From the NCBI RefSeq assembly GCF_006345805.1, contig NC_042999.1, positions 131,316,001-131,380,000 on the forward strand: a stretch of 64,000 nt of DNA, read 5' to 3'. Positions 1 to 64,000 of this stretch are shown one piece after another. The position numbers and the translations under genes were made by a program. Positions within the stretch are counted from its first letter, which is position 1, and the number at the start of each line of letters is the position of its first letter. A model generated the notes under the pieces. The model was not told the origin of the DNA. It worked only from the letters and a program-made list of their open reading frames with translations, and searched no databases. The stretch comes from Octopus sinensis. Lineage: Eukaryota.

Positions 1-218
1 CAAACTTATGGAATTGCTTTGGACAGGCAAAGTATGAAATTGAGGATTTATTTATATAAAAATAAAGATTTGAAATTTGAAAGATAATATAACCCAACAA
101 GGTCACATTTGGCTGCCTATCTTTCTGCCTGCTTGTCTGTCTCCTTGTCTTCATTAGACCAAAAAATTAGCAGCAAAAATAAATACCCTGCAACCAGCAT
201 TAATTAATATTTATTATA

Positions 219-600
219 GGCACAGGCATGATTGTGAGGTTAAGAAGCTTGCTTTCCAACCACATGGTTTCGGGTTCAGTCCCACTATGTGGCACCTTAG
301 ACAAGCATCTTCTACTTCAGCTCCAGGTTAATCAATGCCTTGTAAGTGAGTTTGATAGATGGAAACTGTGCTGAAGTCCTTCGTGTGTGTGTGTGCATGC
401 ATGTGTGTGTGTGTGTATGTGCTTTGACCCCTACCCCCACTCCCACTGCCTGACAACCAGTATTGATCTGCTTACAGTGCCATTACTTAGTGGTTTAGCA
501 AAAGAAACAAAAAAAAAAAGTCCCAGACTTTAAAAACAAAGTATTGGGGTTGATTAGTTCAACTAAACTTTTCAAGATGACCACTTCCAATGACTGAAGT
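219..600 (+). mobile_element. tRNA-derived SINE family A (other copies at about 1412-1560+, 4262-4660-, 9960-10110-, 10875-11100-, 27310-27605-, 35240-35905-, 36790-37110-, 59530-59648+)
   Basis: A/B-box head GTGGTTAAGAAGC..GGTTCAGTCCCACT and shared body. Confidence 0.8.
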
Positions 601-1065
601 AAAATATTTATTATTAATAATTTAGAAATATTTGTATTTCCAAGAAACCTTTTATTTTGTTTGTGATTTCTGTACAATTTACTTACTTTGAACTACCAGT
701 TGGCTTTCAATCATGAGGTGGATCAAGAGGAGATACAAAGACATTCTCAAGACAACGTTGTATAAAGTGTAACTTAGAGCAGTCTACTAGGGAACGTTTT
801 GCTCAAGATCACTCAATGTGGTGTAGTGCTGTGTACTCTGGAGTACAGCACTCAGAATCAGAAATGATCAGAGAAACTAGAAAAAGGAAGACAACATGGA
901 AAGTAAGAGTCTCGCTGGGTCTTGATTCTGCTATTATATGACCCCACTGAAACAGTGGATTTCATGCCAATATTGGTGCAATAAGCCACCCCAGAACCCA
1001 CAAAGACTAAAGCTGCTAATCTAACCATCTTCAGAATCATGAAAACAAATATCAACATCACTTAC

Positions 1066-1234
1066 TTTTGTCTAAAAGCAAATGTTCCAGATATTCTTTG
1101 TCAATATGTAGTTCTTCCAGCAATTTCTTTGTAACTTTTGGGTCTCCAGAAGGTACTTTCCTCTGCCGAGTCTTCTTTTCTTCAACTTTCTGTATCATTT
1201 TACGACGTCCTTCCCTGTGAGGTTTCTTATTTTT
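1066..1234 (-). CDS. TTC25: TTC25 coding exon 5; gene continues left of the window
   Basis: cttcag| KNKKPHREG...KVTKKLLEELHIDKEYLEHLLLDK |gtaagt; 169 nt, phase 0-1; matches TTC25 LLGELYVDKEYLEKLLLD. Confidence 0.92.
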
Positions 1235-1674
1235 CTGAAGTTTAAAACAAAACAATGTACAGTGTTACACAAATTGTGATAGAATTTATTCATATTTTGT
1301 AAATACAAAGCAAAAGAAAAACAAAACAACCTGACAGATGAGACTCATAGTCTGGAACAAAATAATGCTTTCCTGCCTAAGAGATTAGCCTCTCCTTAAA
1401 AATATTCTTTAGGCTATGTGGTTAAGAAGCTCACTTTACAACCACATGGTTTCAGGTTCTGTCCCACTATGTGGCACCTTATGCAAGTGTCTTTTACTAT
1501 AGCTCTGGGCTGATCAATGCCTTGTGAGTGAATTTGAAAGATAGAAATCATGTGAAACACACACATATATATGTAAAACTTTATGTATGTATATCTGTAT
1601 CATATATATATGTGCATGCATGTGTGTATGTATTAGATTTGTCCTTCTTGTATCTGAAGATAACCAGATTATCA

Positions 1675-2160
1675 GTTTTAGTCTTTGTGGGTCCTGAGGT
1701 GGATTTTTAGGCCAATTTTGGCAAGAAATCCATAGTTACAATGGAGGCTTATAACAGCAGAATCCAGATCAAGTGGAGCCCTTGCTTTCCATCCAGCCCT
1801 TCTCTCTTTAGCTTCTCCAGTCATATCAGGTACAAAGCACTGTACTCCAATGTACATGACCCTATTCCTCGGTGAGCAATCCTGAGCAAGTTGATCCCTA
1901 GTACATTGCTCTAAACTACACTTTTTCAAAGATGTCTTGAGCTTGCCTTTGTATTTCTTCTTTAGTCCACCACATGACCAAGAGCCAACTGGTAGTTCAC
2001 CATAGAAAATCTGTTTGGGGAATCTGGAAGTGGGCATGCAAGCTACATGTCCACTCCATTACAAATGAAATCTGCTTAAGAAAGCATACATGCTTGACAT
2101 ATTATCTCTCTTGAATATGGTTGAACTGGGAATTTTATTCTGCCACCTGATTTTTCACAG
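1675..2160 (-). mobile_element. RTE-clade LINE 3' fragment
   Basis: KIRWQNKIP..WSGHVACMPTSRFPKQIFYGEL..KYKGKLKTSLK..IGLKIHLRTH. Confidence 0.85.
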
Positions 2161-2229
2161 TTATGTTTGGTGAATTTTGCCAGATTGCCACCTTAACAAT
2201 AACCAATATTGAAAGTAGTAGTTTTTTAA

Positions 2230-2337
2230 CTCGATAAAGAAGTGATTTACACCTGCTCACAATTCCAAACAAATCTAAGCACTTGATGATCCACAAATTA
2301 TATCATAAACTTTGCGATAGTCAATCCAGGCCATTCC
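2230..2337 (-). mobile_element. R4/Dong-like non-LTR RT fragment
   Basis: MAWIDYRKVYD then frameshift to WIIKCLDLFGI. Confidence 0.6.
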
Positions 2338-3546
2338 CTAAAATTACCCTGGACCCTTTGTCAGATTGAGTTTATACTGGTTTCAAATTTTGGCACAAGA
2401 CCAGAAAATTGAGAGGGAGGAGGTAAGTCAATTACGTTGACCCTAGTGTTCAACTGGTACTTATTTTATCAACCCTGAAAGGGTGAAAGGCAAAGTCAAC
2501 CCCAGTGGAATTTGAGCCCAGAACGTTTTGAATTAATCATGTATTATCTTATAGTTTCAATATTTCGATGATGTGATTGTTTATTTTTAGAATGACATTG
2601 TAGGGTAGGTGGGAAAGTCCAGATCAGGCAGAAGATTTGGGTCAGATATGGTCAGTTTAAATGTTAAAGGGTAAAAGTTTTAAAAATGTACTTTTATGTC
2701 TAGAGATCTTGCTTAGATCAACTGTGGCTTTCATTCTTCAAGGGATGATAAAATACTTAAATTTTTTATACTCCTTCCACAAAATGTGTGACCCCCCCCC
2801 CATCCCTCTCTAAGTCAGAAATAAATATACCCTCATCTATTTCTATTCTTTAATAAATCAACAACATAACATATATGTCATTGCTTGACTTGTTAGAAAT
2901 ATTAGCCAAATTTCTATCAAATCACATCGCATGATAATTACAAAATGGAAAAAAGGACACACTCCATAATATAGAACAAGATACTGCTAGAAAGACAGAA
3001 TAGAGTCATGGCTTGAATACCTTTAACCTGTTGGGAGAGAATTCAGTTGGAACTAAACTACAACTGTTTACAATATTATTAAAAAAATCACAACACTTGA
3101 TAAAATATAATACCAGTCACATTCTAGGGTAAATTATAACTGTGTACAGAAACCCTTATATTTCTATTCCTTAAAACTTCTTACAGCAACAGCAACACAG
3201 TGTTTAATGGATATCATCCTCACAATCATCTTTTTAGCATCCACTTTTCCTATTAGCATGAATCAGACAGAATTTTGTTGAGGCAAATTTTCTAGGGCTA
3301 GATGCCCTTCTTGTCACCAACCCTAACCTATTTCTAAGCAAAAGCAAGGTAATGCTTCTAAACCAGTATATGTGCTAATTAATTCAAATTTCAGGAAATA
3401 TTCAGTAACACATGGATGTATGATGAAAGATTTCCAGACAATGGACATAAGATAAAATGAGCACAATAAAAAACGAGTGAAGAACGAATATATAGTGTGT
3501 GTGTTTATTTGGCAAATAACAATATCAAGTGAACATTTTTCATTAC

Positions 3547-3611
3547 CTCTTCTTGGTGTCTCTCAAACAAGGAAAGATCTCCTTCAGCCAGCAGCTTCAC
3601 ACTGTTGAAAC
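3547..3611 (-). CDS. TTC25: TTC25 coding exon 4
   Basis: attcag| (S)FNSVKLLAEGDLSLFERHQEE |gtaatg; 65 nt, phase 1-0; resembles TTC25 SIKLENKGDLSF. Confidence 0.9.
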
Positions 3612-3889
3612 CTGAATAAGAGAGTCATCTTTATTTTTTAGTAATATAACCATAAGAACATGTGTGTTTCTATGAGTGTATCTCTTTACTGAAAGACACG
3701 TAAATGAAATAGATGGTCATCATTGAATACAATAGACAACAAATGAAATATACACATGTAGAAATATATATATATATATATATATATATCATCATCATCA
3801 TCATCGTTTAATATATATATATATAAGAATTTTTTGCGTAATGAGATAAAAAACCAAGGCTGTGTAGATATTAGAACATTTATAGATAG

Positions 3890-3938
3890 GTCTTACAGCT
3901 GTTTCCAGGATATTTATTAATATCCCTTCATCAGAGAC
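3890..3938 (-). ncRNA. Minimal type-I hammerhead ribozyme motif (Penelope-type)
   Basis: GTCT-CTGATGA-AGGGATATTAATAAATATCCTG-GAAAC-AGCT-GTA-AGAC: intact core, stem I GTCT/AGAC, stem II GGATAT/ATATCC, palindromic stem III. Confidence 0.8.
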
Positions 3939-3970
3939 GATGTGAGAAGGTGGTTAAGTCCTCTCACACC

Positions 3971-4022
3971 GTCTCCGATGAAGGGATATAATTAATAAAT
4001 ATCCTGGAAACAGCTGTAACAC
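3971..4022 (+). ncRNA. Degenerate hammerhead, opposite arm of the same fold-back
   Basis: GTCT-CCGATGA-...-GAAAC-AGCT-GTA-ACAC; core U>C change and broken stem I. Confidence 0.6.
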
Positions 4023-4659
4023 CTTCTAATATCTACACAGCCTTGGTTTTTTATCTCATTATGCAAAAAAAATCATAAATACACACGCTGACATAGAACC
4101 AACGTTGAACCCCTTATTCGCAAAATTACCGAATATGGAACTTAACTATGGTCTGTCTATAGCACTTATTCAGCATTACCTGACACCTTTGGGTCTCAAT
4201 GACACCATTATCTCTTATATATATTCTCACACATATATGCATACACACATACATACCTCTTACCATTTATCTTTCACTTGTTTCAGTCATTAGACTGCAA
4301 CCATGCAGGGGCACTGCCTTGAAGAGTTTTTAGTCAAACAAATCAACCCTAGTATTTTTTTTTTAACCTAGTACTTATTCAATCAGTCTCATTTGCTGAA
4401 CTGCTAAGTTTCAGGGATGTAAACACACCAACACCAGTTGTCAAGCAGTAGTGGGGGACAAACATAGGCACAAAAAACAGTCCCCCCCACACACACACAA
4501 ACAACAGGCTTCTTTCAGTTTCCATCTACCAAATTCACTCACAAGGCTTTGGTTGGCCCAATGTTATTGCAGTAGACACTTACCCAACATGCTACGCAGT
4601 GGGACTGAACCTGGAACCATGTTGTTGGGAAACAGAATTATCACACAGCCAAGCCAGCG

Positions 4660-4705
<46 letters not shown>

Positions 4706-4795
4706 ATATTAATAATAATAATAATAATAATAATACAACAAAAGAATGAATGATACCTCAATATCATGTAAAATAGAAGAATTTATCAATAAATA

Positions 4796-4982
4796 TAATA
4801 TTTGACAATTAGTTCGTTGTCATAATAAAACTCAGAGTTTCAGATTCTGGGGCTGAAGTCTGTTCCGGCATCTCATCAGTTCTTTCTTGGTAGTTCCGCT
4901 GATAAGATGCCAGAGCAGACTTCAGCCCTGGCATCCGAAACTCTGAGTTTTATTATGACAACCAACTAATTGTCACATATTT
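4796..4982. mobile_element. Fold-back cassette, HHR-like core in each arm
   Basis: Arms of about 83 bp; CTGATAA-GATGCCAG..CTGGCATC-CGAAAC on plus, CTGATGA..TGAAAC on minus. Confidence 0.65.
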
Positions 4983-4984
4983 TC

Positions 4985-5363
4985 AAAATTGAACCAATCC
5001 TATGACTGGCACCCGGCAGATGCCAGGACCCCTGGACTGGTGGTACGTAAAAAGCACTATCTGAATCGTGGCCGATGCCAGCGCCGCCTCGACTGGCTTC
5101 CGTGCCGGTGGCACGTAAAATGCACCAATCCGACCGTGGCTGTTGCCAGCCTCGCCTGGCACCTGTGCGGGTGGCACGTAAAAAGCACCCACTACACTCA
5201 CGGAGTGGTTGGCATTAGGAAGAGCATCCAGCTGTAGAAACATTGCCAGATAAGACTGGAGACTGGTGCAACTTTCTGGCTTCCTAGATCCCCGGTTGAA
5301 CCGTCCAACCCATGCTAGCATGGAGAACGGACGTTAAACGATGATGATGATGATGATGGTGAT
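4985..5363 (+). mobile_element. GC-rich retroposon with (GAT)n tail (RTE-type 3' end); copies at 13642-13982, 34756-34953 and 60461-60601
   Basis: Internal GGTGGCACGTAAAA repeats; ends CATGCTAGCATGGA..GGACGTTAAA(CGAT)GATGAT. Confidence 0.8.
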
Positions 5364-5966
5364 GATATATATATACATATATATATATATATACACATAT
5401 ATACATACATGTGTGTAGAAATATATGTTTGTGCATAGATGTATGTATAAACATTTGTGGAGAATATCTACTATAATAATACTCTTGTGTATTTCTCCGT
5501 CACAACATATGAATGAGGAAGGAAGGATTGATGGCAATTCTATGTGAAAAAAAAATTGAACAACATTTCAATGCTGTGTATGTGTGTGCCTGTACAAGGG
5601 AAGCATGTGAACATTTGAATGGATCGATGTCACATCTCAAAAAACAACCACTAGATAGCATTGAGAAGCATATTAATTTGAATTACCATTCATTTTCTAT
5701 CTTTTGTCCTTATTTATATATAAAATTATCTATATATAAAATACTACAATCAGCTGTCATTTTTGATGGTGCAGGGCTAGCTAGTATTATATATATTTAG
5801 ACAAATAGACCATTAAATCCATACTGTAGTCTCATATGTCACCTGTTTGAGTCAACTGAAAACTAAATACCTACTCAGATACCTACATGAAACTGAAGTA
5901 TAGGTTTACTGGTGGAGAGAAAAAGTAAAAAAAGCATTTAAAAAAATCACAGTAAGTAGTACATAC

Positions 5967-6120
5967 TTCCAATACTGTTATTAATAGCTTCTTGTGCCTT
6001 GCTAATACCAAGAAGAAACTCTTGTAATTCTGGTCTGAGTTTATTCCCACGGTGGAAGTACACAAGAGCTGTTTCAAAATCTCCCAGCTGGTAAAGTGCT
6101 TCAGCTTTCCGAAGTATGGC
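5967..6120 (-). CDS. TTC25: TTC25 coding exon 3 (not in ORF track frame)
   Basis: ttgtag| AILRKAEALYQLGDFETALVYFHRGNKLRPELQEFLLGISKAQEAINNSIG |gtatgt; 154 nt, phase 0-1; matches TTC25 KAETLY.MGDFEFALVFYHRG.KLRP...KAQEAINNS. Confidence 0.95.
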
Positions 6121-6164
6121 CTACAATCAAAATGATCTTATTTCAAAAATATATAAATATAGTG

Positions 6165-6230
<66 letters not shown>

Positions 6231-6400
6231 ATATATATACATACTGTTCTTAAATGGCTAATATTACTCTTCTGTTAAGTAATTATTTCCATTTCAAAAC
6301 ATAATCTCCAGCCAAATCACTTGTAAAAGAAGTACAATTTGATATATATATATATATATAATATATATATATATATATTATATATATATATATATATAAA

Positions 6401-6523
<123 letters not shown>

Positions 6524-6552
6524 TATAAATTAGGGTATCTGAGAGATACCAC

Positions 6553-6732
6553 CATGCTGAAAATAGCAGTCAAAACCTGACTCTAAAACCACATTAAATG
6601 TTCATATAGTACTAGGAGAGAGATAGTAAAATTTTTTTGCTAGTTTATTTTGTCTCTTTGTCTTCTCTCCTAGTGCTATATGAACATTTAATGTGGTTTT
6701 ATAGTCAGGTTTTGACTGCTATTTTCAGCGTG
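6553..6732. repeat. Inverted repeat (about 70 bp arms), no HHR seen
   Basis: catgctgaaaatagcagtcaaaacctgact... versus ...agtcaggttttgactgctattttcagcgtg. Confidence 0.8.
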
Positions 6733-6769
6733 ATGAAAATAGCAGTCAAAACAATCTCCATGACTTTCT

Positions 6770-7340
6770 GTGTCAAGTGCTGCTTCCTGAACTTCTTTAA
6801 AAAAGAGATGTGAAGCCATGGCATGGACTAAGATTTTGTTTCTAGATTATAAAGATATGGCCACATTTCAAGCCCTGTCACCACATCAGGAAAAAAACCC
6901 CATCTTCATTGTCTTCAAATGCTTCCAGCAGATCAGAGCAGACTTCCACCTTTCTCTCCTTCAAATTGAATACCAACTGCTGAGATACCCACTCTACAAA
7001 CAGTCTCTGATACCCAAAGTCTTTCATCATCTTTTGTAACACATTGTGACCGATGTCCAGATGTGCCTCAATTCACAGGTTCTGACACACTTGTCTGCAC
7101 AAATCATTTCATTGAATCACTAGTGATACAGGTCAATGATTCTAGTTGATGGCTTCCCAATGCATAATTTGTCATCAATGCTGGTTATCTTTTCTTTAAA
7201 CTCCATCTATCTGTGCACATTGCTCTTGTCAATAGCCTCATTTCTGTTAACAACCAGTAACCTTCTGTGGACAGCCTGTACCTTTCCTTCATCAAGAGCT
7301 GAACAACAGCACACTGTTCCTGCTCGGAACAATGTGACAT
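6770..7340 (-). mobile_element. Decayed mariner transposase fragment
   Basis: WVSQQL(=WVPxxL)..KERKVEVCSDLLEAFE..VVTGLEMW(=VTGDETW); stops and frameshifts. Confidence 0.75.
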
Positions 7341-7625
7341 TATTTGCGTGCTATGAAGAAAAACAGGAAGAAAAATCACTCAAGAAGAAGAGCTACTTTA
7401 CCAACCTGTGCAATTTGAACAAGCTATGTCATTTGCAACTAATTTTTGCATCACTTTCGGCCCTCATGTGTGTGTGTGTATATGTGTGTTGTGTATATGT
7501 GTGTTGTGTATGTGTGCGTTTGTTTTGTGTGTGTGTGTGTGCACGCAATTTTGTTTATAACCCTTTTACTAGTTTCAGCCATCAAGCTGTGGATAATAAT
7601 AAAAATAAATAAATAAATTACTTAC

Positions 7626-7757
7626 AGGAATAAAGTCGTTTCCTTGTAACAATGCCATTTCAGCATCTTTCAAGGCATTCTGGGCATCCCCAAGTTGTAA
7701 GCTGCATTTGGATCTTGTTACCAGACACTGCTTATCACCTTCATTCAATTCCAGAGC
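7626..7757 (-). CDS. TTC25: TTC25 coding exon 2
   Basis: tttcag| ALELNEGDKQCLVTRSKCSLQLGDAQNALKDAEMALLQGNDFIP |gtaagt; 132 nt, phase 0-0; resembles TTC25 CLVARSKCFLKMG..ALKDAE. Confidence 0.92.
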
Positions 7758-8963
7758 CTGAAACAATATGAAACCTTGTTATTGATTTCTTTTAAGTACA
7801 TGTAACATATTTATAACATATATTTCATTGGAATGAGAACTGTGGTGCTTAAGCTTCTTCCTTATGTTTAACACTTTGGACCAAGTGAAATAGCTTCAAT
7901 TGGAAATTGAGCCTGCAAAGCCAAACTGGTTTGCTAGCAAGGAGCTACATATATCCTGCTCACATTAGACATAGAAAGCAATACACACACACACACACAT
8001 ACATACACACATATATATGCATATACGTATGTATGTATATACATATATATTTATATTTCGTATAAACACACATTTCGTAGACTACGACTTCCACCCCACC
8101 CAACCCCAGTTTTCCGGACCAAAAAAGGGGTTTTGTGGCATATTAGGAGGCCACCGTAAGTCATTCAACGCAAAAGAAACAAGCAGCTTCCAATGATTTT
8201 GGGAAGGGGAGGGGTGAAATTTCCAAGAATTCCACCCCACCCATCCGGACAAACATGTGTTTTGTAGTATATTAGGTCACCGTAATTCATTCAACGAAAA
8301 AAAAAAAATTTCAGTAATGTCAGGATGGCAGGGATCCGGTTTCCCCGTCCTTTTTTTTTTTTTTTTTGCGAACAAAGATAACGGGTTTGCAGCACATTAG
8401 GAGGTCAGGGTTCTTGATTCCATGCAAAAAGTCCGAGCTTTTTTTTTTCTTAGTGAAACGTGTGCAGGTGTACTTCGGGTGCGCACACATACATACTGAC
8501 ATCACAATTTTTCCAAGTTTCATTTTTAAATGTATATGTGATATGGGTTAGTATGTATGTCTGCGTACCCACCATTCGATTATCGTAACAACTTTTATGG
8601 AAATTAAGAAACAAAATCAACTCATGTGAATTATTCGAAATTCCCCACCGCTACCTTCGAAAACTCAAGTAATTGTAATCTATACAATCTGAAATGCCTT
8701 TGTACAAAATTTAATTAAAAATATCTCTTTTTCTGAAAGTTAGGAGGAAACAAAGTTGGCAGGAGGGGAGCACACTTATGTAGTTATGCCTACATTTGTG
8801 TCATATTCTGCAATTAATCGTTATATATAGAGAATAGGAGAATATTGTATTTGCCAGAGGACACTGAGGGAGAGAGGTGTCAACCGATTAACCAAACAAA
8901 CAAGCAACAAAAACCGATGTGGGTAGGTATCTTTTCAGCCTTAGCGCTACGATATATATTTAC

Positions 8964-9125
8964 CTTAGTGAAACTCTCGATAGCTTTCTTGTATTGACCA
9001 ACATGCATGAAATGGAACCCGTCATCTCTTCGAGATTCGAACGTCACTGGAATTACAATCGATTCGCTATCCACTTCACTGTCGTCATCTTTGTCTCGTC
9101 TGTTTTTCGTGCGATTTCCAAGCAT
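8964..9125 (-). CDS. TTC25: TTC25/ODAD4 (TPR protein, outer dynein arm docking) coding exon 1
   Basis: ATG at 9125; MLGNRTK...GFHFMHVGQYKKAIESFTK, 54 codons; ends AAG|gtaaat (phase 0); start of a TPR helix. Confidence 0.85.
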
Positions 9126-9364
9126 GACGGCAAAAAAAGTACCTGTTGAATTCCCGCCCAGATATTTCGTTTAGAGAAGTTGCTGTTGTTTTGTTTTGTT
9201 GCTTTTTTTTTTTCCTGCTTGTTTAGTGTTTTCTTAAAACTCTGCAGATTTTTTTCCTTGTCTCTTCTTGTGGATCCTTTATTGTAATTATTACTTTATT
9301 TATTCCCCTTTATGTGGGAACACATAAAACATCGAAAATGAAAGCGCAACGATAAGTAAAATAA

Positions 9365-9388
9365 ACTTCCGTTACTAGGATAAACAAA
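9365..9388. promoter_or_regulatory. Putative TTC25 promoter module: ETS-like ACTTCCG, X-box-like GTTACTAGGATAAAC and overlapping forkhead ATAAACAAA
   Basis: Motifs about 250 bp upstream of the ATG; RFX and FOXJ1 are established regulators of motile-cilia genes. Confidence 0.5.
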
Positions 9389-9461
9389 GGCTCGCTCCTG
9401 AACTAATATGATCTCCTCCCTGACAACTTATCAGTAGCGGGTGGGGGTGGAGGTACATACA

Positions 9462-9940
9462 ACTCTCTGTCTTTCTCTCTCTATCTCTATCTCTCTGTCT
9501 CTCTCTTTCATTCTCCTTCTCGCTGTCTCTCTTTCTCTTTCCTTCTCTCTCTGTCTCTCTCTTTCCTTCTCTCTCTCTATGTTTCCTTCTCTCCCTCTTT
9601 CTGTCTGTTTCTTTCTTTCCTTCTCTCCCTTTGTCTCTCTTTTTACTTCTCTCTCCCTCTGTCTCCCTCTTTCCTTCTCTCTCTCTATGTTTCCTTCTCT
9701 CCCTTTCTTACTCTCTGTCCTTCTCTCCCTCTTTCTGTCTGTTTCTTTCTTTCCTTCTCTCTCTGTCTCTCTCTCTTTTCTTCTCTCCTTCTCTCTGTCT
9801 GTCTCTCTCTTTCCTTCTCTCTCTCTATGTTTCCTTCTCTCCCTCTTTCTGTCTGTTTCTTTCTTTCCTTCTCTCGCAGTCTCTCTCTCTTTTCTTATCT
9901 GCCTTTATTTCTCTCTCTTTCCTTCTCTCCCTCTCTTTCC
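9462..9940. repeat. CT-rich homopyrimidine tract
   Basis: About 480 bp of degenerate TTTCCTTCTCTCCCTC/CTGTCT units. Confidence 0.95.
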
Positions 9941-10200
9941 CAAGCTGGTGGACAGCGGCACCCCTTGACGTGTTTTAATCGAATAAATTGACCCAAGTAC
10001 GTATCTCAAGCCTGTCATTTATTCAATCGTTAAACTTTTACAGGACTGTTAGGTTATGAGGACGTGAAGAAACAAACACATGTTGTCAAGCGGCTGTGGG
10101 GAGATAAACAAAGATGCGCACGCGCATGCAACACGCTTGCACGCAAGCACATACATACATACGAGCATGTCTAGGATATGCAAGTATATGCGTGAATAAT

Positions 10201-10865
10201 CACACATACATACATACATACATACATACATACATACATACATACATACATACATACATACATACATACATACATACATACATACATACATACATGTATG
10301 TATGTATGTATGTATGTATAACTGGCACTTCATCGGTAATGATGATGAGTGTTCCACACGATCCGATCAAAGGAACAGCCTGCTCATGAGATTGATGTGC
10401 AAAGTGGCTGATATTCCACAGATATGCATACCCTTAAAATAGTTCTCAGGGAGATTCGGCATGACACAGAATGTGACAAGACTGACCCTTTGAATTACAA
10501 GTATTACTCAGTTTGCCGGCTAGGTGGACTGGAGCAACATGAATAAAGTATCTTGCTCAAGGACACAGCGTGTTGCCAGGAATCTTCACTCATGACCTTA
10601 TGATCATGAGCTGAATACCCTAACCACTAAGCCATGCACATTCACACATACACACACATCCACACGCATACACACACACACACACACACATACATACATG
10701 CATACATGCATACAAACACACATACATACATACATACATACATACATACATACATACATGCATGCATGCATACATACATACATACATACATACATACATA
10801 CATACATACATACATACATACTGTCAGACAAACAAGCAGAGACAGACAGACAGATAGACAGACAA
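10201..10865. repeat. (CATA)n microsatellites flanking a SINE; (TA)n blocks also at 6172-6518, (GA)n at 22461-22529
   Basis: Direct reading. Confidence 0.95.
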
Positions 10866-11259
10866 ACTGATTCTTTTATTCTTATACATGTTTCAGTCAT
10901 TTGACTGTGGCCATGCTGGAGCACTGCCTTAAAGGGTTTTTTGTAGTCAAAGAAGTTGACCCCAGGACTTATTTTTTGTAAGCTTATTTTATTAGTCTCT
11001 TTTTACCGACCTGCTAATTTACAGAGACATAAACACACCAACATCGGTTGTCAAGTGATAGTAGGGTACAGACATAGACACAAAGACACACACACTCACA
11101 CATATATATATATATATCACGTGATCACGTGACCGACCAGACCATCAGATGTTGCTACACATCGCTGGTCACAATGCATTCGCATTGTTTTTTAGCCTTC
11201 GAATGACGCCACCCCGCTGGCTAAGCAAGCAGGCCAATATATATACACGCATATAATTG

Positions 11260-13586
11260 CCAATCAAGTGTGGTGTCCTATATGGGACAGTGCTACTGGC
11301 GATTACAGCTCCAGGAAGGCATCTTTTCCTGCTGGCTAATGACATACATTCTGTGTCTGATTAGTATTTGCAAGGAGAGGTTATCACTCCCATCCCTAGC
11401 CTTACATGATACACACAAACTCGAGTTTCTGGGTGGTTACCTATTCTCAGCATGTGTCAATCACCAGCTAGTGATAAATTCTTTATTATGATCAAATGAT
11501 CTAACATAGAGGGGACAGCACAGGACGTTACAAACTTATGATGTTCATGAGTTTGTTTAGTTTATGCAGTTAAAAATATAGAATGATATATATTTGTGAT
11601 GAGTGTTAATTACTATGAATTATAACACATTTTGGCCGGGAAGTCCACCAGCTACACTGTACGAACTTACTATGGATTTTGTACCCAACTTCCTCATTTG
11701 TACCCAACTTCCTCACCACATCCTTCCATCTTTTCTTGTATATGCTTTGCAATAGGCGTCGCTTCTCCTGCCCTATCTTGCTCCTCAGATGATATTTGAA
11801 ATAGTGCAGCAAACTAGGGCTGGAGACGAAGATTCCCATCATGACTCCTTTCATCCTCTAAGAAACTCTCCTTGTCCCGGTAAAACCCAGCCTGCCAACA
11901 CTCATTTGGTGCGTTGACAGCTACCAACCTGAAGGACTGTTTACTCATGTGTGTCACATCTAGAATGACCAACCTACCTTCTGGGTCTAGAGAGACTGCA
12001 CTTACCTGCACATCCTAGTTTTTCCTGAATAGGACCACCACACCACTCCCACCCCCGCTGACTAGGAGAAATAAATTTCTTGTAGCCATTTAGAAGGGGC
12101 GTGAACGCTTGTGGCCCAATTTCTAGTGACCTAAGGTCGTCCAGGAGACAAGTTTGATTCCATTTTGGCCCTAGGCCATGCACATTTCTGCACCCGAACT
12201 TAAATTCCATAGAAATTCGTACTTACATTTTGATTTTGGGGAGGGGCTGCATGAATTCAGCCTCCCCACCATCCTCCTTCTTCTTTGGTGTAGCTGCTGG
12301 ACTCACAATGAAGCTCCTGCCAGCCATCTCTGCACTTAAGTCCTTTATATCTTTGTGTCAGTTCACTGAACAAACTCACCTCCATCCTGGCCATCAGAAT
12401 GTGAGATGGCAAGTCTTGGTTCACTTTGTACACTTATGCTTTATGGTGTGCACATATAATTCGTAACAAAGCTTCATTGCTTTTCCTTAAATGATATAAT
12501 TTTGTATTGAACTTTGGGGTGGGATTTGGAGATGGGTTTTAACAGGGGATAGTGTGGGTAGTTTTTTCTTGTATGTTTGCAGTTGTTTTAGATGTTTTTG
12601 TTTGGGGAGGGGAGTCTGGGACTGAGGCCTTTTTTTCTTTTTCTGTGGTAAGTATTTTGTGCCTTTTTGGTTCACTTTCCTTGGGCATTTCTGTTTTTCT
12701 TTTGTTGTTTTCTTTCTTCAGTGTCTTTAGATTTTTGTTGAGGAGGGGCTTCACTCTTTTTCTCTTTACATCCAGAATGGACATTGCCGTTTTTGCTGCA
12801 CTTAAAACAGTGTGGCCTACGTTACTCAATGCTCACTCTTATGCTCAGCCCCTCCCCTATGAACACCCTATCAGGAAGCCCTTCAAGGATTTCAGGGCAA
12901 CCTTGGACCACCATTTCAAGTGACTGGCCTATCCAATTTTCTCCTTCTTTTTTCTGTATTTGCAGTATTGACATTTTTTTCTTCCATGTCGTATGTTACG
13001 GCTGCTATTCACAATACGTCCAAACCAGCCGGGATCTTCTGCATTTTAATTTTCACCGTTCTCCTGCCTGGATAAGTTGGCAGGAGAATTATTTTGTCAT
13101 TTCTAGGTGTTAATGTCGACAATTCTTTAGCTGTACTCTTGTCAGCAAATTGTGACTCCACTGTAGCACTTCTTATATCTCATCCAACATATTTTATTCC
13201 AGATGGGTTGTATGCACTTCTCAATTACTGCATTTTTGACAGAATTATTCGTTTCTTCTTAAGACCACAGTCTTGGCAGCTATATTCTGTAGTATATCTT
13301 GGGGAGGGAGCAACTTCGCATCATTCCCTGTTTTCTTAACCATATTCCAATATTTAAATAATTCCGCCATAGACAGGTTCAAATTCACCATATTGCGACC
13401 CACGGCAGCTGAAAAACTGGTTCTTTCCTTCTGAACCTGTTTTGCACTTTCTTTTCCATTTTCTTTCGCTGACTGAAGAAAGAGAACTTCGAATGGCTCC
13501 TTGTTTTCTTTGTATCGTCTATCTGGATGTTTTGTTGTCCCTTTTTGTATCACCTAGCTGTCCGGATGTTTTGCATTCTTGTCCCA
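11260..13586 (-). mobile_element. Internally deleted Tx1/L1-clade LINE (ORF1, APE N-terminus, ORF2 C-terminus)
   Basis: Lys-rich ORF1 pieces 12230-13553; CRNVHGLG..DPEGRLVILDV..FRLVAVNAPN; then directly SLLHYFKYHLRSKI..KRW tail; no RT domain. Confidence 0.75.
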
Positions 13587-14901
13587 TTTTACGTACCACC
13601 AGACCAGGGATCCTGGCTGGTTCAATTTGAAATCGAAATCGAATTGAACCAGCCAGGATCCCTGGTCTGGTGGTACGTAAAAAAGCACTATCCGACTCGT
13701 GGCCGATGCCAGCGCCGTTTCGACTGGCTTCCGTGCCGGTGGCACGTAAAATACACCAATCCGACCGTGGCCGTTGCCAGCCTCGCCTGGCACCTGTGCA
13801 GGTGGCACGTAAAAAGCACCCACTACACTCATGGAGTGGTTGGCGTTAGGAAGGGCATCCAGCTGTAGAAACATTGCCAGATAAGACTGGAGCCTGGGGC
13901 AGCCTTCTGGCTTCCCAGATCCCCGGTCGAACCATCCAACCCATGCTAGCATGGAGAACGGACGTTAAATGATGATGATGATATATATATGTATATATAT
14001 ATATATATAGTGGTATACATACACTTTGTTCTCTTATATGTAAGTACACATTTTTAAAAATCTTGTATGACTATTTCTATCAGCCCTTTCACATTTATTC
14101 ATTTATTCCACTCTTCGTTCTTTTGTTCCCACCTCTTTCACATTTCTTTGCCTTCTCTTCTTACTCACTTTCCCTCCACTTTTCACTTCACTGTGTCCCT
14201 GTCGTTTTTCCTTGCCCCTCCTTAATTCTTCTTTCCCCCTGCTTCTACTTTTCTCTCTTCTCTTCCCACGTGACTATATATCATCACTACCTTCAACTAA
14301 TGTTTTAATCATGTAATAAATATTATGTTCCCTCTACCTCGTATCATGGATGTTTCTCTCTTCCCTTTTTTCTTTCTCCTTCTTTGTCTTATCCTCTTTT
14401 TCTCCTTTTTCTTTCTCCTCTCTTTTCAATTAATCATGTGAAAGTATTACAATTACTTCCTTCTACCTCACATCAAAGATGCTTCTCTCTCCCTCTTTTA
14501 TCCTAATCATGTTAAAGCGTTACCAATGGACTAAGTAATGGAATAACAAACAGAATTATAATAAGATGGATGGATTAGCTACTTTATGATATATACTTTT
14601 TTCTATGAAGCTGAGTAAAATAGCAAAGTAGTAAAATATCTAAAGAAATGCTTGCATTCTACAAAACACATTAGACTTTCTCAGAAGATTTTTCATGCTA
14701 TAGCCATTTTAACCATCTATAAACTCAAAAACCTTTATTTATTCATTATACAGCTGGATTGTCAAATTGAGACACATTTATTGGAAACATTTTGTTATAA
14801 ATTTGTGCCATTTACCTCTTGAGGTGTCAAAACCTGGTCACTGACAAAGTTATAATGTACTTTTAGATAGCCAAAATGTAACTGTTTCAGATTCAACACA
14901 A

Positions 14902-15107
14902 TAACCCTTTAGCATTCAGATTACCCTGTCGAATGCCATGCTTATTTATATTCATTATTTTAAATTAATCTTGTAGCTTTGAGATTAGTTGTTTATTTTT
15001 AGAATGACATTGTAGGTAGGAGTGAGAGGCTAGATCTGGTCAGTTTGAACTTAAAACAGGTAGAATAATTTGGCTGAATAAGGTTGGCCTAAAAGCTAAA
15101 TGGTTAA
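14902..15107. mobile_element. piggyBac-like MITE (copies at 2530-2673 and 63110-63333)
   Basis: Ends TAACCCTTTAGC / GCTAAATGGTTAA; shared body ttttagaatgacattgt...gtgagagg. Confidence 0.6.
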
Positions 15108-15411
15108 ATTACTTGCTAAACACTTATAATTTTGAAATAGTTGAATGTAGCGATGTATTTGCTATTATATTTGCAATATTCCTGTGGATTCTCTAGGACA
15201 GAAATTGAATCACTTCTGAGTAGAGGAAGTTCAATGTTTATGGTTGCAGGTGATTTTGAATAAGATGAGATAAATTGGAAATAACATTAACAATGTTAAT
15301 TTGTTTGTTTTATTGTGTTATAAGAAATATATTTTCATTGATAAATCAGAAAAGAAAACAGGATGTTAACATCTTGAACTGGATTCAAGTTTAAAAAATA
15401 ATAACAAATTC

Positions 15412-15980
15412 AACAACAACATATATATATATATAAACAAACTTATATCTGTTTTCTTGAAGCATCAAATGTTTATCGTATTATAAGACAAAAAAGTAAT
15501 ATTTGGAACACAGTATCGCTGTGAAAACAACAAAAAAATTGGATATTATGACAATTGCAACATGGAAAAAAGTTGTGTCATGGCTGTTTGTTGACAACTT
15601 TTTTCCATCTTGCACCAAATTTTTCTGCTGTTTTCATAGCATTACTGCATTCAAAATATTACTTTCTTATCTGAATAATACAATTCACATTCGGCACTTC
15701 TAAAAAGCAAACATAAGTTAGTTTATATATATGTTGTTGTTACATTTCAAAACAGCTATATATTTAGCATTTAAATTCGATGGAGATTGTTGTCAGTAGG
15801 CAGTTTAGCTTAATGGTAAAGTACTCAGCCAGTCTCTGAAAGATGCAGGTTCATGTCCTGTGGCTGTTTGTTGACAACTTTTTTTCTATCTTGCAAGGGT
15901 AATAATACCCAATTTCTCTGCTGTTTTCACAGTGATACCACATTCGAAATATTACTTTCTTGTCTGTATAATATAACAAA
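15412..15980. mobile_element. Fold-back of a repeat body (15412-15740) followed by a tRNA-headed direct copy (15798-15980)
   Basis: Three copies of gttgacaactttttt..aatattactttctt (one inverted); A/B-box-like TAGCTTAATGGT and GGTTCATGTCC. Confidence 0.6.
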
Positions 15981-16082
15981 TTCATTCAAACATAGAGGAT
16001 AAATTAATCAAAGATTCCATCATCCATATGAAAAACAATAGTTAGGTTACAATTCACATACTTATTGTTGTGAACAGCTTTA

Positions 16083-16795
16083 AGGGTCTTTTCTGTTTGG
16101 CTGCACCTTTGGAAATTTCAGAGTTTATTGAAAAGTTTAAAATTTGGTGTATTGATGTAATTTTCCATGCTGAATCTCAGGAGGTATTTCACTTTTTCCA
16201 GAAAAATTTTTGAAAAAAGTTATAGAGGTTTAAAGTTTGATAATTTTCTACCCAGCCAGAAAACAGGATTTAGAAGCTGTCATTTTGGGCATGACTGCAT
16301 ATGTCAATATTCTGAAAATAGCACATTTTAATCTGAAACTGTAAACAAATGAAATACTGGTGAAATTCTTCTATTTTTTGGAATTTTCAGAAAATTTTTT
16401 GCGAATTTGTATTCTACACATGGAAATTCGTGGAAATTCATAAGGTAACTTAACATAAAAAATTTAAAAATTGTGGTGTGTGTGATTTAAGGCCTATTTA
16501 GCTGTTATTTTTAGCACATCTAACAACTGCACGTGATTTCCCCTAGAATATGTTCTCATGTTTGACTTGTTACTATGGAAACAGGCATGAATGTGTCTGT
16601 GGCTTATGATTGGCTAAAACTACACAAAATGTTCAAATTTTAAAAGCTAATAACATTTTGTCAATTGATTTATGGTGAAAATGAATTTCATGTCAATTAT
16701 GAGCATACAAAACTAAATCATTACACCGAATATGAAATCAATTGGAACCAAAATTGAAGATATTGAAAAGTGGCAGCCAAACGAAAAGATTTCCT
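16083..16795. mobile_element. Non-autonomous DNA transposon/MITE (about 710 bp)
   Basis: Imperfect TIRs agggtcttttctgtttggctgcac / gtggcagccaaacgaaaagatttcct. Confidence 0.55.
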
Positions 16796-19700
16796 AATTA
16801 AAAATAATTGTTCAGTCAGGAAAAGACAATATTAGTCAATGACCAATGTTATTTTAATGATTCCGAAAAGCACGAATGATAGATCTGGCATGAATCAATC
16901 TTATTAGCCTCCTCAGTGAAGACACAGACTTCACAGTATTTGCTGAAGCAATGAGGAGGCAATCAAATAAGTAAATGAACAATAATGTTCAGTAGTTGGC
17001 AAGGAAAATTTCGAGGATAAGCCACAAGAGAAATACCTATTTTAGATCTTAAGGGTCATACTTATCTTATCCTATATCTAAGAGAAATTAAAGAAATATA
17101 AGGTCTTTGTTAAATGGACAGTTGCTGTTGACCAGGTTGATATAATGTCTCTCTCTTTCTGAAGCTCTGACCATTTGCATTTTGTTAAAATTAATGAATA
17201 TAAGTTCATGATTTTTAAAGGAAATAATGATCAATATAAAACAAATGTTTACATCAATATAGTTATAAATGATAGTTTCAGCCTTTAATGTAAACAAAAA
17301 CCCCACAAATGTTATCTGTCGATAGATGTGCCAACTAGCTGTAAATAGGGAGGTAGAATTTACCACTGTTACCAACAGAGGCTTGGTTTAATTAATGCCT
17401 TACAATACTGTGTTCAATTTTTTTCCTCTGGATAAAAGCCTGTGATATGTTGGGGTACAGAATTACCTCAACTTTAAATCCAACAAATATCACCACATTT
17501 GTTACATGAAGGGATTTATAACTTAAAATGGACATTATTTTCCAAACAAAAAATTTAAAGCTAATCAAAAATACATATAAAAAAATTTGGAAAATAAATT
17601 CATTTTTTGTGATGTGAGGAAACATAGGATCAAACAGATGAAAATACACAAGTTAAAGGACAAAATTTAGGATATACAAATTATGGATCGATGAGATGGT
17701 GGTAAAGGAGATTAGCAGTCTCATAACAATTACATTTTTTTTTTATTAAAATTCAAACAAAAATTTATTCTTCTTGAATCCTGTATTTTTCAGGAAGAGT
17801 TTTCTTCTGTTGCTGTATCTGAAATAACAGAAATTATGACAATATTATAACACAAGCATAAAAAAAATAGGATGAAGATAATTTGATCATAAGAAATATA
17901 TCATATGTACATATTCAAGTTAAACATCAGAACATTTTATTGCAATATAAACTTGTATAAGGTCTTAAGAAAGAGAAGACCATATCTGTAGCATGTTGAT
18001 GAAGTGAAGCCGCAACTGCAACTTTAATTTATGACTGAAATTAATTTTGAGTTAATTCTTCTCAACCAATTAGCTGTTAGTGTGATGCTATATTAGCTTG
18101 CATGCCTATTCACTGAAAGACATAGAATCTTATAGTAACAGAAACAGCTCAATATCAGCCATTTCCAATAACCAATCAGTAATTATGACATATTATCAGG
18201 TACACTTAGTCACTGATAGCTCACAGCTCACATACCAGATTTTTACAGAAGTACCAGAAACAACAGCTGACATTTCTAGCAGCTAGCAATGACACAACAT
18301 CAATTACACATTTACCAATAACAGTCAAACTTCAAAAACTTATACTTTGCTGCCTTTGTAGCATGCAACTTTCACATTTTCATGCCCTTCAATTTTCATT
18401 GTGTAAACACAACAGTGCAGAACTTTCTACAAGAAAAATTACACCACTATGCTCATTTCTTTTCAATAAAATTTCAAAGTTTGCAAGTATTGTTCTTCAC
18501 ATGGTAATTGAAGCCTTATATTAGCAATAATTTTATCATGTTGTTCAGGTTTGTTTGCAGTCAAAGAATATCTTAGGTTATCCTATAAATAATGCCCTGG
18601 TATTGTGTGAGAAGAAAAGTTTTCTAAATTTCATATTTTATTAAAATTCCTTCATTAACATGATTATCATAACCAATTGATGACCTTTTTGAAATAATTT
18701 ATAAGCTTTTTAATACCATTTGTGTAAAATTGCTTTCATTTGGTGAAAAAGAATGTACAGAGGGTAGTTTCTACTACATGCGTTTTGAGAACCAGTCTAC
18801 CAAGATGACCATAGACTTCGAAATTGGTGGTAATCAGATGAAGCTAGGTAAGGAGAGTGCTTCCTGACAAAGCACTTTATCTGGAAGGGCCCCCATTTTT
18901 TACTTAAAGCATGGAGACTCAAGTAAATTTACATTTTCTCAATATATACATGAAACGTTGAAAACTACTGTCAAAGCTGTTGCACAGCCTTCACCATAAA
19001 TTTTTTGCCCTTCTTCCATTATCCTACAGTATTCCCTGTACTGTTTTATGATACAATGTACTGTGAGGTGTGCAGTGCTATTTCAGGACACCTGCAACCA
19101 AATTTCAAGCAAGGGTATAACAAAAGTTTTCCATTATGATTTATGATTAAATTAATGAGTAAGGTTAATATTTGTAATGAATTTGCCATTTTCGATGGGT
19201 GTGTAGTGCACACCCAGAATATACACCCAGAATATATGCCCCTGATACACACACACACACATATATATATACACATATATATTTATGTTCAGCTTTTGCT
19301 GAACGACGTGCACAAATGTTCATATTGCACAATAGCTTATTCTCTCCATCAAATCAACATTGTTTTTGCAGGTGCACGGTGTACCATGCATCAGGTGTCA
19401 AAGTGATCACAGAGCAATATGAGATAAAGTGTTTTGCTTAAGAATACAATGCACCACCTGGTCTAGGAATTGAAATCATGATCTAGCGACTGTGAGTGTA
19501 ATATCCTAACCACTAGGTCATGTGCCATCACATTACACACAAGCACACACACACAAATAGGAGTGTATAACATAATGTGGCATAGTTATAGATGTGTGGT
19601 CCCTCAGTCTGACTTTGCTTCCTCATACATTTTGATGAAGTTTATGAATTATCAGTTCAACCTAACAAAAAATACTTTTCCTCATCAAATTCTAACATAA

Positions 19701-20284
19701 CTGTAATCTACATAACCTAAAACATATTTGTAAAAAAAAAAAAACATTAAAATATGCATTTTTCAGAAATTTACAAAGAAACAAAGTCAAGAGTGAGGAC
19801 AAACACTTCTGTAGTTGCCTACAATGTATTTACAAATGTGGAATGGCACTAACCCTAATATTTTGCTCCAGAGAAACTTCTCAAAAATAGATGTGTTAAA
19901 AACAACAGGGCCTCACTCAAAATGTTGATTGATCTCAGTGAAAAATACCTCAGACATTCTAAGCCAAACCAAAACATTTTCTGACATTCGTTTCGTTCAG
20001 TCATGTATATACATACATACATACATATTGATATATAATTACACACACACATGCATATACATAGACATTTATACACTTAGTTTACAAGTGATCTAAATGA
20101 TTAGGTACACTAGGTAAGTACTGTAACGGATTACAAGGGCTCCAAGGTTATAGCTGAGACAGTATTTATGGAGCCATTGCAGATTTCCGATGCAGAAGAT
20201 ATATAATTGCTAAAGAGAGCAACAAACGTTAAGGCAAGGCAAACATCTCAAGTCATATTCATTACTATTATTGGAAAAAATTCA

Positions 20285-20340
20285 GTCTTACAGCTGTTTC
20301 TGTAATATCCCCAAGTGTGGAATATTCTGTCATCAGAGAC
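20285..20340 (-). ncRNA. Minimal type-I hammerhead ribozyme motif
   Basis: GTCT-CTGATGA-CAGAATATTCCACACTTGGGGATATTACA-GAAAC-AGCT-GTA-AGAC. Confidence 0.75.
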
Positions 20341-20390
20341 AAATAGGGAAAATGAGAAGGGTGTACATACCCTTCTCATTTTCCCTATTT

Positions 20391-20446
20391 GTTTCTGATG
20401 ACGGAGTATCCCATACTCAAGGATATCCCAGAAACAGTTGTAAGAC
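20391..20446 (+). ncRNA. Minimal type-I hammerhead ribozyme motif
   Basis: GTTT-CTGATGA-CGGAGTATCCCATACTCAAGGATATCCCA-GAAAC-AGTT-GTA-AGAC. Confidence 0.7.
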
Positions 20447-20524
20447 TTTGAATTTTTTCTAATTATAATAATGTATAGGACTTGAGATGTTTGCCTTGCC
20501 TTAACGTTTGTTGCTCTCTTTAGC

Positions 20525-20562
<38 letters not shown>

Positions 20563-21009
20563 GTAAATTATGAAAAATCAATGAAAATGCATATTGCAAA
20601 TAGAAAAAGGCTATTTATGACAGGTAGCGACAAATATATACATTTAGATTGACTGAGGTAGTAATACAAGTCATAAAGGTCATTATTTTGAGATGATTAT
20701 AAGATGATAATAAAGTAAGAGAACAAAACGAACCAATGGTTTACGCGAAGCTTGCACATATGTAAATATATATACATATAGTCATACATACTAAATATAT
20801 ACTAATTTATATAAAACTTGCTGTGATTCATCTTGCAAATTAAGATGTTATAATCTATGTTGAATTCTGTCCCATCTTAAATTTGTATTTCCAAACCCTC
20901 TGGTGTATAACTATCATTGTATAGACAATAACCAGTGTGGAAATGGGGCAATTTTTTATGGGTATATAAGAATTAAAAGTGAAAATTATGTATGTATGGA
21001 CCCAAAGGA

Positions 21010-21720
21010 GTGACAATCCCAGAGTCCAGTAGAATGCGTGATCTCAGAATTGATATGAACAACAATGCTTCATTTCACATGCATGTCACCTAGATGGTAG
21101 CAATGCGCAGGCAAATTGCTGGTTGGATTCTGAAAACTTTAAGAACAAGAGACCAGGAAACTATGTGGGTTCCATGGAGAACATTTGTTCTCAGATGTCT
21201 GGACTACTGCTCTCAATTGCAGTTACCCCACTGTCAAATCTATAACAAAACTTGAGGCAGTTTAGCAATGCTACATCAGGAAGATTGCATCAATAGAATA
21301 GCTGAGCTACTGGGAGAGGCTGAAAGAGCTACGACTCTACTCCTTGGAGTGAAGATGGTAGAGATATGTAGTGATATACATATGGAAGATCCTGGAGGGG
21401 TTGACACCAAACTTTGACATCAAGAGCTATACTAACCCCCGAACTGGATGTCACTACACTGTTTCAGAGGTTGCTGCCACCCCATCTCATGTAAGGACCA
21501 CATACTGCAATAGCTTGGAGTTTAAATATCACAGCTATTTAATACCTCACCAAAACATCTGAGAGATCTACATGGAGTAGAAGTAGACGTTTTCAAGAAA
21601 CAACTTGACTTCCTGCTGTCCAAGGTCCCAGATGAACCTACACCACAGCAAGAAACTCAGAAGAGAGCAGCAATATCGAACTCCCTCCTTCATCAAAAGC
21701 CAATTACATATGAATGGCTA
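21010..21720 (+). mobile_element. CR1-like LINE 3' fragment
   Basis: AGWILKTLRTRD..LDYCSQL..LSYWERLKELRLYSLE..IYIWKILEGLTPNF. Confidence 0.8.
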
Positions 21721-21876
21721 CTGAAAAGGTGATAACATTGGCAGTGTTCCAACATGGCCACAGCCTTTGAACTGAAATGTGTAAAAGAGCAAAAGAATGC
21801 ATGTGTGTGTGTATATATATGTATATATAATTATATGTTTGTTTTTATGTTGTTATAATAATGTTTTTGGTAGAGA

Positions 21877-21922
<46 letters not shown>

Positions 21923-22460
21923 TCAACTCCAACTATTAAGTAATATTTTAATTTAATGTAAAATTGTTTATATTACAACATAAAAAAACATATATTCACA
22001 AACAAACAAACACACACACATACACACAGAAAATGAGTAAAAATAAGGAAAAATACAAGAGGGACAAATTTTTACAGAGATGTTAGTCTAATGCTTGAAA
22101 GGAAAAGGAAAGAGTCTTGATGTTTCAGACACTTTTCCTTCATTATGATCCATTATTGTTGTTATACTCACAAACATTCTTGTAATTTCTTAGAGTTGGT
22201 AACCTGACATTCGAACACGCTTATGATTGGCAAACTGTAAACTCATGAATACATTGTAATTTTTCTCTAATTACACAGACATTTTACTGACTAATGCAGC
22301 ACACGTTTATATACATTTTTATTTCATCAGCAGTATGTGGTTTGGAAACTAATTAATTTCCATTTCTGTAAATTGCATCAATCATTCATAAAAGATATAT
22401 ATATACTCATGTTTTAAGTTCTATTTTCCTGTTTCCATTACCAAACTTTTGTGTGTGTGT

Positions 22461-22534
<74 letters not shown>

Positions 22535-24550
22535 GAAGAGGCCATGCTTATGTAGGTTGTTTTAGGTGTGGCTTTTATTATATATGTATGTATTGGTTAA
22601 AACACTTTTTATGAAAAATAACTTCTTTCTCTCTATGCTATCTTCCCAAATTAGGAAGCTATCGTGTAGCCTTCTTGATTTCTGATATTTGTGTACACAT
22701 GTTTTCTCATCTGTCACTATACACCCAGTATGGTCTAAGAGAGTGTTTGGAAAAAAGCAGAGCTAAAGCAGCGTGAAACCCAGTAGATTGAGGAAGCCAT
22801 CTGTGTACTACAGGGGAATTTGGATATATATGATAATTTATATGTTCACAATATACAGATAGGTAATATAATTCTGGAATTTGGATAATTTGAAAGAAAA
22901 AAAAAATTAAATGCAGATGCAGTAATATGACAATCCTTGTATTTGGGACATTACTTTCACTTTTGCCATTCTGAATTTAGAAATATTTTGTTTCATGACC
23001 TTTGAAGAATGTTTCTCTTTCAGGAGTCATGCCTACAACCAACTTACTTGTCATAGGATTAAGACTTTCTGTGGTATTGTCCTTTTTTGTTGCTGTTATG
23101 CATACACACATATACACCCCACCACACAAACACATATAATGTTTCAAGAGAACATGTAATTATGTTTTAGAATAATAGTTTCCCAAAACACATCACACAC
23201 AGCTTCTTTTATTCTAATTTTATCTTTATCTGATTTGATATTACTATTGTCTAGGTTCTGTCTGCTATTTCACCATTTTTATTCTTATGTCAAAATTATT
23301 GTTTCCTCCCAATGTAAGCAACATACAATGCTCAACTGTTGCATAATGTAAGAGCACACTTTTTGATACAAGTCTGAAGTGCCACTCTAATGTTTAAAAC
23401 CACAAATATTATGTAACTTTTCACATGAAACTTTTGCATGCAATGGCGTTAAATCCAGTGTGGTACCAGAACAATTGTTAATGGTCATTAAAGATGTGCT
23501 AAGCTTTTTCTCTATTTTCATATTTGTATATATATATATATATATACATACATACATATATACATACATACATACATATATACATACACACACACACACA
23601 TACACTGTGATGCTCCAGCATGGCCACAGTCAAATGACAGAAAAATCCTTTAAGATGTTGGTACACACAAGTGCACACACATTTTGTGAGATCCACTTCT
23701 TTTAAAAACAGGTCTATTTTTTAAAGCACGAAAGATGTTTCTTTTCAAAAATGGTGATACTTGTGTTGAAGCTTACCGCAGGACTTGCTTCTTTTGCCGA
23801 TTGCTTATTTTCTTCAAAGAACTTTATTCTGTCAGTGTTGTTGTAAGTGATATCCATGTCTGATTCTTTCTTTTTCATTGAGTTACCTGTTTAATAATTC
23901 ATTTGTGATTTTGTTCTTTATTGCATGGGAACTTTCTTGGGACATGTTTCATGCATACATTTAACATTATTGGCATATATTCGATCCTTTTTACCATATT
24001 TCTGTTGAAATACACTGACTTTGTTTCAATTTTTAAAATAAAGAATTTAGTGAAATAACTTCATTATAAAATTGTTTGGAAAGTATACTAACATGAAATT
24101 TTGATGCCAATTGAGACCATTCTTATCTCGATTATGCAAAGCTCCAGTTTTTAAAACAGGAGGTTTGTTTAATAAAAATAGGAATGGTCTCAATTGGGTT
24201 AATATCAAAACGAGTAAAGCATATATTTAACTAGAAAATTCTTTAATTTATATTCTCTAGGATGAATTTGGGGACAAAGCACATTGAATATCTTTTCCTT
24301 TATTGATTTCCGGTGAATCTTGTGGATAATTATGTTCAGGGAGTGTTTGAGTGCTTTTTGTAAAGTTTATAATTGTGGTGGCCTTGTGTATTGATGTGAG
24401 TAGCTTTGTGTATGCTGTAACTAGATCAGCTTATGCACATTTCTCTCTGTTGACTTTAAAATACTGTATTGTTTCGCTACAGTGACAACATGTGTTTTGG
24501 TGTAAAAAGAGTTCCTGTGTCAAGTCTCCCACAAATGATTGTACTGGCAT

Positions 24551-24763
24551 CTTTTCCACTCTAGGCACAAGGCCCAAAATTTTTGGGGAAGGGACCAGTT
24601 GATTAGATCGACCCCAGAATGCAACTGGTACTTAATTTATCAACCCTGAAAGGATGAAAGGAAAAGTCAACCTCAGCAGAATTTGAACTCAGAATATAAA
24701 GACAGACGCAATACCGCTAAGCATTTTGCCTGGCATGCTAACATTTCTGCCAGCTCGCTGCCT
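24551..24763 (-). mobile_element. tRNA-derived SINE family B (copies at about 2378-2525, 35549-35746, 38750-38958, 57307-57528, 57609-57822, 63893-64000)
   Basis: Head GGCAGCGAGCTGGCAGAAATGTTAGC..GAGTTCAAATTC; body GACTTTGCCTTTCATCCTTTC.GGGTCGATAAA. Confidence 0.85.
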
Positions 24764-25748
24764 TGATTGTACTGGCATCTGTAATAGAAGCACTTTTGCT
24801 ATTGATGCCTTGTAAAGTATGAAGATTGCTTGGTGTGCTTGCATTCAACCACATCTTTACTATATGTTCATTGGTAGACATCATCAAGGCTTGGGGATAA
24901 ACAGAGTGGTAATTTCTCAATGTCTATAATTATCATGAATGTGGTACCTAAAATTTACTGATTTTCTCTCCATTGATAAGACTGTATTTATTTGGGGGAT
25001 TTACTTGGTAATGTTGTCGTCCTCACTATTTTTAGATCCAGTTTTAACAACATCAGTTTAGTTCCCTTCTTTATGCACTTCTGCAGCTGAAGGTAGTAAT
25101 AGTTGTCTTTGTGTTCTCCACATCATTCTTCTTTATGGTGCTGGTTATATCGCACGTTCGGATGGTGTACCTTCATCAATGATGTACCTCTACTCAACTA
25201 CCAAACTCTCACTTCCGATGACTTGACTCAACAGAACTTGATGTCTAGTCTACTCACGGCTCCAGCTCGCTCTCTTGACGCTTCTCATCTAGCTATCACG
25301 TCCACTATCTATACATATTGAACTGACCTACTTATCATCTGGGGGTGTCCATACAACAGTGTTTAAACACAGATATCAAATAATGTATTTATGATTTCAT
25401 TTAAGCAGCTGTGTTAGTTTTTTTAAAAGCAGGAAAAATTTTCTTCCATCCAATTTGAGCAATGAACTATTGGTACCCATAGGTTATCAAAGCTTCTCTT
25501 GAGGTGACCAAATAACAGAGTCATTAGAATGTCTGATAGGTTACCTTATGCCATCTACTCTGGATTTCTGTACACTGAATTCAAATACTACCAAGGTCAA
25601 CTTTGCCCATCATTTTTTTAAGGGTTGCTAAATAAATTACTAGTCCTATATTGAAGTTGATTCTTCTTCCTTCTCTTTCTGGAAGAAATTGGTTGTATAT
25701 ATGGCTGGAAAAGGATGGTCAAAATTCATGTCAAAAGAAATAATGCAG

Positions 25749-26107
25749 GTAACAAACTGTGGTGACCCTTGTTGTGGGTTTTGTGTGAAATAACTGAACA
25801 AGGAACAAACAAAAAATTCAAGAATAGAAAGGAATTGAAGATGAATGTAAACATGAGTTGCAAAATAAAAATTTCATCTACTACATCATATGTTCGCAAT
25901 GCAATGACAACTATACTGGGCTAACTGAAACAAAAATTAAGAAGAATGTGAGAGTGCACAAACAGCAAATTAAGGATTCATGCCCAAGAAATGTTCCATA
26001 TATTAAATATCTAAGACATCTGAGCAAATGAACAATTCAAATAATTTCCTTCTTTCAAGAAAAGAGAAGAATACTTTATAAGAATTCTGAAACTTAACAG
26101 GAAATAG
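25749..26107 (+). pseudogene. Penelope-like element GIY-YIG endonuclease remnant
   Basis: VTNCGDPCCGFC (Cys linker), NMSC, then frameshift to NKNFIYYIICSQCNDNYTGLTETKIKKNVRVHKQQI (IY..C..C..YIG.T motif). Confidence 0.75.
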
Positions 26108-26324
26108 TCAATAACTAAAAACAAATCTATATGGATAACCCCTTAACACATGTGTTTCAAAACTGAATAATGAAAGTGTTACATACAATACAAAAACATC
26201 ATTCCAAATAGTTTGTGATATTCTTGGTTTTTAAAGACGTTTTTCTTTAAATAGTTAATTGTTAAGAAACCTTTTATTTAAATATTGTGACTGCTTCATG
26301 TACTTTATGCAAAAACATTTTTCA

Positions 26325-26363
<39 letters not shown>

Positions 26364-26366
<3 letters not shown>

Positions 26367-26569
26367 AGAATTCACACAAAAAAAACCAAAAGATGAAGAC
26401 AGGTGGTGTAGAAAACAAACAGATGTATTAGTATAATGCTCGGGAATTGAAAAAGTCTTTAACGTTTCGAGCCCACACTCTTCCACAGAAAGGAACACAG
26501 AAAGAAACAAAGAGAGAAACGAAGAGAGAAAAAAAATGTGTGTAGTGGCTACCGATGTATTATGGCGAG

Positions 26570-26620
<51 letters not shown>

Positions 26621-26827
26621 GGGAGAATTCACACAAAAAAAACCAAAAGATGAAGACAGGTGGTGTAGAAAACAAACAGATGTATTAGTATAATGCTCGG
26701 GAATTGAAAAAGTCTTTAACGTTTCGAGCCCACACTCTTCCACAGAAAGGAACACAGAAAGAAACAAAGAGAGAAACGAAGAGAGAAAAAAAATGTGTGT
26801 AGTGGCTACCGATGTATTATGGCGAGT
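26364..26827 (-). mobile_element. Tandem dimer (2 x 207 bp, period 257) of an HHR-like short element in (TA)n; relatives at 35016-35191 and 40814-40987
   Basis: Apparently identical copies 26364-26570 and 26621-26827; CTGTGGA-AGAGTGTGGGCTC-GAAACGTTA on minus. Confidence 0.8.
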
Positions 26828-26832
26828 ATATA

Positions 26833-26866
<34 letters not shown>

Positions 26867-26870
<4 letters not shown>

Positions 26871-27275
26871 GCATGTTGGACAGCAGACAGGTATCTTCCA
26901 TGGTGTCCATCGAATTGGTCCCCAAAATCAAACAGGGAACAAGGCTACTGGAGTTCTGTGATGCAAATAACCTATTGATCTGCAACACCTAGTCACCTGA
27001 TAACTAATGAATCACTTAACTGTGCTAGCCAGATTGATTACATTCTCACCAGACAGCGGGATGCATGGTTGCTCTTAAGTACAAAGACCCTCCCTGGTGA
27101 TGAATGTACCCTGCAACATAAACTAGTCATTAGTGATTTTAGACTCCAGGTCACAGGGATGCCAAGAAGCAGACCAATCTAGAAAAGAAGGATTTGAAAG
27201 TTTAAAGACTCTTCATATGGTCAGAGATTTAGGGACATCATAATTGAGGAATTTAATGAGAGTTACAGACTTGTG
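26867..27275 (+). mobile_element. RTE LINE endonuclease fragment
   Basis: KQGTRLLEFCDANNLLICNT..QIDYILTR; homologous to 30240-30685 in opposite orientation. Confidence 0.8.
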
Positions 27276-28834
27276 ACAGACTTTGGCTGTATTTTTCTTG
27301 CAGCTGCCTAGTACTAACTCTAACAGTTTCTTTGGCTGAACTGCTATGTTATAGGTACATAAACATATTAACAACGGTTGTCAAGTGGTAGTGAGGGACA
27401 GACACACACTCATATATATATATATATATATATATACATACATACATATGACAGGACTCTTTCAGTTTCTGTCTATGAAATCCACTCACAAATTTTGGTC
27501 GGCCTGAGACAATAGTAGAAAGCACTTGTCCAAAATGCATGCTGTGAGATTGAATTGAGAACATGGGGTTGAGGTGAACTTCTTACCACAGAGGCATACC
27601 TGCTCCACATATATATATATCCATACATATATGCATATATGTCTACACATGTGTATTCATATATATATATATATATATATATGAATATGTATATCTGCAT
27701 ATATAAATCGCAGTATGTGTGTGTATAATGACTAATGTATACATTTCCACAATTCTCAACCGATTTTCATCAAACTTTACACATACATTACTTGTGTTCC
27801 AATGACAGTCATGTACTATGACATTTTCCCCAGAGCTCCCGCGTAATTGAACATAAATGGACACAGTTATTTTGTATGTAGGGTCTTCCATACTTTTTTA
27901 ATCTTTTTATAAAAGTAAAAGGATTTTGTCTATTTCCGCTGTCCACCTACAATGATTATTCAATTGACTAGGAACACTGTACATGATGAATATCCAATAC
28001 CAAACTATCTTAATCTACATATTTAAACTGCATTAAACTTTGGCAAGCTTACCTTTACCTATTCTGAGTTATTTGAAAGGTAATGTTCCCTTCCCTTTCT
28101 TCTGTTTGTTGACATCTTTGTTTACCTTTGATACAGTTGTTTCACTTTAAGGATGCTTATTTACCCATCCATTATGGTATTTCGATTGTTGTCCATTGTT
28201 TCAAATACGTTTTAGCATTGTCGTTCTAGCACTTTTTAAACAATCACATATGATTCTTCCCAAAGAATCAACCTTTAAATAAGAGTTTTGCTTCCACTAG
28301 CGAAAGCTATACATATCTTTCAGAAAGCTCCATACCAATTTAACTTTATGTAACATTTGCTGTTAATTTATGTACAAGCTATGTGGGAAGACAGAATAAA
28401 GGGGATTTTGTTAGCTTATCTCTCCAAATAGCTCCTTTTGCAGCTTAATAAAATAAACTTGCAGAGGGGAAGTTTCCATGTCTTCCTTCAATTTCATTAC
28501 ACCATTTATATGGCTGTTTCTGACAAGAAATTTCGCTTTCATGTAAAACAACTATATTTTGAAGCCATTATCCATAATCTACTCCCAAAACACTTCAGGG
28601 GCTCTACTTTGCATCACTTGCAAACTTATATGTTCTGTGATCATTAAAGTGCAATGACCTCCACATTAACCAGCCTTCAATTTCATTTACCGTTCCTAGG
28701 TTAATTGGAAATATTGATTGCTGTACTACTCATAAACCTTCTTGGTAGTTCAATTATTTGGTGAAAGAAGTACCACCAAAGCAACTTAAACCGTCCATAG
28801 GATGAGTTTGTTTGCTAGTATATATATATATGTA

Positions 28835-31120
28835 TATGTACCTCTTATGCATCCATAGCTTACACTGGGTATATCTTATGGAATTTCTACCTACAACTAT
28901 TTTACAAATCGAGTAGAGCCACCTACCTGAAGGGGTTTGTGATGTGTTTGCCTTCCTACTTACTGGGACATTGGTTTTTGTAACATTGATTCTAAGGTCC
29001 ATTGATTCTAAACCTTGTTTCCACACCTGCAATTTCTTCTCTAGTTCTGGTAGTAATTCCGCTATGAGAGCAAGGTCATCAGCATAGAGGAGCTCCAAAG
29101 GGCAGTCTGCCTTGAATTCCTCTGTTATTGCCTGGAGGACTATGATGAATAAGAGGGGGCTTAGGGCTGATCCTTGGTGAACCCCTACTTCTACCTGGAA
29201 TTTCTTCACTATATTTATTGATGACCCTTACCTTACTAACGGCATCCATGTACAAGGCCTGTACAGCTCTTATTAACCACTCGTCAATCCCCAGTTTCCA
29301 CATCGCCTTTCAGATAAGGGATCGGGGAACCCTGTCAAAGGCTTTCTCCAAGACAACAAAAGCCAAGTATATCTTCGGCTAGGTATTTCTCCTGCAGTTG
29401 CTGTACCAGGTATATATCATCAGTGGTGCTTCTACCTGGTACAAAACCAAACTGCATCTCATCTAAGCAGACTCTCTCCCTAATTAGTTGGGCTATGACC
29501 TAGATCATCACCTGATCTAGCAGTTTGATACCCCTGCAGTTATTTCTATCTAAAGCATCACCTTTACTTTTGTAGCAGTTGACTATGGTGCTGCTACCCC
29601 AGTCATTGGGTATAACTCCTTCATGAACTACCTGGTTTACAATACAGGTGACTAGGCCACGACCCACACTACCAGATATTTTAAGCATCTCAGCAGTGAT
29701 TCCTGATGGACCAGGGGCTGTTCCTAACTTCATATCCTTAATTGCTTTATCTACCAGGGTACTATCTATTCGGATAGCTAGTCAGAATTTGGCAGCCTCT
29801 CCTCCTCCCATTCATTCTCCACATTCAGCAGCCTTTCATAATGGCTTCTCCAAGCCTCTTTCTTTTCACAATCATTAAAAGCAAGTGCACCATCATCCAT
29901 GCAGACACATTTCTCTCCTGTGACATCACAATTTTCTCTCACACTGTCTTACAATCCAAAATACTTCAATTCGTTGGTCCTCTCGTCATTGAACATTGGC
30001 AAACTTCTTCTTTTCTGCTTCTCCCTTGGCTATGTATACCAGTCGCCCAGCCTCCCTTCTGGCTATCAGGTACAGTTCCCTGCTACCCCTACTCTTTCAG
30101 GCCTGTTTCTTTGCCTTGTCTACCATATTATTCCACCACGTTACTCTAGGTCTGGAAAAGACTTTGCACCAACCATAGATTTGGTCTGTGGTGCTCAGTA
30201 AGCTGTCCCGTAGGAATTTCCAGTTACCTTCTATGTCCAAAATCTGTAGCTCCTCCTCCCTCTCATCAAATTTCTCAATGAAGGTGTCCCTAAATCTCTG
30301 ACCATGTGATAGGTTCTTTAGCTTCCAAATCCTTCTTTTCTGGATTGGTCTGCTTCTTGGCATCCTTCTGGCCTTGAGTCTAAAGTTACTAATAACTAGT
30401 CAATGCTGGGGATCAGGTACATTCTTCATCAGGAAGGGTCTTTGTATTTAAGAGCAACTATGCATCCTGCTATCTGGTGAGAATGATATCAATCTGGCTA
30501 GCAGAGTTGTCTGATTAATGGGTTATCAGGTGGCTGTCTGGCTTCCTGAAGTTAGTGTTGCAGATTAATAGGTTGCATGCATCACAGAACTCCAGTAGCT
30601 TAGTTCCCTCTACGTTTTGGGAATCAATTCCATGGCTCCTGTGAACACCATAGAAGATACCGGATAGCCATCTGACATGCCCATTAAAATCTCCAGCCGC
30701 AAAGATGAAGTCAATGCCACTTGTCTTTGAGGTAGCCTGTAGAAGGGTATCATAAAAGTGGTCCCTCTGATTGTTTGATAACCCCCGCTTGTGTGGCGTA
30801 GGCAGAGATAATTGTAGCTATACTGTTCTGCAGGACTAGCCTGAGCTTAAACACTATCGCATACTCTGACTACTTCTATGACTTTACCCATTCATTTCTC
30901 TGCAAGGAGTATGCCTACACACCCTACTCCATCACTGTTACCTTTCCAGAAGATTTTATACCTATGTGCCTTGCCCGTGAGGATCCTCACTGAAGCTCCT
31001 CTCCACCTTACCTCTTGCATGCAGCATACATCAACATGTCTCCATTCATGCATCTTTACAATCTCACTAGAATTACCTTTCAGTGTGCCTACATTGACAG
31101 TGCCAACTCTAAAAACAAGG
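28835..31120 (-). mobile_element. Decayed RTE-clade LINE (APE and RT)
   Basis: VGTVNVGTLKG..DVCCMQEVRWRG; APGPSGITAEMLK..RGIKLLDQ; GVHQGSALSPLLF..LLYADDLAL. Confidence 0.9.
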
Positions 31121-31993
31121 AAAGGAATGTGGGAGGAGGCATGGGGAGGGGAGATGTTATTCAGTGCCTGAAAAGTGTTTTTGTGTTCATTTGATAAATA
31201 TGCTACAACTGTTCTCACTTTTGACCTGTCATCACTCAAACAATCAAGTATGTTACGATTGTTGCCTTTACTGGGGGTAGGAGTAGGTGATAGTTGCGTT
31301 ATAAGTATAAGCATTATGAACATCGTAAAATCGTAAATTCAAGCATTACTGGAGTTGCAAATATAAGTAAATCAATAAAGATAGATAAAGAAGAAGAAAA
31401 TATGAATATCAATATGCTAATGTTAGATTAAGTAGGTGGGAAGCTAAACTAGTTGCATTTCTCTCAGGAGAGGGAGAGGAAATTTCAGGTATGATAGATG
31501 ATACCACCAATGAGTGAGGGAGTCTCTGGTGAGAGAAGAGAGGAACAAGCACGCCCATATACACCCATGCATACAAGAACAAGCACCCACACACCCACAC
31601 ACACAAGACAAGTATCGCCACAGACAAGAACAAATGCACACACACACACACACATGGAACATGCACGCATGTATAGCCCACTTCAATACGTCCATGGAAA
31701 TTAGTGAGTAGTTTGTTGACAAATTTCGAGGCAAGATGAAAGATAGCCGATTAAGTAAGTGGACAGCTAAACTAGTTGCATTTATTCTGAGAGAGAGAGA
31801 GAGAGAGAGAAGAGATTGCAGGTATGATAGAGGATACCACCAGTGAGGGAGTGGGTTTCCAGTGAGAGAAGAGAGATATCCGGTAATGGTGGTGGAAGAA
31901 GAGAGATATGCAGTGTTGGTGGAGGGAGAAGAGAGAGGGAAAAAAGAGAGAGATCGGGTATTGGTGGTGGGGGTGGGAATGGGTGCACCATGA

Positions 31994-32888
31994 ACAAGGG
32001 TTAATTTAGAGAGATGGCATGAAAAATATGTAGCCAAAGAGATTCCATTTAGAAAATTACTTGAAGAATTAAGAAGGAACGAAAGCTGAGGGAGAGAGAG
32101 AGAGAGATTTAGGAAGTTATATATTGAAGGGTCAATTTAAATAATTAGCTTACCAAAGTAGATATTAGTAAATAATACATAAATAAATAAATGTAAATAA
32201 TAATACATATTAAAAAGTGTTAACAGCAAATGGATGAGTGAATAGATTAAAAAACGAGAGAATATCTTAGCTTAGCAATGCATAATTGAGCATCCAAGAA
32301 CAATATAAGTTGAGATTGCATGAAAAACAGGAAGGAAGTATGTGAGTAAAGTGTTTTATAGGTATGCTACGACCAGAAGTGGACATTATGGACATTCCTT
32401 CCTGGGCCGGAGACAATAGCAATGATAGTAGCAGAGAATAGCATAAGGAGCCATAGCGAGTGGGAAGACGTAAGAGAATAGTATGCAAAATACTAAAAGA
32501 AATTTAGCCAACATGAAACCCAGACAGAACAGGCACTGCGAACAAGCAAGGGTTAATTTAGAGAGATGGTATGAAAAATATGTAGCCAACTTGAGAACAC
32601 AGGAGGGGAGGAGAAATTCCATTTAGAAAATAACATGAAGAATTAAGGAGGAATGAAGGCTGAGAGAGAGATTTATGAAGTTATATATTGAAGGGTCAAT
32701 TTAAATAATTAGCTTATGAAAGTAGGTATTAGTAAATAATAAATAAATAAACGTAAATAATAATACATATTAAAAAGTGTTAATCGTGAATGGATGAGTG
32801 AAAAGATTGAAAAACGAAAAATGAGAGAATATCTTAGCAATATCATAATTGGGCGTCTGAGAACAATTTAAGTTGAGATTGCCTGAAA
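31994..32888. repeat. About 335 bp direct repeat pair (31994-32326, 32546-32888); shorter pair at 31425-31540 and 31750-31875
   Basis: aagggttaatttagagagatgg...aagttgagattgc.tgaaa occurs twice. Confidence 0.85.
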
Positions 32889-33499
32889 TATAATATTGAA
32901 ACATAATATTATTTCAAGTGATATCCTGGCTCCCAAAAACGACATTGTGCATGATCTTCATGGTACCATCATTCAACATGTACCAGTGCAATCTACATGG
33001 TAGAAATCAGTTCACATTATATGCTACCAACTATCCAACTGATTTTAAAGTTTCTTTAGGATATTACTGTCCCTCCACACAGTTTGGGATAGCCCATTAA
33101 TGTTTCCACAAAATCAGACACATCAAAGCTCTGCAATTGTACAAGACCAGCCATCAAATTTCTTATACCTCAGGGGATTGAGACACCACAACTGATTGGT
33201 TGTGCAAGAGAGATGTTTTCATGTTTACGTTCAGTGCATTCACCCCTCATCCTATCAGATATGCTATGGAACTTCAACTCCCATCACTTGGCAGTGACAC
33301 TATCTTCTTTGACCATCAACAAGCCTGAGAGATACTCCCTCAGAGTTGGTGGAACTGGACTGATACATTAATGTTTCCTTCATGGTCTGCTCTATGCTGT
33401 ATACTCATGTACTGGGCCAAGCAAACAACTTTTACAAAGCACCAAACAGCTAAACAAGAAATGCTATCCACCCCCAAAGCTCTTGCTGAAAAAAGAAAA

Positions 33500-34602
33500 C
33501 ATTTTCTGTTAGAATTCCTTGTGTTTTATGTGTGGCATCTCAATTTGACTGACCATCCAAATGATTTTGAAGACTGCAGAATAAATGATAATCAGGTGGG
33601 GCACTGTCTGGCGAATATGGTGGGTGGGGCATTGTTTCCCATTCAAACTGCTCCAGCCTTTCAAATGTCATCCTCGCTGTATGTAGCTGAGCATTATCCT
33701 GATGGAAGAACACCTTTTGTCTTGAAACCAAAGATGGTCATTTTTTCTTCTAGTGCTGATTTAAGCTGCTTGCAGTAGATCTCCTTTATTGTTTGGTTTG
33801 GGCTTAAAAGTGCAAAGTGGACTACACCTTTCATATCCCACTAAACAGATAACAACACCTTATGTGAGTAAAGACCTTCTTTAGCTTGGGGTGCTGGTAT
33901 TTCACTTTTCCCTACTCACTGTCTTCGGTGCTTGACATTTTTATAGAGAACCCATTTCTCACCACCAGTCACTATTCGATCCAAGAAAGGTTCATTCATG
34001 AGATGTGACAGCAAAGAAGAGCACACATTCACTCTCTGTGCACGATTAGACTCAGGAAGTTTGTGAGGAACCCACTGACCCAATTTTCTGACTTTTCCGA
34101 TAGCATGCAGGTTTTGATAAATGGCTGAATGACCAAATCTAAGCTTTTCTGCTAGTTCCTCAACAGTTACAATGGGATTTTGTTTCACCAGGGTTTGCAG
34201 GATGTCCTTGCTGAGCTCTACAGATCTTCCAGGATGAGGCTCATCTTCTAGGCTGTAGTTTCTGACTCAGAATTTCTGGAATCACCGATGACACTGGCTT
34301 ACACTTATTGTCCGATCCCCATATACCACATTAATATTCCTCACACATACTGTTGCATTGTTGCTTTTATTGAATTCATAAAACAAAATATGCTGAATAT
34401 GCTCCTTTGTCACTTTCATTACTACTTTGAAAAAATAACTGTTAAAATCGAACAGCACTCTTCAAAACTTGCACTAAGAATAAGGACAAGGTAAAATTAC
34501 TACCTGCTTTTATAGCAAGTTGACGCAGGTAGTTTATCTGGTCTCCCTCCAACTTTTAGTTCATGCAATTGAAAAAACCCACATTATTTATGGGATGACA
34601 TA
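33500..34602 (-). mobile_element. Mariner (DD34D) element, 3'-truncated
   Basis: WVPHKL, IVTGGEKW, HQDNAQLH, YSPDSAPPDYHLF; TIR-like TTATGTCATCCCATAAATAATGTGGG at right end. Confidence 0.9.
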
Positions 34603-35464
34603 ATATATATATATATATAATTTAATGAACACAGTACAAAGATAAAAGCTACTAATAGTTTCATTCATTGGAGACATGAGTCTAAGCAAATTTTTATAAC
34701 ACACCTTGTGTCTCAGAGCAAAGTGATATTTATCTCCATGGATCTCTTGTAGTTGTGGCAGATACTGGTGTCATGCAAATGGCACGTAAAAGCACCGTTA
34801 CACTCTCAGAGTGGGTGGCATTAGGAAAGGCATCCAGCTGTATAAACCATGCCAAATCAGACTGGTGTCTGGTGCAGCCTCCCAGCTTGCCAGCCATGGT
34901 CAAACTCATGGTAGCATGGACAATGGATGTTAAATGATGATGATGATGATGATGGAGTACTTTTTTGTTGATCTTACCTTAAAGGAAAAGTGAACTGTAT
35001 ATATATATATATATAGGGAGAATTCACAAAGAAAAAACAAAAGACGAAGACAAGTGGTGTAGACAACAAACAGATGTATTAGTATAATGCTCGGGAAGTG
35101 AAAAAGTCTAACATTTCAAGTCTACGCTCTTCCACAGAAAGAAAGAAATGAGAGAATATAAAGAATGTGTAGGGGCTAGCAATCTATCATGATATATAAT
35201 GTGTGTGTGTGTGTGTGCATGTGTGTAATATAGTCTCCCTTTTACTCTTTTGCGCATTTCTGTCATTTGACTGCAGCCATGCTGGAGCACCACTCTTAGT
35301 CAAAGAAATCAACTCCAGGACTTATTCTTTGTAAGCCTAGTACTTATTCTATCAGTCTCTTCTGCCAAACCACTAAGTTTTGGGGACATAAACACACCAA
35401 CATCAGTTATCAAGCAATAATGGGGGGACAAACACAGACACAATGACACACACATAAATATAAT

Positions 35465-35518
<54 letters not shown>

Positions 35519-37518
35519 CACACACACGGTGGGCTTCTTTCAGTTTCTTATTTCTTTACTGCCCACAAGGGGATACACACAAAGGGGACAAACAAGGACA
35601 GACAAATGGATTAAGTTGATTATATCGACCCCGAAAGGATGAAAGGCAAAGTCAACCTTGGCGGAATTTGAACTCAGAACGTAAAGATAGACGAAATACT
35701 GCTAAGCATTTCGCCCAGCGTGCTAATGTTTCTGCCAGCTTTCCGCCTTCTTTCAGTTTCTGCCTACCAAATCCACTCACAAGGCTTTGGTAGGCCTAAG
35801 GCTATAGTAGAAGACACTTGCCCAAGGTACCATGCAGTGGGACTGAATCCAAAACCATGTGGTTGGGAAGCAAGCTTCTTACCTCATAGTCACACCTGTG
35901 CCTGAGTGACAAAATTAAAATTATCAACAAGCATGAATTCAAAATCATCACATATCACAGAAACCTGGAAAACATTCAACTTTAAACACGTCTGCATTAC
36001 AGTAAAAATATATGTAAATTTAATTATGTACAAAAAGCACTATATAAAAATTTGCTAAAAGTTAAATCATTAAACAAAAGTAATATTTGCCACCTGATCA
36101 ATGCTTGGTACCTCTGCTAGTATGTATGTGTGCATGTGCATTATATGTATTTTTTCATTTGTTTACAGCTTTCAGTCACTGGACTGTACCATGCTGGAGC
36201 ACTACCTTCAAGGGTGTCATTGATTATATCAACCCTAGTACTTTGTTACTGAATCTGTCTATTTTGAGTTATGTCCCTTTGGGTATAAATATTAAAATGT
36301 AGACAATGTGAGTGTGTGCGTGTGTGCATTATATATTTGCATCTAGATATATCTATATGTTTGAAACTTCTTATATTTTCCTTTGCATCTTTTACTCTGT
36401 TAAGAAAGATGGTGTCAAATGCAGTTTTTAAGTGTGAAAATGTTATATTAGTGCAAATATAAATAGTTATATGCTAACTTTTCAATAAAAAAAGAAAGAA
36501 AGAAAAAAGAAAAATTAGTAGTAATCATAACTAGTTGGACATGTGAAAACTTCACAGAAAACATTAAAAAATGTAAGCATCTGTAAATTGTGTGCTGGTG
36601 ACATGAGAAATATTTCTATATTGTGACACAGAATATAGAAAGAAGAGTAAAATCTATAACTATATAATCCAACAAAATATCTCAGTTGCGCAAGAATAAA
36701 CAGAATTACTATTTGTCCTTAATATACATCGTACATATTCAAAGAACTTTCTTGGTTTAGTGGTATGGAATGTTCTTCTGGTATTCTTTTATTCTTTTAT
36801 CTGTTTCAGTCATTTGATGGTGGCCATGCTGTAGCACTGTACTTTAGTCAAAGAAATCGACCCCTGGACTTATTCCCTGTAAGCCTGGTGCTTATTGTAT
36901 CAATCTCTTCTGCCGAACAGCTAAGTTACAGGGATGCAAACACACCAACATTGGTTGTCAAGCAATGGTGGTGGGGGATAAACAGACAGAAACACACATA
37001 CATAAATTAATACATATACTACATACACATGACGGACTTCTTTCAGTTTCTGTCTACCAAATTCACTCATGAGGCTTTGGTCGGCCCGAGGCTGTTAGTA
37101 GAAGATACTCTTTAAAGTAAAAAGTTGAATTTTGTGTAGCCAATGGTTGGCAACTTTTCTCCACCACCCATTTTTTGGTCTCTTTTCACAGTTGTACCCC
37201 GTTCAAAATGTGCCTGAAAATAAAAAACATAGTCTTTCCTCCCAACTAAAAGACATGAAGAACTATGAAAGAAGGCGAATAAGTACCGGAGGTGGGGGAA
37301 AGAAGAGAGAACTAACACTCAATCATTCTAGAACTCCCAGAATAAAAACATAAATACCTGAAAGATTTTCCCTCTATTCATTACTAAATGTCTTTCCCTC
37401 TTCTTCATTGTTAAAAGTAAAGAAGCTAGAAAAGACTGATCATATTTCAGTCTAATAGTCCTTGTAGATGACTGAGGCTTTCCTCTCTCTGTCTCTACCG
37501 TTTCACTCCTTTACTCTA

Positions 37519-37830
37519 TGGTTAAGATAATGAAGGTGATTAGCCCACAATTGTAAAGTCATGAGTACAATTCCCGGTGGTGCGCTGTGTTCTTGAGCAA
37601 GGTACTCTACTTCACCTTGCTGCAGTCCACTCAGCTGGCAAAAATGAGTTGTAGTTGTAATTCAAAGGGGCCAGCTTTGTCATATTCTGTGTGAGGCTGA
37701 ATCTCCCTGAGAACTGTTATGGTATGTATATCTGTGGAGTACTCAGTCACTTGCACATTAATTTTATGAGCAGACTGTTCCATTGATCAGACAAACAGGA
37801 ACCTCGTCGTTGTAAGTGAAAGTGTGTCAT
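37519..37830 (+). mobile_element. SINE family C (copies at about 10320-10636-, 19330-19530-, 38145-38300+)
   Basis: Shared CAGTCCAC..AGCTGGCAAA..GTAATTCAAAGGG..GAATCTCCCTGAGAACT body. Confidence 0.7.
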
Positions 37831-39049
37831 TTTTTAGGAAGAGTGAAAGAAAAGGAAATGTTCTATATTGTAAGGCAAAAATGCCATGTGTTTAGTATAA
37901 GTAGTGAAAGCTAAGATGAAATAATTGCTATTCCATCATGTATTTGCCCTTGACTCATGCTCAGTTTGATAATAACAGCCTGTGCATCAGTGTTTATCTG
38001 GGGACTTGGCCTCCAGATTGGTGAGACCCACAAATACTGCTGTTAGGACTGGATTAACACCCATAGTGACCCTAGCAACTAAAAAGATTTTCCTGTCCCT
38101 ATATAGGATGTTTTTAAATTTTCTTCCAACTACTTCAAGGTTTATGTTGCTCCAGTCCACTCAGCTAGCCAAAATGAGTTGAAGCTGTAATTGAAAAGGG
38201 TCAGCCTTGTCATATTCTGTGTGAGGCTCAATCTCCCTGAGAACTATGTTAATGGTTTGCATGTCTGTGGAATACTCAATCACTTGCGAGTTAATTTTAT
38301 CCTTGTGTGGTAATGAAAAGTGAAAGTGACATCCAATATTTGCTGTAGTTATTTGTCTTTGATTTAACAATGTGTCTATGTATCAACTTTTCTATTGATC
38401 TATGTATCTACTGTCTCTCTCACTTCCTCTGTGTCCCTCCCCTCTCCCGCTTTTAATTTAACATTGTGTATATGTATCTATGTATCAACTTTCCTTTCAT
38501 TCTATGTATCTACTTTTCTTGTGATGTGATAAACATTTAAATACACAAAATGAACGCCATCACCACTCACTGCCTCTTTCACTCTCTCTCTCTTTTACTT
38601 CCCCTCTCTCACTTTGCCACTTCTCCTGTGAAGTAAGTGTGACACACACCACAGGTATGTACAAAAACAAGTTGGTGTATTAATATTATTTATAATAATC
38701 CACATGCTATTCTCTTAATTCATATTTTTTCTGTGCTTATTGAATATTGATTTCAAATTTTGGCACAAGGCCAGCAGTTTTGGGGGAATGGATAAGTCAA
38801 TTACACCAACCCCAGTACTCAACTGATATTTAATTTATTGACCCTGGAAGAATGAAAGGCAAAGTCAAGCTCAGCAGAATTTGAACTCAAAACCTAAAGA
38901 CAGATGAAATGCTGCTAAGTATTTTGCCCAGTGTGCTAACAATTTTGCCAGCTTGCCTTGAGCTTATAACTACAGAGATGAATAAAGATTCGGTTTACAT
39001 GAGGATTTTTTCTGGTGACTAATCTTGTAACAAAATATACAAACTAACA

Positions 39050-39810
39050 CAATTTATTTTTTATCCTTTTAAAGTTGGAAAAATAAAAAACAATAAAACT
39101 CTCCCCATTTTATTGTTTGATGTTGGTGGTTAGATAACAGCCAGACACTGAGGAAGAAAGAACTTAACCATTTGATTATGAAATGAACAAAACTCAGCAA
39201 AAGTGATGTAGAAAATTTGTATTGATTTCTTTTTTGTCAGCAACAGCAAAGTTTGTAAAGCATACATACTTGGATTGATACATGATACAATGCCAATAGA
39301 AAAAACTGCACTTTGCTGCCAACTTGAGTTAACAGAAATCAAATAGAACATGAAATTTAAAAATTAAAAAAAAAAATTAAAATAAAAAAAAAAAAAGATA
39401 AGACTTCCCCCACAGTTCTGTAAATAGCCTTTCGGCTATAAACTTAAACTCATTTTAAATGAATGTTTTGTTTAAAACATGAATTTAAAAAAAAATAAAA
39501 GAATTTGTTTTCTTATATAAAGAAAAAAATAACAAAAATATTATTTTCAAATAGAAAGAAAATAGGGAGAGAGAGACGGACAGATAGAAAGAGGGAAAGT
39601 GGGGGAAGCAAGATTTGAGGGAAACATATAGAACAAACAATGAATAGTGATGGACTAGAGACGAAATATATTTGACAGACAGACAGCATGATGCTGTGCA
39701 GCAGCCCCCTTCCCAACCCAAACAATGCAAGAGCACCCGGTATTACCCAAGCAGGCAAAATGGTAGCGGTAGCAGTGGTTGTTTTTCAAGTCTTTAAATT
39801 CTGTTTAATG
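39050..39810 (-). other. Probable 3' UTR of gene 2
   Basis: U-rich, TE-free sequence after the stop; AATAAA on minus strand near 39110 and 39055. Confidence 0.45.
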
Positions 39811-40459
39811 TCACATCTGCGTGTTTTCTGTAACTTTATTAACAGGAGGAGGAACAGGGGGTGGTGGAACAGGGCGGAAAGACAAGCGGTTGCTGCTCTG
39901 CCGAGTGAATGTGGCACTAGAGCTGCAAGCAGAGGAGTTAGGGGGGCCAGGCAGCTTATCATTCACAGTAGCATTTGTTAGAGAAGACTGAGCATGGTTA
40001 AAAGCAATTCCAGATTCTTGCTCAGTTTCATAGTCGAAGTTGGGTTCATACAAAGATGTGGCTAAAGTACCTGTTGCTTGGCATTGTGATGTAGAACTTC
40101 CAAAACTACCAGTTGATGCAGATCTTTGGTGACATGAACTGGGGACAACAGGTGGTGGTCCTTTTGGTCTTTCAGGGGGTTGTAGACGTCGATGTTCAGA
40201 TTTCTTTTCTGGTGTCGTTGGCATTTTGTTCTTTTCTCGTTCAGAACTATTACTATTGTTAGTAGTCAAAGTATCCAGTCCACTTGAAGCTGATGCTTTT
40301 TCTTCTGATATTTGTCCACCAGTGTTTGTATTACGGGGCCAGGTCATACAAGACATTTTAGATTGTGCAAATGACGATACAGCTACAGAATGGGGTCGTT
40401 CTGGTGGAGGTGGAGGTGCAGGCTTTTTGGCTGGTATTGGTTTCTTTGGAGTAGCTTCA
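39811..40459 (-). CDS. Terminal coding exon of a Pro-rich protein ending ENTQM*, possibly ARHGAP17/44 (RICH)-like RhoGAP
   Basis: aaacag| acceptor (phase 2); KKPAPPPPPERP, PPERPKGPPP, RPVPPPPVPPP motifs; class I PDZ-ligand-like C-terminus (cf. ESTAL of RICH1/2); identity inferred, no catalytic domain in window. Confidence 0.75.
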
Positions 40460-40776
40460 CTGTTTCAAAGAGACACAAAAATTAAAAGCAACATTTCAAA
40501 ATGTTTAATAATCACATTTTTTTTTACAAATTATTTTACATAAAAATACAGACATCATATTTCACCATTCTTTATAAGTTTTATTTACAATAATTTTAAA
40601 AATGAATCACACATTATGGAAACTATCTTCTATCAAATAAATATTTTGCAGTTTGTTTCAAACATAGATATAAAAGCAATGTTATTGCATAGCTGTTACA
40701 AGTGAAAATATTGTAGAACATAGACTGAAGGAAAGTCAATGTTCTAGAGATAGTAAGTCAAAGCAATTAATATTTG

Positions 40777-40812
<36 letters not shown>

Positions 40813-40908
40813 CGGGAAGCTTTATGAAAATAAACAAAAGACGAAGGCAGGTGGAAAACAAACGAACAATTGTATTAGTATGGCGCTCAGGAAATATAAA
40901 TAAAACAA

Positions 40909-40945
40909 GTCTTTAACGTTTCGAGCCTACGCTCTTCAACAGAAA
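40909..40945 (-). ncRNA. Variant hammerhead motif in short TA-embedded element
   Basis: TTT-CTGTTGA-A-GAGC-GTAG-GCTC-GAAACGTTA-AAGAC; perfect 4-bp stem II, AACGTT palindrome, core A6>U. Confidence 0.55.
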
Positions 40946-40983
40946 CATACACAGAGAGAGAAAAACACAGAAAGAAGGAGAGA

Positions 40984-41017
<34 letters not shown>

Positions 41018-41020
<3 letters not shown>

Positions 41021-42278
41021 GGTATCCTAAAATTAAGGCAACCAAAGTTTTGGACTTTAATAACTATCAATAAATGTGGTAAGATATGAAAATTATACAT
41101 CATTATGAAAACTTAGTGTGTCTTCTTTTTGTTTCAGACTGAATAAATTCAGATTTATAAATTAGATAATGGTTATAGAACAAAATATTATTGTAACCCT
41201 CCCCAAAGGAGGTGAAAGCAATACAGCTATAACAAAAAAGTTTAAAATTAACCAAACAGCAGCCTGGAAAATTATCAAGAAATTTCAAGAGACTGGTTCC
41301 ACCACTGATCGACCTGGACATGATTGAAAAAGAAGTGTGCGGCCACCTCAGCTTATCAAAAGTACCAGAGAAAAGATATGGTAAATAAACCACAGCAAAA
41401 ATAATCCAAACATCAGTGTATCGAGTGCTGAAGGAGGATCTCAGGACACACCCCTACAAGATGATCCGCTGTTTTGAGCTCACAAGTTTATAAGGCTATG
41501 AGACTGCAGAGAAATCGTCTCATACTGCATTAGATTTCTGAAGGTATGCTGTCCAACCAGGAGTTCACTGATGAAAAGAATTATGACATTAAACAGACAG
41601 TAAATGATCAGAATGACCGACTTTGGAGCGTGTCTGACTCCATCAAGGGTAGACTCATAAATTAACATCAAAATCTACAATCAGTTATAGTTTTGGTGGC
41701 TGTAACAGTCACTGGAAAGTCTCCCCTCATTTTTGTGCCCTTGGGTGTTAAAATTAACACCCAGCAATACATTAGCAACATTCTGGAAGCTAGAACTGTT
41801 TTCATGGGGTGAACGAGCACTTTCAAGGTGAATCTTGGAGTTTCCAACAGGACTCAGTAGCATCCTACAGCTCTAAACAGATATAAAACTGGAAATACAT
41901 TCAGAAATACATTTCATTGTTCATAGGCAACGGTGCATGGCCCTCAAGAAGTCCTGATCTCAACTTGCTGGATTTTTCTGTTTGGTTCGTTTAGGAGACA
42001 AGGGTTGCAAGCACTCCTCATGCTTCACTTGCTCTGAAGGCAAAAGTGCACCAGGAATGGGTTTCGATTCCTCAAGAACAGCTGTGTACAGCTTGTGAAG
42101 CATTTGCACCTAAACTTAAGGTTGTGATTCAAAACAGGTGGTTATATTGAATAAATGTGGTAGTGTCATAATTGCGTTTCCTTTACCATTGCATTGCAAT
42201 GCTTGGACCCGAAATATAACAATATTTTGTTTTGGCAAGTTTTGTAAAAAACGTTGGTTGCTTTAATTTTGGGACACC

Positions 42279-42281
<3 letters not shown>
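41018..42281 (+). mobile_element. Tc1/mariner-superfamily element (maT/DDxD-like), both TIRs present, decayed
   Basis: CAGGGTATCCTAAAATTAAGGCAACCAA / TTGGTTGCTTTAATTTTGGGACACCCTG, TA flanks; WPSRSPDLNLLDFSVW. Confidence 0.9.
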
Positions 42282-42313
<32 letters not shown>

Positions 42314-42748
42314 CACAGAAAATTATCACAAAATTATTCTAGTACCTTCAAATTATCACAGAAAATCCATGCTGATGAAGAATATGGTTAGTAAAGTATA
42401 TTTTTTAATGTTCTTTATGAAAAAACCTAATTCAGAAAAGCGCGTCCATAGACGATCAGATATTAATTGATTTTCGTTACTTTACTCTCTGCCTGTGTGA
42501 TTAACCTTCAAGTATTTTGGTTTCTCTGGAAGACTCTTTTTAAAGTAGAAGAAATGGCTAAGATTTTTGGCTGCTATTTCTGAACTTTGGTGTGTGGTGA
42601 GGCAATTCTTTGATGAACCCTTTTTATTAGTATTACTAAAATTTACCGTGTAACGGTCCTGTTTTCACACCAAATTCTACTTGGTGAAATTTATTGATTA
42701 CTTCTTAATTAATTAATTTTACCCTTTGTTATTATATATATATATTAC

Positions 42749-42980
42749 ATATTATCCAAAATGTATAGTATTAAATATCCATCATGGCTGGTCTTACCAA
42801 TCAGTTTTGTGTAAAGAATACAATGGAGTGTTAGGTAACAAACCCATTATATAACGATTCTGGTGAGCGTAAAATTATATAACCGGTTTGTTACCTAACA
42901 CTCCATTGTATTCTTTATGTGAAACCGATTGGTAAGACAAGCTGTGATGGATATTTAATACTATACATTTCAGATAATAT
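42749..42980. mobile_element. Fold-back cassette with HHR remnant
   Basis: Arms of about 105 bp; GAAACCGATTGGTAAGAC on plus mirrored by gtcttaccaatcagtttt. Confidence 0.7.
42856..42938 (+). ncRNA. Degenerate hammerhead with long stem II
   Basis: CTGGTGA-GCGTAAA...TTTATGT-GAAAC-CGATTG-GTA-AGAC. Confidence 0.5.
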
Positions 42981-43053
42981 AATCATTCTACTAACAGATA
43001 TACAAGTGCATCTTTTCCCTGACTTATGGTCTCTTAGACAACTCTCACGTTCA

Positions 43054-43096
<43 letters not shown>

Positions 43097-43099
43097 GTA

Positions 43100-44358
43100 C
43101 AGGGGTTGGACAAAAAATGGAAACACCTAGCATCATAATTTTGCAATATCTATAAAACCATCAAAAGCTTGTTTATTTTTATGTTTTGGGATTTATTATT
43201 AGTGTTGCTTAATGTGTTTTGCTAAAATTACTGTTTCTTTTCAGATATCATCAGGAAAAGGTAATTAAAATTCATTAAAATGATAGATCTATTGGACTTT
43301 CAAAGAGGTCAAATTGTTGGTGCTTGTATGCAGGTGCTAGTGTAATGAAAACAGCCGAAATGTTTGGTGTATCAAAAAGTACTGTCTTGAAAATAATGAC
43401 AGCCTTTTAGAAAGAGGGAAAAACTTCCTCGCCAAAACAAAACTCTGAAAGAAAACCAAAACTTTCAGATGGGAACCGTCGGACTCTTATGTGAACTGTT
43501 CAAAAGGATCACAAACATACAGCTCCCAAAATTACTGGAGAGCTTAATGACCACCTCAGGAACCCAGTTCCCACAAAAACTTTGCCAGGAGCTGCACAAA
43601 GCCAGATTTCACAGGAGGGCTGCAACCAGAAAACCACTTCTTTCAAAAACAAACGTTGCTAAGTGTTTAGAGTGGAGTAAAACCTACAGAATTGGTCCCT
43701 AGAGACATGGAAAAATGTTATTTTCTGGGACGAGTCATTCATTACCTTATTTCCAACCACTGACTGAGTATACATGTGGAGACAGCCAAAAGAAGCATTT
43801 GACCCAGAGTGCCTTCTTCCAACTGGTAAACATGGAGGAGGATCGTGATGATCTGGTGGGAGGGCTATATCTTGGAAATCCACTGGCCCAATGGTTTCCC
43901 TTCATGGAAGAATTAATAGTCAAGACTATTTAAGCATTTTATCTGATCAAATTCATCCTATGGTTGCAGAACTGTTTCTGGAGGGAAATGCAATCTTTCA
44001 GGATGATAATGCACCAATTCACACAGCTAAAGTTGTTACTGAATGGCACAAGGAACATTCTAGTGAAATTGAACATCTTATCTGGCCACCACACTCCCCA
44101 TATCTCAATATTATTGAACATTTATGGTGCATTTTAGAAAAACAAGTAAGGAGTTGATATCCTCCACCATCATCACATGAACTGGAGACTGTTTTAAGTG
44201 AAGAATGGACAAAGATTCCTTTGGAAACAATTGAAACTTTGTATGAGTCCATACCTCATAGAATTCAAGCTGTAATTACAGCCAAAGGCGGTCCTACCCC
44301 ATATTAAAGTAATTTATATGAAATTTTAAGGTGTTTCCATTATTTTTTTCAACCCCAG
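43100..44358 (+). mobile_element. Tc1 (DD34E) element, both TIRs present, decayed
   Basis: CAGGGGTTGGACAAAAAATGGAAACACCT and its inverse; FQDDNAPIH..WPPHSPYLNIIEHLW. Confidence 0.92.
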
Positions 44359-44391
<33 letters not shown>

Positions 44392-44510
44392 AAAACCTAC
44401 TTGGAAAAGGATGTGTGGCATTCGATCATATAATAATGTAAATATATGCAAATATACATGTATATATGTACATACATACATATATAATATATACATGCAT
44501 ATATATATAA

Positions 44511-44896
44511 TATATACATGCATATATAGGTACAGGACATCAAAAAAAACATGAACAGAATGAGAAACGAGAACATAAAAAATAAAAACATGGAAAACAA
44601 ACTTTTTACGAACAACGAAAAAACAAACAAACAGAGAAACGAGACATGCAACATATAGAACATTTCCTTCATCAGTTGTCCCTTATTTTATCTACTCTGC
44701 ATTTCAACTTCGAAACATGGAGTAGATAAAGCAGGGGACAACAGATGAAAGGAATGGTCTTTATGCTGCATGTGTCGTTTCTCTGTTTTTCCGTTGTTTG
44801 AAAAAGGTTCGTTTTCTTTATTTTTTTTTACGTTCTTGTTTCTCATTTTGTCTGTTTTTTTGATGTCCGTCCTGTACCTATATATGCATGTATATA
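44511..44896. mobile_element. Fold-back cassette flanked by TA-rich sequence
   Basis: Arms of about 190 bp (ataggtacaggacatcaaaaaaa / ttttttgatgtccgtcctgtacctat). Confidence 0.75.
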
Positions 44897-45023
44897 TATA
44901 CATATATATGTAGGTATGTACATATATGTATATATGCATATATTTATATATTATATATACATATATATACACACACACACACATATATATATATACATAC
45001 ATATATATAAGTCTCAGGACATA

Positions 45024-46196
45024 CAAGTTAGACAAGTTGATATACAAAAAATACTAAATACATTTAATACAAAAAATGTATATATCATTGTTATTATGCA
45101 AAAGTGCAAGTCCAGAAAATAGCTTCACCATTCTATTTCTTTTTACATTAGCAAAAGATTCAGCTTATCAATAATACTTTGTTGGGTGCATAAAATTGTA
45201 ACTCCATGAATGTATGATATATTCAGCCAGAAATATTTTTGCCAAACTGTTGTATGTGGCACTTACTACACTTTTAGAAAATGCTAAACCATTTTACTAT
45301 ACTTTGGTAATTCTCATATCTTGGCATCTGAAGCAGCTGGAGATATGATAGTTTAACCAAAAGAACCAGCTATTGCAAACAAAATTAAATTTGAAAAAAA
45401 AAAACACATTTAGTTGAATCAAATTCAGACATAGGACATAATAGCAAAAGTATGTAAGCTATAAAAAAGTCTGACTTACACAGAATTTAAGAAGACCCCC
45501 ACTCCTTTGAAAACTAACTAATCTACCTCTAACCCCTCCCTACTCACACCCTTCTATTCAATTCCATTCTCTTCCCTTTACCATAACACCACACCTCTAA
45601 TACCAACCCAATTCCTTTGTCCCACTAACAACTACTCTTGACCACCTTCTCACTCCACTCAGCTACTGAGCCAGTCAACTCATTTCCCACAAATCATAGC
45701 CATCCCTTTTCACTTTCTCAACCTTTTAAATTCATACAAACTAACTCAAAGGTCATCATTCACATACTACCTAAATCACCCTTTCCCATCCTCCCACTTC
45801 TACTACTATCACTAACTTCATTATTACCACCCCTCCCGAAATCTATTTTCTCCTCCCACTACTCTCTATCTAACCACCCCCCTAACTCCTCTTCCTAATA
45901 CACTTAGTTCTCCACAAAATCATTCCATCTTTAAACTCCATTCTGTCAACACCTCAAATGTAAAATTCTTCTTTGATGACAGAGGCTGGTGGTATCCATT
46001 GATGGAATCAAGTTATAATCATTATTTTGGACAGCCAAACCCCCAGAAACAGTTGTTGGACTCATAAAACTCAACTCCTTTAATCCCTGATATCATTTAT
46101 ATTCTGTGTATGTTGGACTTTTCTATATGCATACATATGTACATTTTTTGCATTAAATGTATTTAATAGTTTTTGTATACCAACTTGCCTAACTTG
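45024..46196 (+). mobile_element. Putative Penelope-like relic bounded by about 57 bp inverted repeats, with a C-rich 3' region and degenerate HHR (about 45969-46061)
   Basis: 45024-45080 is the reverse complement of 46140-46196; TTGATGA...GAAAC-AGTT-GTT-GGAC. Confidence 0.5.
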
Positions 46197-46340
46197 CTTG
46201 TACTTACATTTACTCCTCTACCTGCTCAAGGTTAAATCTCTTGAGCACTATGAAGTATATTCTATACAGAGAATATCTGTCTCTAATCTATAAACTACAT
46301 ACACACACACACACATATATATATATATATTATTTATATA

Positions 46341-47460
46341 CTGGGTTTTGCAAAAGTCCTGCTACACTAGGTTTTGATCTTTCGAGAGATGCCGTCAAAC
46401 ACTTAAAATTCTACTTTTCCAGCACGTGTCATTAAAATGTCTTTTCCATTGTATGCAGGTGTATCGAGATGGAAGCAAAAAGAATCTATATCTCTGCTCT
46501 TCTGCACGTGGGCTACAAGTCCAACATTACCAAGTGGCTCAATGTCAGCCAGATGACTGTCCACAGAGTTGTGGAGAGGCTCACGAATAGGAAAGACTTC
46601 AAAGATCGACCTTGATCAGGCAGACCTCCAGTTGTCAACTGTTTGGCTGTGAGAAAGGCCTTCAAAAGTGATTTGAAGCTCAAATTGACAGTGCTTGCAA
46701 AGAACATCTTGGTGGTCACAGTGTCCAGAATGAGGTTGGCAAGAGCTTGAGGTGCATGCAAAGGCCTCTGCTCACCAACCATATGCAAGAACAACGTCAG
46801 GAGCATTGCTGTTGCTTTCTCAATGACTTGACGTGTCATGGCAATTGAATTCTCATTTTTTCTGATGAAAAACACCTTCACAGTTGATCCAGCAGAACAA
46901 CCGCATGGTCAGCTTTAGGTCCTCTATGTGTCCATGACCAAGCCTCCATAATGATGCTTGGCATTGTGGCTTTGAATGGTGAGAAGATGATGCCAGTGTG
47001 TTTCACAGCTGGTTACAAGCTCACTGCAGTCAACTACAGGGACATAGATCACAAAGAAGGCAGGATGGTGCTCTGGCCTACACACCCAAGGCTGTGAAAG
47101 AGTGGCTGGGGTTGAACATGAACTTCTAGTCAAAGGGATTTTGGCTGCTGCAGTTGCCCAATCTCAACCTCCTCAACTACAGCATAAGGGCACATGTCGA
47201 GGGCAAGGCCTGCAAAGTCGACAAGCTGAAGTCCTCTGTCAACCATGTGTGGGCCAGCAGGAGAATGGACTTTGTTTGCAACATGTGCGCAGACTTCAGG
47301 TCTCACAGCCGCCAAGGGTGGCTACATTGATTTATATTAATATTTAAACACATTTTTATATGTTAAAACAATAAAAACATATCTAACTGCATCAAAGCTA
47401 ACATTGTATCCTTTGGTGAGATTGTTGTAACAAGTGTAACAGGACTCTTGCAAAGCCCGG
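46341..47460 (+). mobile_element. Tc1/mariner-superfamily element (maT-like), both TIRs present, decayed
   Basis: CTGGGTTTTGCAAAAGTCCTGCTACACT / AGTGTAACAGGACTCTTGCAAAGCCCGG in (TA)n; FSDEKHL..; PNLNLLNYSI. Confidence 0.85.
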
Positions 47461-47493
<33 letters not shown>

Positions 47494-48366
47494 GAATATG
47501 AGAACTCAGTGGTTAGATTTATCTGGTTAATATTTAGTTTTAACTAGGCAGATTAATGGTTAGATAGAGAGCATGTGGTTTTCAGAGAAGAAAGCTTGAC
47601 AAAAAAGTTTAACATTGCTGTTTACTAGGTGAGAGTGCATCAAATGAGGTTTAAATAGAATGATATTGCATTGGTGATCCCAGAAAAGCAGAAAATGAGA
47701 GCAGCAAATAGAAGAGAGAGAGAGAGAGAAGCAATTTAATACAGAGTTGGTTGTTGTGGAATGTCATCTATTAGATGAGAATTTCTTTGAGGTAATCTAA
47801 TGCGTATTTTGGGTACAGTTCCTTAAATACTGCTTCATATATGTAAATAAGCAGGTTATTTTTTGCAAATCTCTTTATATATAATGACAAATAATGTATT
47901 CTTTTTAATTCTGAAGTTGTCAGTTGTCATTTTCAAATTTTTACTGATAACTGTACATCTGCCTATATCTGGTATTTAAGTATTACTGCTACATCTTGGT
48001 ACACCCTGTGCACTCTGTAGAATTTCAAAGTCAACATTTCAAACTGCTTAACAAATATTTGCAAATATTTTCCCTATGAAATAAACTGCCAACCATTTGT
48101 ATCAGGATACATCTTTTGAAAATAGATCTCAAGGAAAGCAAAGGAGGACTTTGTTCAATAACTAGAACACGTATCAACAAGCGAGTTTTATAAGCTATGG
48201 TCACCTAACTTTCACTTTTTTCTCTAATGAATAACAATAAAACATAATACCTCAAGAGCATAGAAGCATTAGTAAAATGTTACAGAAGATATCCATGTAA
48301 GGAATGAATATGATTGTTTTTTTTTTTATATTCAAAATAAAAACAGCCATGCAAACTAATACTTAC

Positions 48367-48664
48367 ACATCAGAAGGAAAATTAGTAGCTATACAACTTG
48401 TAGAGAGATTCTGAGGTTTTTTTGATAATTCTAAATTAGCTCCAGTTTGCATTGCAATAGGTTGAGGAGTAGGAAGAGTATGACAAGAAGTACTAGTTGC
48501 TGGTCTAGTTGTTGATTTTGGTACTGTTTGAATTGTTGAACTTGTCCCACTCAAAGCATTTGTAACAGTTGAAGCAGTCATGACTTCATTCTTACTAGTT
48601 ACAGAATTTGTTGAGGTGTTGATTGTATCGGCAGAGTCAACAAGTGCAACTGAGAAATCAATAT
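48367..48664 (-). CDS. Penultimate coding exon (Ser/Thr-rich) of gene 2
   Basis: ctgcag|AT ATT GAT... open for 298 nt to GAT GT|gtaagt; phase 1-2, joins the 40459 exon in frame (PSDV-EATPKK). Confidence 0.8.
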
Positions 48665-49883
48665 CTGCAGAGAAGCAGTAAAAAACACAAGATAATGGAA
48701 TCAACATAACAATCGTGCCAAATATATTTTAAAACTTATCACAATCACAAAGCAGTTTCTTAACATTGTAAAATGAAATTTAGTTGAGATTAGTTATAGA
48801 AAAAGTTATGAAAACACAGTATGATATATGAAGATAATGTTATCTTGAAAGGATGACTATTTGAAGGCTAAAGTATACTTCTAAATACTAATGAATATAT
48901 CAGATTTGTGAAAGAAATTAATGACATAAAAAAACATGCTTGTCTTTTGTTTTTTCATGAAGAGTTTATTACCAACTAAAAATTTTAAAGCTGACATTAA
49001 CATTAGAACAATGTCCCTACTGCCCAGGTTATTACAGATAAAGTGGATTGCTCAGACAATATAACACAAAAGAAACAACTGTTATATTAACAGTTTATGT
49101 TCCTTCAACACTTCATTGTGTCTCAGGTCAAAATATATTTCAGTTTTATATAGTCTAGATTTTCTAGCTGAGCATAGTACCACTAGGTTGGAATGACTTG
49201 CTTCTGTAATTAGCAACTCACAGATTAGAACAGAGTCTCCTAATTGTCTAAGGCAATCTTGCCATTTGGTTTATACTTTGTCTGATCAGCAAAATGAAGA
49301 ATAAAAAATGAAATAAGGAATAAAATTTATCTCAAAATGCTTCATTTTGTTCTTAGTTCTATTATGCATTTTCTTCCTTAGAATCTGACCATGAAGATAG
49401 AATTGTAACCTATAGTGAACCTGACTCCACCCCTACTTTTTTGTCCATTTCTTTATTTCTGTAGTTTGTACTTTGATTATAATTGTATTTTGTCTGTCTC
49501 TAAATCTATGGGTTTGGTTTTGTCTGTAAACTGCTGAAAATGACACAGCCCTTTGAGTACCTGTTCTAACACTGAGTGAAATAACAGGAGAATCTAATGA
49601 AAGACTTATTTAAACAATCACCTGTGGAAGCACATTTTACTTTAGCTGCATGACAATGATTATACAACATCTCACCTATTACTACAGGTGTAGAAATATG
49701 TAAAGAATGATGTTCATTCCATTTTTTATCATTTATATAAATTCTACAGATACTATGGAATTCCTGATGTATATCCAGTAGCAGGAGCATTTCCACTGTA
49801 TGACATCTGGTAGCCAACAACTGCAAATGAGCTTTGAATAGCATTCTACAGAGTTTTTACTTGAATCATATGCAACTATATAT

Positions 49884-49943
<60 letters not shown>

Positions 49944-52900
49944 AATATTTGTTGATTCGCCAAATATTCATATGGTAAATATTTCAAAAGCAAGTGGAAA
50001 TTATAAGGATTAATTATAATAATTACAAGATTTACTTTGGAATCATCTGCAATTTCCTACTTAATAAGCTATATATTTAAAATTATTCAAGTTAATAACT
50101 TTCAGCAATATGTATATGTCAATGAATAGGAGAGAAGAGAAAAAGAATGTGTGTGTATGTATGTATGTGTGTGTGTATGTATGTGTGTATGATACAAATA
50201 TAATAATATAAAAACATTAACCAAGTGAGTGCATTATGTTAACATGTCTTCCATTAAGCAAAGAATAAGAATGAAAAAAAAAAGTTAATAGCAATAAAAT
50301 TATGTAATGATATGCAGAATGATTCGTGATTGCTCAGCTAAAGAAAGTGGCTTTTTGTAAAAGTCTATATGAAATACAAGCTTTGGCAAGACAAACAAAT
50401 ACAAGCAGGAAACTAAGATAGTATACAATTTGATGTTTTCTGAGTGAATAAGTAGCAAACAGTCACTTTGATCCAAACTCTAATTGAATGAACTTGAAAT
50501 AAAATTCTATTTAGTTACAATTAAAAGTGTGATAAAGCAGGATCCTACAAATTGATCCTGTAGTTTTAAAGTAACCAGCTGGAATCAAAAGAAAATTTCA
50601 CAAAAAATTAAGTCATACATTTTTAACAGATGGTAGTTTTAAAATAAAGATCCAAATGAGTTCACAGTTATGGAACTAAAAGTTAAGCTGAATGCAGCTA
50701 ATGTGACATAGTTCAGCTTTTAAAGAGTTGAATAATAATAATAATAATATGGTTCAAGGTTCTAAAAGAAAATGAAATTATACCATAGCAAAAAGAAATT
50801 GAATAACAGAATTAATAATAATGCAACTCCCATCAGATCCCCTACATTATTCTGCATGGATCATGTTGTATTTCAGTTCAAAAGATAGGATTTGACAGAA
50901 GAAAATTTTAGAGCACTGATACATCCTTAGTAAACTATTGATTACTGTTCAACCAGTTCTAACAACTGACTATTAAATCATTACAATCAACTATATAAAA
51001 AAAATTAATAAACAATTCACTACATTTATTCTTATTTGCTTATTGTGTGAATTCTCTAGTGGGTTTTAAATATTTTATGCTTGAAAATATTAATGTTGAA
51101 AATTTAAAACATTTTTTTAAAAATATAAAATAATAATTTAGATGTTAGTCTGCTTTACAAAAATACAAATTCCAATTACCCCTACATCTTAAATGCCTTA
51201 ATTAAAATGTGTAAAAGACCTCCTTGTAGTTAATTCTAAAAACATGGTCCACTTTCAGAGTTCAGTGTAAAAAATTATGAACAATCTGTTTCAATAACTT
51301 TACTAAAACTAACTTTATCACAGAGAAGGCATTTAGTCATTATCAAGTCACCCAGAAACAGATTTTTGCACATATTGGTTTGTTTAATTAGGTACAAGGT
51401 TGTTATTTTTGAAACAGAACAAAATAATTTATTACTGAAACCTATCTTACTGACTCCAGAGTGAAATCAGAACAAAATGATGGATTCACAAAGATAATTT
51501 AATAAATTTAGACTAATCACAGATTAAATAGTTATTGCAGGTAATTTTCTATATTGTTAAGTAAACTGGTTCCTCTCATCAAAAAATGGCATTATCTAAA
51601 ATCTAGAAGCTATATAAAAATTTGTCACTCAATTTCTTCCTGTTGCAAATGGTAGAGGTTTTCTTATATACACGAGAAGTATTTTTTTTATAACCTCAAT
51701 ACTGAAATGTTAAAGTGATAATCTAATAATTTAAGCTCTCAACAAGAAAGCACACTACATTTTGTTGTATCAGCTCCAGAAAGCCTCACCAATATACTCA
51801 ATTTATTATTTTATGTCTTAACAATCTTAAAGCTTCAATGGAATCTTTTGAAAGCTTGATCTTAGATGAAACTTATATTAAAAACTATCTTCTGCATGCA
51901 TCAATTTCCATTTATGATAAATTCACAAGACTTGATAATAATGGTATACCAGTACAGCTCTGCATTCTGACCAAACCATATCTCTATAAGGAACAAATAA
52001 TGATGTGTCTCTTAAGTTACTGATTTCTTATATTTGCACTTATCAAAGAGCAAATAATATTTCTGTCTTTAAATGATTAGTATAGCCTGTCATTTCTACA
52101 CAGTAACCTGTATATTTTATTTAACATTTGATCTATGTAAATACCTATCATCACAGAAATATCCATGCAACCCTTATATGTTTCACAGACTTATTTTTAA
52201 TATATTGCAATAGACTATTATTTCAGTTTTCATTACATGAGTAATTTTTAAAAAAAGTATATTTCAGCTTTGGAATTTAAGAAAATCTATTATTTTCCAC
52301 AAACATATTTCTTACATTGTTTCAAGTTATCCTAATAACAAAAAATTCTATTAATTTCTCAATGTTAAAAGCTAAAACAAAAACAAATGACTGAGTTAGA
52401 AAAACTGCTGACCTCCCACCTCCCAAATGGTTTTGTGAATGTTATACTGGCTGGAACCAGTAAAGTGTAAAAGAAATTTAAAAAAAAACAACAATCATTG
52501 GTCAATTCAAAATAGCAATGCTTGGAGGCATTTTTGAAATAATTATAATAGTATTTATTAGAAAAATGAGAATGTTGGAAAATTAAAACACTTTGAGGAC
52601 TTATAAAAAAACTTAGGAAATGATCAAAGGAAATAAAAAAATTAAAATACAATTGAAGTAAATGTTTAATTGCTTATTTGAGGATGATTTAGTGTGGAGA
52701 ATTGCAAATGGTTTGCGTATGTATTTGGTAATCTGAAAATCTTAGACATTTTCAGTCATACTGAAATTATGTATTAAGTGTAAATAATGCAAGGGATTAA
52801 AAGAGCATTGCTTTTTGAATGAGACCAAAGTAAAGAACATATAGCACCTGTAAAGGAAGTAAAGAAGATAACTGCAAAGGGAAAAAGAACTCTATGAACT

Positions 52901-55900
52901 GTCAACAAATAGCAATTAAAATATTGAAAATAATTATTAAAAGCATTTACTTAAATTCATATTCTGCCTGCCATCAAAAGGCCATTAAAGAAAAGAAAAA
53001 AAAATGTTTTTTTTTTTCGTAAACACAGCTGCTAGATAAGAGACCAAACCAAAACAAGCCTGTGACAAGTGAGAATTAGATTTCTAATTACAGAATGAAA
53101 ACAAACGATAAAGAAAAGCACATTTTTCAAAAAAGGAATTAGAAATATTTATTTCTTTTTATTTTCTTTTTTTTTTTTGCATATTGTAAAAAGAAATGTT
53201 ATAATATCCCAGTGATGAGGCAGCAGTTTAGCTGAGATATCTACAAATTAGAAAGAAATTTTTACAAACAGAAATGGTGAACTATTTTATTCTACACTTC
53301 ATAATATTGAAAATAAAACAGTTTATATGAATTAGCCAACGATTTTTTAATCTTTCCCACTGTTTCAAGTGATCAATCTATTTAGTTTTCATAATCAACA
53401 AGAGCCAATTTCCAAGGAGCATTTTCAGTTAACAAGCTGAAGAGAAATTTGTTTTAAAATGAAATTCAATAATTGATATTTTACAACAGTATATAAATAT
53501 ATATATAATGTGACACTATAAAGATATTGTGGATATAAGTATTAAAGAAAGACTAGGAAGTTATAGTCCTGCTTATTCCAAGAAGATTAGAGAATTTAAT
53601 AAGCAATAGGCTTCAAACTTTATTTGGTGGAGACTGTTTGCTGTACAGTATCTTTGTTATAATATTATGTTTAAAGCTGTTTTGTAACAAAGATACATTG
53701 AGGATTTGAGTGATTACTTTCATATAAAACAAAAATTAAATGCTTTCAAGAGAGACAAAAAGGGTTTTATCTTCTCTGTAATTGCTACTATTGGTTTTTA
53801 AATAACAACTCTATTACTAAACAAAAGTTTGAAACCCAGTTAAAAAAGGGGGAATTTTGCAGACATGTCTATTAAAAACGTAAATAAATAGATAAAAACC
53901 AATCCTTACTCTCAACTATTCAATGTAAAATAGAAGAAAATTTTTTACCTGAAACTACGCAAAGTTTCTTATTTGATTATCTGTATATAAAATCTTGATA
54001 ACATTATTTATCAGAAAATAATCCCTTTTATAAATAGGAGCTGAATTACCTGTTTTAGAAAGGGTGAAATTAAACCACAATAAACCTTGATATTTAAAAA
54101 TTAATTACAAATACATAATTAGAGTTAATAATCTAAGAGTTACTTGAGACATGTACCAATAAATACTCTTGCAGAATATCTTTGTAATTGTTCAATCCTG
54201 TCCACTTGTACTATCTGGCAGATTAATTAAGCTAACATTATTTGAATCTATTAGAGGACAATATTCTTTCCATTCTGAGCAAATAAACGATATCAAAATT
54301 GTAACATATTGCAATTTATTTACTTCGCTAGCAAGAGAAAGATAGGGATAACAGCAGACTAAGTAAATTAGTATGCTCTCTCTCTCTTTTACGTTGAAAA
54401 TAACAGAAAGAAAAAAGTGGTTGACCTCATTAGAAAGATACATAATACTGAATTAAGGTAAATATATCCTACTGTAGAAAATTCCAACCCAAAAGAAAAT
54501 GGAATAATGCAAGCCAAAATATGACAAAACTTTAACAAAATTAGCATTCTTCATTGAATTCCATAAAAAGTCAAAAACTATGATTATTATCTTTTTTTTT
54601 CTCAATCCCATTTCTTTACATTATTACCAATCCCAAAATTGTAATCTATAATAACAAACAAGAAATTCTGTCTGTGTGGGACCCCTGTATCTCAGTATAC
54701 ATTTGCTCTACATAGACATATTATACTTTTTTGGAATCAGGATGATCCTGGGATTGACTATCTGCCCTTCATTTAGTTCTTGAACAACCAGCATTGGGAT
54801 CAAATTTAAAAGCATTTGGAATGCTATTTCTAGCAGGTAAAGCTTGTCTGATTCACATCATCTTGGTTGGGGCTTGTCAGATGATGTCAGAGATTTTATA
54901 TTGAGATAAAAACTTTGGGACAAATTGGCCAACAGTTGGAATTTAACTTGGGACTGGAACAATAGAATGATTGCATTACAGAATAAATTCTCATCCGTCC
55001 TTAGCTTCTGATCAGACACCACCAGGGCATATAGTCATTACAGACATATTATAATCATGCTATTTAGCTCTTTTTAGTTTTGGGCTACAGGCTCAATTAG
55101 CCCTATGCAAGAGCTAGCCTAAAAGTCCACACAGAGTGTGGCTCTTAAGCTAGTTATTTCATAAGTGGTTTCTGGAATATAACTAATAGAAATAAAAAAT
55201 ACATTTAAACAATTCTAAATATGAAATATAGAATAAATTAATAAGTGGAAATAAAAATTGCTTTAAATAAATAAATATATAGATAAATAAATAAATAAAT
55301 AAATATATAGATAAATAAATAAATAAATCTCAGATTCTTCATATTCAGATGGCATGGTGATAATTATTCAGTTTCTTTGCTACTGAATAAAGTAAGATCG
55401 GATAAAATTTAAAGCTCACATGAAGTTGACAATAATAACTTAATGTAAAGATTATAAACTGATGTAATTAATTGTATAAAACAGCCAGAAAAGGAAGTAT
55501 TGACTGATAACTGCAATTAAATAAAATGAAATGGTTTATAAAAAGGTGGTGGTGAAACAAAATCTCCAATAGCAAAAAGAAACCTAAATTGAAAATATCA
55601 AACAATATTTTGATCACCAGTTTATACAGAGAAATGAAAAACTGGTTAATCTTGCACACAAAGAGTATGTATTTTTACTAAAACCGCACTTGCATTTCAC
55701 ATATGTGTGCTTTTTGAAATAATCTTGCAAACATAGCAGTACAGTAGTAGTCTGTTTTCAAACTCATACAAGAGGCTTCGATAGCATCTTCTCTTAAACT
55801 GCTTCAGACAAATTCTTTTCAAAAACTTTTGAAGCGCTTATTTTATTCATTTTCACTAGCTACTCACTAAGCACTTCCCGAGTAACTCTGCTATTTTTTA

Positions 55901-57545
55901 AATAGCAAAATCATAGAACTGACACATTATGAATCAAACAAGAAGGTTGATAATTTATATTCTACAATTAAACCAATTCATGGTGATTAATGAAGACAGT
56001 AAACAAAATAATGAGGGCACTGGAATATTTCATATTACGTGGTAAATGGGGAGAGAGGTAATTTAATCTAACAAGAAAATTAAGAGATACTTTTTATTTT
56101 CTTTTATGAGCAGGAACTAATATTTGCACTTCCAGGTGGATTGTGTCAGTGTTGCACTTTACTAATCAGTACAAAGCAAAAGCTGTCTAAAAGAAGCGAA
56201 AATAAAGACACAAGCTAATAATGATAATAAGCAATAGGAGCAAATAATTGTGGAAAAAAAATGAAAAAAAATTAACATGGGCAAATAAAAAGACACTTTA
56301 AAGCTAGAAATAAAAATAGACACTTTTAGAGATGTAAATAATCATATAAGCTATAAAAGAAAAATATGAAAAAAAAAAAAAACTCTAAAACCTAAAATTC
56401 TTGAAATTTTTTTTCATACAGTGCAAGATGAATTGTAACTGTAAAACAATATTCCTAAGAAAATAATATAAAGTTCATGATTTATAACTTGTAAATGAAT
56501 CAAATTTGGGCATAAACTTAATTGTCTTAAATATTTTTCATTTTTCTCAAAATTAAAATGAGTTACAAAGAACAATAGATTAGCTTAAATAATATGGTCA
56601 TGAACAGCTTTTATTATTGTGGTGTTATCAGTTGCTCTAGTTTTTCTACAGCTGACGGACCAATAATTTGATGTTATCTGCTTTGAAACCAGCGGATATA
56701 ACCTGTTCAGGCCATCATGAATATTTTGGCAGGGATCTTCAAATACTAAGTCTTCAGAAAGACAGGTTATTAAAGAATTGAAGATAGAAGAATGAGATTT
56801 CTACTTTTCCCTTGCATTTTTTTTTCTTGCCTTAGCATCTCTTGTGCATTGATCTATCAAAGGAGCTTTGATATACTGTAAGTAGTTAATATGAATATAG
56901 TTACTAAATCTTTGAGTATACAATCACACAGCCATGGACTACCAATGCCATGAATTAGAAGGTCACAGCATTAATCCATAAGAAGCTGAGAATATCAACA
57001 AAATATAAATAATTCTAAATGTTTAACAAAAATTTAAAAAATAAAATGAAATGATGTATGAGAGATAAACATATGACCTGGAGTTCATTCACTAAAAAGT
57101 TTTGAAAAATCTAATTTCCTTATTCTGATAGTTGATTAGACTTGTGATTGTAAAACAGAAGTTTATGTAGAGATTAATTTGACATTTGAGTTAATTTGAT
57201 ATACATTTAATTGAGCTTGTAAAATAGACTATATTGACTATAATAATAATGATGATGATGATGATGATGATGATGACGACGACGACGACGACGACGACAA
57301 TTATAATCTTTTCTACTATAGACACAAGGCCTGAAATTTGGGGTTGGGGGCAGAGCCAGTTGATTACATTGAGCTCAATACTCAACTGGTACTACTTATT
57401 TTACTAACCCTGAAAGGATGTAAAGCAAAGTTGACCCTGGCAGGATTTGAACTCAGAACATAAAGACAGATGAAATGCCACTAAGCATTTTGTCTGGCAT
57501 GCTTACAATTTTGCCAGCTCACTGCCTTGCAGCAACAGCAGTAGC

Positions 57546-57590
<45 letters not shown>

Positions 57591-59646
57591 TATAATAATT
57601 ATAATAATCCTTTCTACTATAGGCACAAAACCTGAAATTTTGGGAGAGGGGTTAAGTCGATTACATTGACTGCAGTATTCAACTGATACTTAATTTATTG
57701 ACCCCAAAAGGATGAAAATCAAAGTTAATCTTGGTGGAATTAGAACTCAGAATCTAGTGACAGGCAAAATGCGGCTAAGTATTTTGTTTGGCATGCTAAC
57801 GATTCTGCTAGCTCACCACCTTAATAATAATAATAATAATAATAATACAAAAAAAAAAATATTATTATAAACTTCTTCCAGTAATTGAGAGTAATTCATT
57901 ATCACTGTTTTATTCAACTGATTAACTTGTTTCTCCAGTGTTTGATATAACATTAAATGCTACAAAACATTTTTTATAATATATGCTTTACAAATCAAAA
58001 AAAAAAAACTTACAAATTTCCATTTTCATCAGAACTAAAATAATTATTAATAACTATTAAATTTGGTCCATAACATCTATTAACTTGTTCAATCTTAAAG
58101 CTTAAATATATGAACTGTCACATTTATATTTTTACATCTGTATTTTTATGGGTTGATCAGGTCTGCAAAATGTCCCATCTTAAGTATTCCTTACCATCTT
58201 TTTTTTTCTTTTCAATTTTAACCCCCCATACACTATGTTTTTTGGAGGTAATCTTACTAACTAACACTAAACCACTTAACTTGCTTAACTGGAATGATTT
58301 CACAAGAATTATATTAACACAGAATTTTTGTTTTTTTCTAATCATTCTAAGAATCCATGAAGAGGCAGAGTTAGAGCAAAAGAAAAGGATAGAAAAAATG
58401 GAGGCTTATAAATATTTGAAACCAGAATACATCTTAAAAAAAAATTCCACTCAGCAACTTACAGATTATAAAAGAATCAAATAAGAATGAAAGATATATA
58501 TTACAAAGTAGAAATAATAATTTACTTTAGTAATGATCATATCCTTTGAATTTTGTCTCCTTAGATCTGAAACATGCCTCAGGTTTACCTAAAATATGCT
58601 CATTTCCTAGTCACTGCACCTACTGTCCTTTAATATAATCACATTAACACTAATCTATGAATCATACACATCTTGACAGTAAAAGGAGTAAAAATTTTAA
58701 AGTTCAATGAACATTTCTCTGATTTACAATAACATATATACTAGCAGTAACAATATGGGTTTGAGTAACTGAATTTCTTTTTATTATTTATTAGAATAAT
58801 AACTTAAAGAAAGGATATTCCTAACTTCAATATGAAATATCTATCTATATATGTAACAAAATTATTTTATATAATTCACACAGTTATTAATAATTATTTG
58901 GAAAAAGAAAAAAAATATCCTAAATACCATTTAGGAAAGACAATTTTATATCACTGTGTCTTACTTTCTTTGAGGAAATTGAAGATTATTATAATAAAAT
59001 ATGATAATAAACAAATCAAAGGCTTGTGAGGAAGGTAGTCTCTTATTATTGCTGCTGTGTTCGAGATGATAAACATACAAATATTTATAGAAGTGTCAAT
59101 TATTGAGAAGGCAAGAGTGGCAGCAGGCAGAGAATAAAAGTGCTTAAGTATATACAATTACAAGCATCATACTGGTGGGTGAATGGTGCTGAAATAGCCA
59201 TGTGCCCAACAGAGACAAAAGCAACAAAGAATGGAAGAATTATCACAAACATAGGTAAGTATCATTGTCAAGATGAAATATTTACAATGAAAATGGTATC
59301 CACATTGCTTAGTTGAGGTAAGCAAGAGTAGAAGAAAAAAAAAGAAAAAGAAAACTCAAAGACCAGAACAGCACGACCTCCTTTGAATCATTCATACCAT
59401 GCATATGTCAAACATTTTTCACATACAAGATAATTCAATATATATAATTACAAAAATACACTATATTATAAACCTAAAAGACATTACATATTCTAGTGCA
59501 AGCCAGTAATTAGTCTGGTATATATATATAGTAAGTAGCTTGCTTACCAACCACATGGGTCTGGGTTCAGTCCCACAGTGTGACACCTTGGGTAAGTGTC
59601 TTCTACTATAGCTTCAGGCCGACCAAAGCCTTGTCATTGGATTTGG

Positions 59647-59702
<56 letters not shown>

Positions 59703-60159
59703 AATTGCTAAGAATTTTTGAAATTATTTTATTACCCCCTTGTGCTTGTTCTTTCCCAACTATTAACTGGGAATAATAAAAGCAGTAATTGTATAGGCAA
59801 TTAGTGCTCTAAAAAGGATTAACTTTCCTGGTTATCTCTAAGACTAATGCACCAAAGTTTGGAAAGGCTTTGGCCATTGTAACTGCTGAATATATTAACT
59901 AATTTAGAAAATATAATCTGAGATATTAACAATCTCTGCAACTCCAGCCCTGTTACTGTTTTTCCTTTACAAATATTGGTCTACTGATACTCAAGTAGAA
60001 CATCTGTAAAGGCTATGAACATGTCAACTCTTCCTTGACTAAATAATATTGATGAAAAAAAAAAAAAAAAATTTTCAATATATACATATATTCACACATA
60101 CAATCAAACAGGCTCCAAAGAGACTTGTTAGTCTGCATCAGTTAGACTTGTATTATTTC

Positions 60160-60399
60160 GTAAAAACTGACAAAAAAAGTAGGGTGAACTTGCCATGAGG
60201 AATGGAAAATTCAATGTTTCAGACAGAGTCCTTCTTCTCAGGGATAAGATAACAGGAGTGAAAAGATAGACAGAAGAGTGTTACATCTTCACTTGCCTCT
60301 TTAATTTCACTCCTGTCATCTAATCCCTGAAGAAGGACTGTCTGGAATGTGGGATTTTCCATTTGCCATGGTAACTTCACCATACTCTTGTCATTTTAC
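60160..60399. mobile_element. Fold-back cassette with a degenerate HHR in each arm
   Basis: Plus: ATCC-CTGAAGA-AGGACTGTCT-GGAATGTG-GGAT; minus: ATCC-CTGAGAAGA-AGGACTCTGTCT-GAAACATT. Confidence 0.65.
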
Positions 60400-60599
60400 C
60401 ATACCTCAAACACATACAACACATATTATACATATATATAGATATATTATATATATATATGGCGTTAGGAAGGGCATCCAACTGTTGAAACTCTGCCAGA
60501 TCAGATTGGAGTCTGGTGCAGCCATCTAGTTCGCCAGACCTCAGTCAAATCATCCAACCCATGCTAGCATGGAAAGCGGACATTAAATGATAATGATGA

Positions 60600-60746
60600 T
60601 GACACACATATACATATAATATATATTATATATACATACATCACATATTATATATATACATATATATTACATAAATATTATACATATAATACGTATGTAT
60701 ATATATACATATATTATATACATATTATGCATATATTTACATATTT

Positions 60747-60778
<32 letters not shown>

Positions 60779-60843
60779 TTATATACATAGATATTATATA
60801 CATATACATATATACATACATATTTTATATATATCTGTATATA

Positions 60844-60884
<41 letters not shown>

Positions 60885-61338
60885 TACATAGATATTATAT
60901 ACATATTATACATATATATACATACATTTATATATATATACATACATATATATATATATACATAGGTATTATATTCATATTATAAATATATATACATACA
61001 TTTATATTTAATATATATATAGAATACATACATAGGTATTATATACATATTATACAAATAATACATACATTTATATTTAATATATATATAGATACATACA
61101 TAGGTATTATATACATATTATACAAATATATACATACATTTATATTTAATATATATATAGAATACATACATAGGTATTATATACATATTATACAAATATA
61201 TACATACATTTATATTTAATATATATATAGAATACATACATAGGTATTATATACATATTATACAAATATATACATACATACATATTTTATATAGATATTA
61301 TATATATATTAAATGTATATATACATACATATATTTTA

Positions 61339-61379
<41 letters not shown>

Positions 61380-61469
61380 CATAGGTATCATATACATATT
61401 AAACAAATATATATTATATATATATATACATAGGTATTATATACATACATACTTTATATATAATATATA

Positions 61470-61531
<62 letters not shown>

Positions 61532-61540
61532 TATATAAAG
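60600..61540. repeat. TA-rich low-complexity block with an about 68 bp minisatellite (about 5 units, 60955-61280)
   Basis: Repeated cataggtattatatacatattatacaaatatatacatacatttatatttaatatatatatag. Confidence 0.9.
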
Positions 61541-62206
61541 ACAGACATTCATGTCTATATGTATGGTAAACTATAACATAAATGAAAAGCTAATGGGTAT
61601 GTTTAAAAAAATGGTAACATGTCTCGACCTGTTACTATTTTTTTAAACACCCATATAGACGTGCATACACATTGATATGTCTATCTTTCCCCCCCTCTTC
61701 TCTCTTACTATTATTATTACTGTTATTTTTGCCCCTTTTAAAACTTACTTGTAAATATCTGATTTTTTTTCCTATAACCCCATTTGTATTCTCCCTTATT
61801 GTATCTTAGTTTAATTGGCTTTATTGTATTAAACCTTTTTTTATGTCCTTACAAATTTCCTCACACTGATGAAAATGACAATGCATAAATTTAATTACAA
61901 TTACTATGTTTATAATTTATTTTCTTACATATTTGTATTGTCCTTTGAAATACACATATGTATTGAATCCTATTTTGTATTAAATCTAATTTTGATTCAA
62001 CATCTTTTTCTCCTTCATTTTCTATACTTGTTCAGGGTATTTTTATACCTACAACAATATTTTTCAACTATTATTTTCATATTCTTATTACTTGCTCTGG
62101 TTGATTTTTATGAATATGATGAATCTTTATTAGAAATCATACTTTCTCTCTTTTTGGATCTCTCAAAAAGTTTAAATTGTTCTCTTTTGAACTTATTTTT
62201 TCCCCT

Positions 62207-62257
<51 letters not shown>

Positions 62258-62291
62258 AACATATATATATATATAAACATATATATGTAAA

Positions 62292-62347
<56 letters not shown>

Positions 62348-64000
62348 TACACATTATATATATATGACACATATTATATATATATATAATGCATGTATGT
62401 ATATATTTGGTGGACAGATTAATTTGAGTAATATTGAAGAAGGGTGTAATTTTTTATTGATAATTTTGCTTTGAAAATTCAATCCAGCCACAAAACTATT
62501 CCTAATTACTCATTTAAGAAGGAAGGGTGAGACCTGTTGTCATCCACATGGTCTGAGGCAAGCAGAATAATAGATATTGCCTGAAATTAAACATTTCCAA
62601 AATACAATGGCATGTGTGGATGCATGTGTTTCTCTGTGTGTGCGTGTGTGTATACATATACACATATACACACATACATATACAAACACACATCTTGCAC
62701 CACAATCATGTATAAAAAGACTTTCAATGTATTTGTCCATTCACAGAGTTGTATACATAAGAGAACAAAAGACTGAAAGAGAGAGAGAGAGAGAGAGATG
62801 GAGGAAGAAAGAAAGAGATTGAGCTAAATGCTCACAGGAAGATATTACATGCTAATCACAGAACATTGAGCAAAAAAAAGCAACACCAAAATTAACAGAG
62901 ATAAGGGATTAAGGTAATGAGAGGTGGAAGGGTGCAGAGGGATTAAAGAAATACGAGGTAGAAGGGGATTAAAATAGTGAGAGATGACAAGGGATTAATA
63001 TAGTGAGGATTAAAGTTGTAAGAAGTGAAGTGGGATTAGTGAGAGATGGAAGGGTATTGAAGTATTGAGAGGGAGAATTACAGTAGGAGGAGGATTAATG
63101 ATAAGAAGATTAAGCCTTTAGGATTTAAACTGGTTATATTAGGCCCTTATATTGTACCTATTTTATGTTTAAACTGACCAGGTCCAACCTCTCACACCTA
63201 CACAACAATGTTATTCTAAAAATAAACTTTCACATCATTGAAACCTTGAAGCTACAGGATAATGTATGCTTAATTTAAAACAAAATGAATAAATAACCAT
63301 AACATTTGACATGTAAATGCTAATAAATGATTAAAGGAGAGGTGGAAGTGAGAGGTAGAGGGAATTAAAATAGCGACAGGCCGAAGGGATTAAGGGGTGA
63401 GAGGTGGATACTATATAGACTCAAATGGGAAAAATAGTAATAGTAGAACCTCTTTCAAAAGAAGAGATATTTGATGTGAGTTGGATTATTGCAAATTTGA
63501 AAAAACAAATGTTGTTAATCACATTGTTAAATCACTGTAGTTATAGACTGGATGGCAAATCTCTGGTGAACAAACTCTGAACCAAGTTCAAATATAGTTT
63601 AAGCAATTTCTTTTATTTCACTAAAGTCCCTGGTAAAAGTATATACATTATATCTCTCATTCAGCCAACTACTAAAGCCAGTTTGGATGATTAACTATTG
63701 ATAGAACCTCTAGTCTCAACATTGAAAAAGCCAAGTTTTTATTGAAAATTAGTGAAGAAACTGAGAATGATCAACTATTAATAGTACTGCAAATCTCAAA
63801 GTTGAAGAAGTTGAATATTTATCAGAAATTGGTAAGGAAACTGAGTCCATGGGATAAATAGTTATATAATTTTTATAAATTACTTAATAATATTCTTTTC
63901 AACTCTAGGCACAGGGCCTGAAATTTTTTGGGAGGGGGCCAGTTGATTAGATCTGCCCCAATATGCAACTAGTACTTAATTTATCGACCCTGAAAGGATG

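Follow-up and report, generated by a model that had tools for sequence, protein, structure and literature searches.

Two head-to-head hammerhead ends in an intron of octopus TTC25: most probably a severely truncated Penelope-like insertion, predicted to be masked and non-cleaving

The window, a stretch of 64,000 nucleotides of Octopus sinensis DNA, contains exons of TTC25/ODAD4 on its minus strand (Table 1). Exons were numbered by sequence reading, from splice sites and an ATG near 9126. The exon at 6120-5968 matches ODAD4/TTC25 chains in PDB (E 2e-17), and further TTC25-like exons are found within 40 kb downstream of the window. An earlier note on this DNA had described an intact-looking hammerhead ribozyme in intron 3, about 280 nt upstream of the exon 4 acceptor. 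The motif is indeed inside this intron, downstream of the exon with the ODAD4/TTC25 match, and the predicted cut is 283 nt from the acceptor (3894 to 3611).

Table 1. Positions of the insertion, its parts and neighbouring features in the window
Feature	Position	Strand	Remarks
TTC25/ODAD4 exon 4	3547..3611	-	acceptor at 3611
(TA)n, left edge, likely target	3808..3825	.	TA run past right edge too, 4215-4224
Short pLTR arm, tail absent	3822..3961	-	sense strand of TTC25; runs into (TA)n target
Hammerhead motif, minimal type I	3890..3938	-	predicted cut after 3894
Head-to-head junction	3959..3961	.	arms abutting with 2-3 nt overlap, from the sequence
Long pLTR arm	3959..4079	+	family-type CCGAUGA core at 3975-3981, from arm comparison
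Element tail, ~135 nt, one arm only	4080..4214	+	also in 25/87 sampled copies
Second hammerhead-centred head-to-head palindrome, same intron	4786-4992	.	unrelated repeat family
TTC25/ODAD4 exon 3	5967..6120	-	splice-site reading and ODAD4 match

The motif is part of an inverted repeat, which had been given as 3828..4073 and which we find on the + strand of the window as a 245-bp palindrome at 3830-4070. The minus-strand RNA is predicted to fold into a single hairpin (MFE -169.4 kcal/mol, z -28), and none of 200 shuffled sequences folded as well. On the minus strand, positions 3938-3890 read in the order GUCU, CUGAUGA, A, stem II, G, GAAA, CAGCU, GUA, AGAC. Stem I consists of 4 bp (3938-3935/3893-3890). 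The core CUGAUGA (3934-3928), in which U4 (3933) is a derived C>T change, is followed by an extra A (3927) and the 8-bp stem II (3926-3919/3914-3907), which starts with a G-U pair in place of the conserved G10.1-C11.1 pair. An extra G (3906) precedes GAAA (3905-3902), so that stem II is flanked by an additional purine on either side. Stem III and its loop are palindromic (3902-3895, sequence ACAGCUGU).

The core is complete, as claimed, with CUGAUGA, GAAA and GUA all present, and no other motif passed a scan of the window that required the core and both stem I and stem II. The minimal type I core CUGANGA...GAAA...UH is matched by the minus arm alone, by virtue of the derived C>T; this agreement with the 11-nt core consensus counts against reading the insert as a relic. 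The statement that all three stems are kept is correct for the 4 bp of stem I, but stem III is reduced to 2 bp closing the palindromic loop. In the monomer, the hammerhead fold is predicted to lie 5.8 kcal/mol above the ensemble, with a stem III pair probability of 0.0005. Rfam searches of the window returned no hammerhead, neither at the gathering score nor at E<=10, and only generic hairpin matches. Because of the low stem III probability and the missing Rfam match, the motif is not a canonical monomeric hammerhead.

Judged by sequence, the two arms of the palindrome are the pLTR of a Penelope-like retrotransposon (EN+). Both edges of the insert are within TA runs, inside which a target-site duplication cannot be placed. 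The initial part of a common repeat, (CAT)n-CGTTTAA, lies at 3787-3811 and breaks off immediately at the insert's left boundary; a complete copy of this repeat is present on the minus strand at 5370-5000. The plus arm was previously thought to have lost a core U as well as stem I. Stem I is broken, by a G>C change at 4020, and there is a 12-nt deletion near 4023, whereas U4 was not lost, the C at this position being the subfamily state. Between the minus and plus arms there are 4 substitutions over 101 columns, as well as deletions, a divergence within the range for ten other palindromic copies (3-19 differences of 113).

The arms belong to a large repeat family. A genome search with one arm yielded 3,806 first-look candidates, and identity was 91-97%, self-match aside, in the 40 of these that were scored. 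An 18-mer across the core has 2,931 exact copies in the genome, compared to none for the reversed control. Family copies share a common 3' end and have variable upstream cut points. The same motif is found in sense orientation about 1.1 kb behind pieces of a GIY-YIG-like ORF (L136, L156, L158 and L159). In L136, two copies face each other head to head at a distance of 3.5 kb and enclose ORF pieces; L041 is collinear with L136 from the motif through the end of the ORF. A protein search of the genome gave 158 matches. Seven ORF-bearing stretches were fetched; in three (L156, L158, L159) the ORF is followed by the same arm in sense orientation, and in the other four, one of which represents another family, the arm is missing. 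The element ORF was absent from most of the inverted or tandem loci that were fetched.

The ORF in L156 contains the reverse transcriptase motifs MGS and YRDD, and 17 of its 31 homologues at E<=1e-27 carry PF26215, which we take to be a Penelope-like-element-associated family. The endonuclease piece was matched to GIY-YIG clusters in Atlas (0.96), and in L158 to Pfam PF01541 with an E-value of 0.004, below cut-off. Pfam searches of the family ORFs gave no reverse transcriptase match and, for the first two ORF pieces, no match at all. The endonuclease piece was also used in two homologue searches, neither of which gave a match. In longer copies, a Cys linker (CxCxxxxxCPL) precedes the GIY-YIG-like piece. 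Such a linker is described, in excerpts of PMC8557442, as a mark of the Neptune and Nematis clades, and by this feature the element would belong to one or the other. In the ORF of the family (L156-L162), thumb and endonuclease are separated by long Asn/Thr-rich stretches, which resemble the N-rich insertions in Penelope elements of rotifers as outlined in part of PMC3846280. A related Penelope-like family has a frame of 919 codons (L160:2113-4869) with reverse transcriptase motifs and a GIY-YIG match above the Pfam cut-off.

Head-to-head pairs recur in the genome. For a census, 90 loci were picked by core pattern alone, and 87 remained after three duplicates had been dropped. A head-to-head partner within 1.5 kb was present in 14 of the 87 (12 distinct, two pairs being the same insert); a tail-to-tail partner was present in 2 and a tandem one in 5, and 70 were solo. 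Most pairs examined have one arm ending at a TA run and the other continuing into the tail, like in the window. Pair centres vary among copies, and the arms are separated by approximately 0 to 3.5 kb. The observation that the antisense arm is read before the ribozyme arm on the minus strand is correct; it follows from the head-to-head geometry, which automatically puts an antisense arm first on either strand of any such pair. In the available parts of the literature, an inverted 5'-truncated pLTR with an optional tail is presented as the typical Penelope-like layout (PMC8557442; PMC3846280), with head-to-head as the commonest arrangement (PMC3846280). Dual hammerhead motifs, located on opposite strands at a spacing of 100-700 bp, are reported for metazoan Penelope-like elements (PLEs) in a section of PMC4209133, and the tail is linked to two reverse-transcription start sites in one of PMC11167929.

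One palindromic copy, L105 (G000:C4:57344322-57344740), has a CCA change in both arms, with differences at only 3 of 113 sites, and diverges by 7% from the nearest other available copy. Conversion between its arms is possible; homogenisation between arms was seen in at most 1 of 11 palindromes.

Other palindromes were also noted in the window. The one at 4786-4992 has a CUGAUGA core and the stem III ACUCUGAGU; its family has 1,013 first-look candidates, many of them palindromic as well. A third hammerhead-centred palindrome, at 20199-20534, is a distant relative of the Penelope family studied here, with the same stem I/III and with U4 in both arms. Those at 6550-6735 (in TTC25 intron 2), 42749-42980 and 44618-44799 are not microsatellites, and a scan found no hammerhead core in them. 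Inverted repeats at 15486-15965 surround a sequence at 15799-15869 that resembles a tRNA (Rfam tRNA, 36 bits); this may be a SINE within a fold-back element.

Position 4 of the core was compared across the family. Genome-wide, the core reads CCG in 1,610 copies, CTG in 991 and CCA in 207. A 34-mer characteristic of the window subfamily has 350 copies, including 51 with CTG and 45 with the mirror change CCA; the first 100 of these 350 matches comprise 78 CCG, 10 CTG, 11 CCA and 1 CCC. The near-equal numbers of CTG and CCA point to CpG decay on both strands in this subfamily. Two other CpG columns have also decayed, CG being kept in 18/30 and 20/30 siblings. CpG decay as the source of all CTG copies was considered and rejected, since 991 CTG copies stand against 207 CCA copies genome-wide. 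The excess of CTG is explained by U4 in older subfamilies, and decay covers the young subfamily only.

A tree was calculated from 60 pattern-picked copies and the two window arms, with position 4 masked and a midpoint root. In it, U4 subfamilies, mostly with C11.1, are set apart from C4 subfamilies, and both window arms nest among C4/U11.1 copies. C at 11.1 is found in 22/30 CTG copies, in the older subfamilies. End branches tend to be longer in the U4 groups, which suggests that the U4 subfamilies are older than the C4 ones. Compared with 30 siblings, the minus arm shows 4 substitutions over 139 columns as well as small deletions; the median divergence of the siblings is 3.5%, a value biased low by their selection on a fixed 34-mer. 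By these comparisons, the C4 of the plus arm is the family state, and the minus arm has gained U4, probably by CpG deamination, which would turn CCGAUGA into CUGAUGA. The apparent asymmetry between the arms, which might suggest selection, is accounted for by neutral CpG decay, and arm divergence within the genome looks neutral.

The motif is predicted not to cleave. Its stem III would need a second copy on the same strand: two copies of the motif adopt a double-hammerhead layout (dimer MFE), in which stem III has 8 bp, and the palindromic stem III forms a self-duplex of 8 bp (-11.1 kcal/mol). Single minimal PLE hammerheads showed zero cleavage and dimers low cleavage in experiments covered by a portion of PMC4209133, and a review agrees, in the part concerned, that cleavage is absent from the single minimal motif and low in dimers (PMC6765202). 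There is no same-strand partner motif in the 64-kb window plus 40 kb downstream (104 kb). Since the motif is of the dimer type and its same-strand partner is missing, it would be inactive even if unmasked.

The motif is also predicted to be masked. In the pre-mRNA the arms would pair to form a long duplex, and the proposal that the upstream arm masks the ribozyme is borne out by predicted opening penalties of 65 kcal/mol with both arms and 59 kcal/mol in nascent RNA, calculated from nearest-neighbour energies that ignore core tertiary contacts and proteins. Unmasking by A-to-I editing, which had been proposed in addition, finds no support in the same calculation: 57 kcal/mol are left if all 37 A's of the arm are read as G, and 29 kcal/mol if they are unable to pair. 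Editing on the ribozyme arm would moreover alter core A's. The orthologous site was compared in assembled contigs of 4 out of 24 listed runs, from organisms B, C, D and E; the repeat family is present in all four (3,451-6,787 contigs each). The exon 4 flank is found as one contig in three of the four, with 0, 1 and 12 differences. Contigs break at the flanking microsatellites (3752-3836 and 4209-4300 uncovered), and none spans the insert.

Together, these data are best explained by a severely 5'-truncated Penelope-like insertion that consists of little more than two head-to-head hammerhead ends and that is predicted to sit in the TTC25 intron as a passenger, masked and without cleavage; we hold this reading with high confidence. 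The head-to-head copies are likely to stem from one insertion event. Reverse transcription would start at the tail end and stop just past the hammerhead, fold-back or self-priming would add an inverted copy begun at the inner site, and the whole product would insert into a (TA)n run. Since then, both arms would have drifted.

The alternatives fare much worse. The ribozyme could be dead and the duplex functional, as an edited hairpin that alters exon 4 splicing or gives small RNAs. Long duplexes are ADAR substrates, editing is heavy in cephalopods, and the near-perfect 245-nt hairpin is only about 210 nt from the acceptor. However, the arms show no sign of constraint, their substitutions and deletions being within the range of other palindromes, and at least three repeat-derived hairpins are present in the first three TTC25 introns. 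We consider a functional duplex very improbable.

The reading favored earlier, a co-opted ribozyme gated by the hairpin and cutting TTC25 intron 3 upon unwinding or editing, is if anything a shade less probable. The sense orientation, the consensus core letters, the 4-bp stem I and the distance to the acceptor all fit, and conserved intronic hammerheads exist in amniotes, according to passages of PMC6765202 and PMC3088659. Against this, U4 is a product of CpG-type decay, which about 15% of siblings show as well, and the half from GAAA to stem I is also kept in 21/30 siblings. The motif is of the dimer type and has no partner; the other hammerhead of the intron, at 4879, was tried in a heterodimer and rejected, as the pairing amounts to merely -1.7 kcal/mol. 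A barrier of 29-65 kcal/mol would have to be overcome, and this arrangement comes automatically with any insert of the kind. Finally, a mobile palindrome, MITE- or retrozyme-like and spreading as a hairpin, would fit the many palindromic copies in the genome but is hardly credible, since centres vary, 70/87 copies are solo and longer copies reach the ORF, which indicates that each inversion is made anew.

The truncated Penelope-like insertion can be compared with known systems, as far as these are described in the relevant parts of the cited papers. Like C-terminal-endonuclease PLEs (PMC8557442; PMC3846280; PMC11167929), the family has the ORF order reverse transcriptase, Cys linker, GIY-YIG-like endonuclease, a hammerhead near the 3' end, an inverted copy at the truncation point, a one-arm tail and (TA)n edges. 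Unlike in those units, the tail is ~135 nt instead of 30-40 nt, and truncation is so deep that the two ends alone persist. The minimal hammerheads of metazoan PLEs (PMC4209133) share the 4-bp stem I, the 8-bp stem II, the extra nucleotide between 9 and 10.1, the palindromic stem III/loop and the dimer fold; in the present subfamily, by contrast, position 4 is C instead of U, the 10.1-11.1 pair is G-U instead of G-C, and G12 is preceded by an additional purine. The amniote RECK and C10orf118 hammerheads are likewise in sense orientation inside introns, and are conserved, with robust cleavage in vitro, in the account given in part of PMC3088659, whereas the TTC25 copy is a young repeat, of the dimer type, masked and without a sign of constraint. 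Non-LTR retrozymes, in the portion available of bioRxiv 10.64898/2026.07.22.740005, are similarly non-coding and pLTR-derived with a type I hammerhead, but are arranged in tandem, head to tail, with two or more motifs on the same strand, compared to the head-to-head arrangement with one motif per strand found here. Excerpts of PMC13282606 and PMC6962438 list PLEs in octopus annotations, leaving hammerheads unmentioned there, and 235 Rfam hammerheads in the giant squid.

The 1,610 exact C4 copies raise the question of how this lineage spread. Tentatively, and with somewhat less than even confidence, we suggest that the Penelope-like family went from U4 to C4 and then from G-C to G-U at 10.1-11.1 while amplification continued, in which case either C4 works in dimers or weakened ribozymes spread. 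In the pertinent sections of the literature, U4C is associated with considerably lower activity in vitro and still possible viroid infectivity (PMC3088659), insertion in vitro proceeds without hammerhead cleavage (PMC11167929), and the core is written 'CYGANGA' (PMC13481778). Our literature search found nothing on C4 cores or cephalopod PLE hammerheads. Lunse et al., who reportedly describe dimeric PLE hammerhead variants, and supplements of other papers may already include C4 cores. An unrelated minimal-hammerhead repeat has 8,596 exact 29-mers genome-wide and is present in L006, L014 and L029; its first 100 matches comprise 70 CCG, 28 CTG and 2 CCA, and both U4 and C4 forms seem to have been amplified.

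The insert is likely an ordinary relic, an inert scar instead of a TTC25 switch. The Penelope stump probably has no consequence for TTC25. More generally, caution is advisable, since Penelope-rich genomes will yield an 'intact hammerhead behind an antisense arm' through insertion geometry, and an intact-looking hammerhead core can be a CpG accident. At the same time, the family offers a graded natural series, U4/G-C, C4/G-C and C4/G-U, in lineages that transposed, and this core series bears on the role of Penelope hammerheads and on whether cleavage is required at all.

What the first reader, a model, noticed from the sequence alone, without database searches (positions are those of the whole stretch)
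20201..20534. Cleanest double-ribozyme palindrome, with both cores intact
About 163 bp arms with a loop of only a few nt. The outer (about 50 bp) and inner (about 28 bp) segments are essentially perfect inverses. The two stem II regions differ at many positions yet keep CTGATGA, GAAAC and GTA-AGAC, and each can still form a hairpin. This suggests the arms came from two different template RNAs or that the cores are constrained. The motif layout matches the 3890 HHR but the flanks are unrelated.
Basis: seen in the sequence. Interest (0 to 1): 0.7.

Follow-up and report, generated by a model that had tools for sequence, protein, structure and literature searches.

The report
Decaying Penelope retrotransposon double-ribozyme hairpin
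This 336-base palindrome in an octopus gene intron carries two back-to-back hammerhead-ribozyme motifs and is likely the dead, randomly decaying end-piece of a Penelope-type retrotransposon that folded back on itself while inserting, a known and common kind of relic.

Summary
The palindrome is real. Arms lie at 20199-20362 and 20369-20534 around a 6-nt centre, and each has a type I hammerhead motif reading outward. It sits in the last intron of one Octopus ARHGAP44/SH3BP1 isoform and ends in TA repeats. This fits a head-to-head, 5'-truncated Penelope-like element (PLE) terminal repeat, closest to the Hydra clade; that layout is published.

All 8 arm differences at helix positions are one-sided, and each pair is Watson-Crick in exactly one arm, so neither arm keeps the stem intact. 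Across four such palindromes in the window, core sites changed at 4 of 90 (4.4%), equal to background (4.4%). Intact cores here are expected by chance (p about 0.26). In a transcript the long hairpin beats the ribozyme fold by about 50-66 kcal/mol.

One residue remains: differences cluster (9 of 17 in stem II) and the outer 56 bp are identical (p 0.007-0.03; 0.07 after ten palindromes). That segment holds a splice-acceptor-like signal, and the cleavage site overlaps a donor-like GTAAGA. No family consensus was available, so two templates cannot be excluded. Verdict: new member of a known kind, low interest.

The parts
20199..20362 (-). Left arm: 5'-truncated 3' end (pLTR-like) of a Penelope-like element, reading outward from the centre; same strand as the host pre-mRNA
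20369..20534 (+). Right arm: inverted copy of the same segment, reading outward; includes the first bases of the TA run
20362..20369 (.). Head-to-head junction: 6-nt centre GTACAT (20363-20368), or a self-complementary TGTACA (20362-20367) followed by a 2-nt indel; candidate fold-back point (inferred)
   Evidence: sequence
20391..20446 (+). Type I hammerhead motif, right arm: helix I 20391-20394/20443-20446, core 20395-20401, helix II 20403-20412/20420-20429, GAAA 20431-20434, helix III palindrome 20434-20441 (one C>T), predicted cleavage after 20442
20285..20340 (-). Type I hammerhead motif, left arm: helix I 20340-20337/20288-20285, core 20336-20330, helix II 20328-20319/20311-20302 (base pairs next to the core broken), GAAA 20300-20297, perfect helix III palindrome ACAGCTGT, predicted cleavage after 20289
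20479..20534 (+). Outer 56 nt identical between arms (partner 20199-20254); holds a branch-like CTTAAC, a pyrimidine tract and TAG ending at 20523
20440..20523 (+). Candidate retained 84-nt intron of the element (GTAAGA to TAG; 82 nt at 20291-20210 on the minus strand); its donor overlaps the ribozyme cleavage triplet. Untested lead.
   Evidence: post hoc motif criteria; background 1.2%
20528..20559 (.). (TA)16 right flank, likely target microsatellite; the left flank keeps only ATATAT at 20199-20204. No target-site duplication can be told apart.
17823..40065 (-). Host context: about 22-kb last intron of an Octopus ARHGAP44/SH3BP1 isoform (P0004, P0003); boundaries good to a few bases; the P0001 isoform ends at 39811 and need not include it

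Best explanation
This is a head-to-head palindrome of two hammerhead-bearing segments in an octopus intron, likely the inactive remnant of a single Penelope-like retrotransposon insertion whose arms were likely identical at birth and have likely decayed without selection. Inferred steps: (1) the element's GIY-YIG endonuclease nicked a TA repeat and its reverse transcriptase copied only the last 160 or so bases of the RNA, which include the ribozyme; (2) the new cDNA end folded back at the self-complementary GTAC/TGTACA and was copied again, giving an inverted, 5'-truncated second copy; (3) the arms then mutated independently, roughly 5% each (about 15 My on a published octopus calibration; about 30 My if only the diverged middle is counted); (4) patchy arm-to-arm repair, or chance, left the inner 24 and outer 56 bp identical. 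Today the ribozymes are predicted to be silent: on either strand the antisense arm is transcribed first and pairs with the sense motif, and no second sense copy is present in cis to complete the short palindromic helix III. Shown: geometry, motifs, difference pattern, host intron. Inferred: PLE origin (about 0.9), fold-back, age, silence.
For: Type I hammerhead layout with palindromic helix III, U-rich upstream and AU-rich downstream fits the PLE consensus in PMC4209133 Fig S3. Helix III starting AC and ending GT, a spare base on each side of helix II, a 3' end about 157 nt from the motif's start and a TA target fit the Hydra table of PMC8557442 (23 of 25 families there lie 87-210 nt from the end, counted by hand). 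A Hydra family is reported from Octopus bimaculoides. Opposite-strand ribozyme pairs 100-700 bp apart are described in PMC4209133, inverted 5'-truncated copies in PMC8557442, and head-to-head repeats with junction palindromes read as self-priming in PMC3846280. Decay: 8 of 8 helix differences one-sided, best allele mix -16.1 against -6.5 and -7.7 kcal/mol, 14 of 17 events at G/C-containing columns; core change 4 of 90 against 4.4% background; each of the three other hammerhead palindromes has a damaged core. In the 42.7-kb and 4.8-kb palindromes the spacer carries ribozyme sequence continuous with one arm, as truncation plus inversion predicts. The hammerhead fold costs +50 (minus strand) and +66 (plus strand) kcal/mol.
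Against: No PLE coding sequence is attached, and a six-frame motif search found none in the window, so origin and clade rest on the ribozyme and layout. No family consensus or third copy was found. Differences are clustered beyond simple uniform decay: 9 of 17 in 29 columns (hypergeometric 4e-4, scan-corrected 0.012-0.018); longest identical run p 0.007-0.03, Sidak 0.067 over 10 palindromes, Fisher 0.011 for all 10 and 0.074 without this one. Only 3 of 16 substitutions are CpG-type, and one CpG in the outer segment is intact in both arms. At one stem II pair the 3.9-kb family has G-C, the left arm A-U and the right arm A.C, which could mean the left arm carries a compensation the right lacks. 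The 4.8-kb palindrome shows one both-sided stem II change, although in a CpG context (read by eye). Rfam finds no hammerhead.
Confidence: 0.7

Rival explanations
1. Two-template insertion: a dimeric PLE protein primes reverse transcription on both target strands using two different RNAs, perhaps held together by their palindromic helix III, and the two cDNAs join at the GTAC palindrome. Part of the arm difference would be subfamily or source-copy difference, and the identical outer 56 nt would reflect constraint on the element's 3' end.
For: Clustering of differences. The identical segment holds an acceptor-like signal (background 1.2%). The anole PLE protein cleaves and extends both strands in vitro and is predicted to be a dimer (PMC11167929). 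One stem II pair can be read as compensated in the left arm only.
Against: 0 of 8 helix differences are compensated and both arms are damaged about equally; functional subfamilies should keep helices. Clustering is marginal after ten palindromes. Both arms end at the same base and join at a small palindrome, which one folded cDNA explains with fewer steps.
Confidence: 0.17
2. The palindrome is a non-autonomous element amplified as a unit (MITE-like or hairpin-type), so the double-ribozyme form and some arm differences were inherited from a palindromic master.
For: Both arms end exactly at TA, like terminal inverted repeats. The C.A mismatch closing helix II is shared by both arms.
Against: No second copy in 64 kb. 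The four hammerhead palindromes have unrelated flanks and different spacers (6-20 nt), and one lacks half a ribozyme in one arm, as expected for independent truncation events. A C.A closing mismatch also occurs in a published PLE ribozyme (PLE-X1_cBra).
Confidence: 0.07
3. The host keeps the hairpin or ribozyme for a function, for example an intronic double-stranded RNA for A-to-I editing or small RNAs, or a cleavage site that affects the choice of the last ARHGAP44 exon.
For: It lies in an isoform-specific last intron on the transcribed strand and would form a 165-bp hairpin of -226 kcal/mol. Heavy editing in coleoid cephalopods is recalled, not checked.
Against: Cores decay at background rate. 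Helix II of the sense-strand ribozyme is broken at its base. The fold is masked. A/G (5) and C/T (7) differences are balanced, with no editing-like bias. Ten similar palindromes occur in 64 kb. Rfam miRNA hits are far below gathering scores and reflect any hairpin.
Confidence: 0.06

Closest known systems
Hydra-clade Penelope-like elements (Craig et al. 2021, PMC8557442; e.g. Hydra-1_Obim, Hydra-1_Amil, Penelope-1_NV, Penelope-1_SK, Penelope-13_HM)
   Same: Type I hammerhead near the 3' end; helix III AC...GT, in several families acag/ctgt; a spare base on each side of helix II; (TA)n target; an inverted 5'-truncated copy with a ribozyme on each strand (Penelope-13_HM); present in Octopus.
   Different: Here acag and ctgt abut with no loop (1-3 nt loop in all 25 listed families), helix II is longer (10 bp), no ORF is attached, and the ribozyme is not that of Hydra-1_Obim by eye.
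Minimal and palindromic-helix-III hammerheads of metazoan PLEs (Cervera and de la Pena 2014, PMC4209133)
   Same: CUGANGA-H, short helix I, long helix II, palindromic helix III expected to work as a dimer; dual motifs on opposite strands 100-700 bp apart were already noted in Schistosoma, and a second opposite-strand motif in a Cotesia bracovirus PLE.
   Different: There is an extra A between helix II and GAAA (1 of 56 motifs in their Fig S3 shows AGAAA); no cephalopod is in that survey.
Head-to-head inverted pLTRs with junction palindromes of Adineta vaga Penelope (Arkhipova et al. 2013, PMC3846280)
   Same: Inverted, 5'-shortened terminal repeat joined head-to-head at a palindrome, read as self-priming.
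   Different: There the structure usually precedes an ORF and a further pLTR, with a TSD and an optional 30-40 nt tail; here only the two inverted ends exist, both stop at the same base and no TSD can be read.
Non-LTR retrozymes (bioRxiv 10.64898/2026.07.22.740005)
   Same: Non-coding, type I hammerhead, PLE-derived.
   Different: Retrozymes are head-to-tail tandems with two sense ribozymes; this is inverted, with one sense ribozyme per strand.

Membership tests
Type I hammerhead motif (PLE type) | Catalytic core CUGANGA, GAAA, UH | tested here: met
   12 of 12 core positions canonical in both arms
Type I hammerhead motif (PLE type) | Helices I, II and III can form | tested here: inconclusive
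   Helix I 4 bp in both; helix II 8 of 10 pairs in each, base broken on the left; helix III palindrome broken on the right. The isolated hammerhead fold lies 7-10 kcal/mol above the best fold.
Type I hammerhead motif (PLE type) | G10.1-C11.1 pair directly before GAAA | tested here: not met
   Both arms have C.A there; the first G-C pair is one step in and only in the right arm. Published PLE variants have similar spare bases.
Type I hammerhead motif (PLE type) | Match to an Rfam hammerhead model | tested here: not met
   No hammerhead among the hits at gathering or E<=10
Type I hammerhead motif (PLE type) | Self-cleavage activity | not testable with these tools
   Needs an assay; predicted masked in the full transcript
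Penelope-like elements (EN+) | RT plus GIY-YIG ORF | tested here: not met
   No ORF in the element; no PLE motif hit in six frames of the window. Expected for a 5'-truncated remnant, so it is filed as a remnant, not as a full element.
Penelope-like elements (EN+) | Hammerhead in the terminal repeat near the 3' end | tested here: met
   About 157 nt from motif start to end against 87-210 in 23 of 25 Hydra families
Penelope-like elements (EN+) | Inverted 5'-truncated copy joined head-to-head | tested here: met
   literature
Penelope-like elements (EN+) | AT-rich or microsatellite target | tested here: met
   (TA)16 right, ATATAT left
Penelope-like elements (EN+) | 30-40 nt tail at one end; TSD | tested here: inconclusive
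   Both arms end at the same base; TA repeats hide any TSD
Penelope-like elements (EN+) | Nucleotide homology to a PLE family with an ORF | not testable with these tools
   No eukaryotic genome or repeat library available; the prokaryotic genome scan gave 0 hits
Hydra clade | RT/EN signatures (RWK, DKT, no CCHH, CxCX5C linker) | not testable with these tools
   No protein present; features
Hydra clade | Ribozyme layout and (TA)n preference | tested here: inconclusive
   Similar but loopless helix III; TA targeting is shared with Naiad, and microsatellite bias with Neptune
Non-LTR retrozymes | Head-to-tail tandem with at least two sense ribozymes | tested here: not met
   Inverted; one sense motif per strand
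MITE / non-autonomous DNA transposon | Many uniform copies with fixed inverted ends and TSD | tested here: inconclusive
   No second copy in 64 kb; the genome could not be searched

The most novel reading that the evidence does not exclude
The arms were copied from two different RNAs of an octopus PLE family, paired through their palindromic helix III and reverse-transcribed on both target strands. The family carries an 82-84-nt retained intron whose 5' splice site sits on the ribozyme cleavage triplet, so splicing and self-cleavage exclude each other, and constraint on the acceptor explains the identical outer 56 bp. Thousands of such palindromes would then be a fossil record that tests one-template against two-template PLE integration.
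Probability: 0.12. Interest if true: 0.6.

Novelty: new member of a known kind. Interest (0 to 1): 0.2.

Why it matters
As a single locus it matters little: head-to-head PLE ends with a ribozyme on each strand are published (PMC4209133, PMC8557442, PMC3846280). As a class it has some use. How PLEs form inverted ends is still open, and octopus seems rich in them (4 hammerhead palindromes among 10 palindromes in 64 kb), so arm-versus-consensus comparison across the genome could separate fold-back from two-template priming and measure arm-to-arm repair in short palindromes. They would also be a source of intronic double-stranded RNA. Searches for 'hammerhead ribozyme' + 'octopus' (4 works listed) and 'Penelope' + 'Octopus' + 'Neptune' (1 work) found no description of these octopus palindromes, and the main text of the 2026 O. 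vulgaris repeat paper has 0 hits for 'palindrom' and 'ribozyme'. Its supplement, Repbase, Dfam and subscription papers were not seen, so the family may already be in repeat libraries.

Tried and rejected
Rfam at gathering (whole window) and at E<=10 (20150-20600): no hammerhead; the miRNA hits are generic hairpin matches far below gathering. A pattern scan of prokaryotic genomes for the ribozyme gave 0 hits. A possible third copy at 45970-46062 was rejected: nhmmer E 0.36, alignment scores 41.5 and 44.4 within a null of 209 windows (maxima 49.5 and 47.3), and absent from the model search. A six-frame search for PLE motifs (partly read, partly recalled) gave 3 hits, none in a credible frame. 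Pfam on 12 of the 51 ORFs of 100 aa or more found only LINE-type RT/endonuclease and DDE/HTH transposase pieces. A supplement search of PMC8557442 found 0 hits for the helix III motif and 7 unrelated hits for GTAAGAC. The first longest-run test across palindromes had an edge artefact for the 13.6-kb palindrome and was redone. The first splice-acceptor background used a stricter cut-off than the observation and was redone. The pair count on four rows is weak because the 3.9-kb rows are gapped in stem II; it shows no covariation above shuffles (354 of 500). An editing-derived origin of the differences was rejected (A/G 5, C/T 7). An assembly artefact was rejected because the arms differ at 10%. 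Metagenome and viral contig collections stayed unchecked.

Full report
Observation. The inverted repeat runs from 20199 to 20534, with arms 20199-20362 and 20369-20534 and the centre GTACAT. Over 166 columns the arms differ by 16 substitutions (12 transitions) and one 2-nt indel. All 17 events lie in columns 25-110 from the centre; the inner 24 and outer 56 columns are identical. The repeat scores 425 bits against 30-45 bits for the best local inverted repeat in 10 simulated windows. Each arm, read outward from the centre, gives helix I, CTGATGA, a 29-nt helix II region, GAAA, a near-palindromic helix III, GTA and the second strand of helix I. Rfam does not score it as a hammerhead, so the call rests on layout.

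Context. The ORF at 39811-40464 (minus) is 100% identical to Octopus sinensis ARHGAP44 and 99% to O. vulgaris over the covered part; the species is not resolved. Isoforms P0004 and P0003 leave that exon at 40066 through a GT donor and end in a short exon at 17822-17793 behind a TTTCAG acceptor. The palindrome is therefore in an isoform-specific intron of about 22 kb, and the left-arm motif is sense in the pre-mRNA. The right flank is (TA)16 and the left flank keeps ATATAT. Nine other non-microsatellite palindromes were examined, with arm divergence 2-21%. Three of them (3830-4070, 4797-4981, 42749-42980) carry hammerhead motifs in the same head-to-head layout with unrelated flanks. At 42.7 kb the 5' half-core lies in the spacer and only the right arm has a whole motif, the mark of truncation followed by inversion.

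What it is. In PMC4209133 (main text parts 1-2 of 4 and supplement parts 1-2 of 3 read) metazoan PLEs carry hammerheads with short helix I, long helix II and palindromic helix III, expected to act as dimers and weak in vitro; dual motifs on opposite strands 100-700 bp apart were seen in Schistosoma. PMC8557442 (passages, the Hydra section, supplement part 2 of 59 and supplement searches) describes inverted 5'-truncated copies, TA targeting and the Hydra clade, with an Octopus bimaculoides family. Its ribozyme table shows helix III from AC to GT in all 25 Hydra families, several as acag/ctgt, spare bases on both sides of helix II in most, and a distance to the 3' end of 87-210 nt in 23 of 25 (my hand count; about 157 here). 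PMC3846280 (passages and Discussion) reports head-to-head repeats with palindromes at the junction and reads them as self-priming on an antisense template. The junction here contains TGTACA. PMC11167929 (parts 1-2 of 4) shows a PLE protein that cuts AT-rich DNA and extends both strands, with a protein-assisted ribozyme that is dispensable for insertion in vitro. The retrozyme preprint (part 1 of 5; supplements not seen) defines retrozymes as tandems, which this is not. The locus is best filed as a PLE terminal remnant, Hydra-like, with the clade unproven because no ORF is attached.

Are the cores constrained? No sign of it. Six differences fall in the 10 pairs of helix II, one in helix I and one in helix III. 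All 8 change one side only, and in each case one arm has a Watson-Crick pair and the other a mismatch (4) or G.U (4). The best of 512 allele mixes is a perfect 10-bp stem at -16.1 kcal/mol; the real arms (-6.5, -7.7) sit near the median of the mixes (-7.0). Across the 8 arms of the four hammerhead palindromes, 4 of 90 core sites have changed, against 4.4% background per arm-site. Choosing palindromes by a recognisable ribozyme favours intact cores, so this test is conservative.

One template or two? Where direction can be inferred (8 helix sites plus 2 sites of a CpG in the loop), 4 changes are left and 6 right, and 8 of 10 are GC>AT. That is decay from one sequence. Against a purely uniform process: 9 of 17 events lie in 29 columns (scan-corrected p 0.012-0.018); 6 of 14 remain after 3 CpG-type events are set aside (p 0.019, rising to 0.065 with GC weighting). 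The 56-column run has p 0.010-0.023, 0.034 without CpG events or 0.007 with trimmed ends, which is 0.067 over ten palindromes; the other nine combine to p=0.074. One stem II pair is G-C in the 3.9-kb family, A-U in the left arm and A.C in the right, and the 4.8-kb palindrome has one both-sided change in a CpG context. So a mild excess of patchiness is unexplained. Arm-to-arm conversion is the simplest addition (one search listed such work for large palindromes; abstract starts only), and two source RNAs remain possible. Without the family alignment this cannot be settled.

Likely working. Inferred: nicking at (TA)n, reverse transcription of about 160 nt, fold-back of the cDNA end at the small palindrome, copying back to the target, repair, then neutral decay. 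Arm divergence (JC 0.105, or 0.052 per arm) gives about 15 My on the 0.09 = 25 My scale in PMC13282606 (passages and one section read), or about 30 My if only the middle counts. In a transcript of either strand the antisense arm comes first. The full hairpin (-226 and -235.5 kcal/mol) beats the hammerhead-constrained fold by 50 and 66 kcal/mol, even the isolated motifs prefer other folds by 7-10 kcal/mol, and no second sense motif is present in cis. Cleavage of the host intron is therefore unlikely.

A lead. The cleavage triplet overlaps GTAAGA, a donor-like word, and 82-84 nt later comes a branch-like CTTAAC, 12 of 15 pyrimidines and TAG, inside the identical outer segment. A site this good follows 1.2% of random positions in the window (criteria set after seeing the site). 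The 42.7-kb element has weaker candidates at 42 and 66 nt (background 7%), the 3.9-kb one lacks a branch match and the 4.8-kb one has no donor word. PLEs are known to keep introns near the ribozyme, so a retained intron is plausible but untested.

Verdict. Observation confirmed; interpretation partly supported; new member of a known kind; interest 0.2. The bolder reading (two RNAs, intron overlapping the cleavage site) has probability about 0.12 and would deserve 0.6. No eukaryotic genome or repeat library could be searched, and the metagenome and viral contig collections stayed unchecked.

Noticed in passing
window 3830-4070: Head-to-head hammerhead palindrome of another family, beside TA runs; same helix III; the right core is mutated and 12 nt are deleted after the cleavage site.
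   Followed up: partly
window 4797-4981: Head-to-head hammerhead palindrome with a 4-bp helix III and 1-nt loop like the Hydra table entries; right core G8>A; one both-sided stem II change in a CpG context.
   Followed up: partly
window 42749-42980: Palindrome where only the right arm has a full ribozyme (5' core in the spacer, long loop II); 10 of 12 substitutions are CpG-type.
   Followed up: partly
window 26326-26868: Direct tandem of 257 nt (98% match) separated by TA runs, each unit with a minimal hammerhead-like motif on the minus strand with A6>U (26468, 26725); looks like a young PLE partial tandem.
   Followed up: no
window 44437-44971: Longer TA-flanked palindrome (17% arm divergence) with CTGATGA in one arm but no complete type I layout found.
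   Followed up: no
window 11429 (minus): Single hammerhead-like motif with one core mismatch and a palindromic helix III.
   Followed up: no
window 6550-6735, 13587-13682, 15406-15747, 24107-24197, 60160-60399: Further short-spacer palindromes without a recognised ribozyme; the 13.6-kb one lies inside a common repeat with 63-nt units (SINE label recalled, not tested).
   Followed up: partly
window 20440-20523 (+) and 20291-20210 (-): Donor-like and acceptor-like splice signals bracket 82-84 nt; on the minus strand they are cryptic sites inside the host intron.
   Followed up: partly
window 20404-20418 and 20421-20428 (+): The two AT>GC changes in the right arm each perfect a short local palindrome, possible templated mutations; single instances, untested.
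   Followed up: no
window 17793-17822, 39811-40458, 48366-48680 (minus): Last exons of Octopus ARHGAP44/SH3BP1 with alternative 3' ends: read-through to a stop at 39811 or splicing from 40066 to a 10-codon exon 22 kb away.
   Followed up: yes
window 15799-15869 (+): tRNA-like Rfam match (36 bits) within a locally duplicated region; probably a pseudogene or SINE head.
   Followed up: no
window 28754-31338 (-), 33916-34266 (-), 43852-44157 (+), 40990-42309: Broken LINE-type RT/endonuclease pieces, HTH and DDE_3 transposase pieces, and a 1.3-kb element with TA-flanked inverted ends.
   Followed up: partly
window 45970-46062 (+): Scattered resemblance to the ribozyme halves; not significant (E 0.36).
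   Followed up: yes
window 58074-58484 (+): ORF whose last third looks like a coding exon of another gene; no Pfam hit.
   Followed up: no
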